Assembly (NCBI GenBank): GCA_020632395.1
Contig: JACKFQ010000002.1
Span: 83,662 to 147,661, forward strand
Length of the DNA stretch: 64,000 nt
Direction of reading: 5' to 3'
Source: Candidatus Nomurabacteria bacterium
GTDB taxonomy: Bacteria > Patescibacteriota > Dojkabacteria > SC72 > JAHDCA01
The notes under the pieces are model-generated. The model did no database searches. It saw only the letters and a list, made by a program, of their open reading frames with translations, and was not told the origin of the DNA. Below, piece after piece: positions 1 through 64,000 of this stretch. A program made the translations under genes and the position numbers. Position 1 is the stretch's first letter, and each line of letters starts with the position of its first letter.

Positions 1-122
1 CGTGGACCCCAATGATGATCGGTCGAACGCTCCGTATCAAATCCAAGTACCTCCGAGCCAGAACCTAGCAATCCAGCAGAGTATTTGAGTCCATGAAATT
101 CTGTTTCGATGAGAGTTTTCAC
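1..122 (-). CDS. N-terminal fragment of a protein running off the left edge; possible Pol-beta-superfamily nucleotidyltransferase (GS-x7-DTE motif)
   Basis: Minus-strand frame reads VKTLIETEFHGLKYSAGLLGSGSEVLGFDTERSTDHHWGP... from a GTG at 122 to beyond position 1. By eye this stretch is about 48% GC, versus under 30% for the adjacent array. Not in the ORF track because it is partial. Confidence 0.3.
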   Translation of the reverse strand, partial: MKTLIETEFHGLKYSAGLLGSGSEVLGFDTERSTDHHWGP

Positions 123-203
123 GACCTCTTTGTAAAATTGTTCACACAGTTGTTATCTTGGAATAAACTTTGTCAAATTTGAAGTATTTAGTTTTTTACT
201 AAC

Positions 204-641
204 CTATTCGAACTTTTTGTAGAACGTTTTTTGTAGATAGCAGGTAATTGCCATTCGACTTGCATCAAAATGAGGTGTCGGGAGATTTTTTGGATCTACC
301 CATAGCCACTCATCGCATTTTTCTGGTTCCATTATTTTCAGCTCACCGGAAAAGTCCTGGGCAAGTAAGGCGATCGAAACGTAGTGTAACCCTTCTTTGT
401 TGTAAGTTTCTAAGTTGTTGGTTACGGCTACCACTCGTGGATTTTTAATGTCCAAGTCGGTTTCTTCTTTAATTTCTCTAATCGCGCCATCTTCAAATGT
501 TTCGCCTGGCTCTAGATGCCCGCCTGGAATGGAATAGTATGGAGCATGGCTATTTTTTCTTTTGCCAATAAGGACTTTTCCGTCGTGATTTACAAGAATC
601 ACGCCTAATCCAACTCTTGGTATGTTTTTTTGTTTCGTCAT
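204..641 (-). CDS. NUDIX hydrolase
   Basis: Nudix box GGHLEPGETFEDGAIREIKEETDL (GX5EX7REUXEEXGU) in the 145 aa ORF. Confidence 0.85.
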   Translation of the reverse strand: MTKQKNIPRVGLGVILVNHDGKVLIGKRKNSHAPYYSIPGGHLEPGETFEDGAIREIKEETDLDIKNPRVVAVTNNLETYNKEGLHYVSIALLAQDFSGELKIMEPEKCDEWLWVDPKNLPTPHFDASRMAITCYLQKTFYKKFE

Positions 642-670
642 ATTTTAGAAAGGTTAGTTTAAAAATCTCG

Positions 671-701
671 CATAACGTTTCCCGATGAAGCGAAGTTTTG
701 C
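671..701. repeat. Cassette-junction conserved block 1, copy A (cATAACGTTtcccgATgaagCGAAGTTTTGC)
   Basis: One of seven related 30-35 bp elements, one in each intergenic region of the 0.2-5.6 kb array. They share the palindromic core ATAACGTTA followed by ATAT and GAAGTTTTGC. Confidence 0.7.
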
Positions 702-764
702 AAATTCCTTATGTAAATTAATATTTATTGGCAAAATTTGGACGGAGAAAACAATAAATTAATT

Positions 765-1142
765 TTAGCTCCGTAACTTTACTATAGTGTCCTTGAGTTT
801 CTTCATCAAATCGTCTTTATCGGTATATTCTATAAATTTATCAGTCACGATTTTTAGTGAGCTAGATGTTCTTTGTCCTGAATGATAAATACAAATAATT
901 GGACACTTTGACAAATCAGCCCACCCAAGCTCGATTCCCAGGCCTGTCGATGGATAAGAAACCTCCGCGATCATTAAGTCGCATGTCTTTATTATATCTC
1001 GCGTTACAAAATCACTAGCGTCTTCATAGGCTTCGTGCGGCAAGATAATTTCATGCTCCGTGTTCAATAAGCTTGAACGAATTGGTTCATATAGCTCTTT
1101 TTCAAAATCGTAATCGGTAGAGTGTCCAATATATATTTTCAT
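765..1142 (-). CDS. Nucleoside 2-deoxyribosyltransferase-like protein (flavodoxin-like fold)
   Basis: Motif STGLGIELGWA resembles the NDT catalytic-Glu motif (G-T-x-x-E-x-G-x-A). Size is 125 aa. Confidence 0.55.
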   Translation of the reverse strand: MKIYIGHSTDYDFEKELYEPIRSSLLNTEHEIILPHEAYEDASDFVTRDIIKTCDLMIAEVSYPSTGLGIELGWADLSKCPIICIYHSGQRTSSSLKIVTDKFIEYTDKDDLMKKLKDTIVKLRS

Positions 1143-1228
1143 AGAAGAGGGGATAAGATTAATTTATTGTTTTATGTAGTCGCATACACATTGTTAGATG
1201 ATGTGACATAATGGATATGGAGTCATTT

Positions 1229-1260
1229 CATATAACGTTAGCGTGTATGCAAAGTATGCC
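1229..1260. repeat. Cassette-junction block 1, copy B (catATAACGTTAGCGTGTATGCaaagtatgcc)
   Basis: Shares the ATATAACGTTAG core. Its stem portion GTGTATGC has an inverted partner GCATACAC at 1182-1189, followed by attGTTAGAT. Confidence 0.65.
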
Positions 1261-1401
1261 TAAGAACGGAACTGATATTATCTTCTCAAGATTTAAGCGA
1301 ATAGGCAAATTGGGGCGAGCCATTTTTAGAAATCAGTTGCACTGGACACGACAAAATGGCTCACAGCATAGCTGCTGTTGTGTGATGTAAAAAGAAAAGC
1401 G

Positions 1402-1794
1402 CTATATGCTCTTCATCTGAATCATTTTTGCCATTGCTATATATAAAACAAGACCTACCGAATAAATGATAATATAGGGGGCAATGGCAATCCAACGGTT
1501 AATGTAAAACAGATCAACATTTTGAAATGATCTTTCTATTGTCGAACCTACTACAAAAAAACTAAGAGCAACTAATGTATTGAGTAGAATTGTAAAATAC
1601 TGCCTACTGTCATCAACATGTATTAACTTTGTAATGAAGTAAGCTATTACGATATAAGCAATGGCAAAAATGCTCGTAATTGGCAATTGCAAAATCCATC
1701 TGCCATCTGAAGGAACATTTAATAACACATAAATTGTGTTTGCCACAAGAATTATCAAGAAACTAATGATAACTGAATTTGCAATTGTTTTCAT
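1402..1794 (-). CDS. Small integral membrane protein (about 4 TM helices), function unknown
   Basis: Hydrophobic segments fill most of the 130 aa ORF. Confidence 0.5.
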   Translation of the reverse strand: MKTIANSVIISFLIILVANTIYVLLNVPSDGRWILQLPITSIFAIAYIVIAYFITKLIHVDDSRQYFTILLNTLVALSFFVVGSTIERSFQNVDLFYINRWIAIAPYIIIYSVGLVLYIAMAKMIQMKSI

Positions 1795-1846
1795 ATGGGT
1801 TTGTTATTAAATAGTAGTAGCATTTTACCATTTCGTTTTGTTTCGT

Positions 1847-1874
1847 ACAACGTTATGGATATGCGGAGTTTTTC
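1847..1874. repeat. Cassette-junction block 1, copy C (acAACGTTATGGATATgCGgAGTTTTTC)
   Basis: Core AACGTTAT plus GGATAT and AGTTTTTC, matching the other junction copies. Confidence 0.6.
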
Positions 1875-1929
1875 TGGAACGTACTGGAGTGAAAGCGCTA
1901 GTGTACCCTGGAGTTTGTCCTTCAACCCG

Positions 1930-2448
1930 TTACTTCTCATCAAGATAAGAATTAATTGCTTCATCAATAATCGTAATATCTTTGATTTTTTTACTTTCAG
2001 GATTTTTACTAAATTCTTTAATCCATTCAATACAGTCATCAATATTTTCAACAACTAAATCAGAAAAGGTCAATAGAAAAGGATGAATCCAATCATCGAT
2101 TTTTGTACCATCAAAAACAATATTTGATCTTCTATGATGTGTATCTTTTGGAATTATTGAAATTACAGGTCTTTTGAAATATTTTGCAATTACCATTTCT
2201 TGAGCAGTTCCAGCTCCAAGTTTCTTCTTAGAATCAACGATGATAATATCTGCTGTTTTTACGAGATTAGAATCATGACCAACTAATTGCAAAGGTTTAG
2301 TTTCATCTTTCCATGCATCACCATCTGTAATTTCAACATTGGGAATTTTTGAAAGTTTTTCTTTGTATTCAACTTTCCAATCTTTCCAATTTTCTCTAAC
2401 ATCATCTCCTTTTGGTATTGAACCTAATAAAAAATTTTTAAGCGTCAT
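1930..2448 (-). CDS. Nucleoside 2-deoxyribosyltransferase-like protein, second paralog
   Basis: Motif KLGAGTAQEMVIAKY resembles the NDT active-site region. Size is 172 aa. The ORF-track entry 1791..2054 is an overlapping shadow ORF. Confidence 0.5.
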   Translation of the reverse strand: MTLKNFLLGSIPKGDDVRENWKDWKVEYKEKLSKIPNVEITDGDAWKDETKPLQLVGHDSNLVKTADIIIVDSKKKLGAGTAQEMVIAKYFKRPVISIIPKDTHHRRSNIVFDGTKIDDWIHPFLLTFSDLVVENIDDCIEWIKEFSKNPESKKIKDITIIDEAINSYLDEK

Positions 2449-2510
2449 ATATTTTGTGAAAATCCTTTATAAATTAAATCTTATTCTTCTAATGGTTGTA
2501 GGGTAAATTT

Positions 2511-2543
2511 CATTTAACGTTCCTGCGTATGCGATGTTTTTGC
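2511..2543. repeat. Cassette-junction block 1, copy D (catTTAACGTTcctgcgTATgCGatgTTTTTGC)
   Basis: Degenerate copy of the junction core. Confidence 0.55.
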
Positions 2544-2550
2544 GACCAAC

Positions 2551-2645
2551 GGGAGCAAAAATATGGGTGAAGCCCGAGCCGAGGGCTGAACCGTATATCC
2601 CTTGTTATACGCCCCGACGACAGAAAGGAGGAGAGCGCAGCGTGG
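2551..2645. repeat. Cassette-junction blocks 2-3, copy D (about 95 bp)
   Basis: About 90% identical by eye to 4401-4494. Contains the CGTATAtcccttgtTATACG hairpin and GGAGGAGAGCGCAGCGTGG. Confidence 0.75.
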
Positions 2646-2774
2646 CTTGAGTTCAAAAAATATTTTTCGTTCTGATTCATCAGAGAGGCTTTCGGTTATT
2701 TCTTATAAATTTGATTTTTTCGTTTTTCTTTTTCCAAGAGGGGTTAGGGATGAATTGGAAAAAATAAAAACTCC

Positions 2775-3440
2775 TTATTCTTTTTCATTAATAACAAACC
2801 ATTCTCCTTCACTAATCACTTCAATTTTGTTGTCAATAATCTTTAATGCAGAATCATCATCAAGTGCATAAATTGTTTTGCTTATTTCTTGACCAACTTT
2901 TTCTATATTTTCTCTTCTCATTTTTTTAAACCATTCAGAATTCAAATGTGGCAAGAAATAAAAATCTACAAAGTTTAAACCTTTTAATTCTTCAGTTTCA
3001 AGCATATCTTCTTCATAAATCACTTGGGATAATTTCAATGCTAAATCAGGATTAGTAACCATACTTCCAGCAGAAACACCAACATAAACTTTATCTTTAA
3101 ATAAATCAGACAACATTTCAGATAAACCTGATTTATTTAGCCATCTCATTAGATGATAAGTATTTCCTCCTTCAAAAAACAAAACATCAGCTCTTTCTAA
3201 ACTCGGTTTCCATATTTTTTCATCAACAGCTGAAATATCAGTAATTTCAATTGATTTGAAATTTTGTTTTTTCAAATTCACTAAATCAGTAATTAGCCAA
3301 TCTTTATCGCCCGATTCAACATTGCTTGCAGTAGGAATAAAAACAACTGTTGTTTCTTCTGGTTTCTTTCCAGTTAATTCAAACAAAGCATTGGCAATTG
3401 AATTGTTTGTTAGTCCGCTTGATGTTAATAGTAGTTTCAT
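2775..3440 (-). CDS. Peptidase E / S51-family dipeptidase
   Basis: LLLTSSG ... FIPTAS ... FFEGGNTYHLMRWL ... VYVGVSAGS match S51 peptidase motifs. Size is 221 aa. Confidence 0.8.
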   Translation of the reverse strand: MKLLLTSSGLTNNSIANALFELTGKKPEETTVVFIPTASNVESGDKDWLITDLVNLKKQNFKSIEITDISAVDEKIWKPSLERADVLFFEGGNTYHLMRWLNKSGLSEMLSDLFKDKVYVGVSAGSMVTNPDLALKLSQVIYEEDMLETEELKGLNFVDFYFLPHLNSEWFKKMRRENIEKVGQEISKTIYALDDDSALKIIDNKIEVISEGEWFVINEKE

Positions 3441-3604
3441 AATAGTAGGAGTAAAGAATTAAAATTTATAAATCAATCGTTTTCGGAACGAAGTGGAGAA
3501 AACACATTATTATCCCCCTCTTTTATTTTAGAAAAAATCAAATTTATTCCCTTTTTAGAAAGCCTATTTTCATTATTCATCTTAGAAAAATATTTTTTGA
3601 ATTT

Positions 3605-3638
3605 CACATAACGTATCCGAATATGAGAAGTTTTTTGC
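3605..3638. repeat. Cassette-junction block 1, copy E (cacATAACGTATCCGaATATgaGAAGTTTTTTGC)
   Basis: Junction core. A possible partner arm CGGATAatcagtGTTATAC lies at 3785-3803, just before the stop codon of the upstream gene. Confidence 0.6.
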
Positions 3639-3813
3639 CGGATTTCCCAGTATTTATGTACAGTTTAGCACATTCGTTCGACATTTGAATATGCTTTAAT
3701 TGATCGCCATTCGTAGGCAAAAAATTTGGATGGAATGAAAAAGACAAGTCCTTAAATTATTCAAAAGTGTCTTTTTCATGGAACCGGATAATCAGTGTTA
3801 TACGAGAGTTGAA

Positions 3814-4341
3814 TTAAGCGGCTCCTAGCAGTTTCAACATTTTCTCAGACCAATCAGTATTGCCCTTTGTTATTTCCTCCTTGAAAAATTTTATCATCAG
3901 CTGTTTTGGCTCATCCGATATTGCACAGTGCTTAATTTCTGGCCAAAATTCACGATACCATAATCCGATATTATCATGTTTTAAGTCGCAAGCACCGCCA
4001 TTTGGATCAGGTTCAATAAACAAAATCCTGTCTACGTGATTTGTAACAGAAGCTCCCAAGCATTGAATACAAGGTTCAAGCGTACTGTATAGAGAGACAA
4101 TTTTTGAATTATCCTTACGAACTTCCGCCAGCTCTTTGCCGTACTTAATTATTAGAGAATTTTCGGCATGATTCACAAAGGATTTTTGTTTATTGATTTC
4201 GTTGCCAGCGACGCCAAGCGTTTTATTATTGATAGCCAAAACAGCCCCCACAGGATAGTTCCCAAGCTTGAAAGTTTCTCTAGCAATACTGATGGCCGAC
4301 TCCAAGCATTGTTTATCGAATTGTGTTATTTCTTGCACCAT
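3814..4341 (-). CDS. CMP/dCMP-type (cytidine/deoxycytidylate family) zinc deaminase
   Basis: HAE (VNHAENSL) and PCxxC (LEPCIQCLG) zinc-binding motifs. Size is 175 aa. Confidence 0.75.
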   Translation of the reverse strand: MVQEITQFDKQCLESAISIARETFKLGNYPVGAVLAINNKTLGVAGNEINKQKSFVNHAENSLIIKYGKELAEVRKDNSKIVSLYSTLEPCIQCLGASVTNHVDRILFIEPDPNGGACDLKHDNIGLWYREFWPEIKHCAISDEPKQLMIKFFKEEITKGNTDWSEKMLKLLGAA

Positions 4342-4360
4342 ACAGAGCTTAATTCAATTT

Positions 4361-4391
4361 CATATAACGTTAGGGATATACGAAGTTTTGC
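4361..4391. repeat. Cassette-junction block 1, copy F (catATAACGTTAGGGATATACGAAGTTTTGC), the best-preserved copy
   Basis: ATATAAC-GTTA-GGGATATACG is the reverse complement of CGTATATCCC-TT-GTTATAC at 4442-4460, with a 2-nt versus 4-nt bulge. Confidence 0.75.
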
Positions 4392-4400
4392 GGAGTGAAA

Positions 4401-4494
4401 CGGAGCAAAATTTGGGTGAGGGGCGAGCCGAGCACCGAACCGTATATCCCTTGTTATACGCCCCGACGACCAAAGGGAGGAGAGCGCAGCGTGG
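4401..4494. repeat. Cassette-junction blocks 2-3, copy F
   Basis: Near-identical to 2551-2645. Contains the right arm of the attC-like inverted repeat. Confidence 0.75.
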
Positions 4495-4516
4495 TTCGTG
4501 GCGATAGCCGAGAAAG

Positions 4517-4553
4517 TCAGAAGTCGGCTTTTTTCTTTTTTATGAGCGCACAC
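4517..4553. repeat. Left arm of an imperfect inverted repeat flanking the methyltransferase gene
   Basis: TCAGAAGTCGGCTTTT ... TGAGCGCACAC are the reverse complements of AAAAGCCGACTTCTGA and GTGTGCGCTCA at 5425-5464. This arm abuts the stop codon. Confidence 0.7.
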
Positions 4554-5381
4554 CTATTTTTTCTTAACAATTATCATCATATGTCCACTTAAATCAACAA
4601 TTATTGGATCGGTGCAAATTTTGTTATGAATGGCTAACCAATTTTTCCATGCTTTTGGATATTTCTTTGCAAATTTATTTGTCGCTTCAGGATTTACATT
4701 TAAGCCTTCAAGACCCACTTTCTCAAGAATTTGCACATCTTTTTTGGTAAAAATGGACTCAAGCTCTGATGAGGTAAAATAATGACAATAGCCATCTCCT
4801 CTCCATTTATAATCTTCACCATCAGATACCAGTCCCTCGAAATGCTTTTTGTAAACTACTTCTTGTGGCCAACCAAGAGGAGTGGCTAGGAGTACCCCAT
4901 ACTTGCTCATTACTGAAACAAAAATTAAAGCACCCTTTTTTGCGACTCTAATTAATTCGTCAATTGCTTTTAGTCTTTCGGATTCTGGGCTGACATGAGA
5001 GAGTGGTCCGCCCAAGCACAATACTACATCAAAAGAATTATTTTCAAATTCAGATAAGTCTGTAATAGACCCCTCTACAATATCTTTAATTTTTGTTTGT
5101 ACCTTTGCTTTTTTAATTTGTTCCCTAGCAAGTTCTAGGTGTTCTGTGACCAAATCCAGAAGAACAACATCATATCCCATTTTTGCCAATTCAATTGAGT
5201 ATCTTCCGGGACCACCACCTGCGTCAAGAATTACTCCAGATTTTGGAAGATATTTTTTTAGGAATTTTATTGATGTGTCAAATTCTATTTTATGAAAGGG
5301 GTCTTGTGCTAATCTATTCCATTCATAAAGAGCATCTTTTTTGTAATTCTTTTTGGTTAGTTTTGTAGTCTTGTTTGCCAT
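4554..5381 (-). CDS. Class I SAM-dependent methyltransferase
   Basis: Motif I VILDAGGGPGRYSIELAK with the acidic residue at VVLLDL. Size is 275 aa. Confidence 0.8.
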   Translation of the reverse strand: MANKTTKLTKKNYKKDALYEWNRLAQDPFHKIEFDTSIKFLKKYLPKSGVILDAGGGPGRYSIELAKMGYDVVLLDLVTEHLELAREQIKKAKVQTKIKDIVEGSITDLSEFENNSFDVVLCLGGPLSHVSPESERLKAIDELIRVAKKGALIFVSVMSKYGVLLATPLGWPQEVVYKKHFEGLVSDGEDYKWRGDGYCHYFTSSELESIFTKKDVQILEKVGLEGLNVNPEATNKFAKKYPKAWKNWLAIHNKICTDPIIVDLSGHMMIIVKKK

Positions 5382-5424
5382 AATAATATTGTAAAGTATA
5401 AATGATTTATAATTGTTGTGTTAA

Positions 5425-5464
5425 GTGTGCGCTCATTCCTTCTTAATTAAAAGCCGACTTCTGA
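5425..5464. repeat. Right arm of the inverted repeat flanking the methyltransferase gene
   Basis: GTGTGCGCTCA ... AAAAGCCGACTTCTGA. A 16-nt and an 11-nt perfect reverse-complement match to 4517-4553, with different spacers. Confidence 0.7.
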
Positions 5465-5466
5465 TT

Positions 5467-5500
5467 GCGTATAACTCGTTACTATACGAAGTGTTTTCGC
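5467..5500. repeat. Cassette-junction block 1, copy G (attI-equivalent position next to the recombinase)
   Basis: gcGTATAACtcGTTActATACGAAGTgTTTTcGC lies between the first array gene and the divergent tyrosine recombinase gene. Confidence 0.6.
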
Positions 5501-5590
5501 AATTTGTACAGAAATGCATATACTATGCGAACAGTTTCTGACAAAATAACTCTAAACTAATTATCAATATCATCTCATAAAAAACAACAA

Positions 5591-6403
5591 ATGAAAAAAG
5601 AAATTACAGCAACTGTACGAGAATTAAAAATTCGCAATTACAGTTCTAAAACAATAAAAAGCTACACTAGTGGAATTCAAAAATACTTTCGGTTCAAGAA
5701 AAATAATTTCCAACAGCTAGATATCCACAATATACAAAACTTTTTACTCTCCTGTTCAGATAAAGGACTGTCTGCTAAGACAAGAGATCTATATTTGAAT
5801 TCAATTAAATTCTATTACCACAACGTCATTAAAACTTCAAAAAAGGTAGACATCAAATCTGCAAAACAAAATAAAAGTCTCCCTGTTATATTGAATCGCA
5901 AGGAAATCACAAAGTTGAGTGAAGTCATAAATAACCCCAAACACAAATTAATCATCTTGCTAGCATATGGAGCAGGATTAAGAGTTAGCGAAGTCGTCAA
6001 CTTAAAGGTCAAGGACGTAGATATTGATAATCTCACACTCCATATTAAGAAAGCCAAGGGGAAAAAGGATAGAATTACTATTATCCCAGAAAAAATTAAG
6101 GATGATCTGAAATTGATAATTAATTCAAGAGATCAAAACGAATATGTTTTTACAAGTGAACGAGGAGGAAATCTTACAACTCGTACTGCACAAAAGATTT
6201 TTACTAATGCTCTGAAAAAAGCAGGAATTAAGAAGGAGACGACATTTCATTCACTACGCCATAGCTTTGCAACTCACTTACTAGAAAACGGAGTTGATAT
6301 CAGATATGTTCAAGAATTACTTGGTCATCAAAATATTAGAACCACACAAAGATATACTCAAGTTACAAATCCGAAACTAAAAAACATTAAAAGTCCCCTC
6401 TGA
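5591..6403 (+). CDS. Tyrosine site-specific recombinase (XerC/XerD/phage-integrase family, 270 aa)
   Basis: Box I LRVSEV, box II HSLRHSFAT, catalytic Tyr in LGHQNIRTTQRYTQV. About 91 residues separate the box I Arg from the box II His, matching the Xer spacing, so no IntI-type insertion. Confidence 0.9.
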   Translation: MKKEITATVRELKIRNYSSKTIKSYTSGIQKYFRFKKNNFQQLDIHNIQNFLLSCSDKGLSAKTRDLYLNSIKFYYHNVIKTSKKVDIKSAKQNKSLPVILNRKEITKLSEVINNPKHKLIILLAYGAGLRVSEVVNLKVKDVDIDNLTLHIKKAKGKKDRITIIPEKIKDDLKLIINSRDQNEYVFTSERGGNLTTRTAQKIFTNALKKAGIKKETTFHSLRHSFATHLLENGVDIRYVQELLGHQNIRTTQRYTQVTNPKLKNIKSPL

Positions 6404-6561
6404 AAAGAAACATTTTCTAAGACTCGAACCCAATTATTAGAGTTATATAGGCATTCTTGCTTATGGAGTGATATTTACCTTACTTTGCGTCATTTCTACG
6501 AACTGCAAGATTAGTCCGCTGTATAAGGCTTTTAAAATGCTGAAGAAAAAGCTGACCTAAC

Positions 6562-6711
6562 TGGTCGGGGAGACAGGACCATCTCGGCAAACATGCCTCG
6601 ATGTATGATGCAGAATAATTCTACTGCATCATAGGTCCCTGCAGTAGGTTCAAGTCCAAATACACCATCCATACAGAGTAAACGACCACCTAACGGTGGT
6701 CATTTACTCTG
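6562..6711. repeat. 150 bp module at the 3' end of tRNA-Pro(CGG); duplicated at 22862-23012
   Basis: Nearly identical to the copy at 22862-23012. Begins with GTCGGGGAGACAGGAC, a 16-nt direct repeat of the tRNA 3' end. Contains the hairpins TGATGCAG/CTGCATCA and GACCACC-TAAC-GGTGGTC. Confidence 0.8.
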
Positions 6712-6785
6712 TCGGGGAGACAGGACTTGAACCTGCGACCTCTGCAACCCGAATGCAGCGTTCTAGCCATCTGAACTACTCCCCG
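6712..6785 (-). tRNA. tRNA-Pro, anticodon CGG
   Basis: Manual cloverleaf: acceptor CGGGGAG/CTCCCCG, D-stem GTTC/GAAC, anticodon arm CTGCA-TTCGGGT-TGCAG, T-arm GCAGG-TTCAAGT-CCTGT, discriminator A. Length 74 nt with no encoded CCA. Confidence 0.85.
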
Positions 6786-6875
6786 AGTACAATATTTCTC
6801 TTAGGTATATCTGGCAAATGAGCCTTATAATAACAACTTTACGAACGTAGTACTATATACGAATTCCACTATCCA

Positions 6876-7208
6876 TCAAGACTTATTTGTTTTTTGTGCC
6901 ACTTTTTCGGGTAGAAGGTTATGGATCGCAAGAAATGGCAATAATGCAAATGACCCTACGAATAGAACCGCTAAAGCAAAAGGATATCTTCGCTTGCTCT
7001 TTTCACTATTTAGGATCCAAAAACAAGATATTGTCGAGAAAACACCTATATCAATGAACATAATGCGAGCGAAAGAGCTTTCCTCCAAAACGGATCTCAT
7101 CGGTATAAAATCGTTCATTAGTTGTGGGTCAAATATGGCATAGATGACCAACAATACCCATACGACGATGAATGTTATCCCTAGTCGTCTCTTCTCAGAT
7201 GAATTCAT
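6876..7208 (-). CDS. Small membrane protein (2-3 TM helices)
   Basis: Hydrophobic 110 aa ORF. Confidence 0.4.
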   Translation of the reverse strand: MNSSEKRRLGITFIVVWVLLVIYAIFDPQLMNDFIPMRSVLEESSFARIMFIDIGVFSTISCFWILNSEKSKRRYPFALAVLFVGSFALLPFLAIHNLLPEKVAQKTNKS

Positions 7209-7297
7209 GATCTTCTTTGTAACTAATAATTAAAATGTTCAACCAGAAAACAGATCAAGCCTATAGTTGCTAAGCTGCTTTACTTTTATAAACCTCT

Positions 7298-8368
7298 CTA
7301 ACTATAAGTTAGCTGGGTAGACAACTGCTTCACCATCTCCACTACAACTGCAGGAGCCACTATACTATATGATTCTACACCATTGTCATCGATAAAAGTC
7401 CACTTCGTATCCTTCCGTACTACCTTACCATCTACTACCTCATAAGATGCACGAGGTGTTAATTCGTAATCATCAAGTATATCAGCTGCGATCTCCACCG
7501 GAACAGAATTTCTCACAAAGATCTTTGGAACGCCATGCAGGTCAAAGATCTTTCGGATCAACTCATCGTCCATCTCTATCCTTTCCCGGATAGTTTCTAT
7601 GCCAAGAGAATCCCCCTCTTTCTCAACCATTCGCTCAGAGCTACATTCAGGGTTATCACAAATCAGGTAAAACTCATCCTTATCAGGGTCATAGCCAGCT
7701 TCCTTTGTGGGGAAAGCCCACAGATTTCTTGATGTATGACATTTGGGGCAGATCCTCCTGTATTTGATGCGTGTATCAATTACTGATTCGGGAACATCCA
7801 GTAGCATGAAAAGATCAGGGTCATCGCGATAATTGATCAGCTCTCTAAAATACAGTGAGTATGTCACCTGATCCATATTTCTAGGAAACCCATCAATGAA
7901 CAGATTTCTCCTACCGGCCTTTTCGATCTCGCGTTTAACGAGAGCGAGAATGAACTCGGTAGGTAGAAGATGTGCGGTAGAGCGATTCATAAAGGCCTCT
8001 ATTGCATCATTTATGGATATAAAACCTCTATAATTAGCTTTCAGATACTCTTCCAGAGCTTGCCTCTCTACTGGATCGTTCTTGATCTCATCAGCAGCCC
8101 TTACGATATCACCTACAGAGAGGTGTTTGATCATATCAGAGCCAAAGATCTCAGCTAAGAGCTTAGTGAAAGTTCCTTTACCTGCTTGTTTCTTTCCAAG
8201 AATGTAGACTATGAACGTATTATCTCTCATATAATCTTTCAGATCGGCAATCTCTTTACCGATCTTATCTTGAAAATATACTTGTCTTTCTGCCGGATCT
8301 GACAGATCATAACTATCACGACCTGATCTAGTCTTTGTGTTTGGCATAGGAAAATCTAACCCCTTCAT
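7298..8368 (-). CDS. Atypical adenylate-kinase-family protein with N- and C-terminal extensions and a zinc lid
   Basis: P-loop GKKQAGKGT, HLSVGDIVRAA, FIDGFPRN, and a zinc lid CPKCH ... CDNPEC. At 356 aa it is longer than the operon adk at 229 aa. Confidence 0.55.
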   Translation of the reverse strand: MKGLDFPMPNTKTRSGRDSYDLSDPAERQVYFQDKIGKEIADLKDYMRDNTFIVYILGKKQAGKGTFTKLLAEIFGSDMIKHLSVGDIVRAADEIKNDPVERQALEEYLKANYRGFISINDAIEAFMNRSTAHLLPTEFILALVKREIEKAGRRNLFIDGFPRNMDQVTYSLYFRELINYRDDPDLFMLLDVPESVIDTRIKYRRICPKCHTSRNLWAFPTKEAGYDPDKDEFYLICDNPECSSERMVEKEGDSLGIETIRERIEMDDELIRKIFDLHGVPKIFVRNSVPVEIAADILDDYELTPRASYEVVDGKVVRKDTKWTFIDDNGVESYSIVAPAVVVEMVKQLSTQLTYS

Positions 8369-8386
8369 TCTGTTATTCGTTAAAGA

Positions 8387-9502
8387 TTATTTACAATTTG
8401 CGATTATCCATTCTTTTATTAGGTCCTTGAATTTCATTAGATCCTCAAAGTCTACCCATTCATCCTTAATATGCGCTGATGAGCATGTTGGCATAGTCAT
8501 AAGCACTGGGATACCCTTTGCACTAAAAAATGCTGCGTCCGAACCACCATGCGATCTGATTATTTCGGGTTGGATACCATGATCATGGGTAATCTCCTGC
8601 CAGATCTTAGTCGGACCTGATCTTGGATCATTATTAACCGCACTACTCCAATGTATAGTGGTTAATAGTAGGTTACGCGATGTAAATTCTTTGGTGACAA
8701 GCTCTTGTATAATTAACGGATCAAACTCGGCAGGTATCCTTATATCAAGAAACATTTCGGCACTATCCGGCACCATATTTATAGCAGATCCACCTTTGAT
8801 CATTCCAATATTTACAGTAGGTATCCAATCATTCGAAGCTGTAGGTGTTCCCCACCTAGTAATAAATTCGTCATGTAGCCAACTGTATGCTTCGGTAAGT
8901 TGATTTATAGCATTTTTGCCCAGCCATGGTCTTGCTCCATGTGCTGCCACTCCCGTTGCAGTACATTTCAGATGCCACAACCCTTTCTCAGCTACACAGA
9001 TCGACCAGTTTGGTCCCGAATCAGGTAGAAATACAACTCCGGGTCGATACCCAACATCATTCAAGAGATACTGCACACCATTATCACTACCGACCTCTTC
9101 ATCAGATGTGAACATAAGTGCGACATCGAGTTTATTTCCTTCTGAAATGAGTTCCTTATATGCATATATCATTGCGACATCTACCCCTTTCATATCACTA
9201 GAACCCCTTGCATAGATCCTCCCATCCTTCTCATAAGGTTCAAATTGATCACTATCCAAGGGAGGTACCACATCAACATGGCCACTCAACATGATCTTCG
9301 GTGTAAGGGTTTTTCGTTGTGAGATAACAATTGAAGGGATATCATTCTTTTCGTACTTTTCAATATTCAGATCAAGATCACTTACTAACTGTTCGACAAA
9401 TTTAATCGCTTCATGGAGTTTTGGAATGTTGTCTGATGTTGACCCGATCTTTAAGAATGATAACAGAGCTTCTTTCATGGTTAAGAGGATATCATATATC
9501 AA
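8387..9502 (-). CDS. M20-family metallopeptidase (ArgE/DapE-like deacylase)
   Basis: SGHVDVVPP and GRIYARGSSDMKG motifs. Size is 371 aa. Confidence 0.75.
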   Translation of the reverse strand: MIYDILLTMKEALLSFLKIGSTSDNIPKLHEAIKFVEQLVSDLDLNIEKYEKNDIPSIVISQRKTLTPKIMLSGHVDVVPPLDSDQFEPYEKDGRIYARGSSDMKGVDVAMIYAYKELISEGNKLDVALMFTSDEEVGSDNGVQYLLNDVGYRPGVVFLPDSGPNWSICVAEKGLWHLKCTATGVAAHGARPWLGKNAINQLTEAYSWLHDEFITRWGTPTASNDWIPTVNIGMIKGGSAINMVPDSAEMFLDIRIPAEFDPLIIQELVTKEFTSRNLLLTTIHWSSAVNNDPRSGPTKIWQEITHDHGIQPEIIRSHGGSDAAFFSAKGIPVLMTMPTCSSAHIKDEWVDFEDLMKFKDLIKEWIIANCK

Positions 9503-9518
9503 ACATTTCTGTATACTT

Positions 9519-9947
9519 CTATCCAGTCTTTACAACATTTGCAATATCCCCGACGCACATCCAAGCGGATGAGATCCCGTAACCCTTCTTATCGATCTCA
9601 AACGGTTTGATCTTCCTCGGTTCTTTCAGGAATACAAGAATACAATATCTTTTTTTCTCATAGTACTCATTATATGTCGTAGTTTTCATACTGATCTCGT
9701 CACCATGGTCATGTGCTATCTTCTCGAACAGCTCTTTGTTTAGATTTTCATACTGTTTTACTCTCAAGACTTCTGCACATGCAGTAACAGGATCACCCGA
9801 ATATTTAAAAAACACCCGGTCACCCTTTTTTATCTTTCCCCAAGGAGCTATACGATTTACATACCATCGGGATTCGATCCTTTTCTTTCTCGAAAGTATA
9901 TCCTCGATCAAACCGGAAGACCTTTTCATGATCGCCACATGATCCAT
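9519..9947 (-). CDS. ASCH/PUA-like domain protein
   Basis: Small beta-rich protein of 142 aa with an ASCH-like N-terminal region. Assignment is tentative. Confidence 0.4.
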   Translation of the reverse strand: MDHVAIMKRSSGLIEDILSRKKRIESRWYVNRIAPWGKIKKGDRVFFKYSGDPVTACAEVLRVKQYENLNKELFEKIAHDHGDEISMKTTTYNEYYEKKRYCILVFLKEPRKIKPFEIDKKGYGISSAWMCVGDIANVVKTG

Positions 9948-10191
9948 AGTTTTGATGAGTTAAAAATTTTATATATAAAAAAACCGAACTTTTGTTACTA
10001 GATCTTGATGCTGGATCGTGATACTAGGTTCTAATACTTGGGCTTGATACTGGGATCTTCTTGCGAGTGAGTTTTTACTTAATGTACTACCTCAAGATCC
10101 CCTCTTACTTAAATGCCTTCGTGAGTACTTTCTGGTATGTCCTATTCGATACTTTAAGAGAGTCCTGCAGAGAGGATCCCACCAATACTTA

Positions 10192-11421
10192 CTAAGATCC
10201 CCTGCTCTTATACCATTCTTTGAGAGTATCAAAGGAGATCCTCTGCCCAAACTCCAATGCACCAAGTTCAAAAAGCTTTAAAGCGATGAAATAGCTAATG
10301 ATCAACTGCAATATCAGAGCAACTATCGATGCAACAATTTCGAATGAAGATAAGACTCCTATACCATTCCTAAAGAGCAATATCAAAGGAGAAGAAATCG
10401 GTACATAACTTAAAATTAGAGCAAGGGTTCCATCAGGATCCGCTATCAAGAAACCTATCATATACAAAGGAAGTATCGCCAACATTATAAATACAGAAGA
10501 AAAACTCTGCGATTCTTTGAGGGTTGGCATTGCCGCTCCCACACCAACCATGATATTAGCTAGTATCACAAAGCCAAGAAATGCATATAAAAATGAAGGT
10601 ATGGCCTGTACCGGGTCGATACTTATCTGACTTACATCTATAGGTAATGAGGCATCCGAGATCTTTAACCCCATAACCCCTAAAGTTATCAGAAGTGTGA
10701 TCTGAGTCACAACAATACCTATCAAGCCTAGCAATTTCCCTTTTATAAGATCATCTGAGCGAATAGAGGTGAGTATGATCTCCATCATTCTCGACTCTTT
10801 TTCTTCTGCCACACTTGCCAGGAGATAACTCGTGCCAGATGTTATCATCAAAAAATATATTACAAATGCTCCGATCGGAACTATGTAATCTTCAACTTTT
10901 TCCTCTACCTTTTCGCCATTTTCATATACATTCAGCTCTACTCCGGGAGGTGTTTCTAAGATCAGATACTGCGTCTGGTCAAGGGTCGAAAGCACAGAGC
11001 TACGTAATAAAGCTACTGCTGTGCTATTGTACTGATTATTCTCTATCACATTGAGATTGATCCTGTAGATCTCGATCTTTCCTTTGCCTTCCAGAAGCGA
11101 CTGAGGATAATAAAAGAATACTGAGGCACCACCATCCAAAACGATCTCTTTCCCCTCCTCGATCGTAGAGACGAACTCCACACCTTCTCCTTGTACTGCT
11201 TCGGTATCAATTAGACCAGTTTCATCAAGTACCAATAATACATTATCCTTGTCGAATTTCTGGATCTCTTCGAATTTCTGCTGTGCCGTTTCTGCTGAGA
11301 ACGTATTTAGTAACGAGACAATAACTATCAAAATTGGCAATAACAGGGTAGAAAGCCAAAAACTCTTCTTCCTTACTACAGTTATGTATTCTCTTTTAGC
11401 GACAAGTAGTAGTTTGTTCAT
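10192..11421 (-). CDS. ABC-2 type exporter permease
   Basis: N-terminal TM helix, a large extracytoplasmic loop and a C-terminal cluster of TM helices. Immediately downstream of an ABC ATPase. Confidence 0.65.
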   Translation of the reverse strand: MNKLLLVAKREYITVVRKKSFWLSTLLLPILIVIVSLLNTFSAETAQQKFEEIQKFDKDNVLLVLDETGLIDTEAVQGEGVEFVSTIEEGKEIVLDGGASVFFYYPQSLLEGKGKIEIYRINLNVIENNQYNSTAVALLRSSVLSTLDQTQYLILETPPGVELNVYENGEKVEEKVEDYIVPIGAFVIYFLMITSGTSYLLASVAEEKESRMMEIILTSIRSDDLIKGKLLGLIGIVVTQITLLITLGVMGLKISDASLPIDVSQISIDPVQAIPSFLYAFLGFVILANIMVGVGAAMPTLKESQSFSSVFIMLAILPLYMIGFLIADPDGTLALILSYVPISSPLILLFRNGIGVLSSFEIVASIVALILQLIISYFIALKLFELGALEFGQRISFDTLKEWYKSRGS

Positions 11422-11422
11422 T

Positions 11423-12322
11423 TTAGTTATTGCCTTTCATTATATCTATGAAGATCTGCTCAATAGTAGGTAAATATCGCTCAAACGATCTGATCTTCAC
11501 CCCTTCATTTAATAGTTTCTTTAAAACTTCATTATCCTCTGCTGGTTTTACTGTTCTTACTAAATACCCTTCTCTAAAAGGGGTTGTACTGATACCGTCA
11601 ATCTTAGGTATAGTTGTACCTTCAGGGATCACGATGTAGTACGATCCATCTGCAGCTTCTTCTCTGACCTTGTTTACACTCCCGTCCAGCGCAATACGAC
11701 CGTTATGCAGTATGCCAACTTTGTTCGCGACTTTTTCGACCTCTTCTAATATGTGAGTACTAAATAGTACGGTTGTGCCATTATCTCGTAGCTCCATGAT
11801 CATATCTATCAGAAGTTTTCTATTTACAGGATCAAGACCTTTTGTAGGCTCATCTAGTATAAGAAGTTTTGGTTGGTGGATGAGAGCTAAACCAAGCTGA
11901 ACCTTCTGTTGTTGCCCAGATGATAGTTTTCTGATCTCTTGCGACCCCTTTTCTGCAATTCCCACACTTTCAAGATACTCTCTCGATGCTGTTGTAGCAT
12001 CCTTCTTGCTCATACCTTTCAAAGTAGCGTGATACACTAGGGCATCTAATGTTCTCATACCCAAATACAGTCCTCTTTCTTCAGGAAGATAGCCTAAGAT
12101 ATGTGCTTGTTTCTCTGTATATCTTTGGCCATAAACAAGGAGCTCTCCTTGATAGATAGTATAGATGTTCAATAAGCATCTGATCGTTGTGGTTTTACCT
12201 GATCCGTTAGCACCTATCAGGGCATAAACTTCACCAGAGTCTATCTGAAGATCCATTTGTTTGATAACTTCTTTATTTCCGAAAGATTTATGGAATTTTG
12301 AAATATCGACTGCATGGTTCAC
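11423..12322 (-). CDS. ABC transporter ATP-binding protein
   Basis: Walker A GANGSGKTT, signature LSSGQQQKV, Walker B LLILDEP. Confidence 0.85.
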   Translation of the reverse strand: MNHAVDISKFHKSFGNKEVIKQMDLQIDSGEVYALIGANGSGKTTTIRCLLNIYTIYQGELLVYGQRYTEKQAHILGYLPEERGLYLGMRTLDALVYHATLKGMSKKDATTASREYLESVGIAEKGSQEIRKLSSGQQQKVQLGLALIHQPKLLILDEPTKGLDPVNRKLLIDMIMELRDNGTTVLFSTHILEEVEKVANKVGILHNGRIALDGSVNKVREEAADGSYYIVIPEGTTIPKIDGISTTPFREGYLVRTVKPAEDNEVLKKLLNEGVKIRSFERYLPTIEQIFIDIMKGNN

Positions 12323-12533
12323 GATAATATTGGTCTGTAATACAAGATATTGGGTCTAATTATGATTATAATACAAAATGATGTGGGTGTCAGAACTTTC
12401 TATCGGCATACAAGTATGTATATCTCCGAGCATTTAGCTTCATTTATAAATTCACAAAAAAGTGCTGATCGTAAACTTGGATTGAGTAGGCAAAGGTGAT
12501 AAATTAGTATAAACATTCTCAATTATTCCAACT

Positions 12534-15500
12534 ATGGTGTCCAAAAGTAAACAGAAAAAACGATCAAAAAACAAACAGTTCGAACTAAGGATGATACTTT
12601 TGGGGATTGTATCACTCACTCTGTTTCTAGTTTCCTTACTCATATATCTCTATAAAAGTGAGTCGATAATTGATAAATACAACATCATTGCAAGTGATTT
12701 CTCTGACAGTTCCTTCTCAATATCCTTCAGCACATTACAACCTAAGTATTTTCAAGCAGTCCTTTTAACCGAAGGAGAGGGGATCTCAAAACTGATATCT
12801 TCAAAAGCTACATCAGAGACTGAAGATATCAGGATCATCGAAAGAGTTTCTGATACTTTCAAACCCGGATATTATACCCATTATTACACATTCAAAAAAA
12901 TAGATCCTAATGAGAGCTATCGGGTCGCATTAAAGGACTCTACGGGGAGATTATGGAAGACTGATAAAGTTATCTTCCCAGAGGATTGGGAGGAGAGACA
13001 TAAGGTTCAGAAAGGTGACTCTGATCCATTGCCACTTTCAGGTTCTGTATCCTATGAAGGTGAATTTGTTCAAGGTGCATTGGTTTATGCAACATATAAT
13101 GGCATTACGATCTCAACGATCACAGCTGAAGAAGGTAAGTTCGTTTTAGAAGCTGCAAAATTTGGTTTACACGGATCTGACTTTGAAGACACACTGTCAA
13201 TACCTATAAACGTAGACCTATCATATCTAGGTGGCTACGACACCTCACTCACATACACCACAGAAGAACTTAGTAGTAGGACAGAAAAAGATCTAGGACT
13301 CATCTGGAGTACAAGAAGTATGGACTGGGGATCAGATATCATGCCGAAGAAAAAAAGTGAAAATCTTCTTGTCTCAGAGGTCTATGCCTGCTCTGCCGGA
13401 CAAACAAGGATCTGTCGCTCTGATACGAGTCGTGGGAGAGCTTGTTTACCAGGTAGTACCTGTGCATGGGAGGTCGATGAAGAAGGTTACCCTATCATCT
13501 GTTCATGCACATCACAAAGCTCAGGTTCCTCTGGTACTGCTGGAAATTCGACATCAACATCAGCTCCTGACATGTCTAACGCCGGATGGGAGAATGGTGT
13601 ACCGGAGGTTGGAGGGAGTACACCTCTTGATAGTCAGCTATGTGAATATAAATGTTCGGTAGCATGCTCGTCAGAGCACTCTGATGGAAATTGGTATGGT
13701 CAATGTGGTAACCCCGACAAAAGCGATGCAGGTATAGACACTTGCACTTGTATAAAGCTCGAGGGAGAGATGAGTAGCTATACAACACCAGCATATGACC
13801 CTAATCAGTTCGGTTCTGGGCAAGGAGGTTTCAATTGCCCAGCTGGTCAAGATATCTATGTGTCAAAGCCCGGGGTGATTTTTTGTGTACCTGCAGATGC
13901 ACCTAAGGTAGGTTACAAGGTCGACCCATCTTTAGTACAGATATTCACAGCGATCAAAGAGGCGATCGAGTCTGTCGGGGTCAAGGCTGGACTGATCACG
14001 GGAGGTTTTGGAGGAGGAGGAGGATCATACACAACTGACAAAAGTGGAAGACCCGTCATAAGGTTAGATTGGAATGAGCCGAATGTTGCATTAACAGCTG
14101 CTCATGAAGCGATGCACCAGGCTGGTGATCAGGCAGCCTCTTGTTATAGGAGTTTACCCGTGATACATAAAGAATTTTGTGCAGATTACTGTTCCTTGAG
14201 CACACCCTTAGAGATTGGTTATGCATTTAAGTATAAAGGATCCTATAGACTTCCAATGGAGATCGCTTCAGAAGAGTGGTATGGAGGTGAGACAGATCTG
14301 GATGCGATAAGAAATAGTCAACGATATAAGAATGACTGCCTAGATCCTGACGGTATGTGCCGAGGAGGAATATGCGACATTGTGAATAAGGTGAATATAA
14401 CAGATGTTGTAGGGAGACGTTACGCACAAACCCATAATGAATACAGTGACGGTGTGAGGGGTTTGGAATATGTGGGGTCTGGAATAAAGAGGAATTGGAA
14501 TCTACCAGATGATGATACTGTAGGAAGCGATGATCCTGCGATCTCTGAAACAGATACTTTCGATCCTGATCGTGATGAACCTGCATCAAATGAAGCTGTT
14601 TCTAATACAGACACCCCGGTTTGTACCTATGAAGAGGTGGGAGAGATCATTTATGAATTTAAGAATGCATACTATTACGAGATACTCAGTAGTATGCCAC
14701 CAGGTACAGAAGTCGATACAGAGGACCTGTTAGACTGGTTGTTAGAAAAGATCACAGATTACTATGGTTATGATCAGAACAAAGCGCAGTGCATAATTGA
14801 TCATCTTGACCAGTACCCAAATCTACTGCATTTTGATTCGTTACTTGTTTGGGATGACACAAAAGATGCTTATATAGTGACCACAAACAGTATGGGTTTT
14901 GCTGATTTTGCAGGATTGATAGAGAATGGATTTGATTTGCTTGATCCTTCAGATCTAGACGAGCAAACAAGTTATTCCTTGCCCGCTATACCGAGAGTAG
15001 ATACCTCTGGACTTTATGAGATCTATTCAGCTTTTCCAATCGATTACGATTCCGAGACAGGATCATTTTTGATCAGTTACGATCCGGATGTAGAAACTCA
15101 ATCGGAAAGTCTGTTGCAGAAAGCTTATGCAAGCGAACCGACTGTTCATCAGATCGACCCTTCCAATGCAAAGATGTTTCTATTTACGGATACAAATGAG
15201 AATCAAAAATACGATCCAGAGGGAGAGCAAATCGAGAAATTTGCAGGTATACCTATCATAATAAAACGGGCGCCCGAACAAACCCAACATAGCTATCAAT
15301 TGAACAAGGGTTTGAACATGATAGCGTTTCCTTTCGAAGCTGAAAGTTTTACAGCAAAATCACTATTAGATAAAATAAACACACAAGGTGGAGATGCAAC
15401 AGAGATATCCACGATACGAGATGGTACCTGGCAGGTTTATAAGAAATCCAAATTTGTAGATTACACATATAAGGACTTCCCTATTGAGATCGGAAAAGGA

Positions 15501-15794
15501 TATTTCGTATTTACTGAACGGGATTCTACTCTACATCTGTGGGGCAATGAAGTTGACTTTACATATGAGATCTTCTCTGGATATGGGAGTGTGGGTTTCT
15601 CGGATACTCTGATCGAACAGTATAAGACCGCATATGGATTACTCCTCGCTGATAGTCAGATATATGAGATCACAAAATATAAGGATGGAAAATTCTATTC
15701 CGTTATCAGATCCGATGGTGACATATTTGGGTATGATTATGACCTCTCAAAATATGAAGGGTATTTCATTAGAAAATTACGATCTTCAAACTGA
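12534..15794 (+). CDS. Giant secreted or membrane-anchored Cys-rich surface protein (1086 aa)
   Basis: N-terminal TM helix LRMILLGIVSLTLFLVSLLIYLY, Cys-rich blocks, a Gly run and an acidic C-terminal half. No recognisable catalytic motif. Confidence 0.6.
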   Translation: MVSKSKQKKRSKNKQFELRMILLGIVSLTLFLVSLLIYLYKSESIIDKYNIIASDFSDSSFSISFSTLQPKYFQAVLLTEGEGISKLISSKATSETEDIRIIERVSDTFKPGYYTHYYTFKKIDPNESYRVALKDSTGRLWKTDKVIFPEDWEERHKVQKGDSDPLPLSGSVSYEGEFVQGALVYATYNGITISTITAEEGKFVLEAAKFGLHGSDFEDTLSIPINVDLSYLGGYDTSLTYTTEELSSRTEKDLGLIWSTRSMDWGSDIMPKKKSENLLVSEVYACSAGQTRICRSDTSRGRACLPGSTCAWEVDEEGYPIICSCTSQSSGSSGTAGNSTSTSAPDMSNAGWENGVPEVGGSTPLDSQLCEYKCSVACSSEHSDGNWYGQCGNPDKSDAGIDTCTCIKLEGEMSSYTTPAYDPNQFGSGQGGFNCPAGQDIYVSKPGVIFCVPADAPKVGYKVDPSLVQIFTAIKEAIESVGVKAGLITGGFGGGGGSYTTDKSGRPVIRLDWNEPNVALTAAHEAMHQAGDQAASCYRSLPVIHKEFCADYCSLSTPLEIGYAFKYKGSYRLPMEIASEEWYGGETDLDAIRNSQRYKNDCLDPDGMCRGGICDIVNKVNITDVVGRRYAQTHNEYSDGVRGLEYVGSGIKRNWNLPDDDTVGSDDPAISETDTFDPDRDEPASNEAVSNTDTPVCTYEEVGEIIYEFKNAYYYEILSSMPPGTEVDTEDLLDWLLEKITDYYGYDQNKAQCIIDHLDQYPNLLHFDSLLVWDDTKDAYIVTTNSMGFADFAGLIENGFDLLDPSDLDEQTSYSLPAIPRVDTSGLYEIYSAFPIDYDSETGSFLISYDPDVETQSESLLQKAYASEPTVHQIDPSNAKMFLFTDTNENQKYDPEGEQIEKFAGIPIIIKRAPEQTQHSYQLNKGLNMIAFPFEAESFTAKSLLDKINTQGGDATEISTIRDGTWQVYKKSKFVDYTYKDFPIEIGKGYFVFTERDSTLHLWGNEVDFTYEIFSGYGSVGFSDTLIEQYKTAYGLLLADSQIYEITKYKDGKFYSVIRSDGDIFGYDYDLSKYEGYFIRKLRSSN

Positions 15795-15822
15795 TTGGAG
15801 AAACTGATCAGTAAAGCAAATT

Positions 15823-17499
15823 CTACAGATCAACCAGAGAGTTGTATGTCACATTAGTAAGATTTGGTGTGCATCCACTATTCAGAAATAAACCTGTTGT
15901 GGTACCGAAGAAATCAGTATTACTGATCGTTGGATTGCATGTAACATTTGTTATATAGCCACCGTACGTCGTCCCTACCCCTGTTGCTGTAAAATCAGAA
16001 CCCGATATTGAGGGGGAAGATGTTTCGACATATAAAGCATAAGAGGTCGGAGACGAGTCGATATTCTCAATATTTACAGATGTATTTGTGACTGATACTG
16101 GGGTCTTGTTTATTCTCACACCATATACCGTTCCATCTGATGATTTATTTATATTTATAGTTGAATCTGTAATTGATGAGGAGTTTATGATCCCATAAAA
16201 TCCATACGTCGTAGTTCCACTCCCAGTTACTGACAAATTAGCAACTACATTATCTATCAACATAGTATTTCCAGATGATACCGGATAGAACAATCCTACT
16301 GATTTGGTCGCAGAAGTGTAATTTATCACACTATCATAGATCCGGGTCTGTGCTGCCGAATTCGTATATATGATCTTATCAATAGTATTATTCGAAGTAG
16401 CATTATTTGTAATTGTGATATCTGAATCATACATACTGAAATTCGAAGCCCAGAAGGTATTCACAATACCAACATCGTCTCTTGTGCCAGAGCCACTTTT
16501 TACTTCAAGAGCAATATTCATATTATAAAATCTACCTCCTCCTGCATTATGAGTTATCGCATATAATCCATCTCCTGCAGGAGGTTGCTTAGCGTTTACG
16601 GTTACATTATTAGCTATCATAAAGCTACCTGTCCTAGTCAAAAGTGGGTATATAGGTCCAGTATTTGTATCGATCTCGATATTCACATTCTTTACATAAC
16701 AAGGATTTGCAGCACGACGAGAATATGCATCGATTGGTGCCCACCAGGATATGTTTCCCGACCGTTTTATCGTTAGATCACGTATACTTGAGGAGTTACT
16801 CATATATGCATTATTTAACAATACGGTCTTTCCGACACCAGATCCTCTAACTTCGACATATTCCTTTATATCGATACTTTCATTATATGTGCCAGGCATA
16901 ACAAAGATAGTGTAACTCTTGGTTGCTGAGCTATCAGTGATCGAATTCATTGCAGAAGTGATTGTAGTATAGGTTTGTCCTGATCCGACAACAATAATAT
17001 CTTCATCATTCACAGTGATAGGAGTTTGATCAGTTGGGATGAAGATCCCATCGATCATTGCAGTTCGTTGGTTAGAACCTTTTACCTTCACCTCATAACC
17101 AGTCCCTAAGCTATCATCCTCAACATCTGGGGATATTGGAATATCGACTACATAATCAGGGATCAAGTCGTCTAAACTGATCATGCCTCTGGATTCACAT
17201 TCGGATCTTGGCACACCACTCTTACAAACTTCTTTGTATATTGAGCTAACCCCCTCAGGATAACCGCTATTATCGATCAGATACTGGTCTATCGCACTAT
17301 ACAGAGCATTTAATTCATTCTTAGTCTCTGAGACCTTTGCGGACTCGTACATCTTTGTTGGATTTATTGCAATAGCAACAACAGCACCCAATAATGCTAT
17401 CAAACCGACAACGACCAAGATCTCGATAAAAGTAAATGCTGGATATGTTTTCGAATGCTTTAAAAAATATATATTATTCATATAATCTTGTTGTCTCAC
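15823..17499 (-). CDS. Type IV pilin-like protein with a large Ser/Thr/Asn-rich C-terminal domain (558 aa)
   Basis: Prepilin signature PA|FTFIEILVVVGLIALLGAVVAIAI with Glu at +5. The long C-terminal region is rich in NxT/S sites. Confidence 0.7.
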   Translation of the reverse strand: MRQQDYMNNIYFLKHSKTYPAFTFIEILVVVGLIALLGAVVAIAINPTKMYESAKVSETKNELNALYSAIDQYLIDNSGYPEGVSSIYKEVCKSGVPRSECESRGMISLDDLIPDYVVDIPISPDVEDDSLGTGYEVKVKGSNQRTAMIDGIFIPTDQTPITVNDEDIIVVGSGQTYTTITSAMNSITDSSATKSYTIFVMPGTYNESIDIKEYVEVRGSGVGKTVLLNNAYMSNSSSIRDLTIKRSGNISWWAPIDAYSRRAANPCYVKNVNIEIDTNTGPIYPLLTRTGSFMIANNVTVNAKQPPAGDGLYAITHNAGGGRFYNMNIALEVKSGSGTRDDVGIVNTFWASNFSMYDSDITITNNATSNNTIDKIIYTNSAAQTRIYDSVINYTSATKSVGLFYPVSSGNTMLIDNVVANLSVTGSGTTTYGFYGIINSSSITDSTININKSSDGTVYGVRINKTPVSVTNTSVNIENIDSSPTSYALYVETSSPSISGSDFTATGVGTTYGGYITNVTCNPTISNTDFFGTTTGLFLNSGCTPNLTNVTYNSLVDL

Positions 17500-17676
17500 T
17501 GTACAAAGGCAGCAGATAAATGAACTATATCAGTACAATTTTAAAGGAATGATCAAATAATTACAAAAGTTTTTCATAGAGCCTACTTGCAAAGCGCGAT
17601 ACTAACTGCTATCAAAGGATATCTTTCGTATTAGGTAAGTTGGGATCAGGGATTAAATTATTCTTAATACAACTGT

Positions 17677-18354
17677 ATGAACGAACCGCAAAATAACAAT
17701 CGCATAGTACTGATCACAGGTACAAGTCGAGGAATTGGACTTGCCACAGCAAACACATTTTTACAGAAGGGGTATACAGTTCTGGGGACATCAACAAGTG
17801 GTAGATCCCCTATCTCTCATGATCATTTTAAAGCATATGAGCTTGATCTGTCGTCTCAAGATTCAATAGATTCTCTAACTAAAAAACTATTAGATGAAGG
17901 AAAACAGATCGATCATCTAATAAACAATGCTGCAATAATGATAGATCAGCAAGATGGGAAAATCGACATGAAAAGATTGCGGGATACTGTTGAAGTGAAT
18001 TTATACGGTACAATATCATTAACAGAAGGATCGATCCCTATGCTTCGTACAGGAGGCTCGATCATCAATATCTCGTCAGAATTAGCCTCATTATCTCAAA
18101 GGATGACTAATAGAGCATACTCTTACAGGATCTCAAAAACAGCTTTGAATATGTATACTTTGACATTGAGTCAGAGGCTGGAGGAGAAAGGGATCAGAGT
18201 ATATAGCTTTGCTCCGGGATGGGTTAAAACGGACATGGGTGGTGAGAATGCCCTCAGAGATCCAGAAGAACCTGCCTTAGAGATCTTCAGACTCAGTACA
18301 TCCGAACAGAGGTCCGGGTATTTCTATGAAGTAGATAGTGTACGAGATTGGTAA
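17677..18354 (+). CDS. Short-chain dehydrogenase/reductase (SDR)
   Basis: TGTSRGIGLATA nucleotide-binding motif and YRISKTALN (YxxxK). Confidence 0.8.
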   Translation: MNEPQNNNRIVLITGTSRGIGLATANTFLQKGYTVLGTSTSGRSPISHDHFKAYELDLSSQDSIDSLTKKLLDEGKQIDHLINNAAIMIDQQDGKIDMKRLRDTVEVNLYGTISLTEGSIPMLRTGGSIINISSELASLSQRMTNRAYSYRISKTALNMYTLTLSQRLEEKGIRVYSFAPGWVKTDMGGENALRDPEEPALEIFRLSTSEQRSGYFYEVDSVRDW

Positions 18355-18466
18355 AAGATGTGTGATACTATCAAACTGTTGACCCGATCGATCACCCAAG
18401 ATAACAAATATCTTTCAAAGCAGTGACCAGATCTTTAGGTGGTCTATCTTCGACATTTAAAACTGA

Positions 18467-18503
18467 AACCCCCTCTTCAGATATTCTCTGTTTAGAGGGG
18501 GTT
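18467..18503. terminator. Bidirectional rho-independent terminator between convergent genes
   Basis: Perfect 10-bp stem AACCCCCTCT/AGAGGGGGTT with a 17-nt loop and T-rich flanks on both strands. Confidence 0.5.
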
Positions 18504-18523
18504 ATTTCAGCTTTCGGTAACAA

Positions 18524-19771
18524 TTAGTCGTCAATCTCTACAAAAAGAACCTGTCCAGCTGAGTATATTGACATACCAACACCAAAGTCGGTCTTAACTA
18601 GATCCAAACCTAATTTGGTATCTCTACTATTGGTGTTATATACTAACTCAGGGGAAACCCAATTGATCCCATCAGTGGAACGAGCTCTGACCAACTTACC
18701 AACTGAATTCAGGTAAGTTTGCCAGTAGGCTTCAATAACCCCTGACTCACGTACATAGAGTTCTACTGCACCTTGATAGTTATCAGGTCCACCTTCGATC
18801 ACTGTAAGATTTTGTGTCCCATAAGGATCGATCCTAAGTAGTTGTATTTCAGAAGAAGAATTTGCAGCATCGACAGTTGCCCAACCATATAGTCTATCTC
18901 CATTTGGAAGGAATATCTGATCAACATCAACAGAATAATCACCATGAAAACCAGAATAGATCTTGTTTATCACTCGACCACTCTTCGAATAGACATCTGT
19001 TATCCTCTCAGTATTTCCAGAATCAAGCGTTGTCCATGTCGTAACAATTCCGGTTTTCTTCGAGTACTCAACATCTACAGAGATCTCATCTATGAAAGGT
19101 GATGTTTCCTTTGACACTCTCTTCAAGTCTTTCCATTCACCTGTCAGAGGATCGAAACGAGTTTCATAGATCCTAAAATTCCCTGTATTACCTTCATACA
19201 AGGAAAAAGCTGCAAAAAATGTGCAAGAATCAGTAGAAGAAACTGCAGTATTTCTGAAACGAGGAGGTCCTGCGAGAAGCATATCCTCTAATTGAATTTC
19301 CTCACCACCTGTAACCTTAGTAGCTGGCAGGTTTAATCTCGTTATGCTCCATGTCTTTCCGAGATCCTTTGATTCCGACAGATAAGCAAAAAAACTGTTG
19401 TGTACAGTTGAATACATACTTGATGCAACTACAAGGGTATCCTTACATATATGTAAAGATGGGTACTGACTATAGTTCTCATCTGTTGAAAGAAGAACAT
19501 TCTGACCCCACTCTGTACTTCCAGCTTTCCTAGTGCTGTAATACAACTTACTTGGATTCTCAAAATCTCTGGAATCCTTCCAGACCGCATGTAGATTTCC
19601 ATACTGATCCTGTACAACTTCAGCATGAGAGTCCACCATGTAGTCTGTAGCTGGTGGGGTATCATTGATCACGGAAACTCTGACTCCTTCGGACGAATCT
19701 CCAGCATACAGAGGTGATACCGTAGAAAGCACCACTGCTACAAGGGAGAGAAATGAAATAAATTTTCGCAT
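18524..19771 (-). CDS. Secreted BNR/Asp-box repeat protein (sialidase-like beta-propeller)
   Basis: Signal peptide MRKFISFLSLVAVVLSTVSPLYA. Asp-box motifs SKDLGKTWS and STDGINWVS. Confidence 0.55.
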   Translation of the reverse strand: MRKFISFLSLVAVVLSTVSPLYAGDSSEGVRVSVINDTPPATDYMVDSHAEVVQDQYGNLHAVWKDSRDFENPSKLYYSTRKAGSTEWGQNVLLSTDENYSQYPSLHICKDTLVVASSMYSTVHNSFFAYLSESKDLGKTWSITRLNLPATKVTGGEEIQLEDMLLAGPPRFRNTAVSSTDSCTFFAAFSLYEGNTGNFRIYETRFDPLTGEWKDLKRVSKETSPFIDEISVDVEYSKKTGIVTTWTTLDSGNTERITDVYSKSGRVINKIYSGFHGDYSVDVDQIFLPNGDRLYGWATVDAANSSSEIQLLRIDPYGTQNLTVIEGGPDNYQGAVELYVRESGVIEAYWQTYLNSVGKLVRARSTDGINWVSPELVYNTNSRDTKLGLDLVKTDFGVGMSIYSAGQVLFVEIDD

Positions 19772-19901
19772 ATGCGAATAGTAAAAATTTAGATAGGATA
19801 ATAAACGAATATCTATGATTAAAGTAACATACAGGGGTGCAATACCTTTCTCGATGATAACCTATAGTGTACAATTCTGATCGAATTAATGATATTAAGT
19901 T

Positions 19902-22103
19902 ATGAACACTGAGCAATTCGTTCCAGGTGAATATGGTGTATCTATTTCCGACAGGGTTCTCGGTCGGTTAATTGAGGTATTTGGATCTGCGGCTTTAACT
20001 GGGTCTCAAGATTCTCAATGGCATATTTACCCTAATTCACACGAAGCATTAGATGGTATATCACATACGATAACATATGAGCAGATACAGGCATTCTCAC
20101 CTGCCATGCTTCTCGTGCTGTTACTGATAATAGAAGAATCTGATGAAGAGTCTTATCTTGCTGCTATGGAAAATCAAGCATATAGGCCAACATATACCAG
20201 AACAGCTGAGACTGATGAAGAATTGAATCCTGATTTGGATGAAGTACCGCAGAACCATGCCAGAGGTCTCATTCAAGATCTTTTAGCTTTGAAACTACGT
20301 GACACTGACATGGTCCCTGGATTTGCAAATGATGTTGCGAGATATCTCTCAACAGACCCTGCTTTATCAGAAGCATCCATTAGAAGATCATTCTGGGAAA
20401 TACAGGCTGCTTTCTATCAGATTCTGGACGATGATCGGGAACTATTTGAGAAAAACCTTAGATGTTTCTTGGATCGATCATATGTGATCGATCCCAATTG
20501 GGGTCTAGTCGTTGATACCTTCCTCAACTCAAAACTCGAATTTGAAAAGATCCCACCTGAAGCATTCGAAGCTAAAGAAATAACTATTTTTTCAAGAAAC
20601 CAGGATATTTTTGATTATGTTATCGATTACCTACTCCATCATATAAGGACCCAAAGTCTAACCAGAAAACAAGTAGACAATATAGTATCCTTACTACTAC
20701 ACAATTACATGGCTGGTAATGATGTGATGATTGCTTTTGATATGCTCATACGTCGGAGAGGAGCAAATTTTGATATCCTTGTTTTCGCTAAAAAGAATCC
20801 AACAGTCTCAAAAAAGATACTAGAACACATATTTCATTTACTTTTAACAGAACCAGACACAAATTATCCTGTTGATGTTCAAAAGACCTTGGTAGAGGGA
20901 TGGATACTTCTAGTTAGATTACCTGTTTTAAAAATATGTCAAATACCTTTTGCTAAAGAAATCTTAGAAAAATATGCGTCTAGTCTAAAGATACCCCCTA
21001 GTGTAGCAGTCGGATTGCTTACTAAACGGCAAGATACTCAACAGGTGTTAGTCTCTTCAGACTCTGAGGAAGAATGCCAAGAATCTAGGAGAATACCAGC
21101 AACACATTATCTGCCTACTGAAATTACTACCAGATTAATCTCACATTTTCAGTGGGAAGAGCTTTCAACTGTAGGAATAGATCTTGATAAACTCTCGCTC
21201 GTGCAAGTTTTCCAATTAATTTTCTGGTTTTGGACAAATGGATATGATTTCGACATATATTATGGTATTCCCGCCCAAAACCCAGATCGATCTATCCCAA
21301 TTTTTGTAAAAAACCTGTCGAAACATCTGGAGCATCTATTGAAAAGATCAAATGCTGGGGAGCTTGATTCATTTTGTCAGGTTCTTGCAGAAAAGTTGAA
21401 CCATGGTGAACCTACAGCAGGTATCAATCCATACATATACGCAGACACCGTCTCAAGATTTCTTGTAGAGTACATAGAACCAGAGCTGAGACTTACGTTG
21501 TTGAAATCATTACAATGTGTAGATTACCCAACCGCCATAGTTTTAGCCCACAACCTTAACATGGAACAAGAGCTATACCAAAACCCTCCTGACCAGAAAA
21601 TCCCTGTAATAAACGCGATCCGTTCTGATGCAGAGTTCTCACTCAACGTTCTAAGGACGATTATCGACAATAACCATGAGTATCCAAACACTCCATCTCA
21701 TGTCTACTTGTTACTGCTACGAAAATCACTTTTTCCCCGAGGAAACAAACTTTTTACAATGACGGATAAGACACTCTTACGGAAAATATTGGGAAAAGTA
21801 GAACGTTCTGATCGAAACCAAATTCTCGATGAGCTAATAGAAAGAATATTTTGGACATATTCCCAACAAACCCAAGACCTGTTAAGGCTTTCGGCTTTCC
21901 TCGAGCTAGCTACGCCATCAGAGGTATATGCTTTTTATAGAAAACTTTATTTCATAGGTCAGGAGGATCCTAGAATGAGAGAACATGTTCTTAAACATAC
22001 GAAATTATTGATGGGTACGTTACCTATAGCAAATAAGATTGCTATGGCGTCTAAGTCGCTCCCGCGACCTTACGGTCGGGGTTTCGGCTCTTCATTCAAA
22101 TGA
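19902..22103 (+). CDS. Large hypothetical protein (733 aa), probably cytoplasmic and helical
   Basis: Long ORF with coding-like composition and no motif I recognise. Confidence 0.45.
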   Translation: MNTEQFVPGEYGVSISDRVLGRLIEVFGSAALTGSQDSQWHIYPNSHEALDGISHTITYEQIQAFSPAMLLVLLLIIEESDEESYLAAMENQAYRPTYTRTAETDEELNPDLDEVPQNHARGLIQDLLALKLRDTDMVPGFANDVARYLSTDPALSEASIRRSFWEIQAAFYQILDDDRELFEKNLRCFLDRSYVIDPNWGLVVDTFLNSKLEFEKIPPEAFEAKEITIFSRNQDIFDYVIDYLLHHIRTQSLTRKQVDNIVSLLLHNYMAGNDVMIAFDMLIRRRGANFDILVFAKKNPTVSKKILEHIFHLLLTEPDTNYPVDVQKTLVEGWILLVRLPVLKICQIPFAKEILEKYASSLKIPPSVAVGLLTKRQDTQQVLVSSDSEEECQESRRIPATHYLPTEITTRLISHFQWEELSTVGIDLDKLSLVQVFQLIFWFWTNGYDFDIYYGIPAQNPDRSIPIFVKNLSKHLEHLLKRSNAGELDSFCQVLAEKLNHGEPTAGINPYIYADTVSRFLVEYIEPELRLTLLKSLQCVDYPTAIVLAHNLNMEQELYQNPPDQKIPVINAIRSDAEFSLNVLRTIIDNNHEYPNTPSHVYLLLLRKSLFPRGNKLFTMTDKTLLRKILGKVERSDRNQILDELIERIFWTYSQQTQDLLRLSAFLELATPSEVYAFYRKLYFIGQEDPRMREHVLKHTKLLMGTLPIANKIAMASKSLPRPYGRGFGSSFK

Positions 22104-22269
22104 AGGATATTCATACTGAAAAGTGTTCCGGAGTAAATGTACAGATGCCTTGTGTATAGTGGTAATTCGTGTCAACAATTCTTTATCAGGATGCAGTTCA
22201 TTATCAAATACAATTTGTGTCTCAGTTAAGAAATAGAGTTTACTTCAAAGAATAAACTTTCACAAAGAC

Positions 22270-22707
22270 TTAAGTATGATCAACAAGATCCAACCTCATA
22301 GTATAGAACGACTCACCTGGTGGGTAATCAGCGATCTCACCGATGATATAGAACCCGAAATTCATGTAAAATTCTAAAGCTTGGAAACTGTATGTTTCTA
22401 GGAAAATATACGAGCAGTTTTTCGATCGTGCAATTTTTATTGCACAGTCCAATAATTTACTTCCTATACCAGATCTTCTGTGGCGATCTTCAACGTATAG
22501 GTTCTCGATCTTCATACATTTCCAATAGATCTGTGCATGTAGACCAGCGATCAGTTCTCGTTCTGAATGCTCTTTAATATTTATGTACTGGATCGATCCA
22601 TCTCTTCTGTATTCATGATGATATTTAGAGTTAACATTGTTGTAAGTTCGGATCTTATTCTTTAACCACTCTTCAAAATCTTGTTGTTGAGTATAAGTTA
22701 CTTTCAA
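22270..22707 (-). CDS. GNAT-family N-acetyltransferase
   Basis: Motif A HRRSGIGSKLLDCAI. Size is 145 aa. Confidence 0.7.
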   Translation of the reverse strand: MKVTYTQQQDFEEWLKNKIRTYNNVNSKYHHEYRRDGSIQYINIKEHSERELIAGLHAQIYWKCMKIENLYVEDRHRRSGIGSKLLDCAIKIARSKNCSYIFLETYSFQALEFYMNFGFYIIGEIADYPPGESFYTMRLDLVDHT

Positions 22708-22861
22708 ACTGATGATGTTTAGGTTAATTTGTTAATTATATTGATCTATAAATACTTTAGCGATGCTATATGAACTTTAGTTAGCCGCTTGATCCGGGCC
22801 TGCTATGCAGATCATTATCTGCGCACGATCTCCTTAGCAGCCCTTACGGACCGTCTATCGT

Positions 22862-23012
22862 CTGGTCGGGGAGACAGGACCATCTCGGCAAATATGCCTC
22901 GATGTATGATGCAGAATAATTCTACTGCATCATAGGTCCCTGCAGCAGGTTCAAGTCCAAATACACCATCCATACAAAGTAAACGACCACCTAACGGTGG
23001 TCATTTACTCTG
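22862..23012. repeat. 150 bp module at the 3' end of tRNA-Pro(GGG); second copy
   Basis: Near-identical to 6562-6711, including the 16-nt direct repeat of the tRNA 3' end and both hairpins. Confidence 0.8.
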
Positions 23013-23086
23013 TCGGGGAGACAGGACTTGAACCTGCGACCTCTTGCACCCCATGCAAGCGCTCTAGCCATCTGAACTACTCCCCG
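23013..23086 (-). tRNA. tRNA-Pro, anticodon GGG
   Basis: Identical to the 6712-6785 tRNA except in the anticodon arm: CTTGC-ATGGGGT-GCAAG here versus CTGCA-TTCGGGT-TGCAG there, and one D-stem base. Confidence 0.85.
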
Positions 23087-23185
23087 ATAAGGATATTGTA
23101 CATTATGAGAACGAAAATAGTAACAGGAAAAGGGCTGTGTGCCCTTTTCAAGAAATATGTTAATAGTAATGAGAGCCAATAATTA

Positions 23186-23857
23186 TCACAACGTAACTTC
23201 AAGAATTATCCACAAGCCATCCTCTCCTCGATCATCTGTTTTCAATTCGAAACTCTTTTCTGATGTAAACGCAAATTTATAACTACTTCCGCTATCGGTA
23301 GGCATCCATGTTAGCTCAGGTAATTGATTACCCAGATCGGTCACTGTTTCTTCTTTTGCTACATAGTCTTTGACAAGATCTCCATACTCAGCCATAAGAG
23401 TTCCGTCTTCCAGCTGATAAACTTTGATCATAGGGTAAGGCTTATCTTCAGAAGCTCTTACCTTCCATTCAAACATGAATTTTCCTCCAGCAACTTCGTA
23501 CGAATAACCCACTACTGATGCACCATCAGCTGAACTTGCTGTACCTATAGTCAATTCTCCTGCATCTGTCACAATCTGTTCCTCCTCAACAGGGTCTGTT
23601 GTAACGGTATCTTCATCAGGCATATCAACTACAGTATTATCTGCATCACTCCCCTCATCATCAGGCTCATCTAATACTGGGTCATCATTTTCATCTACCT
23701 TATCTCCTGTATCATCGACCTTATCATCTTCCTCTCCAACGATAGTTACGTTCTCGAAATTTTCTTCTTCAACTTTATCGTCATCTTTTCTGAACAGTCC
23801 TATCAGTAAAGCTCCTGAGAGCAGAATTACTGCAAGTACGGCGAGTTTTTTAAACAT
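23186..23857 (-). CDS. Secreted or membrane-anchored acidic protein
   Basis: N-terminal signal/anchor KKLAVLAVILLSGALLIGL, then a D/E-rich low-complexity region. Confidence 0.5.
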   Translation of the reverse strand: MFKKLAVLAVILLSGALLIGLFRKDDDKVEEENFENVTIVGEEDDKVDDTGDKVDENDDPVLDEPDDEGSDADNTVVDMPDEDTVTTDPVEEEQIVTDAGELTIGTASSADGASVVGYSYEVAGGKFMFEWKVRASEDKPYPMIKVYQLEDGTLMAEYGDLVKDYVAKEETVTDLGNQLPELTWMPTDSGSSYKFAFTSEKSFELKTDDRGEDGLWIILEVTL

Positions 23858-23980
23858 CCTTTTGGGTATGTCAATTTAGTAATTACCTTATTATACGATA
23901 TGCTCTCCTCATAGCAACAAGGCAACTTTCATGGCAATTTCTAATGTGCTACTATTGTATATATAAAATGCCCAATTAGA

Positions 23981-25261
23981 ATGAAAGAAAAGAACATCAC
24001 AGTAAGTGACATCCAAGAAACACCTAAAGAAGATAAGGAGGTGCAAATATCTATCGAAGGAGAATCCCCAAAAAGAAAAAAAGCTCCTCCCACAATATTC
24101 CAAATTATTAAATCTCGATTCTTTAACCGTACAGTCGGTGTGATATTGCTTATGACAATTACTACTCTGTCTGTATTTGGATGGCTACTCTACACAGTTA
24201 TCTCGTTTAATCCTCCATCATCAACTGCACTATCAAAATTCACTGAAGATTTCATCCTACCAGTGACCCTAGAACGACACCCACTTACTAGCTACGGACT
24301 GATCGAACCTTCAGAGCCCAGGATCAAAGAGAACCCTATCAATGGCAATCTACTAACGGCTTCTGAGTTCGACGAATACTCTGATAGAAGACCAGTCGCA
24401 GTGATGATCAATAACCACTATGCCGCAAGACCCAGCTCAAATCTACAGAAAGCCGATATCATCTATGAAACCCTCGTAGAATCAGGAATTACCCGTCATA
24501 TGGCAGTGTTTTGGCAAAATGCAGTAACTAAGGTAGGTTCGATCAGAAGTGCAAGACAACCCTACCTAGAGTGGCTAAGCGAATATGATGCTATCTATAT
24601 CCACGATGGGTATGCATCAAGTACAGATCCCCGTATCAACGCAGGTGGTAATATTTGGAACTATGATATACATTCGATATCAACACAGGGTGCATGGAGA
24701 GATAGTACAAGATTTGCTCCCCACGATGAATACTCATCTATTGCCTACGCATTAGACATTGGCGAGAAGAATGGCTGGACTGGAATGATATCCGACTTTG
24801 CACCATGGAAATTCAAGAACGACGCAACATCAGAAGAAAGAGGAGATCTCGACCGCGTGGACATCAAATTCCATACTCGGCTTACTAATGGTGGTATGTA
24901 TGATGTTTCCTGGCAGTATCAGAAAAACACCAATAGTCTTCTCAGAAGTATCGGAGGTGTGCCAGATATTGACCTCGAAAGTGGCGATCAGTTACGCGCA
25001 AAGACTGTCATTATCCAAGAGACCTCAATAATTCCTTCTGGTGACGAGAAAGCACATGTGATAACCAGGACAACCGGAGAAGGTGATGCTCTGATCATCC
25101 AAGATGGGAAAGTGATCGAAGGTAAGTGGGAAAAGAAATCAAGAACAAGTAGAACTAGATACTATAATCGTGATGGTAGAGAGCTTCTTATCAATCGTGG
25201 ACTGATTTGGGTAGAGATCATTTCCACAGATGACAGTTCCTTTGCTATAATAGAGCAATAA
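23981..25261 (+). CDS. Membrane-anchored protein, possibly DUF3048 (YerB-like)
   Basis: TM helix at about residues 55-75. The region RPVAVMINNHYAARP ... ITRHMAVFWQ is reminiscent of DUF3048. Assignment is tentative. Confidence 0.45.
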   Translation: MKEKNITVSDIQETPKEDKEVQISIEGESPKRKKAPPTIFQIIKSRFFNRTVGVILLMTITTLSVFGWLLYTVISFNPPSSTALSKFTEDFILPVTLERHPLTSYGLIEPSEPRIKENPINGNLLTASEFDEYSDRRPVAVMINNHYAARPSSNLQKADIIYETLVESGITRHMAVFWQNAVTKVGSIRSARQPYLEWLSEYDAIYIHDGYASSTDPRINAGGNIWNYDIHSISTQGAWRDSTRFAPHDEYSSIAYALDIGEKNGWTGMISDFAPWKFKNDATSEERGDLDRVDIKFHTRLTNGGMYDVSWQYQKNTNSLLRSIGGVPDIDLESGDQLRAKTVIIQETSIIPSGDEKAHVITRTTGEGDALIIQDGKVIEGKWEKKSRTSRTRYYNRDGRELLINRGLIWVEIISTDDSSFAIIEQ

Positions 25262-25278
25262 TATTATCCACTTGATAC

Positions 25279-25851
25279 ATGCTAAGTAAACTCTTCATCT
25301 CAAAGGTGAGGATCAAGATGCTCAATCAATTCCTAATGGATCCCCAACAGGAGTACCATGTAAGGGGCTTGGTTCGGATACTTGAAGAGGAGATAAATGC
25401 AGTTCGAAGAGAGCTTCAGAACCTCGAATCTGCGGGTATCCTGATCTCAAAAAGGAAAGGTAATAAACTCTTCTATAAATTAGATGAAAGTTGCAGATAC
25501 CTTGTGGATCTAACAAGACTTATGTATCAAGACCGAGATGACATAGTCGAGATACATACAGCAATTTCGAAAGTCTCAAATATCCAGATGGCGTTGATCA
25601 CAGAGAATTACCTGAAGAACTCCTATGAACACGATTACGATATTGATATGCTGATACTCGGAGAGGTCGATGTGAATGAACTTACTGTAGCGATCAAAAA
25701 GATAGAGGAGAAGCTCGGAAAAGAATTGCGTGTGACAGTACTACATCAGAAAGATCTAGAGTTCTCATATAAGAAAAGAGATGATTTCTTGCTAAACATA
25801 CTCCGGGGGGATAAAATCTTCCTGATCGGATCAGATAAAGATCTCATATGA
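25279..25851 (+). CDS. Putative regulator: winged-helix N-terminus plus possible minimal-nucleotidyltransferase-like C-terminus
   Basis: N-terminal wHTH-like segment VRGLVRILEEEINAVRRELQNLESAGILISKRKGNKLFYKL. C-terminal YDIDMLILGE resembles an NTase motif. Confidence 0.4.
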   Translation: MLSKLFISKVRIKMLNQFLMDPQQEYHVRGLVRILEEEINAVRRELQNLESAGILISKRKGNKLFYKLDESCRYLVDLTRLMYQDRDDIVEIHTAISKVSNIQMALITENYLKNSYEHDYDIDMLILGEVDVNELTVAIKKIEEKLGKELRVTVLHQKDLEFSYKKRDDFLLNILRGDKIFLIGSDKDLI

Positions 25852-25852
25852 A

Positions 25853-27232
25853 ATGAATATCAAAATCAAACGAATATTACCTAAAAGCTTTGACCTGAAA
25901 CGGTATTCCGTGATCTTAGGCTTATCACTTATCACTACGATAATGCTCGCATCAGCACTTATAGCTATGCCATATACAGAAAAGATCTCCTCCAAACTTC
26001 AATACGATCTAAACCTAAAAGAGAACAGCTACAAAGCACGAAGGTACACAGTAGAATTAGATCTGACAAATGAAGATCCTGATAAAGTGGAACAGAAGAT
26101 CGTACGCACCAAAGATATCATAATGAAACGATTACTGGATTACGGTGTTGAGAGCGTTTCGATCACTGAAGCAAATGATACAGATCCATCAGACGACATT
26201 ACAGCTGAAGTATCAAATGAAGGCATACCCGTCGAAACAACCGGATTGCAGGATGACACATCAGGCGATAAAGAACAGAAGCGATATCTTGATATACAGG
26301 TAGATACATCAAAAGATATCGACATAATAAGTCAGATCATCAGATCTAGATCTTTTATACGGATAGTCACCCCAAAGGAAGATGTTGATTTTAACAATCC
26401 CGATGACCAGATAGCCCAGTATTTACCTGATAATTATAATGATACTAAGTTCACAAGATATTCCTTTCGAAATATTGCCATAAAAGAACTACCTACCTCG
26501 ACAGGAGGTACTGCATATTTTGGTATATATAAAGTCAATCCAACAGACAAAGGGGACTTCCTTGATCTACTGGACAAATATGCAGGACAGCGGATCGGTA
26601 TAGAGATAGATGGTTTCGTATCGCCCACTTTAGTACCCTCACAATTTGACCGAGGTGCTCAAACAAATAGAAGTGTCAACCCCGAGTTTGCTCCTGTAGT
26701 TGGTCAGAACAGATCTGAAGCTCAGATAGCAGACATCCTTCTCAATAGTGGTGTTATACCATTGCAATATAGTGTGACCGACGAAGTAGATCTTGCATCT
26801 TCCGTTATAAAACCCGACTACCCTACTGCATTATTTGCTATCTTGGCTGGTGTGATCGCAACTATCGGATTTATTGGATTTAGAAATAGAAAAGAGCAGG
26901 AGGAAACAGTTATCTTCTTCCTTTCTGCGATAGGTACTCTAAGCGTTTGGATCACCTATCTTAAATTCTTCTATCTGCCAGTAGATCTAGATGTAATGAT
27001 CCTTACAGGATTTATATTGATCTATCTTGTAAAGCTATTTACATATAGACGTAAGGGAACTTTCGAATTGGAAATTGTCGTATTAGCGACATCAATAATG
27101 TTCGTATGGCTAACAGGAGGTTATACAGACCTACTAGCCAAGGCTGTGCTAGAAGTGGCGTTATTTGCGCTCATTATAGTCAATATGATGGGCTACTACA
27201 TCAATAATATCAGGAGATACCTACTGAAATGA
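25853..27232 (+). CDS. Integral membrane protein (N-terminal TM, large soluble domain, C-terminal multi-TM)
   Basis: Hydrophobicity pattern only. Size is 459 aa. Confidence 0.5.
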   Translation: MNIKIKRILPKSFDLKRYSVILGLSLITTIMLASALIAMPYTEKISSKLQYDLNLKENSYKARRYTVELDLTNEDPDKVEQKIVRTKDIIMKRLLDYGVESVSITEANDTDPSDDITAEVSNEGIPVETTGLQDDTSGDKEQKRYLDIQVDTSKDIDIISQIIRSRSFIRIVTPKEDVDFNNPDDQIAQYLPDNYNDTKFTRYSFRNIAIKELPTSTGGTAYFGIYKVNPTDKGDFLDLLDKYAGQRIGIEIDGFVSPTLVPSQFDRGAQTNRSVNPEFAPVVGQNRSEAQIADILLNSGVIPLQYSVTDEVDLASSVIKPDYPTALFAILAGVIATIGFIGFRNRKEQEETVIFFLSAIGTLSVWITYLKFFYLPVDLDVMILTGFILIYLVKLFTYRRKGTFELEIVVLATSIMFVWLTGGYTDLLAKAVLEVALFALIIVNMMGYYINNIRRYLLK

Positions 27233-27753
27233 TAGACAGCTTAATAAGACTGTTCGATATGACAACTTGGTATGAACTCAAAATACTGATCGGTGCATCT
27301 CTGATCATATCTGTGACATTCTCAGCATTCAATTATTATAAGAGTAGATCATACAAGCTGACCGCTTTTCCGATGTTATCACTTCTTTTCTCAATGATGA
27401 CATTCCTACTGCTCTCATATCTAAACGAGAAGCTGTTTGGCGAAATGGAAGGTGGTTATCTACAGGCAGGATTTTTCCTCACATTCATGATCACAACGCT
27501 TAATTGTGCGATCTATATTTTTGAATACTCATCAGAGATAAAAAAGAAATCTTTTGATCCTGATCATGTAAATAGACATCATTTTGCTTCAACATTAAAT
27601 ACAGTAGTTATGATGGTGTTACTCGGGGTATCTTTTGGATTTTTCACTCCAACAGTACTTGGACAGACAGTTGTCATCACCGCTTTATCATCGATCATAA
27701 CTGTAGCACTGAATCATCTGTATGCATTTAGATCGATCCGTGACGATCAATGA
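27229..27753 (+). CDS. Integral membrane protein
   Basis: 174 aa with 4-5 TM helices. Start overlaps the stop of the upstream gene. Confidence 0.5.
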   Translation: MIDSLIRLFDMTTWYELKILIGASLIISVTFSAFNYYKSRSYKLTAFPMLSLLFSMMTFLLLSYLNEKLFGEMEGGYLQAGFFLTFMITTLNCAIYIFEYSSEIKKKSFDPDHVNRHHFASTLNTVVMMVLLGVSFGFFTPTVLGQTVVITALSSIITVALNHLYAFRSIRDDQ

Positions 27754-28637
27754 GCTCTGACAAGAGCATAAAACACCCTATCATCGTGCTAACGGGTTGT
27801 ACTGCATCTGGGAAGTCCTCAATGGCCCTAGAACTTGCAAAACAGTACAAATGGCCCATCATCAACGCCGACAGCAAACAGGTCTACAAAGAGCTTTCTA
27901 TCGGCACAGATAAACCTATTGCTGACAAAATCATATCTGATCGACATTGGATCGTATCTGAAGTTGATCACTATCTCTATGGGTATGTAAGCCTAACTGA
28001 GGGTTACAATGTATCAAGATATCAGGCTGATGTTAGCTCTCTACTACACAACACCACAACAACTGCCTTAATGGTTGGAGGAACCGGATTATATATCGAT
28101 GCTGTGACAATGGGATTTCAACTTCCTGCCACGACTAATGATCCTGAAGATCTGTCTGACAGATCTATCGAAGATCTACATTCGATGCTCGGAAAAAAGA
28201 CCCTCGCGTTAAATCCTTCAGATAAAATGAATCGCCGAAGACTGATCCGACTGATAGAAAGCTCCGGTATGAGAGGTTCAAAAAAAGAACCACTCGATCA
28301 CCTGTATCTTGTCCTCGATCGCACCAAAGAGGATCTAAGAAGACGATCAGAGCAAAGAATTGATGAGATGTTCAATAATGGTCTCCCAGAGGAGGCAGAA
28401 ACTTTGAAAGAGCTGATCTGTAGCAAAGATGGTGTCAATGTGATCGGATATAAGGAATTTAGGGAATATTTTGAAGGAAAGATCTCGTTAATACAGGTCA
28501 AGCAGAACATACTAACGCATACAAGACAGTATGCAAAGCGTCAACGGACATGGTTTAGACGAAGAAAAGATGCGATCTTCATCAAGAACATAAGTGAAGC
28601 TAGGTCTCAGATAGAAAATTTCTTTAACGATCGATAG
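27750..28637 (+). CDS. miaA: tRNA dimethylallyltransferase
   Basis: P-loop LTGCTASGKSS and INADSKQVYKELSIGTDKP. Confidence 0.85.
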   Translation: MSSDKSIKHPIIVLTGCTASGKSSMALELAKQYKWPIINADSKQVYKELSIGTDKPIADKIISDRHWIVSEVDHYLYGYVSLTEGYNVSRYQADVSSLLHNTTTTALMVGGTGLYIDAVTMGFQLPATTNDPEDLSDRSIEDLHSMLGKKTLALNPSDKMNRRRLIRLIESSGMRGSKKEPLDHLYLVLDRTKEDLRRRSEQRIDEMFNNGLPEEAETLKELICSKDGVNVIGYKEFREYFEGKISLIQVKQNILTHTRQYAKRQRTWFRRRKDAIFIKNISEARSQIENFFNDR

Positions 28638-29164
28638 CTACCCTTTTCTGAGTGTACTAAGTGGAATGCATCTACATCAAATCGAATTTCCTTTAGTATA
28701 CTGCTGTTAAGTTCGTCTAATGAATGAGAAAGGTTTCTGTACTCCTCCTCTGACAGATCTTTCCTTACCCTTCCAAGTGTAATATGTGGAATAAACTTTC
28801 TATCTCTCCTATATCCAAGCTTTTTGGATAGGTCGTATACTAATTCTCGTAATTCTTCCGCTCCATCAAAAACTGGCATAAATACCAACTCCTTATTCTG
28901 TCTTGATATCCCCAATCTAACCTGTCGTACAGAGATCTTAAAGGACTTTCGTTTAAAATACCTTAATTTCAGGTTTAGGAGCTGTCTTTGTATTAGATTG
29001 AATTTTGGTCCAAAGAAAAGAAGTGTTATGTGGTAGCTGTTCCTGTCAACGTAGTTGACAGGAACAGCTTGATTGTCGAAGACCTTTCCTGCCTCAGCCA
29101 AGGTCTTGCTTATTTTCAGACAAGTTTCTTTATCTGGGAAAACGCCAAGGAAATAGTTCATCAC
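28607..29164 (-). CDS. thpR: RNA 2',3'-cyclic phosphodiesterase (2H phosphoesterase, LigT/ThpR-like)
   Basis: Two H-x-T-x motifs: YHITLLFFG and PHITLGRV. Confidence 0.75.
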   Translation of the reverse strand: MMNYFLGVFPDKETCLKISKTLAEAGKVFDNQAVPVNYVDRNSYHITLLFFGPKFNLIQRQLLNLKLRYFKRKSFKISVRQVRLGISRQNKELVFMPVFDGAEELRELVYDLSKKLGYRRDRKFIPHITLGRVRKDLSEEEYRNLSHSLDELNSSILKEIRFDVDAFHLVHSEKGSYRSLKKFSI

Positions 29165-30429
29165 CTAGATATCTTATCCTTACCGATAAATTCTCTCAAT
29201 ACTTCTGGAATTGTGATCGATCCATCTGGGTTCTGATATGTCTCGACTATGGCAACCATCAATCGACTGGTTGCTAGACCAGAAGCGTTCAATGAATGCA
29301 TCAATTTTGGTTTACCACCATCTGTTGGTCGATATCTCATATTTCCCCTACGGGTTTGGTAATCCCGAGCATTCGATATCGAGCTAACTTCGATATATCG
29401 GTCAAGTACAGGCAAATAAACCTCGATGTCATATGTCTTTGCCATACCTGCAGAACAGTCTCCTGCAGCTAACTTCATGACGTTGTGGTGTAACCCCAAT
29501 TTTTCAACCAGATTTGCCGCCTTATTCACTAATTCTATAAATGCCTCATCTGAGCCTTCTTCTGTTGTATATTGAAACATTTCTACTTTATTGAACTGAT
29601 GCATTCTGATCAATCCTCTCTCATTTGCACGATAACTCCCTGCCTCTTTTCGATAACACGGAGTGTATGCAAATAGTTTTCGAGGTAGCTCTGCCTCTTC
29701 CAAGATCTCATCTCTGTATAGGTTGGCAAGTGCGGTTTCGGCAGTAGGGAGAAGACACGAGCCATCCGTTGTCCAATATACATCATCTCTAAACTTCGGA
29801 AGTTGACCTGCTACATAGGCTGATTGTTCAGTAAGGAGATGTGGTGGTAGTATCATTGTATAGCCATCTCTCACATGTTCTCTGATAAAAAACTGCAACA
29901 GTGCCCACTCGAGCAAGGCTCCATCTCCGACATACATTGCCATCTGGGCACCTCCTAACTTTGCTGCCCTCTCAAAATCAAAGATCCCTAATTCATCTGC
30001 AAGTACGGTGTGATCCTTCAACTCAAAGTCGAATGTCGGTTTCTCACCAAATGTTCTTTCTATCTGATTATTCTCTTTTTCTCCCGGTAGAACATCATCA
30101 TCCGGAATATTCGGAAGTATCTCTACAGCATGTGTGAGTGCCTCATCAGCTGTTTTCACCTGATCTTCGGCCTCTTTCACCTCCGATGATTTTGCTTTGA
30201 GGTCAGCCACGAGTTTCTTGAACTCATCACTACCTTTATCTGTACTGGCCATCTTTTCATTATAAGAGTTCTGTTCAGCTCTTAGCTGTTCAAATCTCTT
30301 AAGTGCTTCTTGCTTCTTGTCGTAAAGATCTATCACTCCTTCCAGATCAAGATCTTTTAGATCCATTCTTTTCAGCAGAGCATTTCTGACATATTCGGTT
30401 TCATTGATTATTCGCTTAATATCTATCAT
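29161..30429 (-). CDS. serS: Seryl-tRNA synthetase
   Basis: N-terminal coiled-coil arm and class II motifs (TPCYRKEAGS). Confidence 0.9.
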   Translation of the reverse strand: MIDIKRIINETEYVRNALLKRMDLKDLDLEGVIDLYDKKQEALKRFEQLRAEQNSYNEKMASTDKGSDEFKKLVADLKAKSSEVKEAEDQVKTADEALTHAVEILPNIPDDDVLPGEKENNQIERTFGEKPTFDFELKDHTVLADELGIFDFERAAKLGGAQMAMYVGDGALLEWALLQFFIREHVRDGYTMILPPHLLTEQSAYVAGQLPKFRDDVYWTTDGSCLLPTAETALANLYRDEILEEAELPRKLFAYTPCYRKEAGSYRANERGLIRMHQFNKVEMFQYTTEEGSDEAFIELVNKAANLVEKLGLHHNVMKLAAGDCSAGMAKTYDIEVYLPVLDRYIEVSSISNARDYQTRRGNMRYRPTDGGKPKLMHSLNASGLATSRLMVAIVETYQNPDGSITIPEVLREFIGKDKISR

Positions 30430-30465
30430 TTGAGTACTAGTAAAATTTATGATCGAAAAGGATAA

Positions 30466-31017
30466 CTACTTTAGCCCCAGCTCGTTCTTGATCCCTCTCA
30501 TGGCGTTGATGACAGTTTCTATATGTTCATCGAGTGTGACTCCCAGTTCAGAGATACCGATCTCTATATCTTCTCGTTTTACACCTTTTGCAAATGCCTT
30601 ATCTTTAAGCTTCTTCTTGACCGATTTTACCTCAAGGTCTGAGATCTGTCTCGGCCTAGGTAATGCACATGCTACTATAAATCCTGTTAGTTCATCAACT
30701 GCAAAAAGAGCCTTGGCCATTAAGGTTGGCCGAGAGAGTGGCAATCCTCCGTCTACATGTCCAACTATTGCCTGGATCACATCCTCACCGATGCCTTTAC
30801 TTCTTAGTAACTGATATCCCCATTCTGATGGATGTTCATTACCCATCTTCTCATAATCAAAGTCGTGTAAAAGTCCTGTTATAGCCCATCTTTCTTCATC
30901 TTCGCCATATTTGCGTGCATACGCGCGCATAGCACACTCCACAGCAAGCATGTGTTTAACAAGATTTTCATTTTTTGTGTATTCTTTCACCAGTTGTAAT
31001 GCTTCATCTCTACTCAT
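30466..31017 (-). CDS. HD-domain phosphohydrolase
   Basis: H ... HD motif (LLHDFDY). Size is 183 aa. Confidence 0.65.
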   Translation of the reverse strand: MSRDEALQLVKEYTKNENLVKHMLAVECAMRAYARKYGEDEERWAITGLLHDFDYEKMGNEHPSEWGYQLLRSKGIGEDVIQAIVGHVDGGLPLSRPTLMAKALFAVDELTGFIVACALPRPRQISDLEVKSVKKKLKDKAFAKGVKREDIEIGISELGVTLDEHIETVINAMRGIKNELGLK

Positions 31018-31083
31018 GATATCCTGTCGATGATATAAAACTATTTAGCTATTATAATGCAAATGAGAACAGTTGTAAGCTAT

Positions 31084-31908
31084 CTAACCGCCAGCACTTG
31101 TATATGATCTGATAGAGAAGTTCCATACCTGTAGAGCTATGAACAGTGTTGTCACAGCAGCAATGATAGAGAACCAAACAAAGTCCCATGTATATGTACC
31201 TGATAGCAGACGTGTTGGAACTACTGCTATGAATGCGATAGGAAATATTGTGAACATGAGGATCTTTATATTCTGAGAGAATATATCGATCGGAAATGAT
31301 CCTACTTTGCTTATACCCTTTAAGAATTCGAGGATTCCGTTCTTCACTGATATGAAATTCATCGCAGCAACAGAAATGTTCAAGGAGAACCATACTATAA
31401 AGGCTGACAGCAGACAGATGATCGAACCCAATATCCCTATCCATGTAATCTCGTTCATATGACGGATCACATAGTATCCAACCATAAGAATTCCGGGAAC
31501 CGCTGGTATCGCATCATCTATAAAGAACTCCATTAAGCTGGCAGAAAATACCGAACCAGTAGGATAAAGCAACAAAAGATCAAATTCCCCCCGCAACACT
31601 TTCTCTTCTAATCTCCAAAGGTTCACATTGAATATTCCCCAACCGAGATAAATGACAATATTGTAAAACCCTACCAAGAGATAGTACTCATCTACTGTCC
31701 ATCCTCGGATATATTCACTTTCAGCAAATACAGATCTGATCAGAAGTACTTGGATCGCAACGATCAGAAACATCCTAACTACTTTTGAAAAAAACTCGAA
31801 TCGATATGTCATGGCCTTGGTGAGGCTTTTACGCAAAACTGCAAACCAAACTTTTGGGTAGTAGATGAGCAGTGTTCTCATTGTTGTTTTATATCCCTTC
31901 AGCCTCAT
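31084..31908 (-). CDS. ABC-2-family-like membrane protein (6 TM)
   Basis: Polytopic membrane protein paired with a homologous neighbour. No ATPase gene is adjacent. Confidence 0.45.
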   Translation of the reverse strand: MRLKGYKTTMRTLLIYYPKVWFAVLRKSLTKAMTYRFEFFSKVVRMFLIVAIQVLLIRSVFAESEYIRGWTVDEYYLLVGFYNIVIYLGWGIFNVNLWRLEEKVLRGEFDLLLLYPTGSVFSASLMEFFIDDAIPAVPGILMVGYYVIRHMNEITWIGILGSIICLLSAFIVWFSLNISVAAMNFISVKNGILEFLKGISKVGSFPIDIFSQNIKILMFTIFPIAFIAVVPTRLLSGTYTWDFVWFSIIAAVTTLFIALQVWNFSIRSYTSAGG

Positions 31909-32707
31909 ATCTGCGAATCGCCATTTTATATGTAAATTGGTAGATAAAAGATAGTGCCACTAGCCAAAAAAGTGCTATACCGAAGCCTCTACCTATCTGA
32001 TCATGAGTAAGATCTCCAGATATGATCTCTATGGGAAATGAGAGTACATATCTGAACGGTAGCATCTCAAACAGGAAAAAGGCTCCAACAGCTAGCACTT
32101 TGAGCGGGATATACTCTCCGGAGAGTATTGATACAAAATTTATGTATAAAGCTCGTAGACCGTATATCTGTTTGCTGAAGAAAGCTACTAAAGCGAAGAT
32201 ATTGCCCAGTATGAAATTCATGATATATCCGATCAGTAGTGCGAAAAGAAATAGGGTAAAAGAGTTGGGCGTGAGCTCATAACTTATTAGGTCTCTAAAT
32301 AGATAGTAACCGACCAAAAGAAATGGCAGTATAAGAAGTAATCGAATGGTCCTAATTGCCATACTCATACCTAGCATTTCAGACATATAGCTGAACGGTT
32401 TGACCAGATATTTTGAGAATTCTCCTTTGATTATTGAATTTGATATGAACTGTATAGACCAATCTTGTGTCAGTCTGCCAACTATCGTAACCATAAAGTA
32501 GTATGATACCATCTGATCTGCAGTAAAGTCCCTATCTCCCGTACTTGCAACAACACTCCAAAGGGTTGCGAATATCAACGGCTGTGTGGCATCAGAGATC
32601 ACCCACAGAAGGATCTGCCATCGATAGGTCAGTTCAGAAGAAATGCCCATCTTGAACTCCATCAAGGCTACTTTAAAGAATTGTGCGATCCTTGAGATTG
32701 TTTCCAT
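31889..32707 (-). CDS. ABC-2-family-like membrane protein (6 TM), paralog of the previous gene
   Basis: Similar topology. Overlaps the neighbouring gene by 20 nt. Confidence 0.45.
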   Translation of the reverse strand: METISRIAQFFKVALMEFKMGISSELTYRWQILLWVISDATQPLIFATLWSVVASTGDRDFTADQMVSYYFMVTIVGRLTQDWSIQFISNSIIKGEFSKYLVKPFSYMSEMLGMSMAIRTIRLLLILPFLLVGYYLFRDLISYELTPNSFTLFLFALLIGYIMNFILGNIFALVAFFSKQIYGLRALYINFVSILSGEYIPLKVLAVGAFFLFEMLPFRYVLSFPIEIISGDLTHDQIGRGFGIALFWLVALSFIYQFTYKMAIRRYEAEGI

Positions 32708-33301
32708 TTATGTAAATCTGATCTGTTCACTCTCTAATATACCATCCTTCTTGTTCAGGGAGGTCCTTCTCTTTATTCTGTTTCGTTTCTTTTCTTCGTT
32801 TTTTTGCGTTCTTTCACCTTTGTCAGGATCATCATTTGGAGATCTTTTGACTTTCACTGATCTACTTTTTTTAGATATTGCATCAGGTTCTTTCTGAGCG
32901 CTCTTCCCTTCGTTCGATATTTTAGCTTTATTACCTTTATTCTTTTTTCGTGTACCCTTTTTACGAGGTTTGCTTGCTGATTGGTCTTGTTTTGTGACTA
33001 TATCATCTGTCTTTCCTGCTTCTTTTCTCTCATTCTCAAGCTCTTTCAATTTCCACATAAACAATTTCCCTCTATTTTTTGCATTTGGATAATCTACAGC
33101 AAATGAAAATGCCTGCATTATCAATGCACGAGGTTTCTCTTTTGCGAGTTTGATGTATAAAGATGACCTTGCGGTATCCTCTAATTTTGAGGCGATACGA
33201 AGTCCGAAATCTTGATATTCTCTACTAACATACTTTCGTCTTTCGACGAAGTCTTTGATAAGATCATCTTTACTGGATATCAATTTCTTTATGGATTCCA
33301 T
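32708..33301 (-). CDS. Lys-rich basic hypothetical protein
   Basis: 197 aa with a low-complexity K/R-rich C-terminal half. Confidence 0.4.
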   Translation of the reverse strand: MESIKKLISSKDDLIKDFVERRKYVSREYQDFGLRIASKLEDTARSSLYIKLAKEKPRALIMQAFSFAVDYPNAKNRGKLFMWKLKELENERKEAGKTDDIVTKQDQSASKPRKKGTRKKNKGNKAKISNEGKSAQKEPDAISKKSRSVKVKRSPNDDPDKGERTQKNEEKKRNRIKRRTSLNKKDGILESEQIRFT

Positions 33302-33331
33302 TACGTCCTTTATTTTTCAGGGGTAGCCTGA

Positions 33332-34666
33332 TCACTTCAGTTTCGGGAGTCGATCAAACACTGCAAAATCTCCGTATTCTTTCAGTAATTTGTTGGCATC
33401 GTCTTCATCTCCCTGTTCCATTATTCTCAATGTGAGGTGTGATAATGCCTCGAGATCTGATGCTAGCTGAGTGTAGTCGATTGCCATCTTCCCATCTTCG
33501 ACTTTGAATGCTCCAGATCGGAATCCGATATTGAACATAACAGCGAATCCTTTTGCATAATCCAATAGAGCCCCACTCTCTTGATAATGATTACACATAT
33601 CTGTCGCAAATATAGCAAAGGCCATTAACAGATCTTGATACTGTTCTAGCGTACTAAATCCATTCAGTATGTGGTATTTTGCACTATCTAAACCTACTGC
33701 GTGTGCATTCAACTCACGAATGAAATCGTAATTCGATTTGAGTCGGCTCTCTGTACTAGAGAATTTTACCGTACCTTCAGCGATCTCATGTAATGCAACC
33801 CAATTGAACATTGCTGCACGAAGTTTCTCCACATGCTCTTCGTCACAGTTGTCACAGAAGAATTTCATCAGTGGAACATGTCTCTTATCAAATTTCATAC
33901 TCATAGATGTTGTGAAAACAACAACTTTTGTACCGTATTTCTTAACAAGCTCGGGTTCATTTGGTAGGTTAGCACTAGAAACTAAATGTGTTGATTGCCT
34001 ACCTGCAAACATCAATACATCATCTATACGTACTTGTATCTGATTTTTCTCTAATTTTGAACCAAAAGATGTTTCTGGCTGAGGGAGTCTGATGTTCTTC
34101 ATCACATCTATCATATTCAGGATATCTTGGGTGGCTGTTTGATTCAACACACGCAGATTGAACTGGAATGTTTTCTTTCTTCCTAATAGATTATCCTCAT
34201 AGGTTTCAAAAGGTCCTGCTGAGAACTCGATCTTGGTTTGAGGGTTTTCTAAAAATGCAATAAGTGAAGCTTGATAATCTCCTGCCGAACAAGCCTTAAT
34301 GACCTTATCAATATAGATCTTCAGATCAGGATCATCACTCGCATCCTTAGCTTGTGTAAGTAGAGCAGAGAACTCTTTGAGATCATCTCCGTACTCATCT
34401 ATATAATCAACTGCTTCTAACTTCCCATTGACCCGTCTAACCAATGTAGTCCCAGAGAGTAAAGCCGGATCCTTCTCTGCGGCAGCTAAAATCTCTTCCT
34501 TGGTCGCATCCTCGGGATATACGGTCAAACGTCCTGTGTCTTGATCTACTTGGCGTTGCCAGACCTTATGGATAACATTGCCGGCTTCTAAAAGTATATC
34601 AACAACTCTTCTTTCGCTCTCAGAAAGCATGCTTTTATCATACTCGAACAATCTAACGTTCTGCAT
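33332..34666 (-). CDS. Hypothetical protein (444 aa)
   Basis: Long ORF with coding-like composition and no motif I can assign. Confidence 0.45.
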   Translation of the reverse strand: MQNVRLFEYDKSMLSESERRVVDILLEAGNVIHKVWQRQVDQDTGRLTVYPEDATKEEILAAAEKDPALLSGTTLVRRVNGKLEAVDYIDEYGDDLKEFSALLTQAKDASDDPDLKIYIDKVIKACSAGDYQASLIAFLENPQTKIEFSAGPFETYEDNLLGRKKTFQFNLRVLNQTATQDILNMIDVMKNIRLPQPETSFGSKLEKNQIQVRIDDVLMFAGRQSTHLVSSANLPNEPELVKKYGTKVVVFTTSMSMKFDKRHVPLMKFFCDNCDEEHVEKLRAAMFNWVALHEIAEGTVKFSSTESRLKSNYDFIRELNAHAVGLDSAKYHILNGFSTLEQYQDLLMAFAIFATDMCNHYQESGALLDYAKGFAVMFNIGFRSGAFKVEDGKMAIDYTQLASDLEALSHLTLRIMEQGDEDDANKLLKEYGDFAVFDRLPKLK

Positions 34667-34684
34667 ATTATCCTGGTTGAAAGA

Positions 34685-35149
34685 TTATTTTATTTCCAAT
34701 ACTCGATACTCCTTTTCTACTATTCCTGTTGATACAACGACTGTATCTCCTACTCGTTTTCCGATCAAAGCACGACCCACTGGTGATTCATCAGATATCT
34801 TCTTATTGATTGGATCGGCTTCCAAGGAATTTACTATCGTATACTCTTCCTCATATTGTCCAAAACCTACCCTTACTACTGATCCTATCTCAACTTGACT
34901 AGAGTTTGGGTTATCATGAACAATATCGTAGCTTGACAGTATCTCCTTTAACTCAAGAATCCTCTTTTCTAGATATCTTTGATCCTCAAATACATCTGAA
35001 AATGTAACGTCATCCTGATCATTTGGGAGACTTCGTAGCCAATCTAAACTATCTGCTATCTTCTCTCTGCCCTTGGTTTGCAGGTCTTTTAATTCGTTCT
35101 CAAGTTGCTCGACTTTTTGGGCAGATAACTGATACTTATTTTTCTTCAT
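34685..35149 (-). CDS. greA: Transcription elongation factor GreA
   Basis: N-terminal coiled coil plus a C-terminal FKBP-like domain (SPVGRALIGKRVGDTVVV). Confidence 0.8.
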   Translation of the reverse strand: MKKNKYQLSAQKVEQLENELKDLQTKGREKIADSLDWLRSLPNDQDDVTFSDVFEDQRYLEKRILELKEILSSYDIVHDNPNSSQVEIGSVVRVGFGQYEEEYTIVNSLEADPINKKISDESPVGRALIGKRVGDTVVVSTGIVEKEYRVLEIK

Positions 35150-35227
35150 TCGGCCGATCAGACAAGTTAAGTGTTCGGTCCAAGTCTGGAGTCTTAACAG
35201 ATATTATATCCTTATTCGGATAGAATA

Positions 35228-35923
35228 TTAAGACTTCTTTGCATGCTTTGTTTCTGTTATTATATCGATCCTGTTACTTCTGGTCGTTTTTTCTGACTGA
35301 GCTTTTCTCCAGGCTGTAATTCTAGCATGATTTCCTGAAAGTAACACCCCGGGAACCTTCCATCCATTAAATTCCTCAGGTCTGGTGTAATGAGGATACT
35401 CCAAAGCCCCCATTTCAAATGATTCTTCTATAGATGACTGTTCGTTTCCTAGTACACCAGGAACAAGTCTCGTCATGCCGTCAACTAACACCAATGCTGC
35501 AAGCTCACCTCCAGACAAAATATAATCTCCTATGGAAACTTCGATATCAACGAGATGCTTATGGACTCTCTCATCAAAGCCTTCATAGTGTCCGCACAAT
35601 ATAATATAGTGATCATCACTCGTGGTTAGCTTACGCATCAATGACTGATCGAGCCTTTTTCCACGAGGTGTAGTTAGTACGACTTTACTCTCTTCTCTCT
35701 TTAACTCTCTTAATGCCTCATAGATGGGTTCGATCCTCATAACCATTCCTGCACCACCACCGTATGGTCTATCATCCACACTCTTATGGACATCACGGGT
35801 CCATTTACGTAGGTCGTGCACAAAATAGCTTACTAACCCTTTGCTTTCTGCTATCCTACTAACACCGTATTTCAAATGATCCTCTACCTGTTCAGGGAAG
35901 ATCGTGATTATGTCAAATCTCAT
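35228..35923 (-). CDS. trmD: tRNA (guanine37-N1)-methyltransferase
   Basis: MRFDIITIFPE start and the TrmD fold motifs. Confidence 0.9.
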   Translation of the reverse strand: MRFDIITIFPEQVEDHLKYGVSRIAESKGLVSYFVHDLRKWTRDVHKSVDDRPYGGGAGMVMRIEPIYEALRELKREESKVVLTTPRGKRLDQSLMRKLTTSDDHYIILCGHYEGFDERVHKHLVDIEVSIGDYILSGGELAALVLVDGMTRLVPGVLGNEQSSIEESFEMGALEYPHYTRPEEFNGWKVPGVLLSGNHARITAWRKAQSEKTTRSNRIDIITETKHAKKS

Positions 35924-36062
35924 GATCGTTAACTGAGTAACGCTGTATTATACATACTGGTTGAGATTTTCACACCCCCGTAGGATATGTGTAATATAGC
36001 AGTCAGATGCCAAATGATTCTTGACATAATTTGACGGTTCTCAACCTGGGTTTGACACACTT

Positions 36063-37166
36063 CTAATTCATCAGTAGATATCCGGTACCTCTATCCGTAT
36101 AGATCATACTACTAGTAGCTCCGTTATGTTCTAATTTCTTTCGCAGTCTTTCTACATTCTTATTCACAGACTGCAAACTGAATTCCTCAGCTTCATCACA
36201 TCTAACAGTTTCCCACAGATCAAGATAGCTGACGGTACGGTTACTACTTCTGATAAGACACTTCATCAAGGATGCCTGTTTAGCTGAGAGACCTACCAAT
36301 TTACCCTCTTTGTACAAGATACTTCCTTCAGGATCACACCTAAATAAACGACCGTTATTCCTTATCCCTAGTCGTTCTCTAAAATTGATACTCTGTTTGA
36401 TCTGATATGAGGTAGGTTTCTTACATAGCCATTTAATATATTTGTCAGAATCGACATCCAATATATCGGCGAGTTCTGTTTCATTCAACATCCAATCCAC
36501 GATAGTTTGAGAATCATGCCATACACCTTCATACTGACCGTAGACTTTAGGTCGGGTCAAAGCCATCGCTATCATTTTTGCAATATACCATGGCTCATTA
36601 TCAATCCTATAAAAGATCCTGATCTTCTTATGACCATTGAAGATCCGTTGATAGGATCCTGCAGGACCATGAGTTGTGGGATGAATATCTATCTGATCTA
36701 GTTCAATATGAATCTTGGGGAACAATTCCTGAAACTTCCGAAAAAATCCATCCTGGATCTGACCCCATTTCTTTTCTCGATGAGTGTAATCTAGCTCCGT
36801 GACCATTTGATCTCGCATAAGTTGCTCAATATCTTTCCGCATGGGGTATTCAAGGGTTCGTAGATTATAGTCCCCAAAATTTTTCACCTTTCTCCAAAAT
36901 CCCGGAATCCTCAAATAGTTCAGATCAGGAAGGGAAACGATCCTAAACCCGTTGAATTTGGTTTCTTTTGTATGTGGGATCACGATGAATCCATTTATCT
37001 TGTAAAATCCCCTGGAAAGATTGGCTGCTGTATGTAGCAACCGGATTGCTTCGGTACGTTGGTTGTAGATCCAATTGACCTTGCATCTGTTCATACTATA
37101 GGGATTATACAACGCTGCAATTACATATACAAGATATATATACAGATATATATCTACCATTATCAT
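36063..37166 (-). CDS. Putative DNA-binding protein with an OmpR/PhoB-type winged-helix C-terminus and an unknown N-terminal domain
   Basis: C-terminal LMKCLIRSSNRTVSYLDLWETV ... VERLRKKLEH ... IYTDRGTGYLLMN fits the trans_reg_C pattern. No receiver domain is present. Confidence 0.5.
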   Translation of the reverse strand: MIMVDIYLYIYLVYVIAALYNPYSMNRCKVNWIYNQRTEAIRLLHTAANLSRGFYKINGFIVIPHTKETKFNGFRIVSLPDLNYLRIPGFWRKVKNFGDYNLRTLEYPMRKDIEQLMRDQMVTELDYTHREKKWGQIQDGFFRKFQELFPKIHIELDQIDIHPTTHGPAGSYQRIFNGHKKIRIFYRIDNEPWYIAKMIAMALTRPKVYGQYEGVWHDSQTIVDWMLNETELADILDVDSDKYIKWLCKKPTSYQIKQSINFRERLGIRNNGRLFRCDPEGSILYKEGKLVGLSAKQASLMKCLIRSSNRTVSYLDLWETVRCDEAEEFSLQSVNKNVERLRKKLEHNGATSSMIYTDRGTGYLLMN

Positions 37167-37251
37167 ACAGAAGAAATAGCTGCACCGAAGGCTTATTCCT
37201 CTAACTTAGGAAGTATCTACAAAGGGAACTTATCGAGAGGATCCAGAATTA

Positions 37252-38607
37252 TCACCAGAGCAAGGCGATCAGTGCAGGGATAGTGATCACAAATATTGTC
37301 AGGATCAATCCAGTTCTCACCATATCTAATGTTCGAATATATCCCGATGAATATGCAATAGCTGAAGGCGGTGTCCCTACAGGTAGTATAAAATCCAATG
37401 AAACACCTATTGTGGTCAAAAGTACTAACACAGTTGGGTCTAAACCTAAACGAGTTGCTAGTGGAATGACCACAGGGATCATAACGACTGCAGCTCCGGT
37501 ATTGGATGCTACGACTGTAAATGCGATCCCAATAAGCAAGAGCAGTATATAAAATGGAAGTACCGGAAATTGCGAGAGAAAACCACCGATCCCGGATGCA
37601 ATATACTCATTGACTCCTGTACTTCCCACTGCTTCGCCTAAAGTTAATCCTCCTCCGAACAGCAAAAGCGTTTCCCAATTCAATTTGTTCAGATCCTGAG
37701 TATTTAAGAACCCAATACCAAACAGGACAATAATTGGAATGGTAGCGATAAGATAAGATGATAATCCAACATATGAGCCAAATAGCCAAAACATCATAGT
37801 AACCAAAGCCAAGACCAGAACAAATTTACCAGATCTGGAGATCTTTGCATTATCCTCGTGAGGATGAAGCTCTTTCTCTTTGGTACGATACAGAGATCTG
37901 ATAACAACAAATATCACAAGTAAAATGACTACTGTGATAGGGATCATATAAACCATCCATTCACTGAAAGTGATCTGTCTGACATTGAAATCTTGAAGAT
38001 ATTTCACAGCTAATGCATTTGGTGGGCTTCCAATTATCGTACCAAGTCCGCCAGTAGTTGCAGCATAAGCTATAGCTAATGGAAATGCCTTATACAAAGG
38101 GTCCTTCTCTGATATATCGCTTTTTTTCAATATCGATATTGAGATCGGGAGTAGTAGTGCAGCTGCGGCTGTATTTGACATCCACATAGATAGTATCGCT
38201 GCTATTACCATCAAACCGAACATTACCTTATACGGATCTCTACCAAACAGGCGAAGACTCTTTCGTGCAATAAATTCGTCGACCCCATATTTGATGAATG
38301 CCGTTGATAATACGAATCCACCCATGAAAAGTACGATTATCGGATCAAAGAAAGGGTTGAAGGCTTCTTTTGGAGTTAACCCACCAAAGAATATAAGTAC
38401 AAAGGCGATAATGAATGATGTGACATATAGTGGCACAACCTCTGTCAACCAGAATATACCGGCAATAATAAAGGTTGCCAAAACGACCCGTTGTGAGGCG
38501 ACTAGCTCTTTAGGAAGATAGTACACCAACATTGATAAAACCACAGTAAGTGTGATCACCCATAACTGCTTTTTGAGGGTCTTTTTATCTGGACCGTGAT
38601 CTTCCAT
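37252..38607 (-). CDS. DASS/ArsB-superfamily anion transporter (SLC13-like permease)
   Basis: 451 aa, polytopic, with hairpin-like re-entrant segments. Confidence 0.65.
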   Translation of the reverse strand: MEDHGPDKKTLKKQLWVITLTVVLSMLVYYLPKELVASQRVVLATFIIAGIFWLTEVVPLYVTSFIIAFVLIFFGGLTPKEAFNPFFDPIIVLFMGGFVLSTAFIKYGVDEFIARKSLRLFGRDPYKVMFGLMVIAAILSMWMSNTAAAALLLPISISILKKSDISEKDPLYKAFPLAIAYAATTGGLGTIIGSPPNALAVKYLQDFNVRQITFSEWMVYMIPITVVILLVIFVVIRSLYRTKEKELHPHEDNAKISRSGKFVLVLALVTMMFWLFGSYVGLSSYLIATIPIIVLFGIGFLNTQDLNKLNWETLLLFGGGLTLGEAVGSTGVNEYIASGIGGFLSQFPVLPFYILLLLIGIAFTVVASNTGAAVVMIPVVIPLATRLGLDPTVLVLLTTIGVSLDFILPVGTPPSAIAYSSGYIRTLDMVRTGLILTIFVITIPALIALLW

Positions 38608-38755
38608 GATCGAGGAGATAAGTTACGCCATGAACATATTATACCCAGATATTTTCTGATACAAGTTTTTCACAGAATACGCTGAACATCTTATCCAACA
38701 ATTTGGATGGTGGTACCATACGCGTAGGAGAAGATCTGAAAAACAAATAGTGGGG

Positions 38756-38830
38756 TTGGTACCGCCACGGGGAATCGAACCCCGATTGCATGGTTGAGAA
38801 CCATGTGTCCTAACCGTTAGACGATGGCGG
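38756..38830 (-). tRNA. tRNA-Glu, anticodon CTC, with encoded CCA
   Basis: Manual fold: TCGTCTAACGGTTAGGACAC D-region typical of tRNA-Glu, anticodon loop TTCTCAA, T-arm CGGGG-TTCGATT-CCCCG, 3' TACCA. Confidence 0.75.
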
Positions 38831-39018
38831 CATCTCTGACGCGAGATTTTACCATAATTTCTGTTAGAGAACAGTATAACATCATATGTCGAAATCCCCC
38901 AGTTCTAGAGTACACTTAGCTTGTTGAGTTGGAAAAGTTTTTCGTATAGAATACTCCTCTGTGTTTAATAAAGTACGAACTTCACAGATTAGAACAATAA
39001 CATGATGGACTAAAGATA

Positions 39019-39480
39019 ATGCCTGAATCAACACATACGATGACCCAGAAAGGCTTAGACGAATTGAAGGTAGAACTTGATCACCGTATCAATGTCAAAA
39101 GAGAAGAATTAAGGTCTATCGTAGAAGACTCCATTCAAAAAGGAGATATCAGTGAGAATGAAGCCTATGAGCTCGCTCTTGAGGAGACAGAGTCTAATGA
39201 GATGCGGATCGCAGAGCTAGAGAGAGTTATTGGAAATGCTGTTATAGCTACAGATACAGGTATTCACACCGTATCAATAGGTAATACTGTATCAGTAAGA
39301 AGCAGTTCTGGAGATTTGGAAATCCAGATCGTGGGTCAAGCAGAGGCAAATCCACTAGATAATAAGATCAGTGATGCAACACCATTGGGGCAATCATTGA
39401 TCGGAAAGAAAAAGGGTGATAAGGTGACGATCAGCCTTCCAAAAGGTGATGTTGAATATGAGATACTGAATATCTCTTGA
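39019..39480 (+). CDS. GreA-family transcription elongation factor, second paralog
   Basis: Same two-domain architecture as greA (coiled coil; C-terminal SLIGKKKGDKVTI). Confidence 0.7.
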   Translation: MPESTHTMTQKGLDELKVELDHRINVKREELRSIVEDSIQKGDISENEAYELALEETESNEMRIAELERVIGNAVIATDTGIHTVSIGNTVSVRSSSGDLEIQIVGQAEANPLDNKISDATPLGQSLIGKKKGDKVTISLPKGDVEYEILNIS

Positions 39481-39520
39481 ACCATACGCTTTTGATATCT
39501 TCTGCTGTAATATTAAGTCG

Positions 39521-40228
39521 TTATGGGTGTACAAAAGTTCCTGATTCTAAAACGCTCGAAAGAGATGGTTGTTCATCAATAGTGCTTCCTCCTGAAACAA
39601 AGAACGAGATCCCTTTCTGCGAGGCGAACCGTGCCGCTAAAACACCAATTGGTATGTTCTGTCCTGGTCTATGAGTAATATTACCTGCAGTCAATCCAAA
39701 GGTTCTGAAATAATCCTCCCAAGTGATGTCTTTTATGATCGTTGCTGTAGGGTCTTTAGATGGGTCAGCAGTATATATGTGATCGATATTTGATAGCTTA
39801 TGTACTTTCTTGATACCCAATATATGTGCTAGGACGACACTATCCATATCTGTACTCCACCCTTCTTTGAATCCGCCTGTGACGACATATTTCGGGCCAT
39901 CATCCACCACCATCTCTAATGCTTGACCCAAAGTTTTCGGAACCATGATACTGTCTTCCCCCAGTAGAGAACGGAGTATCTCAGCATTCGTATTTGTGAT
40001 CGCCATTCCAACTCGATGTTGTGAGTTCTCTGTAGACATGAATGGTCTCACCTGACCCACGAGGTGTCGTGATAGTTTTCCCCCACCTACAATTATTACT
40101 ATTCTAGAATAATCTTTTTTCGCCTCTTTGAACCATGCCTGAAATTTATTGAGAAATTCAAGATTCAAAGACAAAGAAAGATCATACAATAATGAACCTC
40201 CCAACTTTAAAATGATTTTGTCTTGCAT
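39521..40228 (-). CDS. pyrH: UMP kinase
   Basis: Amino-acid-kinase-family motifs IILKLGGS and IVIIVGGG. Size is 235 aa. Confidence 0.65.
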   Translation of the reverse strand: MQDKIILKLGGSLLYDLSLSLNLEFLNKFQAWFKEAKKDYSRIVIIVGGGKLSRHLVGQVRPFMSTENSQHRVGMAITNTNAEILRSLLGEDSIMVPKTLGQALEMVVDDGPKYVVTGGFKEGWSTDMDSVVLAHILGIKKVHKLSNIDHIYTADPSKDPTATIIKDITWEDYFRTFGLTAGNITHRPGQNIPIGVLAARFASQKGISFFVSGGSTIDEQPSLSSVLESGTFVHP

Positions 40229-40237
40229 CTGCCAGGT

Positions 40238-41035
40238 TTAGAAACTTAATAAGATCATCAAGGCCATAAGTGAAAAGAGTACTGGTCGTATGAATTCACC
40301 TAACCTTCTTTCACCAGATAACCGTATACCCCAAACTGATACTATCGTATAGAAAACCGTGGACATATACAACGGATAGCTGATCGCACTGTAATTAACA
40401 AAATATAAAGCAGATAGTAGGAGGGTTCCTATGGAGGCTAATAATATGTATGTACCATTCCTGTTCAATTGCTTATTCAAGATCAACTGATGCAATAATA
40501 AGAACGATCCTACTACCACAGTTCCGGCGATTCGTTGTTGACTATTTGTTCCGATAAGAACAAACCCGCTTACACCCACATAAAATAAAACAAGATCTAC
40601 AAACTGGTATGCTATGCGGGTACCGACCTCCACAGAGAACACTCGTCGATAAGAAGATCGAATATTGATAAGCAGGATATACATAGTTATTGAAGCTACT
40701 AGTAGAAGTAACTGTTTGAGCATCATATTCACAGAACTATAGAGATATAAACATATAGCAATATAGAAGATCGTCGGAGTAAAGAAATATGCAGAAAACC
40801 TTCTTTTTAGATCTATCCAGAGCAGTACCTCACTATGTTCAGAGATCACTTTCCCTCCAAAATTCGAGTAGTTTGAAACCATCCATGTTGCTAGTAATGA
40901 AAAACCTATCATAGCAAAGATGATAAAAAGCCAACCAAGTCCGATGACCTGAGGGATCACCATCATCTCGAACACCACAAAAAGGATTATAGAATAGAAC
41001 ATCTCCCTTTTGTAGTTATTTATAGTTCTTAACAT
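40238..41035 (-). CDS. Integral membrane protein (about 8 TM)
   Basis: Hydrophobicity only. Confidence 0.45.
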   Translation of the reverse strand: MLRTINNYKREMFYSIILFVVFEMMVIPQVIGLGWLFIIFAMIGFSLLATWMVSNYSNFGGKVISEHSEVLLWIDLKRRFSAYFFTPTIFYIAICLYLYSSVNMMLKQLLLLVASITMYILLINIRSSYRRVFSVEVGTRIAYQFVDLVLFYVGVSGFVLIGTNSQQRIAGTVVVGSFLLLHQLILNKQLNRNGTYILLASIGTLLLSALYFVNYSAISYPLYMSTVFYTIVSVWGIRLSGERRLGEFIRPVLFSLMALMILLSF

Positions 41036-42531
41036 CAGTTGATCACCCCACTTAACTCAACTAATGTGCCGACCATCACCAAGAATACAAAAAGTGCCAT
41101 AGTTAAAAGATAATTCCCATGCTGGTTGGACATCCTATGCTTCTTGTAATAAAACACCTGAACCAATAACAAGAGAAGTAAAAAGATCGCAACACCAAGA
41201 TTTACTTTGCCTTTCAGACTCATTGTCGTCAAGTTTGAGATCATCGAATCAAAGAACGATGTAGTCGATACAGGCAGAACTGAACCAACACCAAGTAACA
41301 TATCACCAGAGACCTCAGACTCAGTTGTATTTCCATACTGATCTGAAAGTATCAAAACTTGTCCATCCTGATCGACATTATCTACCACTGATCGTGGTAG
41401 ATAGGCCATATATGATCCATCGCTGTCTTTTGCGAAACCGTAAGTCTCACTACCGACTGTTAAAAAGACTTCTGCAGAGGGGTCATCAGTATACACCCTG
41501 ACTTCTGCATGATTATTATCGATCTTTACCGCGATCCTGCCACCTACTAGTGTTGGAGCTTTCGAATCAATAATAAATTTTAGTTCGTCTGTTATGCCTG
41601 TATCCCCTCCCTCAACATCCTCTAATACCGCTACAACCGATTGCTCACCCTCTGACCAATCCGAACCCTTATCGATACTCCAACTACTCGAAGAGCTCTC
41701 AGATGTTCCCACAATATCATCGCCACGCCTGAGAGTTACCGTGTATTGACCTAATGACCCGACATATCCATCAACAGTACCTTCTACATCGATTGATGGA
41801 TCAGTAATAACCTCTCCATCTGTTGGTCTAACTATACTGATGCTCTTGATCTGGCCTGTTTCGCTATCTGGGAGTGGTGTCTCGATCTCAGGGGCAGGAT
41901 CTGGTTGTGAAGGTAGTTCTGGTACTGTGTCTGCTACCGGAGCAACAGGTGTTGGTGCCGGAGTTGGTGCTGGTGCTGAAACTGTTGTAGAACCAAACAT
42001 CTGTACAACCAGTACTACACTCTCCCCCTGTAATGTACCCTCAACAGTAGCCACTCCGATATCCTTATAATTCTCATTTATGATGTTTGCCCGATGTGTA
42101 GGACTTGCCATCCATGCTTGATGTACACCTTCAGCTGTCACAAACCCCTTAGCTAAGTTCTCCCCAGCAAACACATATCCGTATCCTGCACCTGAAATAA
42201 ACTGCCAGGGGCTTTCACCATTCGGACCAAAATGATCCCAATAGTCTTTTGATAACATATCTTGAGCTTTTGCCTGTGCTGCCGCAGATAATCTCGCATC
42301 CGTCTTAAGTGTCGATAATCCCTGATTTGTTCTCTCACTATTTGTTAGGGCAATGATGTTGGAAGGATTGATACTGCTAGCAAAAACCCTTGATGAGGCA
42401 CCAGGTATCAATATATCTATAAATAGATTGAACATCAGCAAAGCGATGGTTAATACCGAAAGAAAACCCTTGCGCATAAGAACAGGGTAATACTGGTTCT
42501 TTTTTGTTGGAATAATGAGTTGAGTTATCAC
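41035..42531 (-). CDS. Secreted CAP/SCP/PR-1 domain protein with a Pro/Thr linker and a C-terminal TM anchor
   Basis: CAP motifs (GENLA ... HQAWMASPTHRANI), a PAPTPAPTPVAP linker, and a C-terminal hydrophobic helix. Confidence 0.6.
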   Translation of the reverse strand: MITQLIIPTKKNQYYPVLMRKGFLSVLTIALLMFNLFIDILIPGASSRVFASSINPSNIIALTNSERTNQGLSTLKTDARLSAAAQAKAQDMLSKDYWDHFGPNGESPWQFISGAGYGYVFAGENLAKGFVTAEGVHQAWMASPTHRANIINENYKDIGVATVEGTLQGESVVLVVQMFGSTTVSAPAPTPAPTPVAPVADTVPELPSQPDPAPEIETPLPDSETGQIKSISIVRPTDGEVITDPSIDVEGTVDGYVGSLGQYTVTLRRGDDIVGTSESSSSSWSIDKGSDWSEGEQSVVAVLEDVEGGDTGITDELKFIIDSKAPTLVGGRIAVKIDNNHAEVRVYTDDPSAEVFLTVGSETYGFAKDSDGSYMAYLPRSVVDNVDQDGQVLILSDQYGNTTESEVSGDMLLGVGSVLPVSTTSFFDSMISNLTTMSLKGKVNLGVAIFLLLLLLVQVFYYKKHRMSNQHGNYLLTMALFVFLVMVGTLVELSGVIN

Positions 42532-42715
42532 AGGCAGTTATATTTTGAATTCTAGATCCAGTTTAAAGGAAAAGTTGATAGGTGGCAATTGATGAAATGA
42601 TGTCTTGCTTGAAAAAAGTTATCAGGACCTTGCCTTATACATGCTTTTTCAAACTTGTATAAGTCAAGGCCCTGATCTCATGTACTCTGCAGTGTGCAGA
42701 GTGATGCCGGCAGTA

Positions 42716-42988
42716 TTACTTCACAGCTTCCTTCAAACCCTTTCCTGCTTTGAAAGCGGGAACTTTGGTTGCGGGAAGTTGTATTTTAGCCTTAGTCTGG
42801 GGATTGATCCCGACTCTTGCGGCTCTATGTCGAACTTCAAATCTTCCGAAACCGGTCAGAAGAACAGAATCTCCCTTTGCGAGAGCGCCTGTGACAGCCT
42901 CGAGCATTGCATCGATAGCTTCACCTGCCTGCTTTTTGGTCAATCCGACTTTGTCGGCAACGACCTGTTGTAGATCTCTTCTTAGCAT
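42716..42988 (-). CDS. hup: HU family DNA-binding protein
   Basis: 90 aa with the classic HU arm RFEVRHRAARVGINPQTKAKIQLPATKVPAFKAGKGL. Confidence 0.9.
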   Translation of the reverse strand: MLRRDLQQVVADKVGLTKKQAGEAIDAMLEAVTGALAKGDSVLLTGFGRFEVRHRAARVGINPQTKAKIQLPATKVPAFKAGKGLKEAVK

Positions 42989-43098
42989 GCCTTGGTCCTC
43001 CTTTCTTCTGAGATAGAGCGTGGAAAGCTTATATTAATGCTTTTCCTCACACTAGCTTAAAATATAAGATTTTTAGGGGCTTGTCAAGAACTGCGTAC

Positions 43099-43899
43099 CT
43101 ATAGGATTTTATTTATACGCCTTATTGCAACAGCCTTTCTTGAAGTTTCGATGTCGATTAGTACAGCATCAAACCTTAATGGGCCATCTTCTTCTATTTC
43201 GAACCGTGGTGAGTAAGGGAACATATTTTGTTGGAATATCACGTCTTTTTTAACCCAGAGGACAGAATCCATCGGACCAGCCATACCAACATCAGTGATA
43301 TATGCGGTACCCTTTTCTAGTATCCTTTCATCAGCAGTTGGAATATGAGTATGAGTTCCTACTAAAGCGCTTATGCGTCCATCAAAATAAAAGCCGGCCG
43401 ATAGTTTTTCAGATGTAGACTCTGCATGAAAATCCACTAAGATCCCTGCATAACTATCGATGTCGATATTATCCAGAAGATCATTTAAAGCCCTAAACGG
43501 TTCTGACAGGGTGCGTTCATTCATGAACGCTATACCCATAGCAGAAATGACTAGAAAACGACCTTTTTTGCCGAGATCGATCTCACCATACCCTTTCCCT
43601 GGAAGATCTGCCGGATAATTGAGCGGTCTGATCACTGGTAACTCACCTGAGAGAACATCGTGAAATTCATTGTTTCGCCAGATATGGTTTCCCGCTGTAA
43701 AGAAGTCCACACCACTACCCATCAGTTCTCTGACTGTTTCAACAGTTGCGCCCCTTCCGTGTGCCACATTTTCTGTATTTGTGATCACTAGGTCTATCTC
43801 AAGCTCTTTACGCAATTTTGACAGGAAGTGGGCGACTGCACGTCGCCCTGGCTTCCCACTGACATCACCAATAAAAAGGAGTCTTATCATTAACGACAA
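43099..43899 (-). CDS. ymdB: YmdB-like metallophosphoesterase (TIGR00282 family)
   Basis: LLFIGDVSGKPGRRAV start. Sits beside rny, as in Firmicutes. Confidence 0.75.
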   Translation of the reverse strand: MSLMIRLLFIGDVSGKPGRRAVAHFLSKLRKELEIDLVITNTENVAHGRGATVETVRELMGSGVDFFTAGNHIWRNNEFHDVLSGELPVIRPLNYPADLPGKGYGEIDLGKKGRFLVISAMGIAFMNERTLSEPFRALNDLLDNIDIDSYAGILVDFHAESTSEKLSAGFYFDGRISALVGTHTHIPTADERILEKGTAYITDVGMAGPMDSVLWVKKDVIFQQNMFPYSPRFEIEEDGPLRFDAVLIDIETSRKAVAIRRINKIL

Positions 43900-43914
43900 C
43901 CTTTCAATTCAAAT

Positions 43915-45447
43915 TTACATTGCAGTTTCTTGAACCCTATATTCTCGGATCACTGTGACCTGCACTGTACCCGGATATGTTTGGGTTTCCTGGATCTTTG
44001 CCGCAATATCCTTTGCTAGCACCGCTGCCTCAGCATCGTCATAGCTCTTAGGTTTGACGATAACTCTGACCTCTCGTCCTGCATGAATAGCATACACATC
44101 ATCGATCTTATCTTTTGCAAGATCCTTAGCAACATTCTCGATCCCTTCAACTCTCTTGATGTACTGCTCATAGCTATCTTTTCGAGCCCCTGGTCTTGCA
44201 CCAGAGATAGCATCTGCCAGATATACGACCATCGCTTCGATCGATTGTGGTTCGATATCCAAATGGTGAGCTTCGATAGCATTCACCAATTTATCAGGCA
44301 AACCATACTTTCGTGCGATCTGCCCAGAGATGTGATGATGTGCACCCTCAACTTTGTGAGTTAGGACTTTACCTACATCATGGAGTAGACAGGCTTTCTT
44401 CACCAGATCTACATCTGCATTCAGTTCGGATGCTAATGCTGCACCCAAACGCACTACTTCGATCGTGTGTTTCATCAAGCTTTGACCGTAGCTTGTTCTA
44501 TATTTCATCTTTCCGATCAATTTCAACAACCCAAGATCCATTCCTGGCCATCCAGCCTCATCGGCTAAGATCTGACCATTTTTCTTGATCTCAGTGGCAA
44601 TCTCATTCTTTGCTTTTCTAACTTCCTCTTCGATAGTACCCGGATGTATCCTGCCATCTTTGATCAGCTTGTCCATAGCTACTTTTGCTATCTCCCTCCT
44701 AAGCGGATCAAAAGATGATAAACCTATCGCATTTGGAGATTCATCTACTATCACATCTACACCTGTGATCTTCTCAAATGCTCTAATGTTTCGGCCATCT
44801 TTTCCGATCACCCTACCTTTGACCTTCTCATCTTCAAGTTTGATTGTCGATGTGGTAGTTTCACCAACATAATCAGTCACGATCCTCTGCATACTTTCGA
44901 TCAGTATCTGCTTGGATCGTTCTTCAGCAACCTCTTCTGATCGTTTCTCAGCTGCACGGATCAGTGATGCCTCATAATTCTTGATATCTTCCTCTACCTC
45001 TTTGAGGAGTTTCTGTTTTGCCTCTTCTCTAGTAAGACCGGAGATCTTTTCAAGCTCTTTTTTCAGCTTAGATCTCTCATCTTCTACTATCTGCTTCATT
45101 CTTTTATACTTGATCTTCTCCTCTTCAAGTGTCGTAGCCTCCTGTTCGATCATTTTCGAGCGTTGATTTAGGGTCTTTTCCCTCTCCATCAAAAGATTTT
45201 CCTGCTCTACAAGTTCTTTTCGAACGGTTTTTGCTCTTTCTTCTGCTCTCTCTCGGATCTCCAATGCTTCTCGTTCTGCTTGCTCCATTTTTTCAGAAGC
45301 CCTCTTTTGAACGATAGTTCGAACTTCTTCTTCGGTATAATCCTCAGCCTTTGTGGGCCTACCTTTCTTCATACCGTAGTTGTATGCTCCAACCGCACCA
45401 ACGGATAACGAAATGAGAACAGTAACGAGTAATGTTACTGGTTCCAT
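43915..45447 (-). CDS. rny: Ribonuclease Y
   Basis: N-terminal TM helix, a coiled-coil region, a KH domain (GRVIGKDGRNIRAFEKITGVDVIVD) and an HD domain (LLHDVGK). Confidence 0.9.
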   Translation of the reverse strand: MEPVTLLVTVLISLSVGAVGAYNYGMKKGRPTKAEDYTEEEVRTIVQKRASEKMEQAEREALEIRERAEERAKTVRKELVEQENLLMEREKTLNQRSKMIEQEATTLEEEKIKYKRMKQIVEDERSKLKKELEKISGLTREEAKQKLLKEVEEDIKNYEASLIRAAEKRSEEVAEERSKQILIESMQRIVTDYVGETTTSTIKLEDEKVKGRVIGKDGRNIRAFEKITGVDVIVDESPNAIGLSSFDPLRREIAKVAMDKLIKDGRIHPGTIEEEVRKAKNEIATEIKKNGQILADEAGWPGMDLGLLKLIGKMKYRTSYGQSLMKHTIEVVRLGAALASELNADVDLVKKACLLHDVGKVLTHKVEGAHHHISGQIARKYGLPDKLVNAIEAHHLDIEPQSIEAMVVYLADAISGARPGARKDSYEQYIKRVEGIENVAKDLAKDKIDDVYAIHAGREVRVIVKPKSYDDAEAAVLAKDIAAKIQETQTYPGTVQVTVIREYRVQETAM

Positions 45448-45723
45448 ATATTACTGTGTAACAAGTTATAACAGTTGTTACTGTATATAGAGGATCTGCC
45501 CGTCCGGCGGGTTATTACCCAAAGGGATGAAAAACACTTTTACATCAATGTAATAAGATTTTCGCAAACTCATCAATTGTGACATGATAGGTCATTACAG
45601 TTATTTGCATGTTGGTTTTTGATGAATTCCCACTAACCATAAGGGTCAACTTCTTCTATAAACAGATAATCTCCAACCGTATATTATACCATCTATTCAG
45701 AAGCAACAGGAGTGTCGAACTGT

Positions 45724-46818
45724 TCAATTCATGATCCTTAATATATCGGAATGAGAAATATCCATCAGATCTGATATATTCTCATTTATGGCATTTACAT
45801 ATCTCTGGAAAAAGGTCAGGTTGTGAATTGTAGCTAAAGACATTCCAGTTATTTCATTATTTTTTAATAATTGATGGATATACGCCCTAGTATGCTCCTG
45901 ACAAGCCTCACAGTTACATTTACTATCTATAGGTGATGTATCTGTAGAATACTGAGAATTACCTATCCTAAGGACTCCATCATCAGTATCAGTTGAATAT
46001 AATGTGCCATGTCTTGCGTTTCGAGTAGGCAGAACAGTATCAAATAGTGTGTAGCCTAATTTTGCACAAGCGAGTATATCCTCTGGTTTCCCCACCCCCA
46101 TAGCATATTTCAGAGTTCCTTTTGGAGTATTCTCAACAACACATTTCAACTGCTCAACAACAAGTTCGCCCGAATCATCCAAAACATAACCCCCAAAGTT
46201 ATAACCATCAAAACCGATATCAACGAGGGCATTGGCACACTTCTCTCGCAGATCATTGAAATTTGCTCCTTGAACTACAGAGGTCAGGAACTTCCCTTTT
46301 CTCTCAGAACTCGGATATTTCAGATAGTGAGCTTTGCATCTCTCAGCCCACTGTATTGTATTTTTTACTGATACTTCAGCTTCTTCGCGACTTGTCTCTG
46401 CTTTTCGGCAATCATCCAGCACCACGAGAATGTCAGTTCCCAATTTCATTTGTATATCTATACTTTTTTCAGGAGTTAACTCATATGTTGTACCATCCCT
46501 GGGGGATTTGAAAGTCGCGCCATCATGATGTATCTTTCCTTCCCACTTTTTTGTATGAAGAAGTGAAAACACCTGAAATCCTCCAGAATCTGACAGTATA
46601 AGACCTGGCCAATTCATGAACTTATGGACACCCCCTAATTGGGCTACAGTATCGGCACCAGGACTGATGAGCATATGCAAGGTATTGACTACGATATGAC
46701 TTGTACCAGTTGCATGCAATTGCTCTGATGTTAATCCTCTAACAACGCCACGAGTGGCATCTGGCATAAATGTCACCACTCCATGTAGATCTGTTGGTGT
46801 TGGTCTTCTATTATTCAT
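45724..46818 (-). CDS. tgt: Queuine tRNA-ribosyltransferase
   Basis: TIM-barrel Tgt motifs and the zinc site CNCEACQEH. Confidence 0.85.
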   Translation of the reverse strand: MNNRRPTPTDLHGVVTFMPDATRGVVRGLTSEQLHATGTSHIVVNTLHMLISPGADTVAQLGGVHKFMNWPGLILSDSGGFQVFSLLHTKKWEGKIHHDGATFKSPRDGTTYELTPEKSIDIQMKLGTDILVVLDDCRKAETSREEAEVSVKNTIQWAERCKAHYLKYPSSERKGKFLTSVVQGANFNDLREKCANALVDIGFDGYNFGGYVLDDSGELVVEQLKCVVENTPKGTLKYAMGVGKPEDILACAKLGYTLFDTVLPTRNARHGTLYSTDTDDGVLRIGNSQYSTDTSPIDSKCNCEACQEHTRAYIHQLLKNNEITGMSLATIHNLTFFQRYVNAINENISDLMDISHSDILRIMN

Positions 46819-47849
46819 ATTATCAGCATTGAATCTCCATAACTTAGGAACTTATACCTCTCCCGGACAGCCTCCTCATAAGCCTTCATCATCAGTTCAT
46901 AACCCATAAAACTAGACACTAGTGCTAATAGGCTGGTTTTTGGTGCATGAAAATTTGTTACAAGAACATCTACTATCTTCCATACATAACCTGGATAGAT
47001 ATATATATCTGTTTCTCCTGTATACGGCTCTATCTTTCGGGTCACCGGATCCGTGGCACTTTCGACAACCCTCGTTACCGTAGTTCCAAAAGCCCACAAC
47101 CGTCCACCTCGCGTCTTTAGATCATTGATAGTGTCACATGTAGTTGGCTCTATTCGTATCTTTTCTGTATGGATATGATGTTCCTCGATATTGTCACTCC
47201 TAATTGGTGCAAATGTTCCCCATCCGACATCTAACTGGACTTTTTCTACATAAGCACCCTTCTTCTTAACCTTTTTTAAGATATCGTCTGTAAGGTTCAA
47301 ACTTGCAGTAGGAGCTGCCGCCGAATGTCCTCTCTCTGAAAAAACCGTGTTGTACCGCTCTAGATCTGTAGCGACATCATCTCGTTTGATATATGGTGGT
47401 AGCGGAACATGACCATACTTATCAAAAAGATCTTCGGGAGAACCAATTTCGATCTGTGCGATCCAGATAGGTTGTTCGGGGATCTGCTCTTTCAAGACGA
47501 GTAGGTTTTTCGTGGGATCATTTACATATAGCCTCATACCTTTATGGGCATTTCGACCTCCGATCAGCAGTTCCCACTCATTCTTACCCAACTGTTTATT
47601 AAAAAGAACCTCAAAAGTTCGATCGTTGGCTTGATCTTTCATATATACCCGAGCTTTAGGTACATGAGTTCGATTTAGTACGATCATATCGTTCTTTTGG
47701 ATGTATTTTGGAATATCTGCATAACTCCCATGTTCGATCGATCCTGTAGTTCGATCCACTATCAAAAGACGAGATGAGCCCCTCTTCGCAGGGGGATCGT
47801 AGACAATCAGTTCAGCAGGTAGGTTGTAATTTAATTTCTCTGTTCGCAT
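46815..47849 (-). CDS. queA: S-adenosylmethionine:tRNA ribosyltransferase-isomerase
   Basis: N-terminal LNYNLPAELIVYDP, conserved in QueA. Size is 344 aa. Confidence 0.85.
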   Translation of the reverse strand: MRTEKLNYNLPAELIVYDPPAKRGSSRLLIVDRTTGSIEHGSYADIPKYIQKNDMIVLNRTHVPKARVYMKDQANDRTFEVLFNKQLGKNEWELLIGGRNAHKGMRLYVNDPTKNLLVLKEQIPEQPIWIAQIEIGSPEDLFDKYGHVPLPPYIKRDDVATDLERYNTVFSERGHSAAAPTASLNLTDDILKKVKKKGAYVEKVQLDVGWGTFAPIRSDNIEEHHIHTEKIRIEPTTCDTINDLKTRGGRLWAFGTTVTRVVESATDPVTRKIEPYTGETDIYIYPGYVWKIVDVLVTNFHAPKTSLLALVSSFMGYELMMKAYEEAVRERYKFLSYGDSMLII

Positions 47850-47890
47850 CTGGATGATTTTAGCAAAAATAGCGTATAATCAGTATCATT

Positions 47891-48823
47891 ATGATAAGAA
47901 CATTATTTCTAGGGTCAAATTGGGAGGCTCTCGCCACTTTCAGAACCTTGATCGATGACGATAGGTTTGAGATCGTTGGTTTGATAACACAACCTGACAA
48001 GCCAATCGGTAGGAAAAAGATCATCGAACCGACTGAGATCAAAAAATTCGCTCAAGCGAATCATATCAAGGTTTTTCATACTGAAAATGAGAAGAAGAAC
48101 TATCTCCAAGCATTGGATATATTCAAACCAGACCTTGTTGTTTGCAAATCTTTTGGAGAGCTAATACCTGAAGAATTCATAAATTACCCTAAATATTCCA
48201 CAATAAACGTACACTACTCACTACTTCCAAAATTTCGCGGAGCTGTGCCAATCCAAAAAGCGATCTTAGAGGGGGAACAGGTTACAGGTATAACTTATGT
48301 TGAAATGGTCAAAGAACTTGATGCAGGGGGAATTCTAAAACAATTCAAAGAACCTATCAAAAGTGACGACACAAATCAATCATTACGAGAGCGCTTAGTT
48401 AAGATTACAACTGAAACTATCGGTGATATTTTAGAAAGTTGGGTAAATGGTGAGATCATTACAACACCACAAAATGACGCTGAGGCCACTTACTGTTGGC
48501 AGAAAGATATTTCAAAAGATAATGCGTTTGTTGATCTGACAAAAGATGATCCGATCCTAGCTGAGAGGATGATTAGAGCTCTTGTACCATGGCCGGTAGC
48601 ATGGACAGATCATAATGGTAGTAGGCTAAAGATCTTCAAAGCTCATATTTTAGAAATTAAGCTTGATATTTCTCCTGGAGAATTCAAACTTTATGAAGGG
48701 TCTCTAATTGTTGGGAGTACGGTTCAAGACAAGGTACTACGACTTGAAGAGGTACAGCCAGAAGGGAAGAAAGTCATGAAAGGCGATGAATATGCTAGGG
48801 GGCAACATATTTTGCGTGTTTGA
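47891..48823 (+). CDS. fmt: Methionyl-tRNA formyltransferase
   Basis: Formyltransferase N-terminal domain (SLLPKFRGAVPIQ) plus the C-terminal Fmt domain. Confidence 0.85.
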   Translation: MIRTLFLGSNWEALATFRTLIDDDRFEIVGLITQPDKPIGRKKIIEPTEIKKFAQANHIKVFHTENEKKNYLQALDIFKPDLVVCKSFGELIPEEFINYPKYSTINVHYSLLPKFRGAVPIQKAILEGEQVTGITYVEMVKELDAGGILKQFKEPIKSDDTNQSLRERLVKITTETIGDILESWVNGEIITTPQNDAEATYCWQKDISKDNAFVDLTKDDPILAERMIRALVPWPVAWTDHNGSRLKIFKAHILEIKLDISPGEFKLYEGSLIVGSTVQDKVLRLEEVQPEGKKVMKGDEYARGQHILRV

Positions 48824-48837
48824 ACTTTTTTGAGTAG

Positions 48838-49315
48838 TGCAAGTATCCCATAAGCCGGATCCTGTTTATGTGGTCATCTATCTAAGCGGTTCTGACCTTG
48901 CTTCAGGTGGGGGTTACCACGCACTTGCTTATTGCTAAGCGAGCCGGTGGTCTCTTACACCACCATTTCACCCTTACCCCCGCTAACTTATAGTGTCGAG
49001 TGTATCCAATGCTTGTAGTTCGATTTACATTACGCTCTTCTCCCTGACTTGAGACCCTATTTCTCAGTTCGTTCCGGGTCAGCTTTTGGGAGTTTCTGCG
49101 ACAAACTATGCGTTTCTATTTGCGATCTAAAGTGCGATTTTACCTGCAATTCGGCTCTATAGGTTAGCGGGGGCGGTATAACTTTCTGTTGCCCTTTTCT
49201 CCGAAAGATCACTCCCTCCCAGCTCACACTGGCACCTACCCTTTAACGATGGGCCATCATGAAGTCCGGACTTTCCTCTAGGTTTGACCCTAGCGACCAC
49301 TTGAGATACTTGCCC
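48838..49315 (-). ncRNA. rnpB: RNase P RNA, bacterial type A
   Basis: Minus-strand sequence contains AGGAAAGUCCGGAC (P4 5' strand), GGUGCCAG, GCAACAGAAAG ... ACCGCC, GGUAAGGGUGAAAUGGUGGUGUAAGAGACCACC, ACAGGAUCCGGCUUAU (P4 3' strand), and a P1 pairing GCAAGUAUC/GAUACUUGC. P12 appears expanded. Confidence 0.8.
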
Positions 49316-49372
49316 TTGATTATATCATTGTCGAGAGATTTTATGCGATAGAGCAACTTTCAGACAGGAGGT

Positions 49373-49408
49373 GCGGATCTAAAGGCGGATCTAAAGGCGG
49401 ATCTAACG
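49373..49408. repeat. Tandem repeat, 3 copies of the 12-bp unit GCGGATCTAAAG
   Basis: Copies are directly visible; the last copy has one substitution. Located about 60 bp upstream of the rnpB 5' end. Confidence 0.6.
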
Positions 49409-49643
49409 GTCGAGGACATTGAAACCGCGTACTGATAACAATATTAAACCCAAACTCTGATCATTATTTCAGATCGGGATAGCTCGAGTTGTACGATCTG
49501 TGTTTTTAAACAGGCTGTTTATGGATCAAACTAAGAGATCTATTACTGTTATCAGTACAAGATCACCACGCATCTCATCAAGTATTTGATAATTAACATC
49601 ATATTCAGGAGTAATTAATACTTCCTAGATATGATCTTGGACA

Positions 49644-51020
49644 ATGTATCATGAGATCCGAAGCATAATTCGTCATAGAGGAGAACTAACTGATGTAGCT
49701 ATTCAGTGTGGGATCTCTAGGGGGATCCCGATGATCAAGATGTACGGCTCAATTAGTCGAGAATACTCAAGATATCGGGAATTACTGCCCTATACCTTCG
49801 CACAGGTCGGAAGGAAGCTACCCCAGCGGAAGATCCATATCAATTATTCATCTGATAGCAGTGGTATACAGACCCGAGATCTTGATCTACCAACAGCACT
49901 ATCTATTTATTCAGCAATAAATGCATATGAACAGAGAGACCTGTATGCTATAGGTGAACTCTCCATGGACGGGAAGATCTCGCCTTCAGATGAAACAGGT
50001 GCATTACTTTACATTCTGGATAGCCGATCGGACTTGCGAAAAGCCTCAGTCTATGGAGCTAACCTGATCATCTCAGCAGAAACCTTATTTCCGAATGTAG
50101 AATATATTCAGACCCCAACTTTACTCCACTGTATACGGAATTTAGAAGGAGATATTGATGAATCGAACCAGCGCGGTCAGACAGTTCTGAAAAATTCGCC
50201 TAATTCGGCAATTGTGGAAAGTTCGGATCTGCCACACTTTCTGGCAATCGCATTGGGATTGAATTGTGTTGTGATCGATGAAGATAATTATGCAACCCTA
50301 CCATCAGCGACAGCGAGATCAGCTCATCAGAACGAGGGCGTGTACTCACTTGAGCTAAAAAGGCTCACCAAGGCTATCGGACGCTACCTAGAGCCGATAT
50401 GTTACGACGGAGCTATGATCAATGGTATTACTGGTATTACCCATTTACAGAACCTTCTAGAGCTTTCTAAGAGAACTGGTTCTGGCTGTGCACTATATCT
50501 CAATCTGACATTAACTGATATCAAAGATCAAAAGATACAAGAGCAAGTGATCAAGTTACTTTCTATCCGAACAGGTGTGATCGTGAGTATCCCAAGATGT
50601 CCGTGTGGATGTAGCAAGAGTTGCTCCTGTTCGACAACCGACAGATTAAAACACAAAACTTTCGTTAAAGGTCTTTATGAATCCGTGAGAATAGTTCTCA
50701 GGAATTCTGACATAGGGAGGATCACTCCTCCAAGTTGTTGGTTTGAGGGGGGTAAGAAGAGATTAATGTGGAAAAGTGGGGCCGAAGCACTTTATAGCAA
50801 CACAGAAAACTCAAATCTAAACATAATCAGTAGTGAAGGAGTAAAGAAAACAGCAAATCACAAGAATATACCTCCAGAATTGATCCTAGATACAACAGAT
50901 CACAAAGGACAAAGTACGTTTCTCAAGTACTTCTCTAAAGCAGATTATCTAGATGAGGAAATGAAAGCGACACTCAGAAGAGTGTCGCGAACAAGTCTAG
51001 AAAACATTGAGCTCTTTTAA
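49644..51020 (+). CDS. ComM/YifB (Mg-chelatase-like) family protein with a degenerate, P-loop-less AAA+ core
   Basis: N-terminal Lon-like domain aligns with YifB (ISRGIPMIKMYG ... RKIHINYS ... DLDLPTALSIY ... GELSMDGKI). The NPCPCG-like motif IPRCPCGCSKSC is present. No GPPGTGKT Walker A motif is identifiable. Confidence 0.55.
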   Translation: MYHEIRSIIRHRGELTDVAIQCGISRGIPMIKMYGSISREYSRYRELLPYTFAQVGRKLPQRKIHINYSSDSSGIQTRDLDLPTALSIYSAINAYEQRDLYAIGELSMDGKISPSDETGALLYILDSRSDLRKASVYGANLIISAETLFPNVEYIQTPTLLHCIRNLEGDIDESNQRGQTVLKNSPNSAIVESSDLPHFLAIALGLNCVVIDEDNYATLPSATARSAHQNEGVYSLELKRLTKAIGRYLEPICYDGAMINGITGITHLQNLLELSKRTGSGCALYLNLTLTDIKDQKIQEQVIKLLSIRTGVIVSIPRCPCGCSKSCSCSTTDRLKHKTFVKGLYESVRIVLRNSDIGRITPPSCWFEGGKKRLMWKSGAEALYSNTENSNLNIISSEGVKKTANHKNIPPELILDTTDHKGQSTFLKYFSKADYLDEEMKATLRRVSRTSLENIELF

Positions 51021-51415
51021 CGTTTGGAGAATTGTGGTTTCTTTCGAGCTTTTCTTCGGTTATATTTCTTTCTCTCAACCATCCTTGGGTCTCGTGTCAC
51101 TAATCCTTTCTTTCGAAGATCAGGTTTGAGAGTCTCATCCATTTCGATCAGCGCTCTTGCGATACCCAATCTTACTGCTTCTCTCTGACCTGTAATACCA
51201 CCACCTACAACATGAGCTGTAAAATACATCTCTTTTTCCTTACCTGAGATGGCTAAAGGAGAGATAACATCTGCATATTCTCCTCGTGCATCAAAGTACT
51301 CTTCCGCGGGGACATCATTTACAACAGAAGCTTTACTTCCTGTGTATATCCTAACCCTCGCTGTGGAGGTTTTTCTTCTTCCGATTCCTTCAAAATATCT
51401 CTCAGCCACGTTCAT
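51017..51415 (-). CDS. rpsI: 30S ribosomal protein S9
   Basis: GRRKTSTARV and a C-terminal KR-rich tail. Confidence 0.9.
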   Translation of the reverse strand: MNVAERYFEGIGRRKTSTARVRIYTGSKASVVNDVPAEEYFDARGEYADVISPLAISGKEKEMYFTAHVVGGGITGQREAVRLGIARALIEMDETLKPDLRKKGLVTRDPRMVERKKYNRRKARKKPQFSKR

Positions 51416-51418
51416 TCA

Positions 51419-51856
51419 TTATGATAACTTATATTCTACTGGCTTCTGTGCTGAATGCTTATGATCACTGGTAGGGTACACAAACAATCTCGTCATCATT
51501 CCTGAGCGAAGTTTATTGTTTGGTAGCATGTTCTTTACTGCATTCTCGATCACAAATTCACTTTTCTTCTGTATCTGCTTATCAAAAGTAATAGTCTTTG
51601 CTCCTCCTGGATACCCACTATGTCTAAAGTATGTTTTCTGAGTAGCCTTATTACCAGTCACCTTAACCTTATCACTATTGATCACGATCACATAGTCACC
51701 ACAGTCCAGATTAGGTACTTTGTTGACTTTGCCTTTACCGATAAGTAAAGAAGCGATCACTGTTGATACTCTTCCTAAAACCTGGTCGGAAGCATCGACT
51801 AAATGCCATTTTCTTTCAATATCTGTCGGTTTTACCCAGGTTGTGTTTTGTTTCAT
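51419..51856 (-). CDS. rplM: 50S ribosomal protein L13
   Basis: WHLVDASDQVLGRVST N-terminus. Confidence 0.9.
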   Translation of the reverse strand: MKQNTTWVKPTDIERKWHLVDASDQVLGRVSTVIASLLIGKGKVNKVPNLDCGDYVIVINSDKVKVTGNKATQKTYFRHSGYPGGAKTITFDKQIQKKSEFVIENAVKNMLPNNKLRSGMMTRLFVYPTSDHKHSAQKPVEYKLS

Positions 51857-51880
51857 CTAATTAATAGTAATATATTACAA

Positions 51881-52444
51881 TTATATTCCGGATCGGCTTC
51901 TTGCTCGCTCTTTTCCAACAAATCTGTTCTTTAGATTCTTTGCTAGACTTTTCGCTTTATCACTCTCTCTTTCCTCTTTTGCTTCTCGTAATTCAACAGC
52001 ATCCTCATCTTGGACTGGAGGTTTTTTATCCTTCGTATCCTGTTTCAAAGGTGTCTTTTGAACAACACTCTTCTGAGTCTTTATATCCTTCTTGACCTTT
52101 GAAGAGAATCCTTGAAGGGATACCCTCGATACCTCAGCATTGTCTCCATCTCTAAATCCAACCTTAACGATCTTGACCTTTGGAGATGACTTGAGATATT
52201 CGACCATCTTGTTTGCTGAGCTATCATCACCTAATAGGGTCAAAAGTTCATATTTCCTTACCTTCTCTGCCTTTGAGTTCAGATCGTTCAAGTACGACTC
52301 TACATTAGCTTTTAAAACTTTTGCTTTTGGAGTAGTTGTCGTCACCTTACCATAGGTTAAGATAGATCTTACCTGATTCTTGATCAAAGATCTTCGATGC
52401 GACACCTTCCTACCTAATTTTCTTCTTCCTGCTAGCTTATACAT
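51881..52444 (-). CDS. rplQ: 50S ribosomal protein L17, with a C-terminal extension
   Basis: GRRKLGRKVSHRRSL core, plus about 70 extra basic/acidic residues. Confidence 0.85.
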   Translation of the reverse strand: MYKLAGRRKLGRKVSHRRSLIKNQVRSILTYGKVTTTTPKAKVLKANVESYLNDLNSKAEKVRKYELLTLLGDDSSANKMVEYLKSSPKVKIVKVGFRDGDNAEVSRVSLQGFSSKVKKDIKTQKSVVQKTPLKQDTKDKKPPVQDEDAVELREAKEERESDKAKSLAKNLKNRFVGKERARSRSGI

Positions 52445-52449
52445 CTGTA

Positions 52450-53421
52450 TTACTCTGATTTAATTTCAATATTATACTGACCTAGTAGATCCAAAACTTC
52501 ACTAAGAGATTTGTTACCGAAACCTGGTAGATTTAATAGGTCTGTAGTAGTTGCATTTGATACATCTGCGATAGTTTCAAAACCCCCGGCTAGAAGTCCT
52601 GACTTTGATCTCTTTGATATTGGAAGATCTTCAACCCTCCAAGAGAGAACTTCTTCATTCACCGAATCTCCGCTACCTTCTGCAACAACTTCCTGTACCT
52701 CTCGAGCCTGTTCGGCTAACTCCTCAACTTCTCTTACAGGAACACCTAGTGCAGCCATAACCTTACCTGCAAAATCTTGTAGGATCTTTGCAGAACTTAG
52801 TAGTGCATCTTGTGGTGTGACACTTCCATCAGTTGTGACAGTAATGTGGACAGCATCAAGATCGGTAGCTTGACCCTTACGAGCATTGACTACTTCAAAA
52901 CTTACTTTCTTGACCGGAGAAAAATCAGCATCGACAGGGATCATACCCATTTCGGTTCTATGATCCTCATCAGCAGGTCTATATCCGATACCTTTTTCGA
53001 TGGTCAATTCTAGTTTTAGTGCAGATGTCTTACTAGTTAGAGTTGCTATGTGCATATCTGGATTTGTTACCTCAACAGGACCAGAGATCTGTACATCAGC
53101 ACCAGTAACCTCCCTTTGACCTGTAACATCGATCATACAAACCTGAGGGTCATCGGACTCTAACCTAAAACGCAATCCCTTTAGATTCAAAAGAACTTCA
53201 ACAACATCTTCCTTCATACCTTCGATTGTTGTGTATTCGTGATCTACACCATGAACCTTAACAGCTGTTATTGCAGCTCCTGAGAGGCTAGAAAGTAGGA
53301 TCCTTCTTAGCGAGTTGGCCAATGTATGACCATACCCCCTAGGAAGTGGAGTGATCTCATATTCACCAACTACACCTTCTTCTCTGATTGCTTTAACTTT
53401 TAGATCTTTGAAATCTATCAT
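52450..53421 (-). CDS. rpoA: DNA-directed RNA polymerase alpha subunit
   Basis: NTD and CTD motifs present. The start is placed at the internal Met MIDFKDLK because the longer ORF, which runs to 53514, would overlap rpsD. Confidence 0.85.
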   Translation of the reverse strand: MIDFKDLKVKAIREEGVVGEYEITPLPRGYGHTLANSLRRILLSSLSGAAITAVKVHGVDHEYTTIEGMKEDVVEVLLNLKGLRFRLESDDPQVCMIDVTGQREVTGADVQISGPVEVTNPDMHIATLTSKTSALKLELTIEKGIGYRPADEDHRTEMGMIPVDADFSPVKKVSFEVVNARKGQATDLDAVHITVTTDGSVTPQDALLSSAKILQDFAGKVMAALGVPVREVEELAEQAREVQEVVAEGSGDSVNEEVLSWRVEDLPISKRSKSGLLAGGFETIADVSNATTTDLLNLPGFGNKSLSEVLDLLGQYNIEIKSE

Positions 53422-53440
53422 TCTTATATAATTCTTAAGC

Positions 53441-54052
53441 TTATCTAGAATAGAACTCAATAATAAGGTTCTCCTTGATCCCTGGATCAATATCCTCTCG
53501 GGATGGAAGCCCAATTACTTTACCTCTCTGTGTTTGAGACTCTAACCAAGGAGGAGTTGTTATCAACTTCTCACTAGGAACAAGCGTAGGTTTACTGACC
53601 TCTACCTCATCACCTATCTTTACATTGTGAGAAGGGATGTTTAAGGTCGCACCATTCACTCTTACATGCTTGTGAGTCACAAATTGTCTCGCTGCAGACC
53701 TTGATGGTGCCAATCCTAATAGGTAGATGACATTATCAAGTCGTGTTTCTAGTAAGGAAAGTAGCTCTAATCCTTTATCTGAATTATTTACCTTAGATCG
53801 TCTATCTGCTTCCTTATACATATTTTTGAATTGCCTTTCTCGTACACCATACATTCTTTTTACTTTCTGCTTCTCTCGAAGTTGTAGTCCGTAGTTAGAT
53901 AACCGCACTCTTCGTTTATTTCCATGTTGTCCAGGTGGATAAGGCTTCCTAGCGACAGCGTTCTTATCCGAATAGGATCTTGAACCCTTTAGAAATAGAT
54001 TAACGCCTTCTCTTCTACTTAGTTTGCCTTTTGGTCCTGTATATCGTCCCAT
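53441..54052 (-). CDS. rpsD: 30S ribosomal protein S4
   Basis: MGRYTGPKGKLSRREG start. Confidence 0.9.
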   Translation of the reverse strand: MGRYTGPKGKLSRREGVNLFLKGSRSYSDKNAVARKPYPPGQHGNKRRVRLSNYGLQLREKQKVKRMYGVRERQFKNMYKEADRRSKVNNSDKGLELLSLLETRLDNVIYLLGLAPSRSAARQFVTHKHVRVNGATLNIPSHNVKIGDEVEVSKPTLVPSEKLITTPPWLESQTQRGKVIGLPSREDIDPGIKENLIIEFYSR

Positions 54053-54075
54053 TTATCAATATTTTGAAATAATTA

Positions 54076-54456
54076 TTATTTTCTAGGTTGCTTTCTTGGT
54101 CTACAGCCGTTGTGAGGGATAGGGGTTCTGTCAGTGAGCATCGTCACTTTCAAACCTGCAGAATCTAAACCTTTCACCGCTGCATTCCTGCCAGTACCTG
54201 CTCCGGCAATATATACCTTCACTTCTTTTAACCCATATTTCTTCATAGCTGCCAAAGCTGCTTCTTTAGCTGCTTTTGTAGCTGCAAAGGCTGTACTTCG
54301 CTTCGAACCAGAGAATCCGACTGCTCGTGGACTACCCTGAACCAAAGTTGCACCTTCTTGATCTGTTATCGTGATGATCGTGTTATTGAATGTAGCCTGA
54401 ATATAAGCATTCCCAGACTGTACATTTCTTTTCTTTGATTTGGTCTTCTCAGCCAT
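54076..54456 (-). CDS. rpsK: 30S ribosomal protein S11
   Basis: Conserved core (ATFNNTIITITD ... GSKRSTAFAA). Confidence 0.9.
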   Translation of the reverse strand: MAEKTKSKKRNVQSGNAYIQATFNNTIITITDQEGATLVQGSPRAVGFSGSKRSTAFAATKAAKEAALAAMKKYGLKEVKVYIAGAGTGRNAAVKGLDSAGLKVTMLTDRTPIPHNGCRPRKQPRK

Positions 54457-54483
54457 CTAATTATCCTACTAAATTACAATTAA

Positions 54484-54867
54484 TTAGGTCTTGGTTATCT
54501 TCCGCTTCAACCCACCGACCGCTTGTGATTTACCCTTCCTTGTCCTTGCATTCACTCGTGTTCTTTGACCCCGAACAGGCAAACCCAGCTTGTGTCTTAC
54601 ACCTCTGTACGATCGGATATCCTTCAATCTCTTAATATTTCTAAAAACCTTCTGTCTCAACTCACCCTCAACCTCATAATTATCTTCAATATATTTTCGT
54701 AATTCGTTAAGCTCTTTTTCAGAAAGATCTGACATAATCTTATCAGGATCGATCCCAAGATCAGAAAGGATCTGAGTAGCTATAGAATCTCCAATCCCAT
54801 GGACATAAGTTATGGATATACTAACTTTCTTATTTTCAGGGATCTCTATGTTGGCGACTCTAGCCAT
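54484..54867 (-). CDS. rpsM: 30S ribosomal protein S13
   Basis: MARVANIEIP start. Confidence 0.9.
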   Translation of the reverse strand: MARVANIEIPENKKVSISITYVHGIGDSIATQILSDLGIDPDKIMSDLSEKELNELRKYIEDNYEVEGELRQKVFRNIKRLKDIRSYRGVRHKLGLPVRGQRTRVNARTRKGKSQAVGGLKRKITKT

Positions 54868-54885
54868 TGATCTTTAATAATAATA

Positions 54886-55002
54886 TTATCCTTGCCTTTG
54901 CTTATGCTTTGGCTCTCTTTTGCAGTAAACATACACTCGACCTTTACGTCGAACTATATAACAGTGCCTGCACCTGGTTTTTACAGACGATTTTACTTTC
55001 AT
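54886..55002 (-). CDS. rpmJ: 50S ribosomal protein L36 (38 aa; absent from the ORF track)
   Basis: Manual translation gives [38 protein letters not shown], with the Zn ribbon C-x2-C ... C-x4-H. Confidence 0.85.
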
Positions 55003-55009
55003 TATCCTA

Positions 55010-55252
55010 CTATTTATATCTATAAACGATACGTCCCTGATTTGGGTCGTAAGGAGTCATCTCGACCTTGACCTTATCACCTTCAAGAATTCGGATGTAG
55101 TACATCCGCATCTTTCCGGAAAGGTAGCCAGTGACTACATGCTTCCTACCATTTACCTCTATCTCTACTAAGAATTTAGTATCAGGCAGGCATTCCTTCA
55201 CTACGCCGTCGATCTCTACTACTTGTTTACTTGCCTGGGACATTATGTCCAA
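55010..55252 (-). CDS. infA: Translation initiation factor IF-1
   Basis: S1-like OB fold ending in the GRIVYRYK tail. Confidence 0.9.
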
Positions 55253-55321
55253 TTTATACTAAAATCTTAAGCTTTCCTTAAAAATCCATCGGATTATAAC
55301 AAAGGATCTATACATATGCAA

Positions 55322-56065
55322 TTACCATGATGTCAGAATTTTTGGCTTCTGATCAACAACAATTGTATGCTCGAAAAGTGCTGAGAGCATACCATCTTCC
55401 GTATAGCTTGTCCAGCCATCATCTATAGAAATAAAGATGTCTGGTAGACCCTGATTTACGATAGCCTCTATAGCTAAGGTTTGGCCTCGGTATAACTCCT
55501 GTCCTTTACCTTTTCGCCCATAGCCAGGCACATATGGTTCCTCGTGTAGATCGTACCCTATTCCATGTCCAACCATTTCTTTTACAACTGAATATCCATT
55601 CTTCTCAACAATTTCCTGCATAGCATGACCGATATCACCGACATGATTTCCCGGCTTTGCATTAGCTATCCCTGCCAAGGTAGCATCTTTGACAACATTA
55701 ACGAATTTCTTTATCTCATCTGAAACTTCACCGATAATTACGGTATACGATGTGTCACTGTAGACATCCTTATACTTGATACCAAAATCTACACTGAGAA
55801 CATCCCCATCCTCAAGGACATAATCATCAGGTATTCCGTGAACCACTACATCATTAACACCAGTACATAACGTAGCAGGGAAACCTTCATATCCTTTGAA
55901 TGCTGGGATCACTTTATTATCAATACATAACTGCTCTGCATACTGATCTAGTTCGATCAAAGATACTCCTACGGAAACTTTGGAAAGTACATTTCTGAGG
56001 ATCTCAGAACAGATCACTCCTGCTTCCTCCATCTTCACGATCTTTTCTGGGTCATACTTACGCAT
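55322..56065 (-). CDS. map: Type I methionine aminopeptidase
   Basis: Metal-binding D/D/H/E/E pita-bread motifs. Confidence 0.9.
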   Translation of the reverse strand: MRKYDPEKIVKMEEAGVICSEILRNVLSKVSVGVSLIELDQYAEQLCIDNKVIPAFKGYEGFPATLCTGVNDVVVHGIPDDYVLEDGDVLSVDFGIKYKDVYSDTSYTVIIGEVSDEIKKFVNVVKDATLAGIANAKPGNHVGDIGHAMQEIVEKNGYSVVKEMVGHGIGYDLHEEPYVPGYGRKGKGQELYRGQTLAIEAIVNQGLPDIFISIDDGWTSYTEDGMLSALFEHTIVVDQKPKILTSW

Positions 56066-56747
56066 ATTTTTGCAACTCCTTCAGTAAATTTTCATGAATT
56101 ACCTCAATCGAAGGTGTTGCGTCGATCTCAAGCAGGATACCTCTGCTACGATAGGTATCTAATATTGGTTTTAGATCGTCATTATACCATTCCAAGCGTT
56201 TTGCTATAGCATCAGGATTGTCATCCTCTCGTTTGACAAGAGGTGTTCCATCATTATCACAAAAACCTTCTTTTTTCTCTTTTTTGTATAGTGAATGGTA
56301 TGTAGTACCACATTTTTCACAGTAGGTTCGCAGAGACATCCTCTCGATAGCTGCTGATTCTGTAAGTTTGAAATGTACAAAAAGATCTAAGGTTCGGTCG
56401 AACTTCTGAACAAGTTTATCAAAAAGATCGATCTGTGTTTCTTTTCGGACAGGTGATACAAAGAACCATGGTTTTTTGGGGTCAAGCCTAGGTAACCACT
56501 CCTCAAAGATCAAATATACATCTTCATCAGAAGCTAGCTTGCCAACCCTGGTATTCTCATAGGCGCTAAGTGCTCTGGGATGACCTTCTTTTTTTAATAT
56601 CTCCATTAAGCTACTAAACCCTATCCTTTCATAATCGATCGTTCTTTCAAGGAGATCCAATTGCGTATCTTTCCCTGAACCTGATGGCCCATGAAAAATT
56701 GCAGTTCTGAGTGTTTTTTTAGAGGTATCTATCATAACTTCGTACAA
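56058..56747 (-). CDS. adk: Adenylate kinase (canonical operon copy)
   Basis: GPSGSGKDTQ P-loop, LID with CEKCG. Confidence 0.9.
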   Translation of the reverse strand: MYEVMIDTSKKTLRTAIFHGPSGSGKDTQLDLLERTIDYERIGFSSLMEILKKEGHPRALSAYENTRVGKLASDEDVYLIFEEWLPRLDPKKPWFFVSPVRKETQIDLFDKLVQKFDRTLDLFVHFKLTESAAIERMSLRTYCEKCGTTYHSLYKKEKKEGFCDNDGTPLVKREDDNPDAIAKRLEWYNDDLKPILDTYRSRGILLEIDATPSIEVIHENLLKELQKYA

Positions 56748-57990
56748 CGATCATTGATTCGATCTGACGTTTGATCTCAAGTACTGTACCAATAATGATC
56801 AGTAGACCAGTTCCTGACATTATCGTTGCAGATAATATACCTGTCTGAACAAGCACATTTGGGAGGATTGCAAGTGTAGCTAAAAATACTCCCCCTACTG
56901 CAGTTAATCGGAATGATGATTTCCTCAAGAAAGATGCAGTTTGTTTACCAGGCCTGATACCGGGGATGAAAGCTCCTTGTTTCTGCAAATTCTCAGCTAA
57001 CTCATCCGCGTTGAAAACAACTGTCACATAGAAGAATGAAAATGCTATTACCAGGAGGAATGTTGCTATATCTACCGTAAGTGGGTTAGAAAGATATCGT
57101 ATGATATCAGATGAGATCTCAGTCAATTTGGTATTGAAATCCCTACTCACTAGGAATTGTGCTATCAATTGTGGGAAACTTATCAATGAAACGGCAAAGA
57201 TCACTGGCATCACACCAAATTGTGTAAGCTTGATAGGGACATAATTATCTTGCACACCAGTAGCCCTAACTCTGCGTGAGTACATTACCTTTATTCGTCT
57301 CTCTCCTTGTGTGAGGAAAATAGTTATTGCAAAGATCGCCAAAAGGATAAACACAAACCATATCATCTGTAACGTATCAGCTGTTCTGATATTGTTAGAA
57401 ACAATGCTTGGTAGAGAAGCGAGAATTCCTATAGCTATGAGGTAGGATGATCCTTGCCCTATACCTTTATCTGTAACAAGTTCGCCCATCCACATCATCA
57501 GTAGTGCGCCTCCTGTGAGAGCACTAACCATGGTAATGAGTTCCAAAGTTTGTAGTTCTCCGACCAATCCGAAGCCTCTAAGAGTTGAGTATATAACGAA
57601 TGATTGAAGGATTGCGAAAGGAACTGTGAGATACCGTGTGTACATACTAATGATCCTTCGACCCTGTGAACCTTCCTTCCGAAGTTCTTCTAGTTTGGGG
57701 ATAACGGTTCCTAGAAGTTGGAGGATGATAGAAGCATTGATATATGGTCCTAATCCGATAGCTACAATTGATGCAGTCTCAAGCACTCCACCAGAGACCG
57801 TTGATATTGTATCTCCGATACCACCTAATTGACCAAATAACTGTGAAAGACTTTCACGATCTATACCAACAACAGGTACAGCAGCAAGCAATCTGAAAAT
57901 TACCAATATAATGACGATAAAGTAGACCCTCTGTCGGATCTCAGGTGTAGAGTAGGCTGCTTTGATTGATTGGATAGAGTCCTTTAACAT
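56719..57990 (-). CDS. secY: Preprotein translocase subunit SecY
   Basis: 423 aa with 10 TM helices and the operon context. Confidence 0.9.
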   Translation of the reverse strand: MLKDSIQSIKAAYSTPEIRQRVYFIVIILVIFRLLAAVPVVGIDRESLSQLFGQLGGIGDTISTVSGGVLETASIVAIGLGPYINASIILQLLGTVIPKLEELRKEGSQGRRIISMYTRYLTVPFAILQSFVIYSTLRGFGLVGELQTLELITMVSALTGGALLMMWMGELVTDKGIGQGSSYLIAIGILASLPSIVSNNIRTADTLQMIWFVFILLAIFAITIFLTQGERRIKVMYSRRVRATGVQDNYVPIKLTQFGVMPVIFAVSLISFPQLIAQFLVSRDFNTKLTEISSDIIRYLSNPLTVDIATFLLVIAFSFFYVTVVFNADELAENLQKQGAFIPGIRPGKQTASFLRKSSFRLTAVGGVFLATLAILPNVLVQTGILSATIMSGTGLLIIIGTVLEIKRQIESMIVVRSYDRYL

Positions 57991-58022
57991 TTACTTGATA
58001 ACAATTTGATAAAGATATGATA

Positions 58023-58466
58023 CTACTTGACCTGACCTTTGGCATCCAATATCTTCTTTTTTGCTGATTCAGATACCAGAAGTCCTTCTACAACAACTTT
58101 TTTCTTGATCGAACCTAATCCAAGAACTTTGACATTCTCTTTAGATTTTTTGATCAAACCCTTCTCCCGAAGTGTATCTAAACTGACGGTATCGCCATCA
58201 CTAAAATACTCTTCAATGGTATGAACATTTATCACCTGATTCTCGATCCTATACGGCTTATTAAATCCTCTGTATTTAGGCATTCTTCTAAAGAATGGTG
58301 TATTCCCTCCTTCAAACATTACCATTGATTTGTGTCCTGATCGCGACTTCTGTCCTTTAACACCACGACCAACTGTATGACCTCCTTTTGTAGAACCGTA
58401 TCCACGACCTACTCTTTTCTTAGGCATTACTCGATTTTTTCTTTTTGGTAGGTTCTGTAATTTCAT
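58023..58466 (-). CDS. rplO: 50S ribosomal protein L15
   Basis: GRGxGSGxGKT-like N-terminus (GRGYGSTKGGHTVGRG). Confidence 0.9.
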   Translation of the reverse strand: MKLQNLPKRKNRVMPKKRVGRGYGSTKGGHTVGRGVKGQKSRSGHKSMVMFEGGNTPFFRRMPKYRGFNKPYRIENQVINVHTIEEYFSDGDTVSLDTLREKGLIKKSKENVKVLGLGSIKKKVVVEGLLVSESAKKKILDAKGQVK

Positions 58467-58485
58467 AAGTATTGTTTAAGAAATA

Positions 58486-59289
58486 TTACTCACTTTTTGA
58501 TTCTGATGTAGATCCGGTATTCTTAACCTCTGAAGTTGGCTCGACTGGTTTTTCTGCTGTAGTGGGTTTCTCGACAGGTTTCTCAGCTGGTGCGGGCTTC
58601 TCTACTGGTTTCTCAACCTTAACTTCCTTAGTCTCAGCTCTTGGACCGGAGTTTCTTCTTGAGTTATCTCCTCGGCCTCTGTTGCCCCCACCTTTTCTAC
58701 CACCACCTCGTCGATTACCCTTTCCTTCTCCTTTATCCTGTTCTTTGTTCTTCTTTCTTAATAATTCTTCTCGAGCTTTTCTCTCTTTATCCAATTGCTC
58801 CTTGAGGTTCAACCTGTCTTTCATATTGTGCATTCTCTCAAGAACTCTTTTACTTCTCAGTTCTGTTAGTGCTTCAAATGTACAGTAAGCATTTGCTACT
58901 AGGTCACTAGATCCCATGATCTTGCCATATACATTGTCTACTCCACACATTTCGAGGACAGTCCTGACGGAGGATCCTGCGATCACCCCTGTACCTGGTC
59001 GTGCAGGTCTCAACATGACCTTAGCAGCACCCTTCTTTTGAACTATCTCATGAGGGATAGTGTCACCAACTACTTGTATTTTTCGTGCATTCTTTTCTGC
59101 TTTTTTGATAGCTTTCTCGACAGCGGATCTAGTATCGGTACCTCTACCTAGTGCTACTCCCACAGTTCCATTCCTATCACCAACAACAACCATCGCGCTG
59201 AAGCGAAGTCTTTTACCTCCAGCTGTGACCTTGGCCACTCTTCTGATAGATACTGTCTGTGATTCGTATTTGCTCTCTCTTCTTCTCAT
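58486..59289 (-). CDS. rpsE: 30S ribosomal protein S5 with a long K/E/P-rich C-terminal extension
   Basis: S5 core in the first 160 aa, followed by about 100 aa of KPVEKPA-type repeats. No L30 gene lies between rpsE and rplO; the gap is 19 nt. Confidence 0.85.
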   Translation of the reverse strand: MRRRESKYESQTVSIRRVAKVTAGGKRLRFSAMVVVGDRNGTVGVALGRGTDTRSAVEKAIKKAEKNARKIQVVGDTIPHEIVQKKGAAKVMLRPARPGTGVIAGSSVRTVLEMCGVDNVYGKIMGSSDLVANAYCTFEALTELRSKRVLERMHNMKDRLNLKEQLDKERKAREELLRKKNKEQDKGEGKGNRRGGGRKGGGNRGRGDNSRRNSGPRAETKEVKVEKPVEKPAPAEKPVEKPTTAEKPVEPTSEVKNTGSTSESKSE

Positions 59290-59309
59290 TAGTTACTTTT
59301 ATTAGATAA

Positions 59310-59639
59310 TTACATTTGTATCCCAGATTCTCTCACTCCATCGGCAACAGCCTGTACTCTTCCGTGATAAACATATCCACTTCGATCAAATACAGCTGTT
59401 GTAACCTTCTTCTTTTTTAACTCTTTTCCGATCTCGATACCGATCTCCTTAGCTCTCTTAAGATCCTTAGAGGTTCGCTTTGACATCAACACCTTACCGG
59501 TTACATCATCAGCTACTCCAACCAGAAGATATTTGTTGCTTTTATAAACAAAGATCCTTGGTCTCTCTGAAGTTCCCGAAAGCTTCTTCCTGATATATTT
59601 TTTTCTTCTTATTCTTCTGACTTCTTTCTTATGTGCCAT
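59310..59639 (-). CDS. rplR: 50S ribosomal protein L18
   Basis: Conserved core and operon position. Confidence 0.9.
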   Translation of the reverse strand: MAHKKEVRRIRRKKYIRKKLSGTSERPRIFVYKSNKYLLVGVADDVTGKVLMSKRTSKDLKRAKEIGIEIGKELKKKKVTTAVFDRSGYVYHGRVQAVADGVRESGIQM

Positions 59640-59660
59640 AACGGTTACGTATTGATATTA

Positions 59661-60209
59661 CTACTTCACAACTGCCTTCGCACTCTTCTGTCTAACATAT
59701 TCTCCCTCATATCTGATACCCTTTCCTTTATAGGGTTCCGGTTTTCTATATTCTCTTATTCGTGCTGCGACCTCTCCTACCTTCTGTTTATTATGACCTT
59801 TGACTACGATTGTTGTTTCATCAGGCACCTCAAAGGTAATGTTTTCTGGTGCAGGAAAAATAATCGGGTGATTCCATCCTAAGGACATTGATAATCCAGT
59901 ACCCTCTGTTTTTACCCTGTATCCTACTCCATGTATCTTTAATGTCTTTTGGAAACCGTCCTTTGCGCCAATAATTGCACTATCTATAAGGCTTCTGACT
60001 GTTCCATGTAGTGATCTTGTTAACTTTGTTTCATCGGTTCTATCTACTGTAATAGTATCACCATCGATATGAATATTGATACCTTGAGGAATGTAAACGA
60101 TATTCTCCCCTAAAGGACCTTTAACGATAAGTTCATCAGCAGAAACTTCTACTGATACACCTTCTATAATTTTTATTGGTTGTATTCCGATCCTAGACAT
60201 CTTTACCAA
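59661..60209 (-). CDS. rplF: 50S ribosomal protein L6
   Basis: Two-domain L6 fold. Confidence 0.9.
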   Translation of the reverse strand: MVKMSRIGIQPIKIIEGVSVEVSADELIVKGPLGENIVYIPQGINIHIDGDTITVDRTDETKLTRSLHGTVRSLIDSAIIGAKDGFQKTLKIHGVGYRVKTEGTGLSMSLGWNHPIIFPAPENITFEVPDETTIVVKGHNKQKVGEVAARIREYRKPEPYKGKGIRYEGEYVRQKSAKAVVK

Positions 60210-60586
60210 ATATTACAAATATATTCTCCACCGACACCTTTTGACTTTGCCATTGCTCCTGTCATCAAACCATCAGAGGTACTGATGATCGATATCCCTC
60301 TACCATTCATGATGGGTATGATCTGCTTTGAACTGACATACATTCTCTGACCTGGTGTACTGACCTTAATAAAGTGCCTTACAACAGGATCTCCCGCTTC
60401 ATTATATGTAGGATTAACGATGATCGTATCTCCCTCCACTTTAAAATCATCAATAAAACCTTCGTGTTTCAAGATCTCAACGATCGATAGAACCATCTTA
60501 CTATTTAGTAATTCTATCTCATCAGCTCCACGCTGAATCCCATTGTTCATTCTTGCTAAACTGTCCGCGACTATGTCATTTACCAT
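60203..60586 (-). CDS. rpsH: 30S ribosomal protein S8
   Basis: Conserved core and operon position. Confidence 0.9.
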   Translation of the reverse strand: MVNDIVADSLARMNNGIQRGADEIELLNSKMVLSIVEILKHEGFIDDFKVEGDTIIVNPTYNEAGDPVVRHFIKVSTPGQRMYVSSKQIIPIMNGRGISIISTSDGLMTGAMAKSKGVGGEYICNIW

Positions 60587-60602
60587 AATAGTTTCAATAA
60601 TA

Positions 60603-60797
60603 TTACCAAATAGCTTTCTTTACACCTGGGATCTGCCCTTCATGTGCCATCTGTCTGAAGCATATCCTGCATAAACCGAATTCTCTGATATAACCCCTAG
60701 ATCTACCGCAAACCATGCATCTATTGTAAGCTTTTGTCGAGTGCTTCTGTTTTAACTGATATCTTCTCTGTTGTACGACCTTAGACTTTTTTGCCAT
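60603..60797 (-). CDS. rpsZ: 30S ribosomal protein S14, Zn-ribbon type Z
   Basis: 64 aa, MAKKSKV ..., with C-x2-C ... C-x2-C. The longer ORF running to 60851 is an N-terminal artefact that overlaps rplE. Confidence 0.85.
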
Positions 60798-61335
60798 CTT
60801 TCTTAAAAGGGAATCCGAATTTATCCAATAACAGCTTTGCATCCTTATCATCCTGAGCTGACGTAACTATAGTAACCTGCAAACTCCTTAATTTCTGTAC
60901 TTTATTTGGGTCGATCTCTGGGAATACTGTATGCTCTTCGATACCTAATGAGTAATTTCCAGACCCATCAAAAGCTTTATATGATACACCTCTAAAGTCT
61001 TTTGTTCTAGGGAAAACAACATTTACTAGTTTATCAAAGAATTCCCACATCTTTTCCCCTCTAAGTGTTGTATATACTCCAATATCCATTCCCTCTCGCA
61101 ATTTGAATGTTGATACTGCTTTCTTTGACTTTGAAACAACAGCTTTCTGACCAGTTATCAACTCTATGATCTCAACAACCTCTTCAATAGCAGAACTGTT
61201 CGTAGTTGCTTCACCAACACCCGAATTAACAACTATCTTTCGTAGGGTAGGGACTTCCATAACATTCCTATATCCACCCTCTTTGAGTAGTTCTACCTTT
61301 ATTTCTTTTTCATAGATTTCTTTTAATCTTGCCAT
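60781..61335 (-). CDS. rplE: 50S ribosomal protein L5
   Basis: [13 protein letters not shown] start. Confidence 0.9.
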
Positions 61336-61343
61336 ACTACTTT

Positions 61344-61793
61344 TTATTTATCTTTTGTTTCTGACTTTTCTTTTTTGACCTCTACTTTTTTAGTATCTTT
61401 TGCTACCTCTTTCACATCTTCTTTTTTAGTATTCTGTGTTGATTTGGGTTTAACTGCTTTTTCGTTTCCTTTACTGACTGGCTTTGTATCAACAGGCTTA
61501 CCAGTTCGTACAGAGATCCTTTCCTTCCCTCTACCATTTGTTGACATCTTGACCCTTGTTGCCTTACCACTCTCAGGATCAACCAACATAACCTTTGATA
61601 CAGGAAGAGGCTTAAGAACAGTTGCAATCTCTGCTACTCTACCCCGTCCATCTCCCTTTACACTTTTCTTGAACTCATTGATCCCTTCCACTACAACCTT
61701 CATATCCTTTCTAAAAACACGAACCACTTTTCCGGTCCTCCCAGAATCTTTCCCGTAAAGTATTTTTACTGTATCACCTTTCCTTATTTTCAT
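61344..61793 (-). CDS. rplX: 50S ribosomal protein L24 with a C-terminal K/E-rich extension
   Basis: KOW motif MKIRKGDTVKILYGKDSGRTGKV. Confidence 0.85.
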   Translation of the reverse strand: MKIRKGDTVKILYGKDSGRTGKVVRVFRKDMKVVVEGINEFKKSVKGDGRGRVAEIATVLKPLPVSKVMLVDPESGKATRVKMSTNGRGKERISVRTGKPVDTKPVSKGNEKAVKPKSTQNTKKEDVKEVAKDTKKVEVKKEKSETKDK

Positions 61794-62158
61794 AATACTT
61801 CTGGCGCTCTAGATAATATCTTGTCAAATTTCTTTTCTTTTAATTCTCTTGCTACAGGTCCAAATACTCTAGTTCCCAAAGGTGCTTTCTTAGCATCAAT
61901 TAGGACACATGCATTATCATCAAACCTAATATACGAACCATCAGATCTCTTTGTTTCTTTAGCAGTCCTGATCACTACAGCTTTAAATACCTGGTGAGCC
62001 TTGATATTACCATTTGGTAATACATCTTGGATAGCTACAGTTATGACATCTCCAACTCGTGCCCACCTTCTTCTTGAAGCACCTGGGATGCCGATAACCT
62101 TAGCCTTTTTGGCTCCGCTATTATCTGCAACAATTAATACGCTTTCTGTCTGTACCAT
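61790..62158 (-). CDS. rplN: 50S ribosomal protein L14
   Basis: MVQTESVLIVADNSGAKK start. Confidence 0.9.
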   Translation of the reverse strand: MVQTESVLIVADNSGAKKAKVIGIPGASRRRWARVGDVITVAIQDVLPNGNIKAHQVFKAVVIRTAKETKRSDGSYIRFDDNACVLIDAKKAPLGTRVFGPVARELKEKKFDKILSRAPEVL

Positions 62159-62169
62159 AATTACTACCT

Positions 62170-62427
62170 TTATTTATCAAGTACTTTCACAACTACCCAT
62201 CTTACGGTCTTTGAGTATGGTCTGGATTCTCTTATTACAACAGTATCACCTTCTACAACATTCATCTCATTATGTGCCATGAACGAATTTCTGCTCGATA
62301 CGATCTTGTGATATACAGGATGTCTCACAGGTGCTTCTACAACTACCTTAACAGTATTTTGCATCTTAGTGCTGACAACTGTTCCTTGTAATTCTCTACC
62401 CTTATTTTTTCGTTGTTCCAAAGCCAT
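62170..62427 (-). CDS. rpsQ: 30S ribosomal protein S17
   Basis: Start placed at MALEQRKNKGRELQGTVVS (85 aa). The ORF track extends to 62586 through a non-homologous N-terminal stretch that overlaps rplP. Confidence 0.8.
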   Translation of the reverse strand: MALEQRKNKGRELQGTVVSTKMQNTVKVVVEAPVRHPVYHKIVSSRNSFMAHNEMNVVEGDTVVIRESRPYSKTVRWVVVKVLDK

Positions 62428-62491
62428 GCTTAAAACCATAAAATTACGCTGAAGGATTCTATCAGTAATCCCTTTACTAATCAATAAAAAA

Positions 62492-62905
62492 CTACAGTTC
62501 TGTTCTCGTGACCATCTTAGTCTTGATCGATAATTTGTGTGACGCCAATCTGAACGCCTCTTTTGCGATCGTTTCTGTGACCCCACCGATCTCGAACATA
62601 ACCGTACCAGGCCTCACTACTGCAACATATCCCTGTACATCTCCTTTTCCGGCTTCCATTTTTGCATTAGTAGGCTTCGCAGTATATGATTTTTGAGGGA
62701 ATATCTTGATCCATACCTTTCCTTTTCTCTTGATGTAACCTACGATAGCTCGCCTTGCAGATTCTATCTCTCTAGAGTTTATCCAACCTCTACCTGTTGC
62801 TTTAAGACCATAATCACCAAAGTCGACATTGTTGTTGGCCATTGCGACACCACCCATCTTGCCTCTAAACTCTTTTCTAAATTTTGTTTTCTTTGGTTGT
62901 AACAT
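62492..62905 (-). CDS. rplP: 50S ribosomal protein L16
   Basis: MLQPKKTKFRKEFRG start. Confidence 0.9.
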   Translation of the reverse strand: MLQPKKTKFRKEFRGKMGGVAMANNNVDFGDYGLKATGRGWINSREIESARRAIVGYIKRKGKVWIKIFPQKSYTAKPTNAKMEAGKGDVQGYVAVVRPGTVMFEIGGVTETIAKEAFRLASHKLSIKTKMVTRTEL

Positions 62906-62935
62906 TTTTATTGTATCTTATTCATTTATTCGTAA

Positions 62936-63580
62936 TTATCTGCTCTCAGTTTCTGCAGATTCTGGTCGGTATACCCATACTTTAATTCCAAACTTACCTA
63001 AATCGTGTGTTTCAGCAACATCTTTTGCAAAATCAATATTCGCTTTTAAAGTATGTAGAGGTACCGGACCATCATGATGTTTGATGGTTCTTGCTTGAGA
63101 AGCACCGTTGATCCTACCAGAAACCCAGATCCTGATACCCTTTGCTCCTGATGCCTTTGCTTTTTCGATCGCATTCATTGCTAATAATTTTGGAGGCATC
63201 CTCCTCAATAGACCACTTGCTATCTCAGCAGCGATAATACTTGCAGACATATCAGGTTTTTTAACTTCACTAACCTTTAATTCAATATTTGTATCAACTA
63301 CTTTTTTCAATTTTTTAGTTATTGTTTCGATACCAGCGCCTCCACGCCCAATCGCTACACCAGGTCTTGCTACATATACATTTACTTCACAAGCTCCGAC
63401 TGTCCTAGAGATCTCAACTCTGTCGATACCGGCAGCAGAGAGTTCTTTTCGAACAAGATCTCTGAGCTTCTTATCTTCATGTAGGAACTTAATATATTCG
63501 GGGCCCTGCTTATACCACCTAGATTTCCAGGTTTTACTGATCCCCATCCTCATTGCATTTGAATTGATCTTGTGTCCCAT
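62936..63580 (-). CDS. rpsC: 30S ribosomal protein S3
   Basis: MGHKINSNAMRMGI ... KH domain. Confidence 0.9.
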   Translation of the reverse strand: MGHKINSNAMRMGISKTWKSRWYKQGPEYIKFLHEDKKLRDLVRKELSAAGIDRVEISRTVGACEVNVYVARPGVAIGRGGAGIETITKKLKKVVDTNIELKVSEVKKPDMSASIIAAEIASGLLRRMPPKLLAMNAIEKAKASGAKGIRIWVSGRINGASQARTIKHHDGPVPLHTLKANIDFAKDVAETHDLGKFGIKVWVYRPESAETESR

Positions 63581-63583
63581 ATC

Positions 63584-63931
63584 TTACTTCGACATCGAAA
63601 CCTCTAAATTTAGGTTGGATCTTCTTTTGTTGATCTTATTAACTCTTGCTCTTGATGCGAACCTATATCTCTTGAGAGTAGGTGCTTCATCAACCGAGAT
63701 ATGAGTGATAATAAGTTTCTCCGGACTCCCCTCAAACTTCTCCTCTGCACTGCTCACAGCTGATTTTAGTGCTTTTGTAACAAATATTGCACCCTTCTTG
63801 TTAGTAAATCTCAATAGATCGAGAGCTTTTTGTACATTCATGCCACGAACCATATCAGCTACCAATCTCAATTTCAACGGAGATTGGGCTAAGTTCTTTG
63901 CTTTAATTTTTGTCTTTTTTATCTCGACCAT
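63584..63931 (-). CDS. rplV: 50S ribosomal protein L22
   Basis: Conserved core and operon position. Confidence 0.9.
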   Translation of the reverse strand: MVEIKKTKIKAKNLAQSPLKLRLVADMVRGMNVQKALDLLRFTNKKGAIFVTKALKSAVSSAEEKFEGSPEKLIITHISVDEAPTLKRYRFASRARVNKINKRRSNLNLEVSMSK

Positions 63932-63949
63932 GTTTATCTATCTATAAAT

Positions 63950-64000
63950 CTATTCAAATCTACCAGAACTTCCATATACTTTCGCTAGTTTACCCTTCTT
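63950..64000 (-). CDS. rpsS: 3' end of a gene running off the right edge, probably ribosomal protein S19
   Basis: Minus-strand frame ... KKGKLAKVYGSSGRFE ends at TAG 63950-63952, which is 18 nt upstream of rplV. Identity is inferred from operon order only. Confidence 0.35.
   Translation of the reverse strand, partial: KKGKLAKVYGSSGRFE

Follow-up and report, generated by a model that had tools for sequence, protein, structure and literature searches.

Organization of the cluster and its lineage

The window, that is, the whole 64,000-nucleotide stretch analyzed here, carries a colinear S10-spc-alpha supercluster on the minus strand at positions 51017–64000, as read from the open reading frame listing and Pfam matches (Table 1). 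The first half of the cluster is ordered L22, S3, L16, S17, L14, L24, L5, S14, S8, L6, L18 and S5, and the second half L15, SecY, Adk, Map, IF1, L36, S13, S11, S4, RpoA, L17, L13 and S9. The L16 protein occurs in identical form on 33 contigs, the longest of 1,090,961 bp, and its closest relatives carry WS6 or Dojkabacteria labels. In a neighbor-joining tree of seven proteins (1012 columns), all Dojkabacteria-type loci were monophyletic in 100% of 500 bootstraps. The L16 relatives and the tree place the cluster in Dojkabacteria/WS6, a CPR class, in line with the CPR-like lineage that an earlier note on this DNA had proposed. The region is an ordinary S10-spc-alpha ribosomal protein supercluster from a bacterium of the Dojkabacteria (WS6, CPR/Patescibacteria). 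The source metagenome-assembled genome is labeled 'Candidatus Nomurabacteria' at NCBI, and its ribosomal proteins group with WS6/Dojkabacteria.

Table 1. Features of the ribosomal protein cluster in window coordinates, listed in the direction of transcription. Gene calls for several rows were taken from locus L081, which is identical to the window locus.
Feature	Position	Strand	Evidence
rplV (L22, 115 aa)	63584..63931	-	PF00237, E 2.8e-30
rpsC (S3, 214 aa)	62936..63580	-	KH_2 + Ribosomal_S3_C
rplP (L16, 137 aa)	62492..62905	-	PF00252, E 1.6e-43
L16-S17 spacer, usual rpmC (L29) site, 64 nt, without L29 coding	62428..62491	-	sequence read (L16 stop codon ends at 62492, S17 start at 62427)
sigma-70-type promoter (predicted) in L16-S17 spacer	62456..62484	-	sequence motif + conservation
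rpsQ (S17, 85 aa; 89 aa from alternative start 62439)	62170..62427	-	PF00366, E 1.3e-23
rplN (L14, 122 aa)	61790..62158	-	PF00238, gene calls of identical locus L081
rplX (L24, 149 aa)	61344..61793	-	KOW + PF17136
rplE (L5, 184 aa)	60781..61335	-	gene calls, PF00281 + PF00673
rpsN (S14, 64 aa)	60603..60797	-	PF00253, E 2.7e-25
rpsH (S8, 127 aa)	60203..60586	-	gene calls, PF00410
rplF (L6, 179 aa by gene call)	59661..60200	-	gene calls, PF00347
rplR (L18, 109 aa)	59310..59639	-	PF00861, E 1e-30
rpsE (S5, 267 aa)	58486..59289	-	S5 N- + C-domains (Pfam)
30-nt tandem repeat, 2.5 copies, in S5 tail	58540..58615	-	Tandem Repeats Finder score 96, 80% matches
S5-L15 spacer, usual rpmD (L30) site, 19 nt	58467..58485	-	sequence read (S5 stop codon ends at 58486, L15 start at 58466)
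rplO (L15, 147 aa)	58023..58466	-	PF00828
secY	56719-57990	-	gene calls, PF00344
adk	56058-56747	-	gene calls, PF00406
map	55322-56065	-	gene calls, PF00557
second promoter-like site, map-infA spacer: TTGCAT, 17 nt with TG, TATAAT	55293..55321	-	sequence read + extended -10 match
infA	55010-55252	-	ORF listing, gene calls, Pfam
rpmJ (L36)	54886-55002	-	ORF listing, gene calls, Pfam
rpsM	54484-54867	-	ORF listing, gene calls, Pfam
rpsK	54076-54456	-	ORF listing, gene calls, Pfam
rpsD	53441-54052	-	ORF listing, gene calls, Pfam
rpoA	52450-53421	-	ORF listing, gene calls, Pfam
rplQ (L17, 187 aa)	51881..52444	-	PF01196
rplM (L13)	51419-51856	-	gene calls, PF00572
rpsI (S9)	51017-51415	-	gene calls, PF00380

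The gap between rpsE and rplO is as short as the earlier note had stated. L30 is present in this gap in 49 non-CPR loci. A local L30 HMM, built from 49 genes in the fetched loci, gave no match below an E of about 2 when run on all six translated frames of the whole window. rpmD is not in the window's spc operon, which is a known CPR-wide trait. According to the main text of PMC9297842, uL30 is missing from every CPR genome and S5 adjoins L15, so the suggestion that the missing L30 fits a CPR-like lineage matches a published feature of the group.

The rpmC slot is empty in all sampled members of one Dojkabacteria clade

The L16-S17 gap likewise has the length given previously, and would shrink to 52 nt with the in-frame ATG at 62439 that gene callers use (both the 85- and the 89-aa versions of rpsQ are seen among the calls). 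Neither gap can hold L29, because this protein is 55 aa or more. Two profiles, a local L29 HMM from 74 genes in the fetched loci and a separate Dojkabacteria-specific one, were compared with the six-frame translation of the whole 64-kb window, and neither found anything better than E about 2; positive controls in the L29 and L30 searches scored 1e-15 to 1e-37.

Among the first 80 loci compared, short L16-S17 gaps occurred only in three Dojkabacteria-type loci, and the remainder measured 195–348 nt. The L29 slot is empty in each of the nine lineages sampled from one deep clade of Dojkabacteria (the window and eight others, five of them from beyond the first 80 loci), in which the spacer ranges from 46 to 127 nt. 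The ribosomal proteins of the eight other lineages are only 56–66% identical to those of the window. In the sister clade, L29 occupies its normal slot at five of five loci, with PF00831 matched between L16 and S17 in L090, L094, L097, L098 and L099. Gene context was read for five Dojkabacteria-type L29 genes; each of them occupies the canonical slot and belongs to this sister clade. The seven-protein tree recovered the L29-less group in 99% and the L29-bearing group in 100% of 500 bootstraps. The absence of L29 from this position, which the earlier note had called less expected and treated as provisional, is real and conserved across a clade. Since the slot is empty in every sampled member of the clade and filled in its sister, the distribution points to one ancient loss of rpmC, which would date to the ancestor of the clade.

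A predicted promoter in the vacated slot

The spacer contains a predicted promoter with a -35 element TTGATT (62484–62479), a -10 element TAGAAT (62461–62456) and a 17-nt spacer with TG at 62464–62463; transcription is predicted to start near 62449. This arrangement has the extended -10 form, with TTGACA-like and TATAAT-like hexamers 17 nt apart and TG at -15/-14. The motif TTGAnn, 17 nt with TG, TAnAAT recurs in 9/9 L29-less lineages with a spacing of exactly 17 nt, and the flanking bases vary. In the 64-kb window, the complete pattern was found a single time versus 0.12 expected. A consensus promoter scan of a single genome stayed at chance (32 sites versus 34 expected), with the slot promoter among those listed. 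The element TGnTAnAAT also precedes the RNase P RNA 5' end by 6 nt and a tRNA by 14 nt, and it recurs in the map-infA spacer. From the conservation of the motif, we infer that it is an active sigma-70 promoter. If so, transcription of rpsQ and of the spc genes downstream could proceed independently of the S10 part.

S14 and the tails of S5, L24 and L17

S14 has the short zinc form that had been read from the sequence, with Cys27, Cys30, Cys43 and Cys46 arranged as two CxxC pairs. S5, L17 and L24 carry charged, low-complexity C-terminal tails that are net-positive in composition. The S5 core extends over residues 1–149 of 267 (Pfam end), and the tail (residues 150–267, at 58489–58842) combines a charged segment, which can be aligned with relatives, with an RGG-rich stretch and an EKPVEKPAPA repeat. 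The earlier description of a KPVEKPA-repeat tail of about 100 aa holds for the tail, which is about 118 aa, but the repeat itself takes up only about 25 aa. The extensions noted for L17 and L24 were confirmed: the L17 core covers residues 20–109 of 187 (PF01196), with a charged tail at 110–187 (51884–52117), and the L24 core covers residues 1–99 of 149 (KOW and PF17136), with a Lys/Glu-rich tail at 100–149 (61347–61496).

Comparison with the proteins of relatives indicates that the extensions are Dojkabacteria-wide and older than the L29 loss. S5 measures 201–275 aa in all Dojkabacteria loci versus 145–164 aa in other CPR loci, and L24 totals 129–166 aa in all Dojkabacteria loci, L29-bearing ones included; in the comparison loci from outside Dojkabacteria, the median length is 164 aa for S5 and 103 aa for L24. 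L17 is 130–220 aa in relatives. The tails may form disordered, net-positive segments, probably on the rRNA surface.

Searches for L29 outside the slot

The L29 HMM had no match in the window or in the roughly 110 kb contributed by eight further L29-less loci (about 175 kb of L29-less-clade DNA in total), and each of the five positive controls matched at 1e-22 to 1e-37. The Dojkabacteria L29 profile was also run against 5.8 billion proteins, and the best 120 of its 149 matches were compared with L16-bearing contigs, L29 and L16 matches being paired by the length in bp of the longest contig carrying each. Only two L29-bearing controls, on contigs of 598,548 and 8,449 bp, were shared between the two sets. 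None of these best 120 of 149 matches lay on the L29-less-clade L16 contigs of 1,090,961, 643,854, 480,107, 395,711, 266,017 or 230,490 bp, so the relocated rpmC that the earlier note had named as counter-evidence was sought on long contigs of the clade and not found among those matches. The profile search uses a word index that overlooked relatives in a search with one L29 sequence, and a very divergent or uncalled small L29 gene would slip past these searches. An exhaustive phmmer run over 1.84 billion representatives returned just a handful of close L29 relatives; the separate L16 matches include more than 100 variants from the L29-less clade.

Alternative explanations

An rpmC that was moved rather than lost could lie elsewhere in the genome, of roughly 1 Mb, of which the window is a small part. 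L29 is short and fast-evolving, a single-sequence search returned only itself, and the main text of PMC9297842 does not place Dojkabacteria among the phyla lacking uL29. However, every Dojkabacteria-type L29 with context read sits in the canonical slot, and the slot appears to have been remodelled to a conserved promoter throughout the deep clade. Neither the 175 kb of clade DNA nor, among the best 120 of 149 profile matches, the long contigs yielded the gene, and we consider relocation unlikely. An assembly or binning artefact, for example a contig that is collapsed or chimeric where L16 meets S17, might be suspected because the source is a metagenome-assembled genome. This organism has also been assembled independently (NCBI, ENA and several Logan runs) with the same arrangement, which in practice refutes this explanation. 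The eight other, divergent lineages share the arrangement as well, all with the common spacer motif; the probability of an artefact is negligible.

The spacer motif could instead act at the RNA level, for example as an operator that controls translation of rpsQ or the spc genes. Autoregulation via mRNA structures is frequent in ribosomal protein operons, and the spacer is transcribed if upstream read-through happens. Nevertheless, conservation falls exactly on TTGA, the 17-nt spacing and TGnTAnAAT, with the bases between and around free to vary, no covarying stem was seen on informal inspection, and the same extended -10 element stands at promoter distances before RNase P RNA and a tRNA. An RNA element is thus improbable beside a promoter. 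Similarly, the long tails of L24 and L17, and that of S5, might have evolved as a substitute for L29. L24, L17 and L29 all surround the tunnel exit in bacterial 50S structures, and the tails are net-positive and of low complexity. In contrast, L24 (145–162 aa) and L17 (220 aa) are just as long in L29-bearing Dojkabacteria loci, where S5 is also extended (201–214 aa), so the tails would be no compensation for the loss. In addition, L17 has a normal length of 130 aa in one L29-less lineage, and S5 is a 30S protein distant from the L29 site. Substitution by the tails is very improbable.

Collectively, the explanation that we favor with good confidence is a Dojkabacteria ribosomal protein cluster with a single clade-wide L29 loss, a promoter in the slot and older tails. 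The tails would have arisen ahead of the loss; rpmC would then have been deleted once in the clade ancestor and be gone from the genome rather than moved, and the 50S subunits of clade members would lack uL29 at the tunnel exit. It is likewise probable, if slightly less firmly so, that the whole deep clade has ribosomes without uL29 and uL30 and that its rpmC slot has become a conserved internal promoter, which would set the S10/spc boundary upstream of rpsQ.

Discussion

uL23 and uL29 form the tunnel-exit platform for trigger factor and SRP. If the loss is confirmed, uL29 has long been missing, by natural deletion, from a whole clade of environmental bacteria, and the sister clade, which has the protein, allows a comparison. 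Such a pair would be useful for studying the remodelling of the tunnel-exit platform once uL29 is gone and the rewiring of operon boundaries after a gene deletion. Furthermore, L29 may be questionable as a single-copy completeness marker for Dojkabacteria, as it would be systematically 'missing' in the L29-less clade. The general picture of reduced CPR ribosomes is unchanged.

L29 is one of the ribosomal proteins reported lost or deleted in bacteria. Within CPR, uL29 has been lost in a lineage-specific manner, and the main text of PMC9297842 names this loss only for some Peregrinibacteria and names Dojkabacteria only for bL9 loss. That Dojkabacteria go unnamed there for uL29 fits a split phylum, but it could also mean that L29 was detected in some genomes. 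This kind of loss is thus already reported for CPR, and the Dojkabacteria clade is a modest new example, although a phylogenetically well-defined one, with apparently a single event and a sister clade retaining the gene. The window agrees with the CPR repertoire in having no uL30, with uS5 adjoining uL15 (Brown et al. 2015, as given in the main text of PMC9297842; Tsurumaki et al. 2022, RNA 28:1041), and in its small uS14 and lineage-specific C-terminal extensions on some ribosomal proteins (main text of PMC9297842). It differs from the repertoire as described there in that the loss of uL29 falls within one of the two deep clades of Dojkabacteria, and S5, L24 and L17, which are extended here, are not in that paper's list of CPR-enlarged proteins. 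The loss of rpmC in symbionts is similar, as a surface protein of the large subunit is lost from a small genome, and in Ca. Fokinia solitaria L29 was lost together with L30 (Nikolaeva et al., bioRxiv 10.1101/2021.01.31.429008). Those insect and protist symbionts are isolated endosymbiont genomes, whereas here the loss covers a deep, diverse environmental clade in which the slot appears to have become a promoter.

S14 is ordinary; like the short 'C+' S14 of Firmicutes, Thermus and many bacteria, it falls within about 61–64 aa, has the CxxC...CxxC pattern and lies between rplE and rpsH, with no notable difference. In E. coli, an internal sigma-70 promoter separates the S10 and spc transcription units, and the predicted slot promoter would similarly divide a long ribosomal protein array. 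However, the E. coli boundary falls after rpsQ, with the spc promoter before rplN, while here the putative promoter precedes rpsQ, at the former position of rpmC.

Ribosomal-protein cluster and lineage of the organism

Together, the ORF list, the Pfam scans, and the genes called on an identical contig in public data show a ribosomal-protein supercluster that is colinear on one strand. The L16 gene (stop end 62492) and the S17 gene (start 62427) are separated by 64 nt, or by 52 nt with an in-frame ATG at 62439 as the S17 start, and the S5 gene (stop end 58486) and the L15 gene (start 58466) by 19 nt. These stop and start coordinates agree with the sizes that an earlier note gave for the usual slots of L29 (uL29, rpmC) and L30 (uL30, rpmD). 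The L16-S17 and map-infA spacers are the two largest of the cluster. An L36 gene that the note did not mention is also present. S14 comprises 64 aa with Cys27, Cys30, Cys43, and Cys46, as in the relatives; it is the ordinary short zinc form, as the note had claimed. At the end of the cluster, rpsI is convergent with a ChlI/ComM-like gene, with a 4-nt overlap at the 3′ ends. In addition to the operon adk, a second adenylate-kinase domain is stretched across residues 56–253 of a 356-aa ORF.

Identical copies of the S5 and L16 proteins are encoded in GCA_020429305.1 (contig JAGQLN010000006), in assemblies from ENA and Logan, and on a 1,090,961-bp contig. L16 relatives at 64–72% identity carry Dojkabacteria or WS6 labels. 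In a tree of seven proteins (S3, L16, S17, L14, L5, S8, and L6; 1012 columns), the Dojkabacteria group containing the window is monophyletic in 100% of 500 bootstraps. Both GCA_020429305.1 and L001 (JACKFR01), a comparison locus fetched through L16, are labeled Candidatus Nomurabacteria at NCBI. Because the ribosomal proteins of the window and of L001 nest inside Dojkabacteria/WS6 with 100% bootstrap, this label is probably wrong for both organisms.

Absence of L29 from its usual slot and its phylogenetic extent

To search the window, an L29 HMM from 74 genes and an L30 HMM from 49 were built from the expected gaps of L16-fetched loci, and a Dojkabacteria-specific L29 HMM was built in addition. 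In all six frames of the 64-kb window (frames of at least 20–25 aa), these HMMs gave nothing better than E of about 2; control L29 genes of other CPR and Dojkabacteria loci scored 1e-15 to 1e-37 with the L29 HMMs. Additionally, tblastn with a Dojkabacteria L29 found no match in the window. With so short a spacer and no HMM signal in it, the claim that the L16-S17 gap holds no L29-like frame stands, and an L29 remnant or pseudogene there was rejected on the same grounds.

The first sample consisted of the 80 best L16 loci, one genome per species. A short L16-S17 gap occurs in only three of them (L001, L002, and L021, all Dojkabacteria-type), and the remaining 77, among them Peribacteria, Gracilibacteria, and another Patescibacteria locus, have a gap of 195–348 nt and an L29 gene. 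The context of further L16 relatives revealed five more L29-less lineages (L091, L092, L093, L095, and L096; gaps 46–127 nt). L29 lies in its normal slot in L090 (GCA_016932785.1) and L094, where it overlaps both L16 and S17, and an exhaustive phmmer and profile search added three Dojkabacteria-type L29 genes (L097, L098, and L099), all in the canonical slot. An S17-based metagenome scan returned only three loci, all non-Dojkabacteria with L29, and did not help to map the loss. In the seven-protein tree, the nine L29-less lineages form a single clade (99% of bootstraps), and the five L29-bearing lineages form its sister clade (100%). Identity to the window over the tree proteins goes down to 56–66% within the L29-less clade, and the split inside Dojkabacteria would appear to be deep. 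A single rpmC deletion in the ancestor of the L29-less clade would be the parsimonious reading.

Gracilibacteria use an alternative genetic code. The L29 of the Gracilibacteria locus L010 (10409–10630) is broken into two frames under table 11, which fits such a code and recalls that table-11 ORF lists fail in this lineage.

Loss versus relocation of rpmC

If rpmC had been relocated rather than lost, an L29 gene should lie elsewhere in the genome. This was tested indirectly by comparing the longest contigs carrying L29 profile matches with those carrying L16 matches. A word-index search with a single Dojkabacteria L29 retrieved only the query itself, the index being too insensitive for a short protein, and was replaced by exhaustive phmmer and then a profile search. 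The Dojkabacteria L29 profile gave 149 matches at E up to 1e-3. Among the best 120 of these 149, the only contigs shared with L16 matches measure 598,548 and 8,449 bp and are two L29-bearing controls; none of these 120 lies on the L16 contigs of the L29-less clade of 1,090,961, 643,854, 480,107, 395,711, 266,017, 230,490, and 208,023 bp. Moreover, the profile search gave about 24 L29 clusters below 1e-14, whereas over 100 of the 120 best L16 clusters group with the L29-less clade. The comparison covers called genes behind a word-index prefilter that missed relatives of the single query; a relocated copy could be such a missed relative, an uncalled small gene, or one of the 29 matches beyond the best 120. 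Given the contig comparison and the canonical context of all five Dojkabacteria-type L29 genes, we consider relocation quite improbable and favor loss.

Putative promoter motif in the vacated slot

Each of the nine spacers without L29 has a TTGnnn and a TA(G/A/C)AAT element separated by exactly 17 nt, the last three of which are TGn; the bases around and between these elements vary. A spacer and motif of this kind are absent from the L16-S17 stretch of the L29-bearing relatives. A single copy of the complete pattern is present in the 64-kb window, compared with 0.12 expected. A consensus promoter scan of this single genome was at chance level (32 sites versus 34 expected), and the case for a promoter therefore rests on cross-lineage conservation. 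The extended -10 element TGnTAnAAT recurs elsewhere: it precedes the 5′ end of the RNase P RNA by 6 nt and a tRNA by 14 nt, and the map-infA spacer contains it together with a TTGCAT -35 at 17 nt. We infer that the L16-S17 motif is an internal sigma-70 promoter, which would allow transcription of rpsQ and the spc genes independently of the S10 portion. The map-infA site is probably a second internal promoter serving infA-rpmJ-rpsM and the genes after them.

The class A RNase P RNA spans 477 nt against a 367-position model and thus probably carries insertions.

Positions of features in the window
Feature	Position	Strand	Remark
Tyrosine recombinase/integrase	5591-6403	+	
tRNA gene	6712-6785	-	adjoins integrase
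ORF with second adenylate-kinase domain	7298-8368	-	
Pfam-less ORF	12534-15794	+	1086 aa
Pfam-less ORF	15823-17499	-	558 aa
Pfam-less ORF	18524-19771	-	415 aa
Pfam-less ORF	19902-22103	+	733 aa
GreA/GreB-family paralog	34685-35149	-	
GreA/GreB-family paralog	39019-39480	+	
RNase P RNA	48836-49312	-	class A
RNase P RNA extended -10 element	49319-49327		TGATATAAT; 6 nt upstream of RNase P RNA
ChlI/ComM-like gene	49644-51020	+	
Ribosomal-protein cluster	51017-64000	-	L22, S3, L16, S17, L14, L24, L5, S14, S8, L6, L18, S5, L15, SecY, Adk, Map, IF1, L36, S13, S11, S4, RpoA, L17, L13, S9
rpsI	51017-51415	-	
L36 gene	54886-55002		
Promoter-like site, map-infA	55293-55321	-	TTGCAT, 17 nt with TG, TATAAT
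adk	56058-56747		operon copy
L24 gene	61344-61793		
-10 TAGAAT	62461-62456	-	L16-S17 spacer
TG of extended -10	62464-62463	-	L16-S17 spacer
-35 TTGATT	62484-62479	-	L16-S17 spacer

C-terminal extensions of S5, L17, and L24

The Pfam domains stop well short of the C terminus in S5 (residue 149 of 267), L17 (109 of 187), and L24 (99 of 149), which bears out the extensions noted earlier for L17 and L24. The tails are 45–52% charged and net positive (+10, +9, and +6, respectively). For S5, the note had described a KPVEKPA-repeat tail of about 100 aa; the tail is indeed long, but it consists of a charged segment that can be aligned to the L001 and L021 proteins up to roughly residue 194–238, an RGG-rich stretch peculiar to the window species, and a 30-nt tandem repeat of 2.5 copies, the sole truly repetitive portion. 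In both clades, every Dojkabacteria locus has a long S5 (201–275 aa) and a long L24 (129–166 aa), compared with 145–164 and 88–116 aa in other CPR loci. L17 measures 178–220 aa in Dojkabacteria loci except L091 (130 aa). Because long S5 and L24 are found in both clades, the tails are, to judge from these lengths, a Dojkabacteria-wide trait older than the L29 loss. Compensation for L29 loss was rejected as their role, since L29-bearing relatives have tails too. By analogy with other ribosomal-protein extensions discussed in PMC9297842, disordered binding to the rRNA surface seems the most likely role.

L24 of the L29-less relatives L002 (8345–8797) and L021 (1048–1470) retains a CxxC...CxxC pair resembling a zinc ribbon, and all four of these cysteines are lost in the window and L001.

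Other features of the window

GC content is 0.32 at 2001–4000 and about 0.40 elsewhere. A tyrosine recombinase/integrase gene adjoins a tRNA gene, and the region 1–6800 may include an integrated element. Two GreA/GreB-family paralogs lie less than 5 kb apart. Pfam gives no match (E up to 1e-5) for four large ORFs.

Comparison with known ribosomal-protein losses

The L16 relatives and the seven-protein tree support the assignment of the window to the CPR. As stated in PMC9297842, uL30 is absent from all CPR; on this assignment, the missing L30 is a known CPR-wide trait, and its earlier reading as fitting a CPR-like lineage agrees with the Dojkabacteria placement. The main text of this paper describes lineage-specific losses of bL28, uL29, bL32, and bL33 in CPR; there, some Peregrinibacteria are named for uL29 and Dojkabacteria for bL9 only. 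A COG-based survey (bioRxiv 10.1101/2021.01.31.429008) lists L29 among the frequently lost ribosomal proteins and among the early-binding ones that can be lost or deleted, and includes genomes without both L29 and L30. Collectively, the probable L29 loss described here is a further, phylogenetically sharper case of an already known type of loss, to which the conserved putative promoter inside the vacated L29 slot is a small addition.
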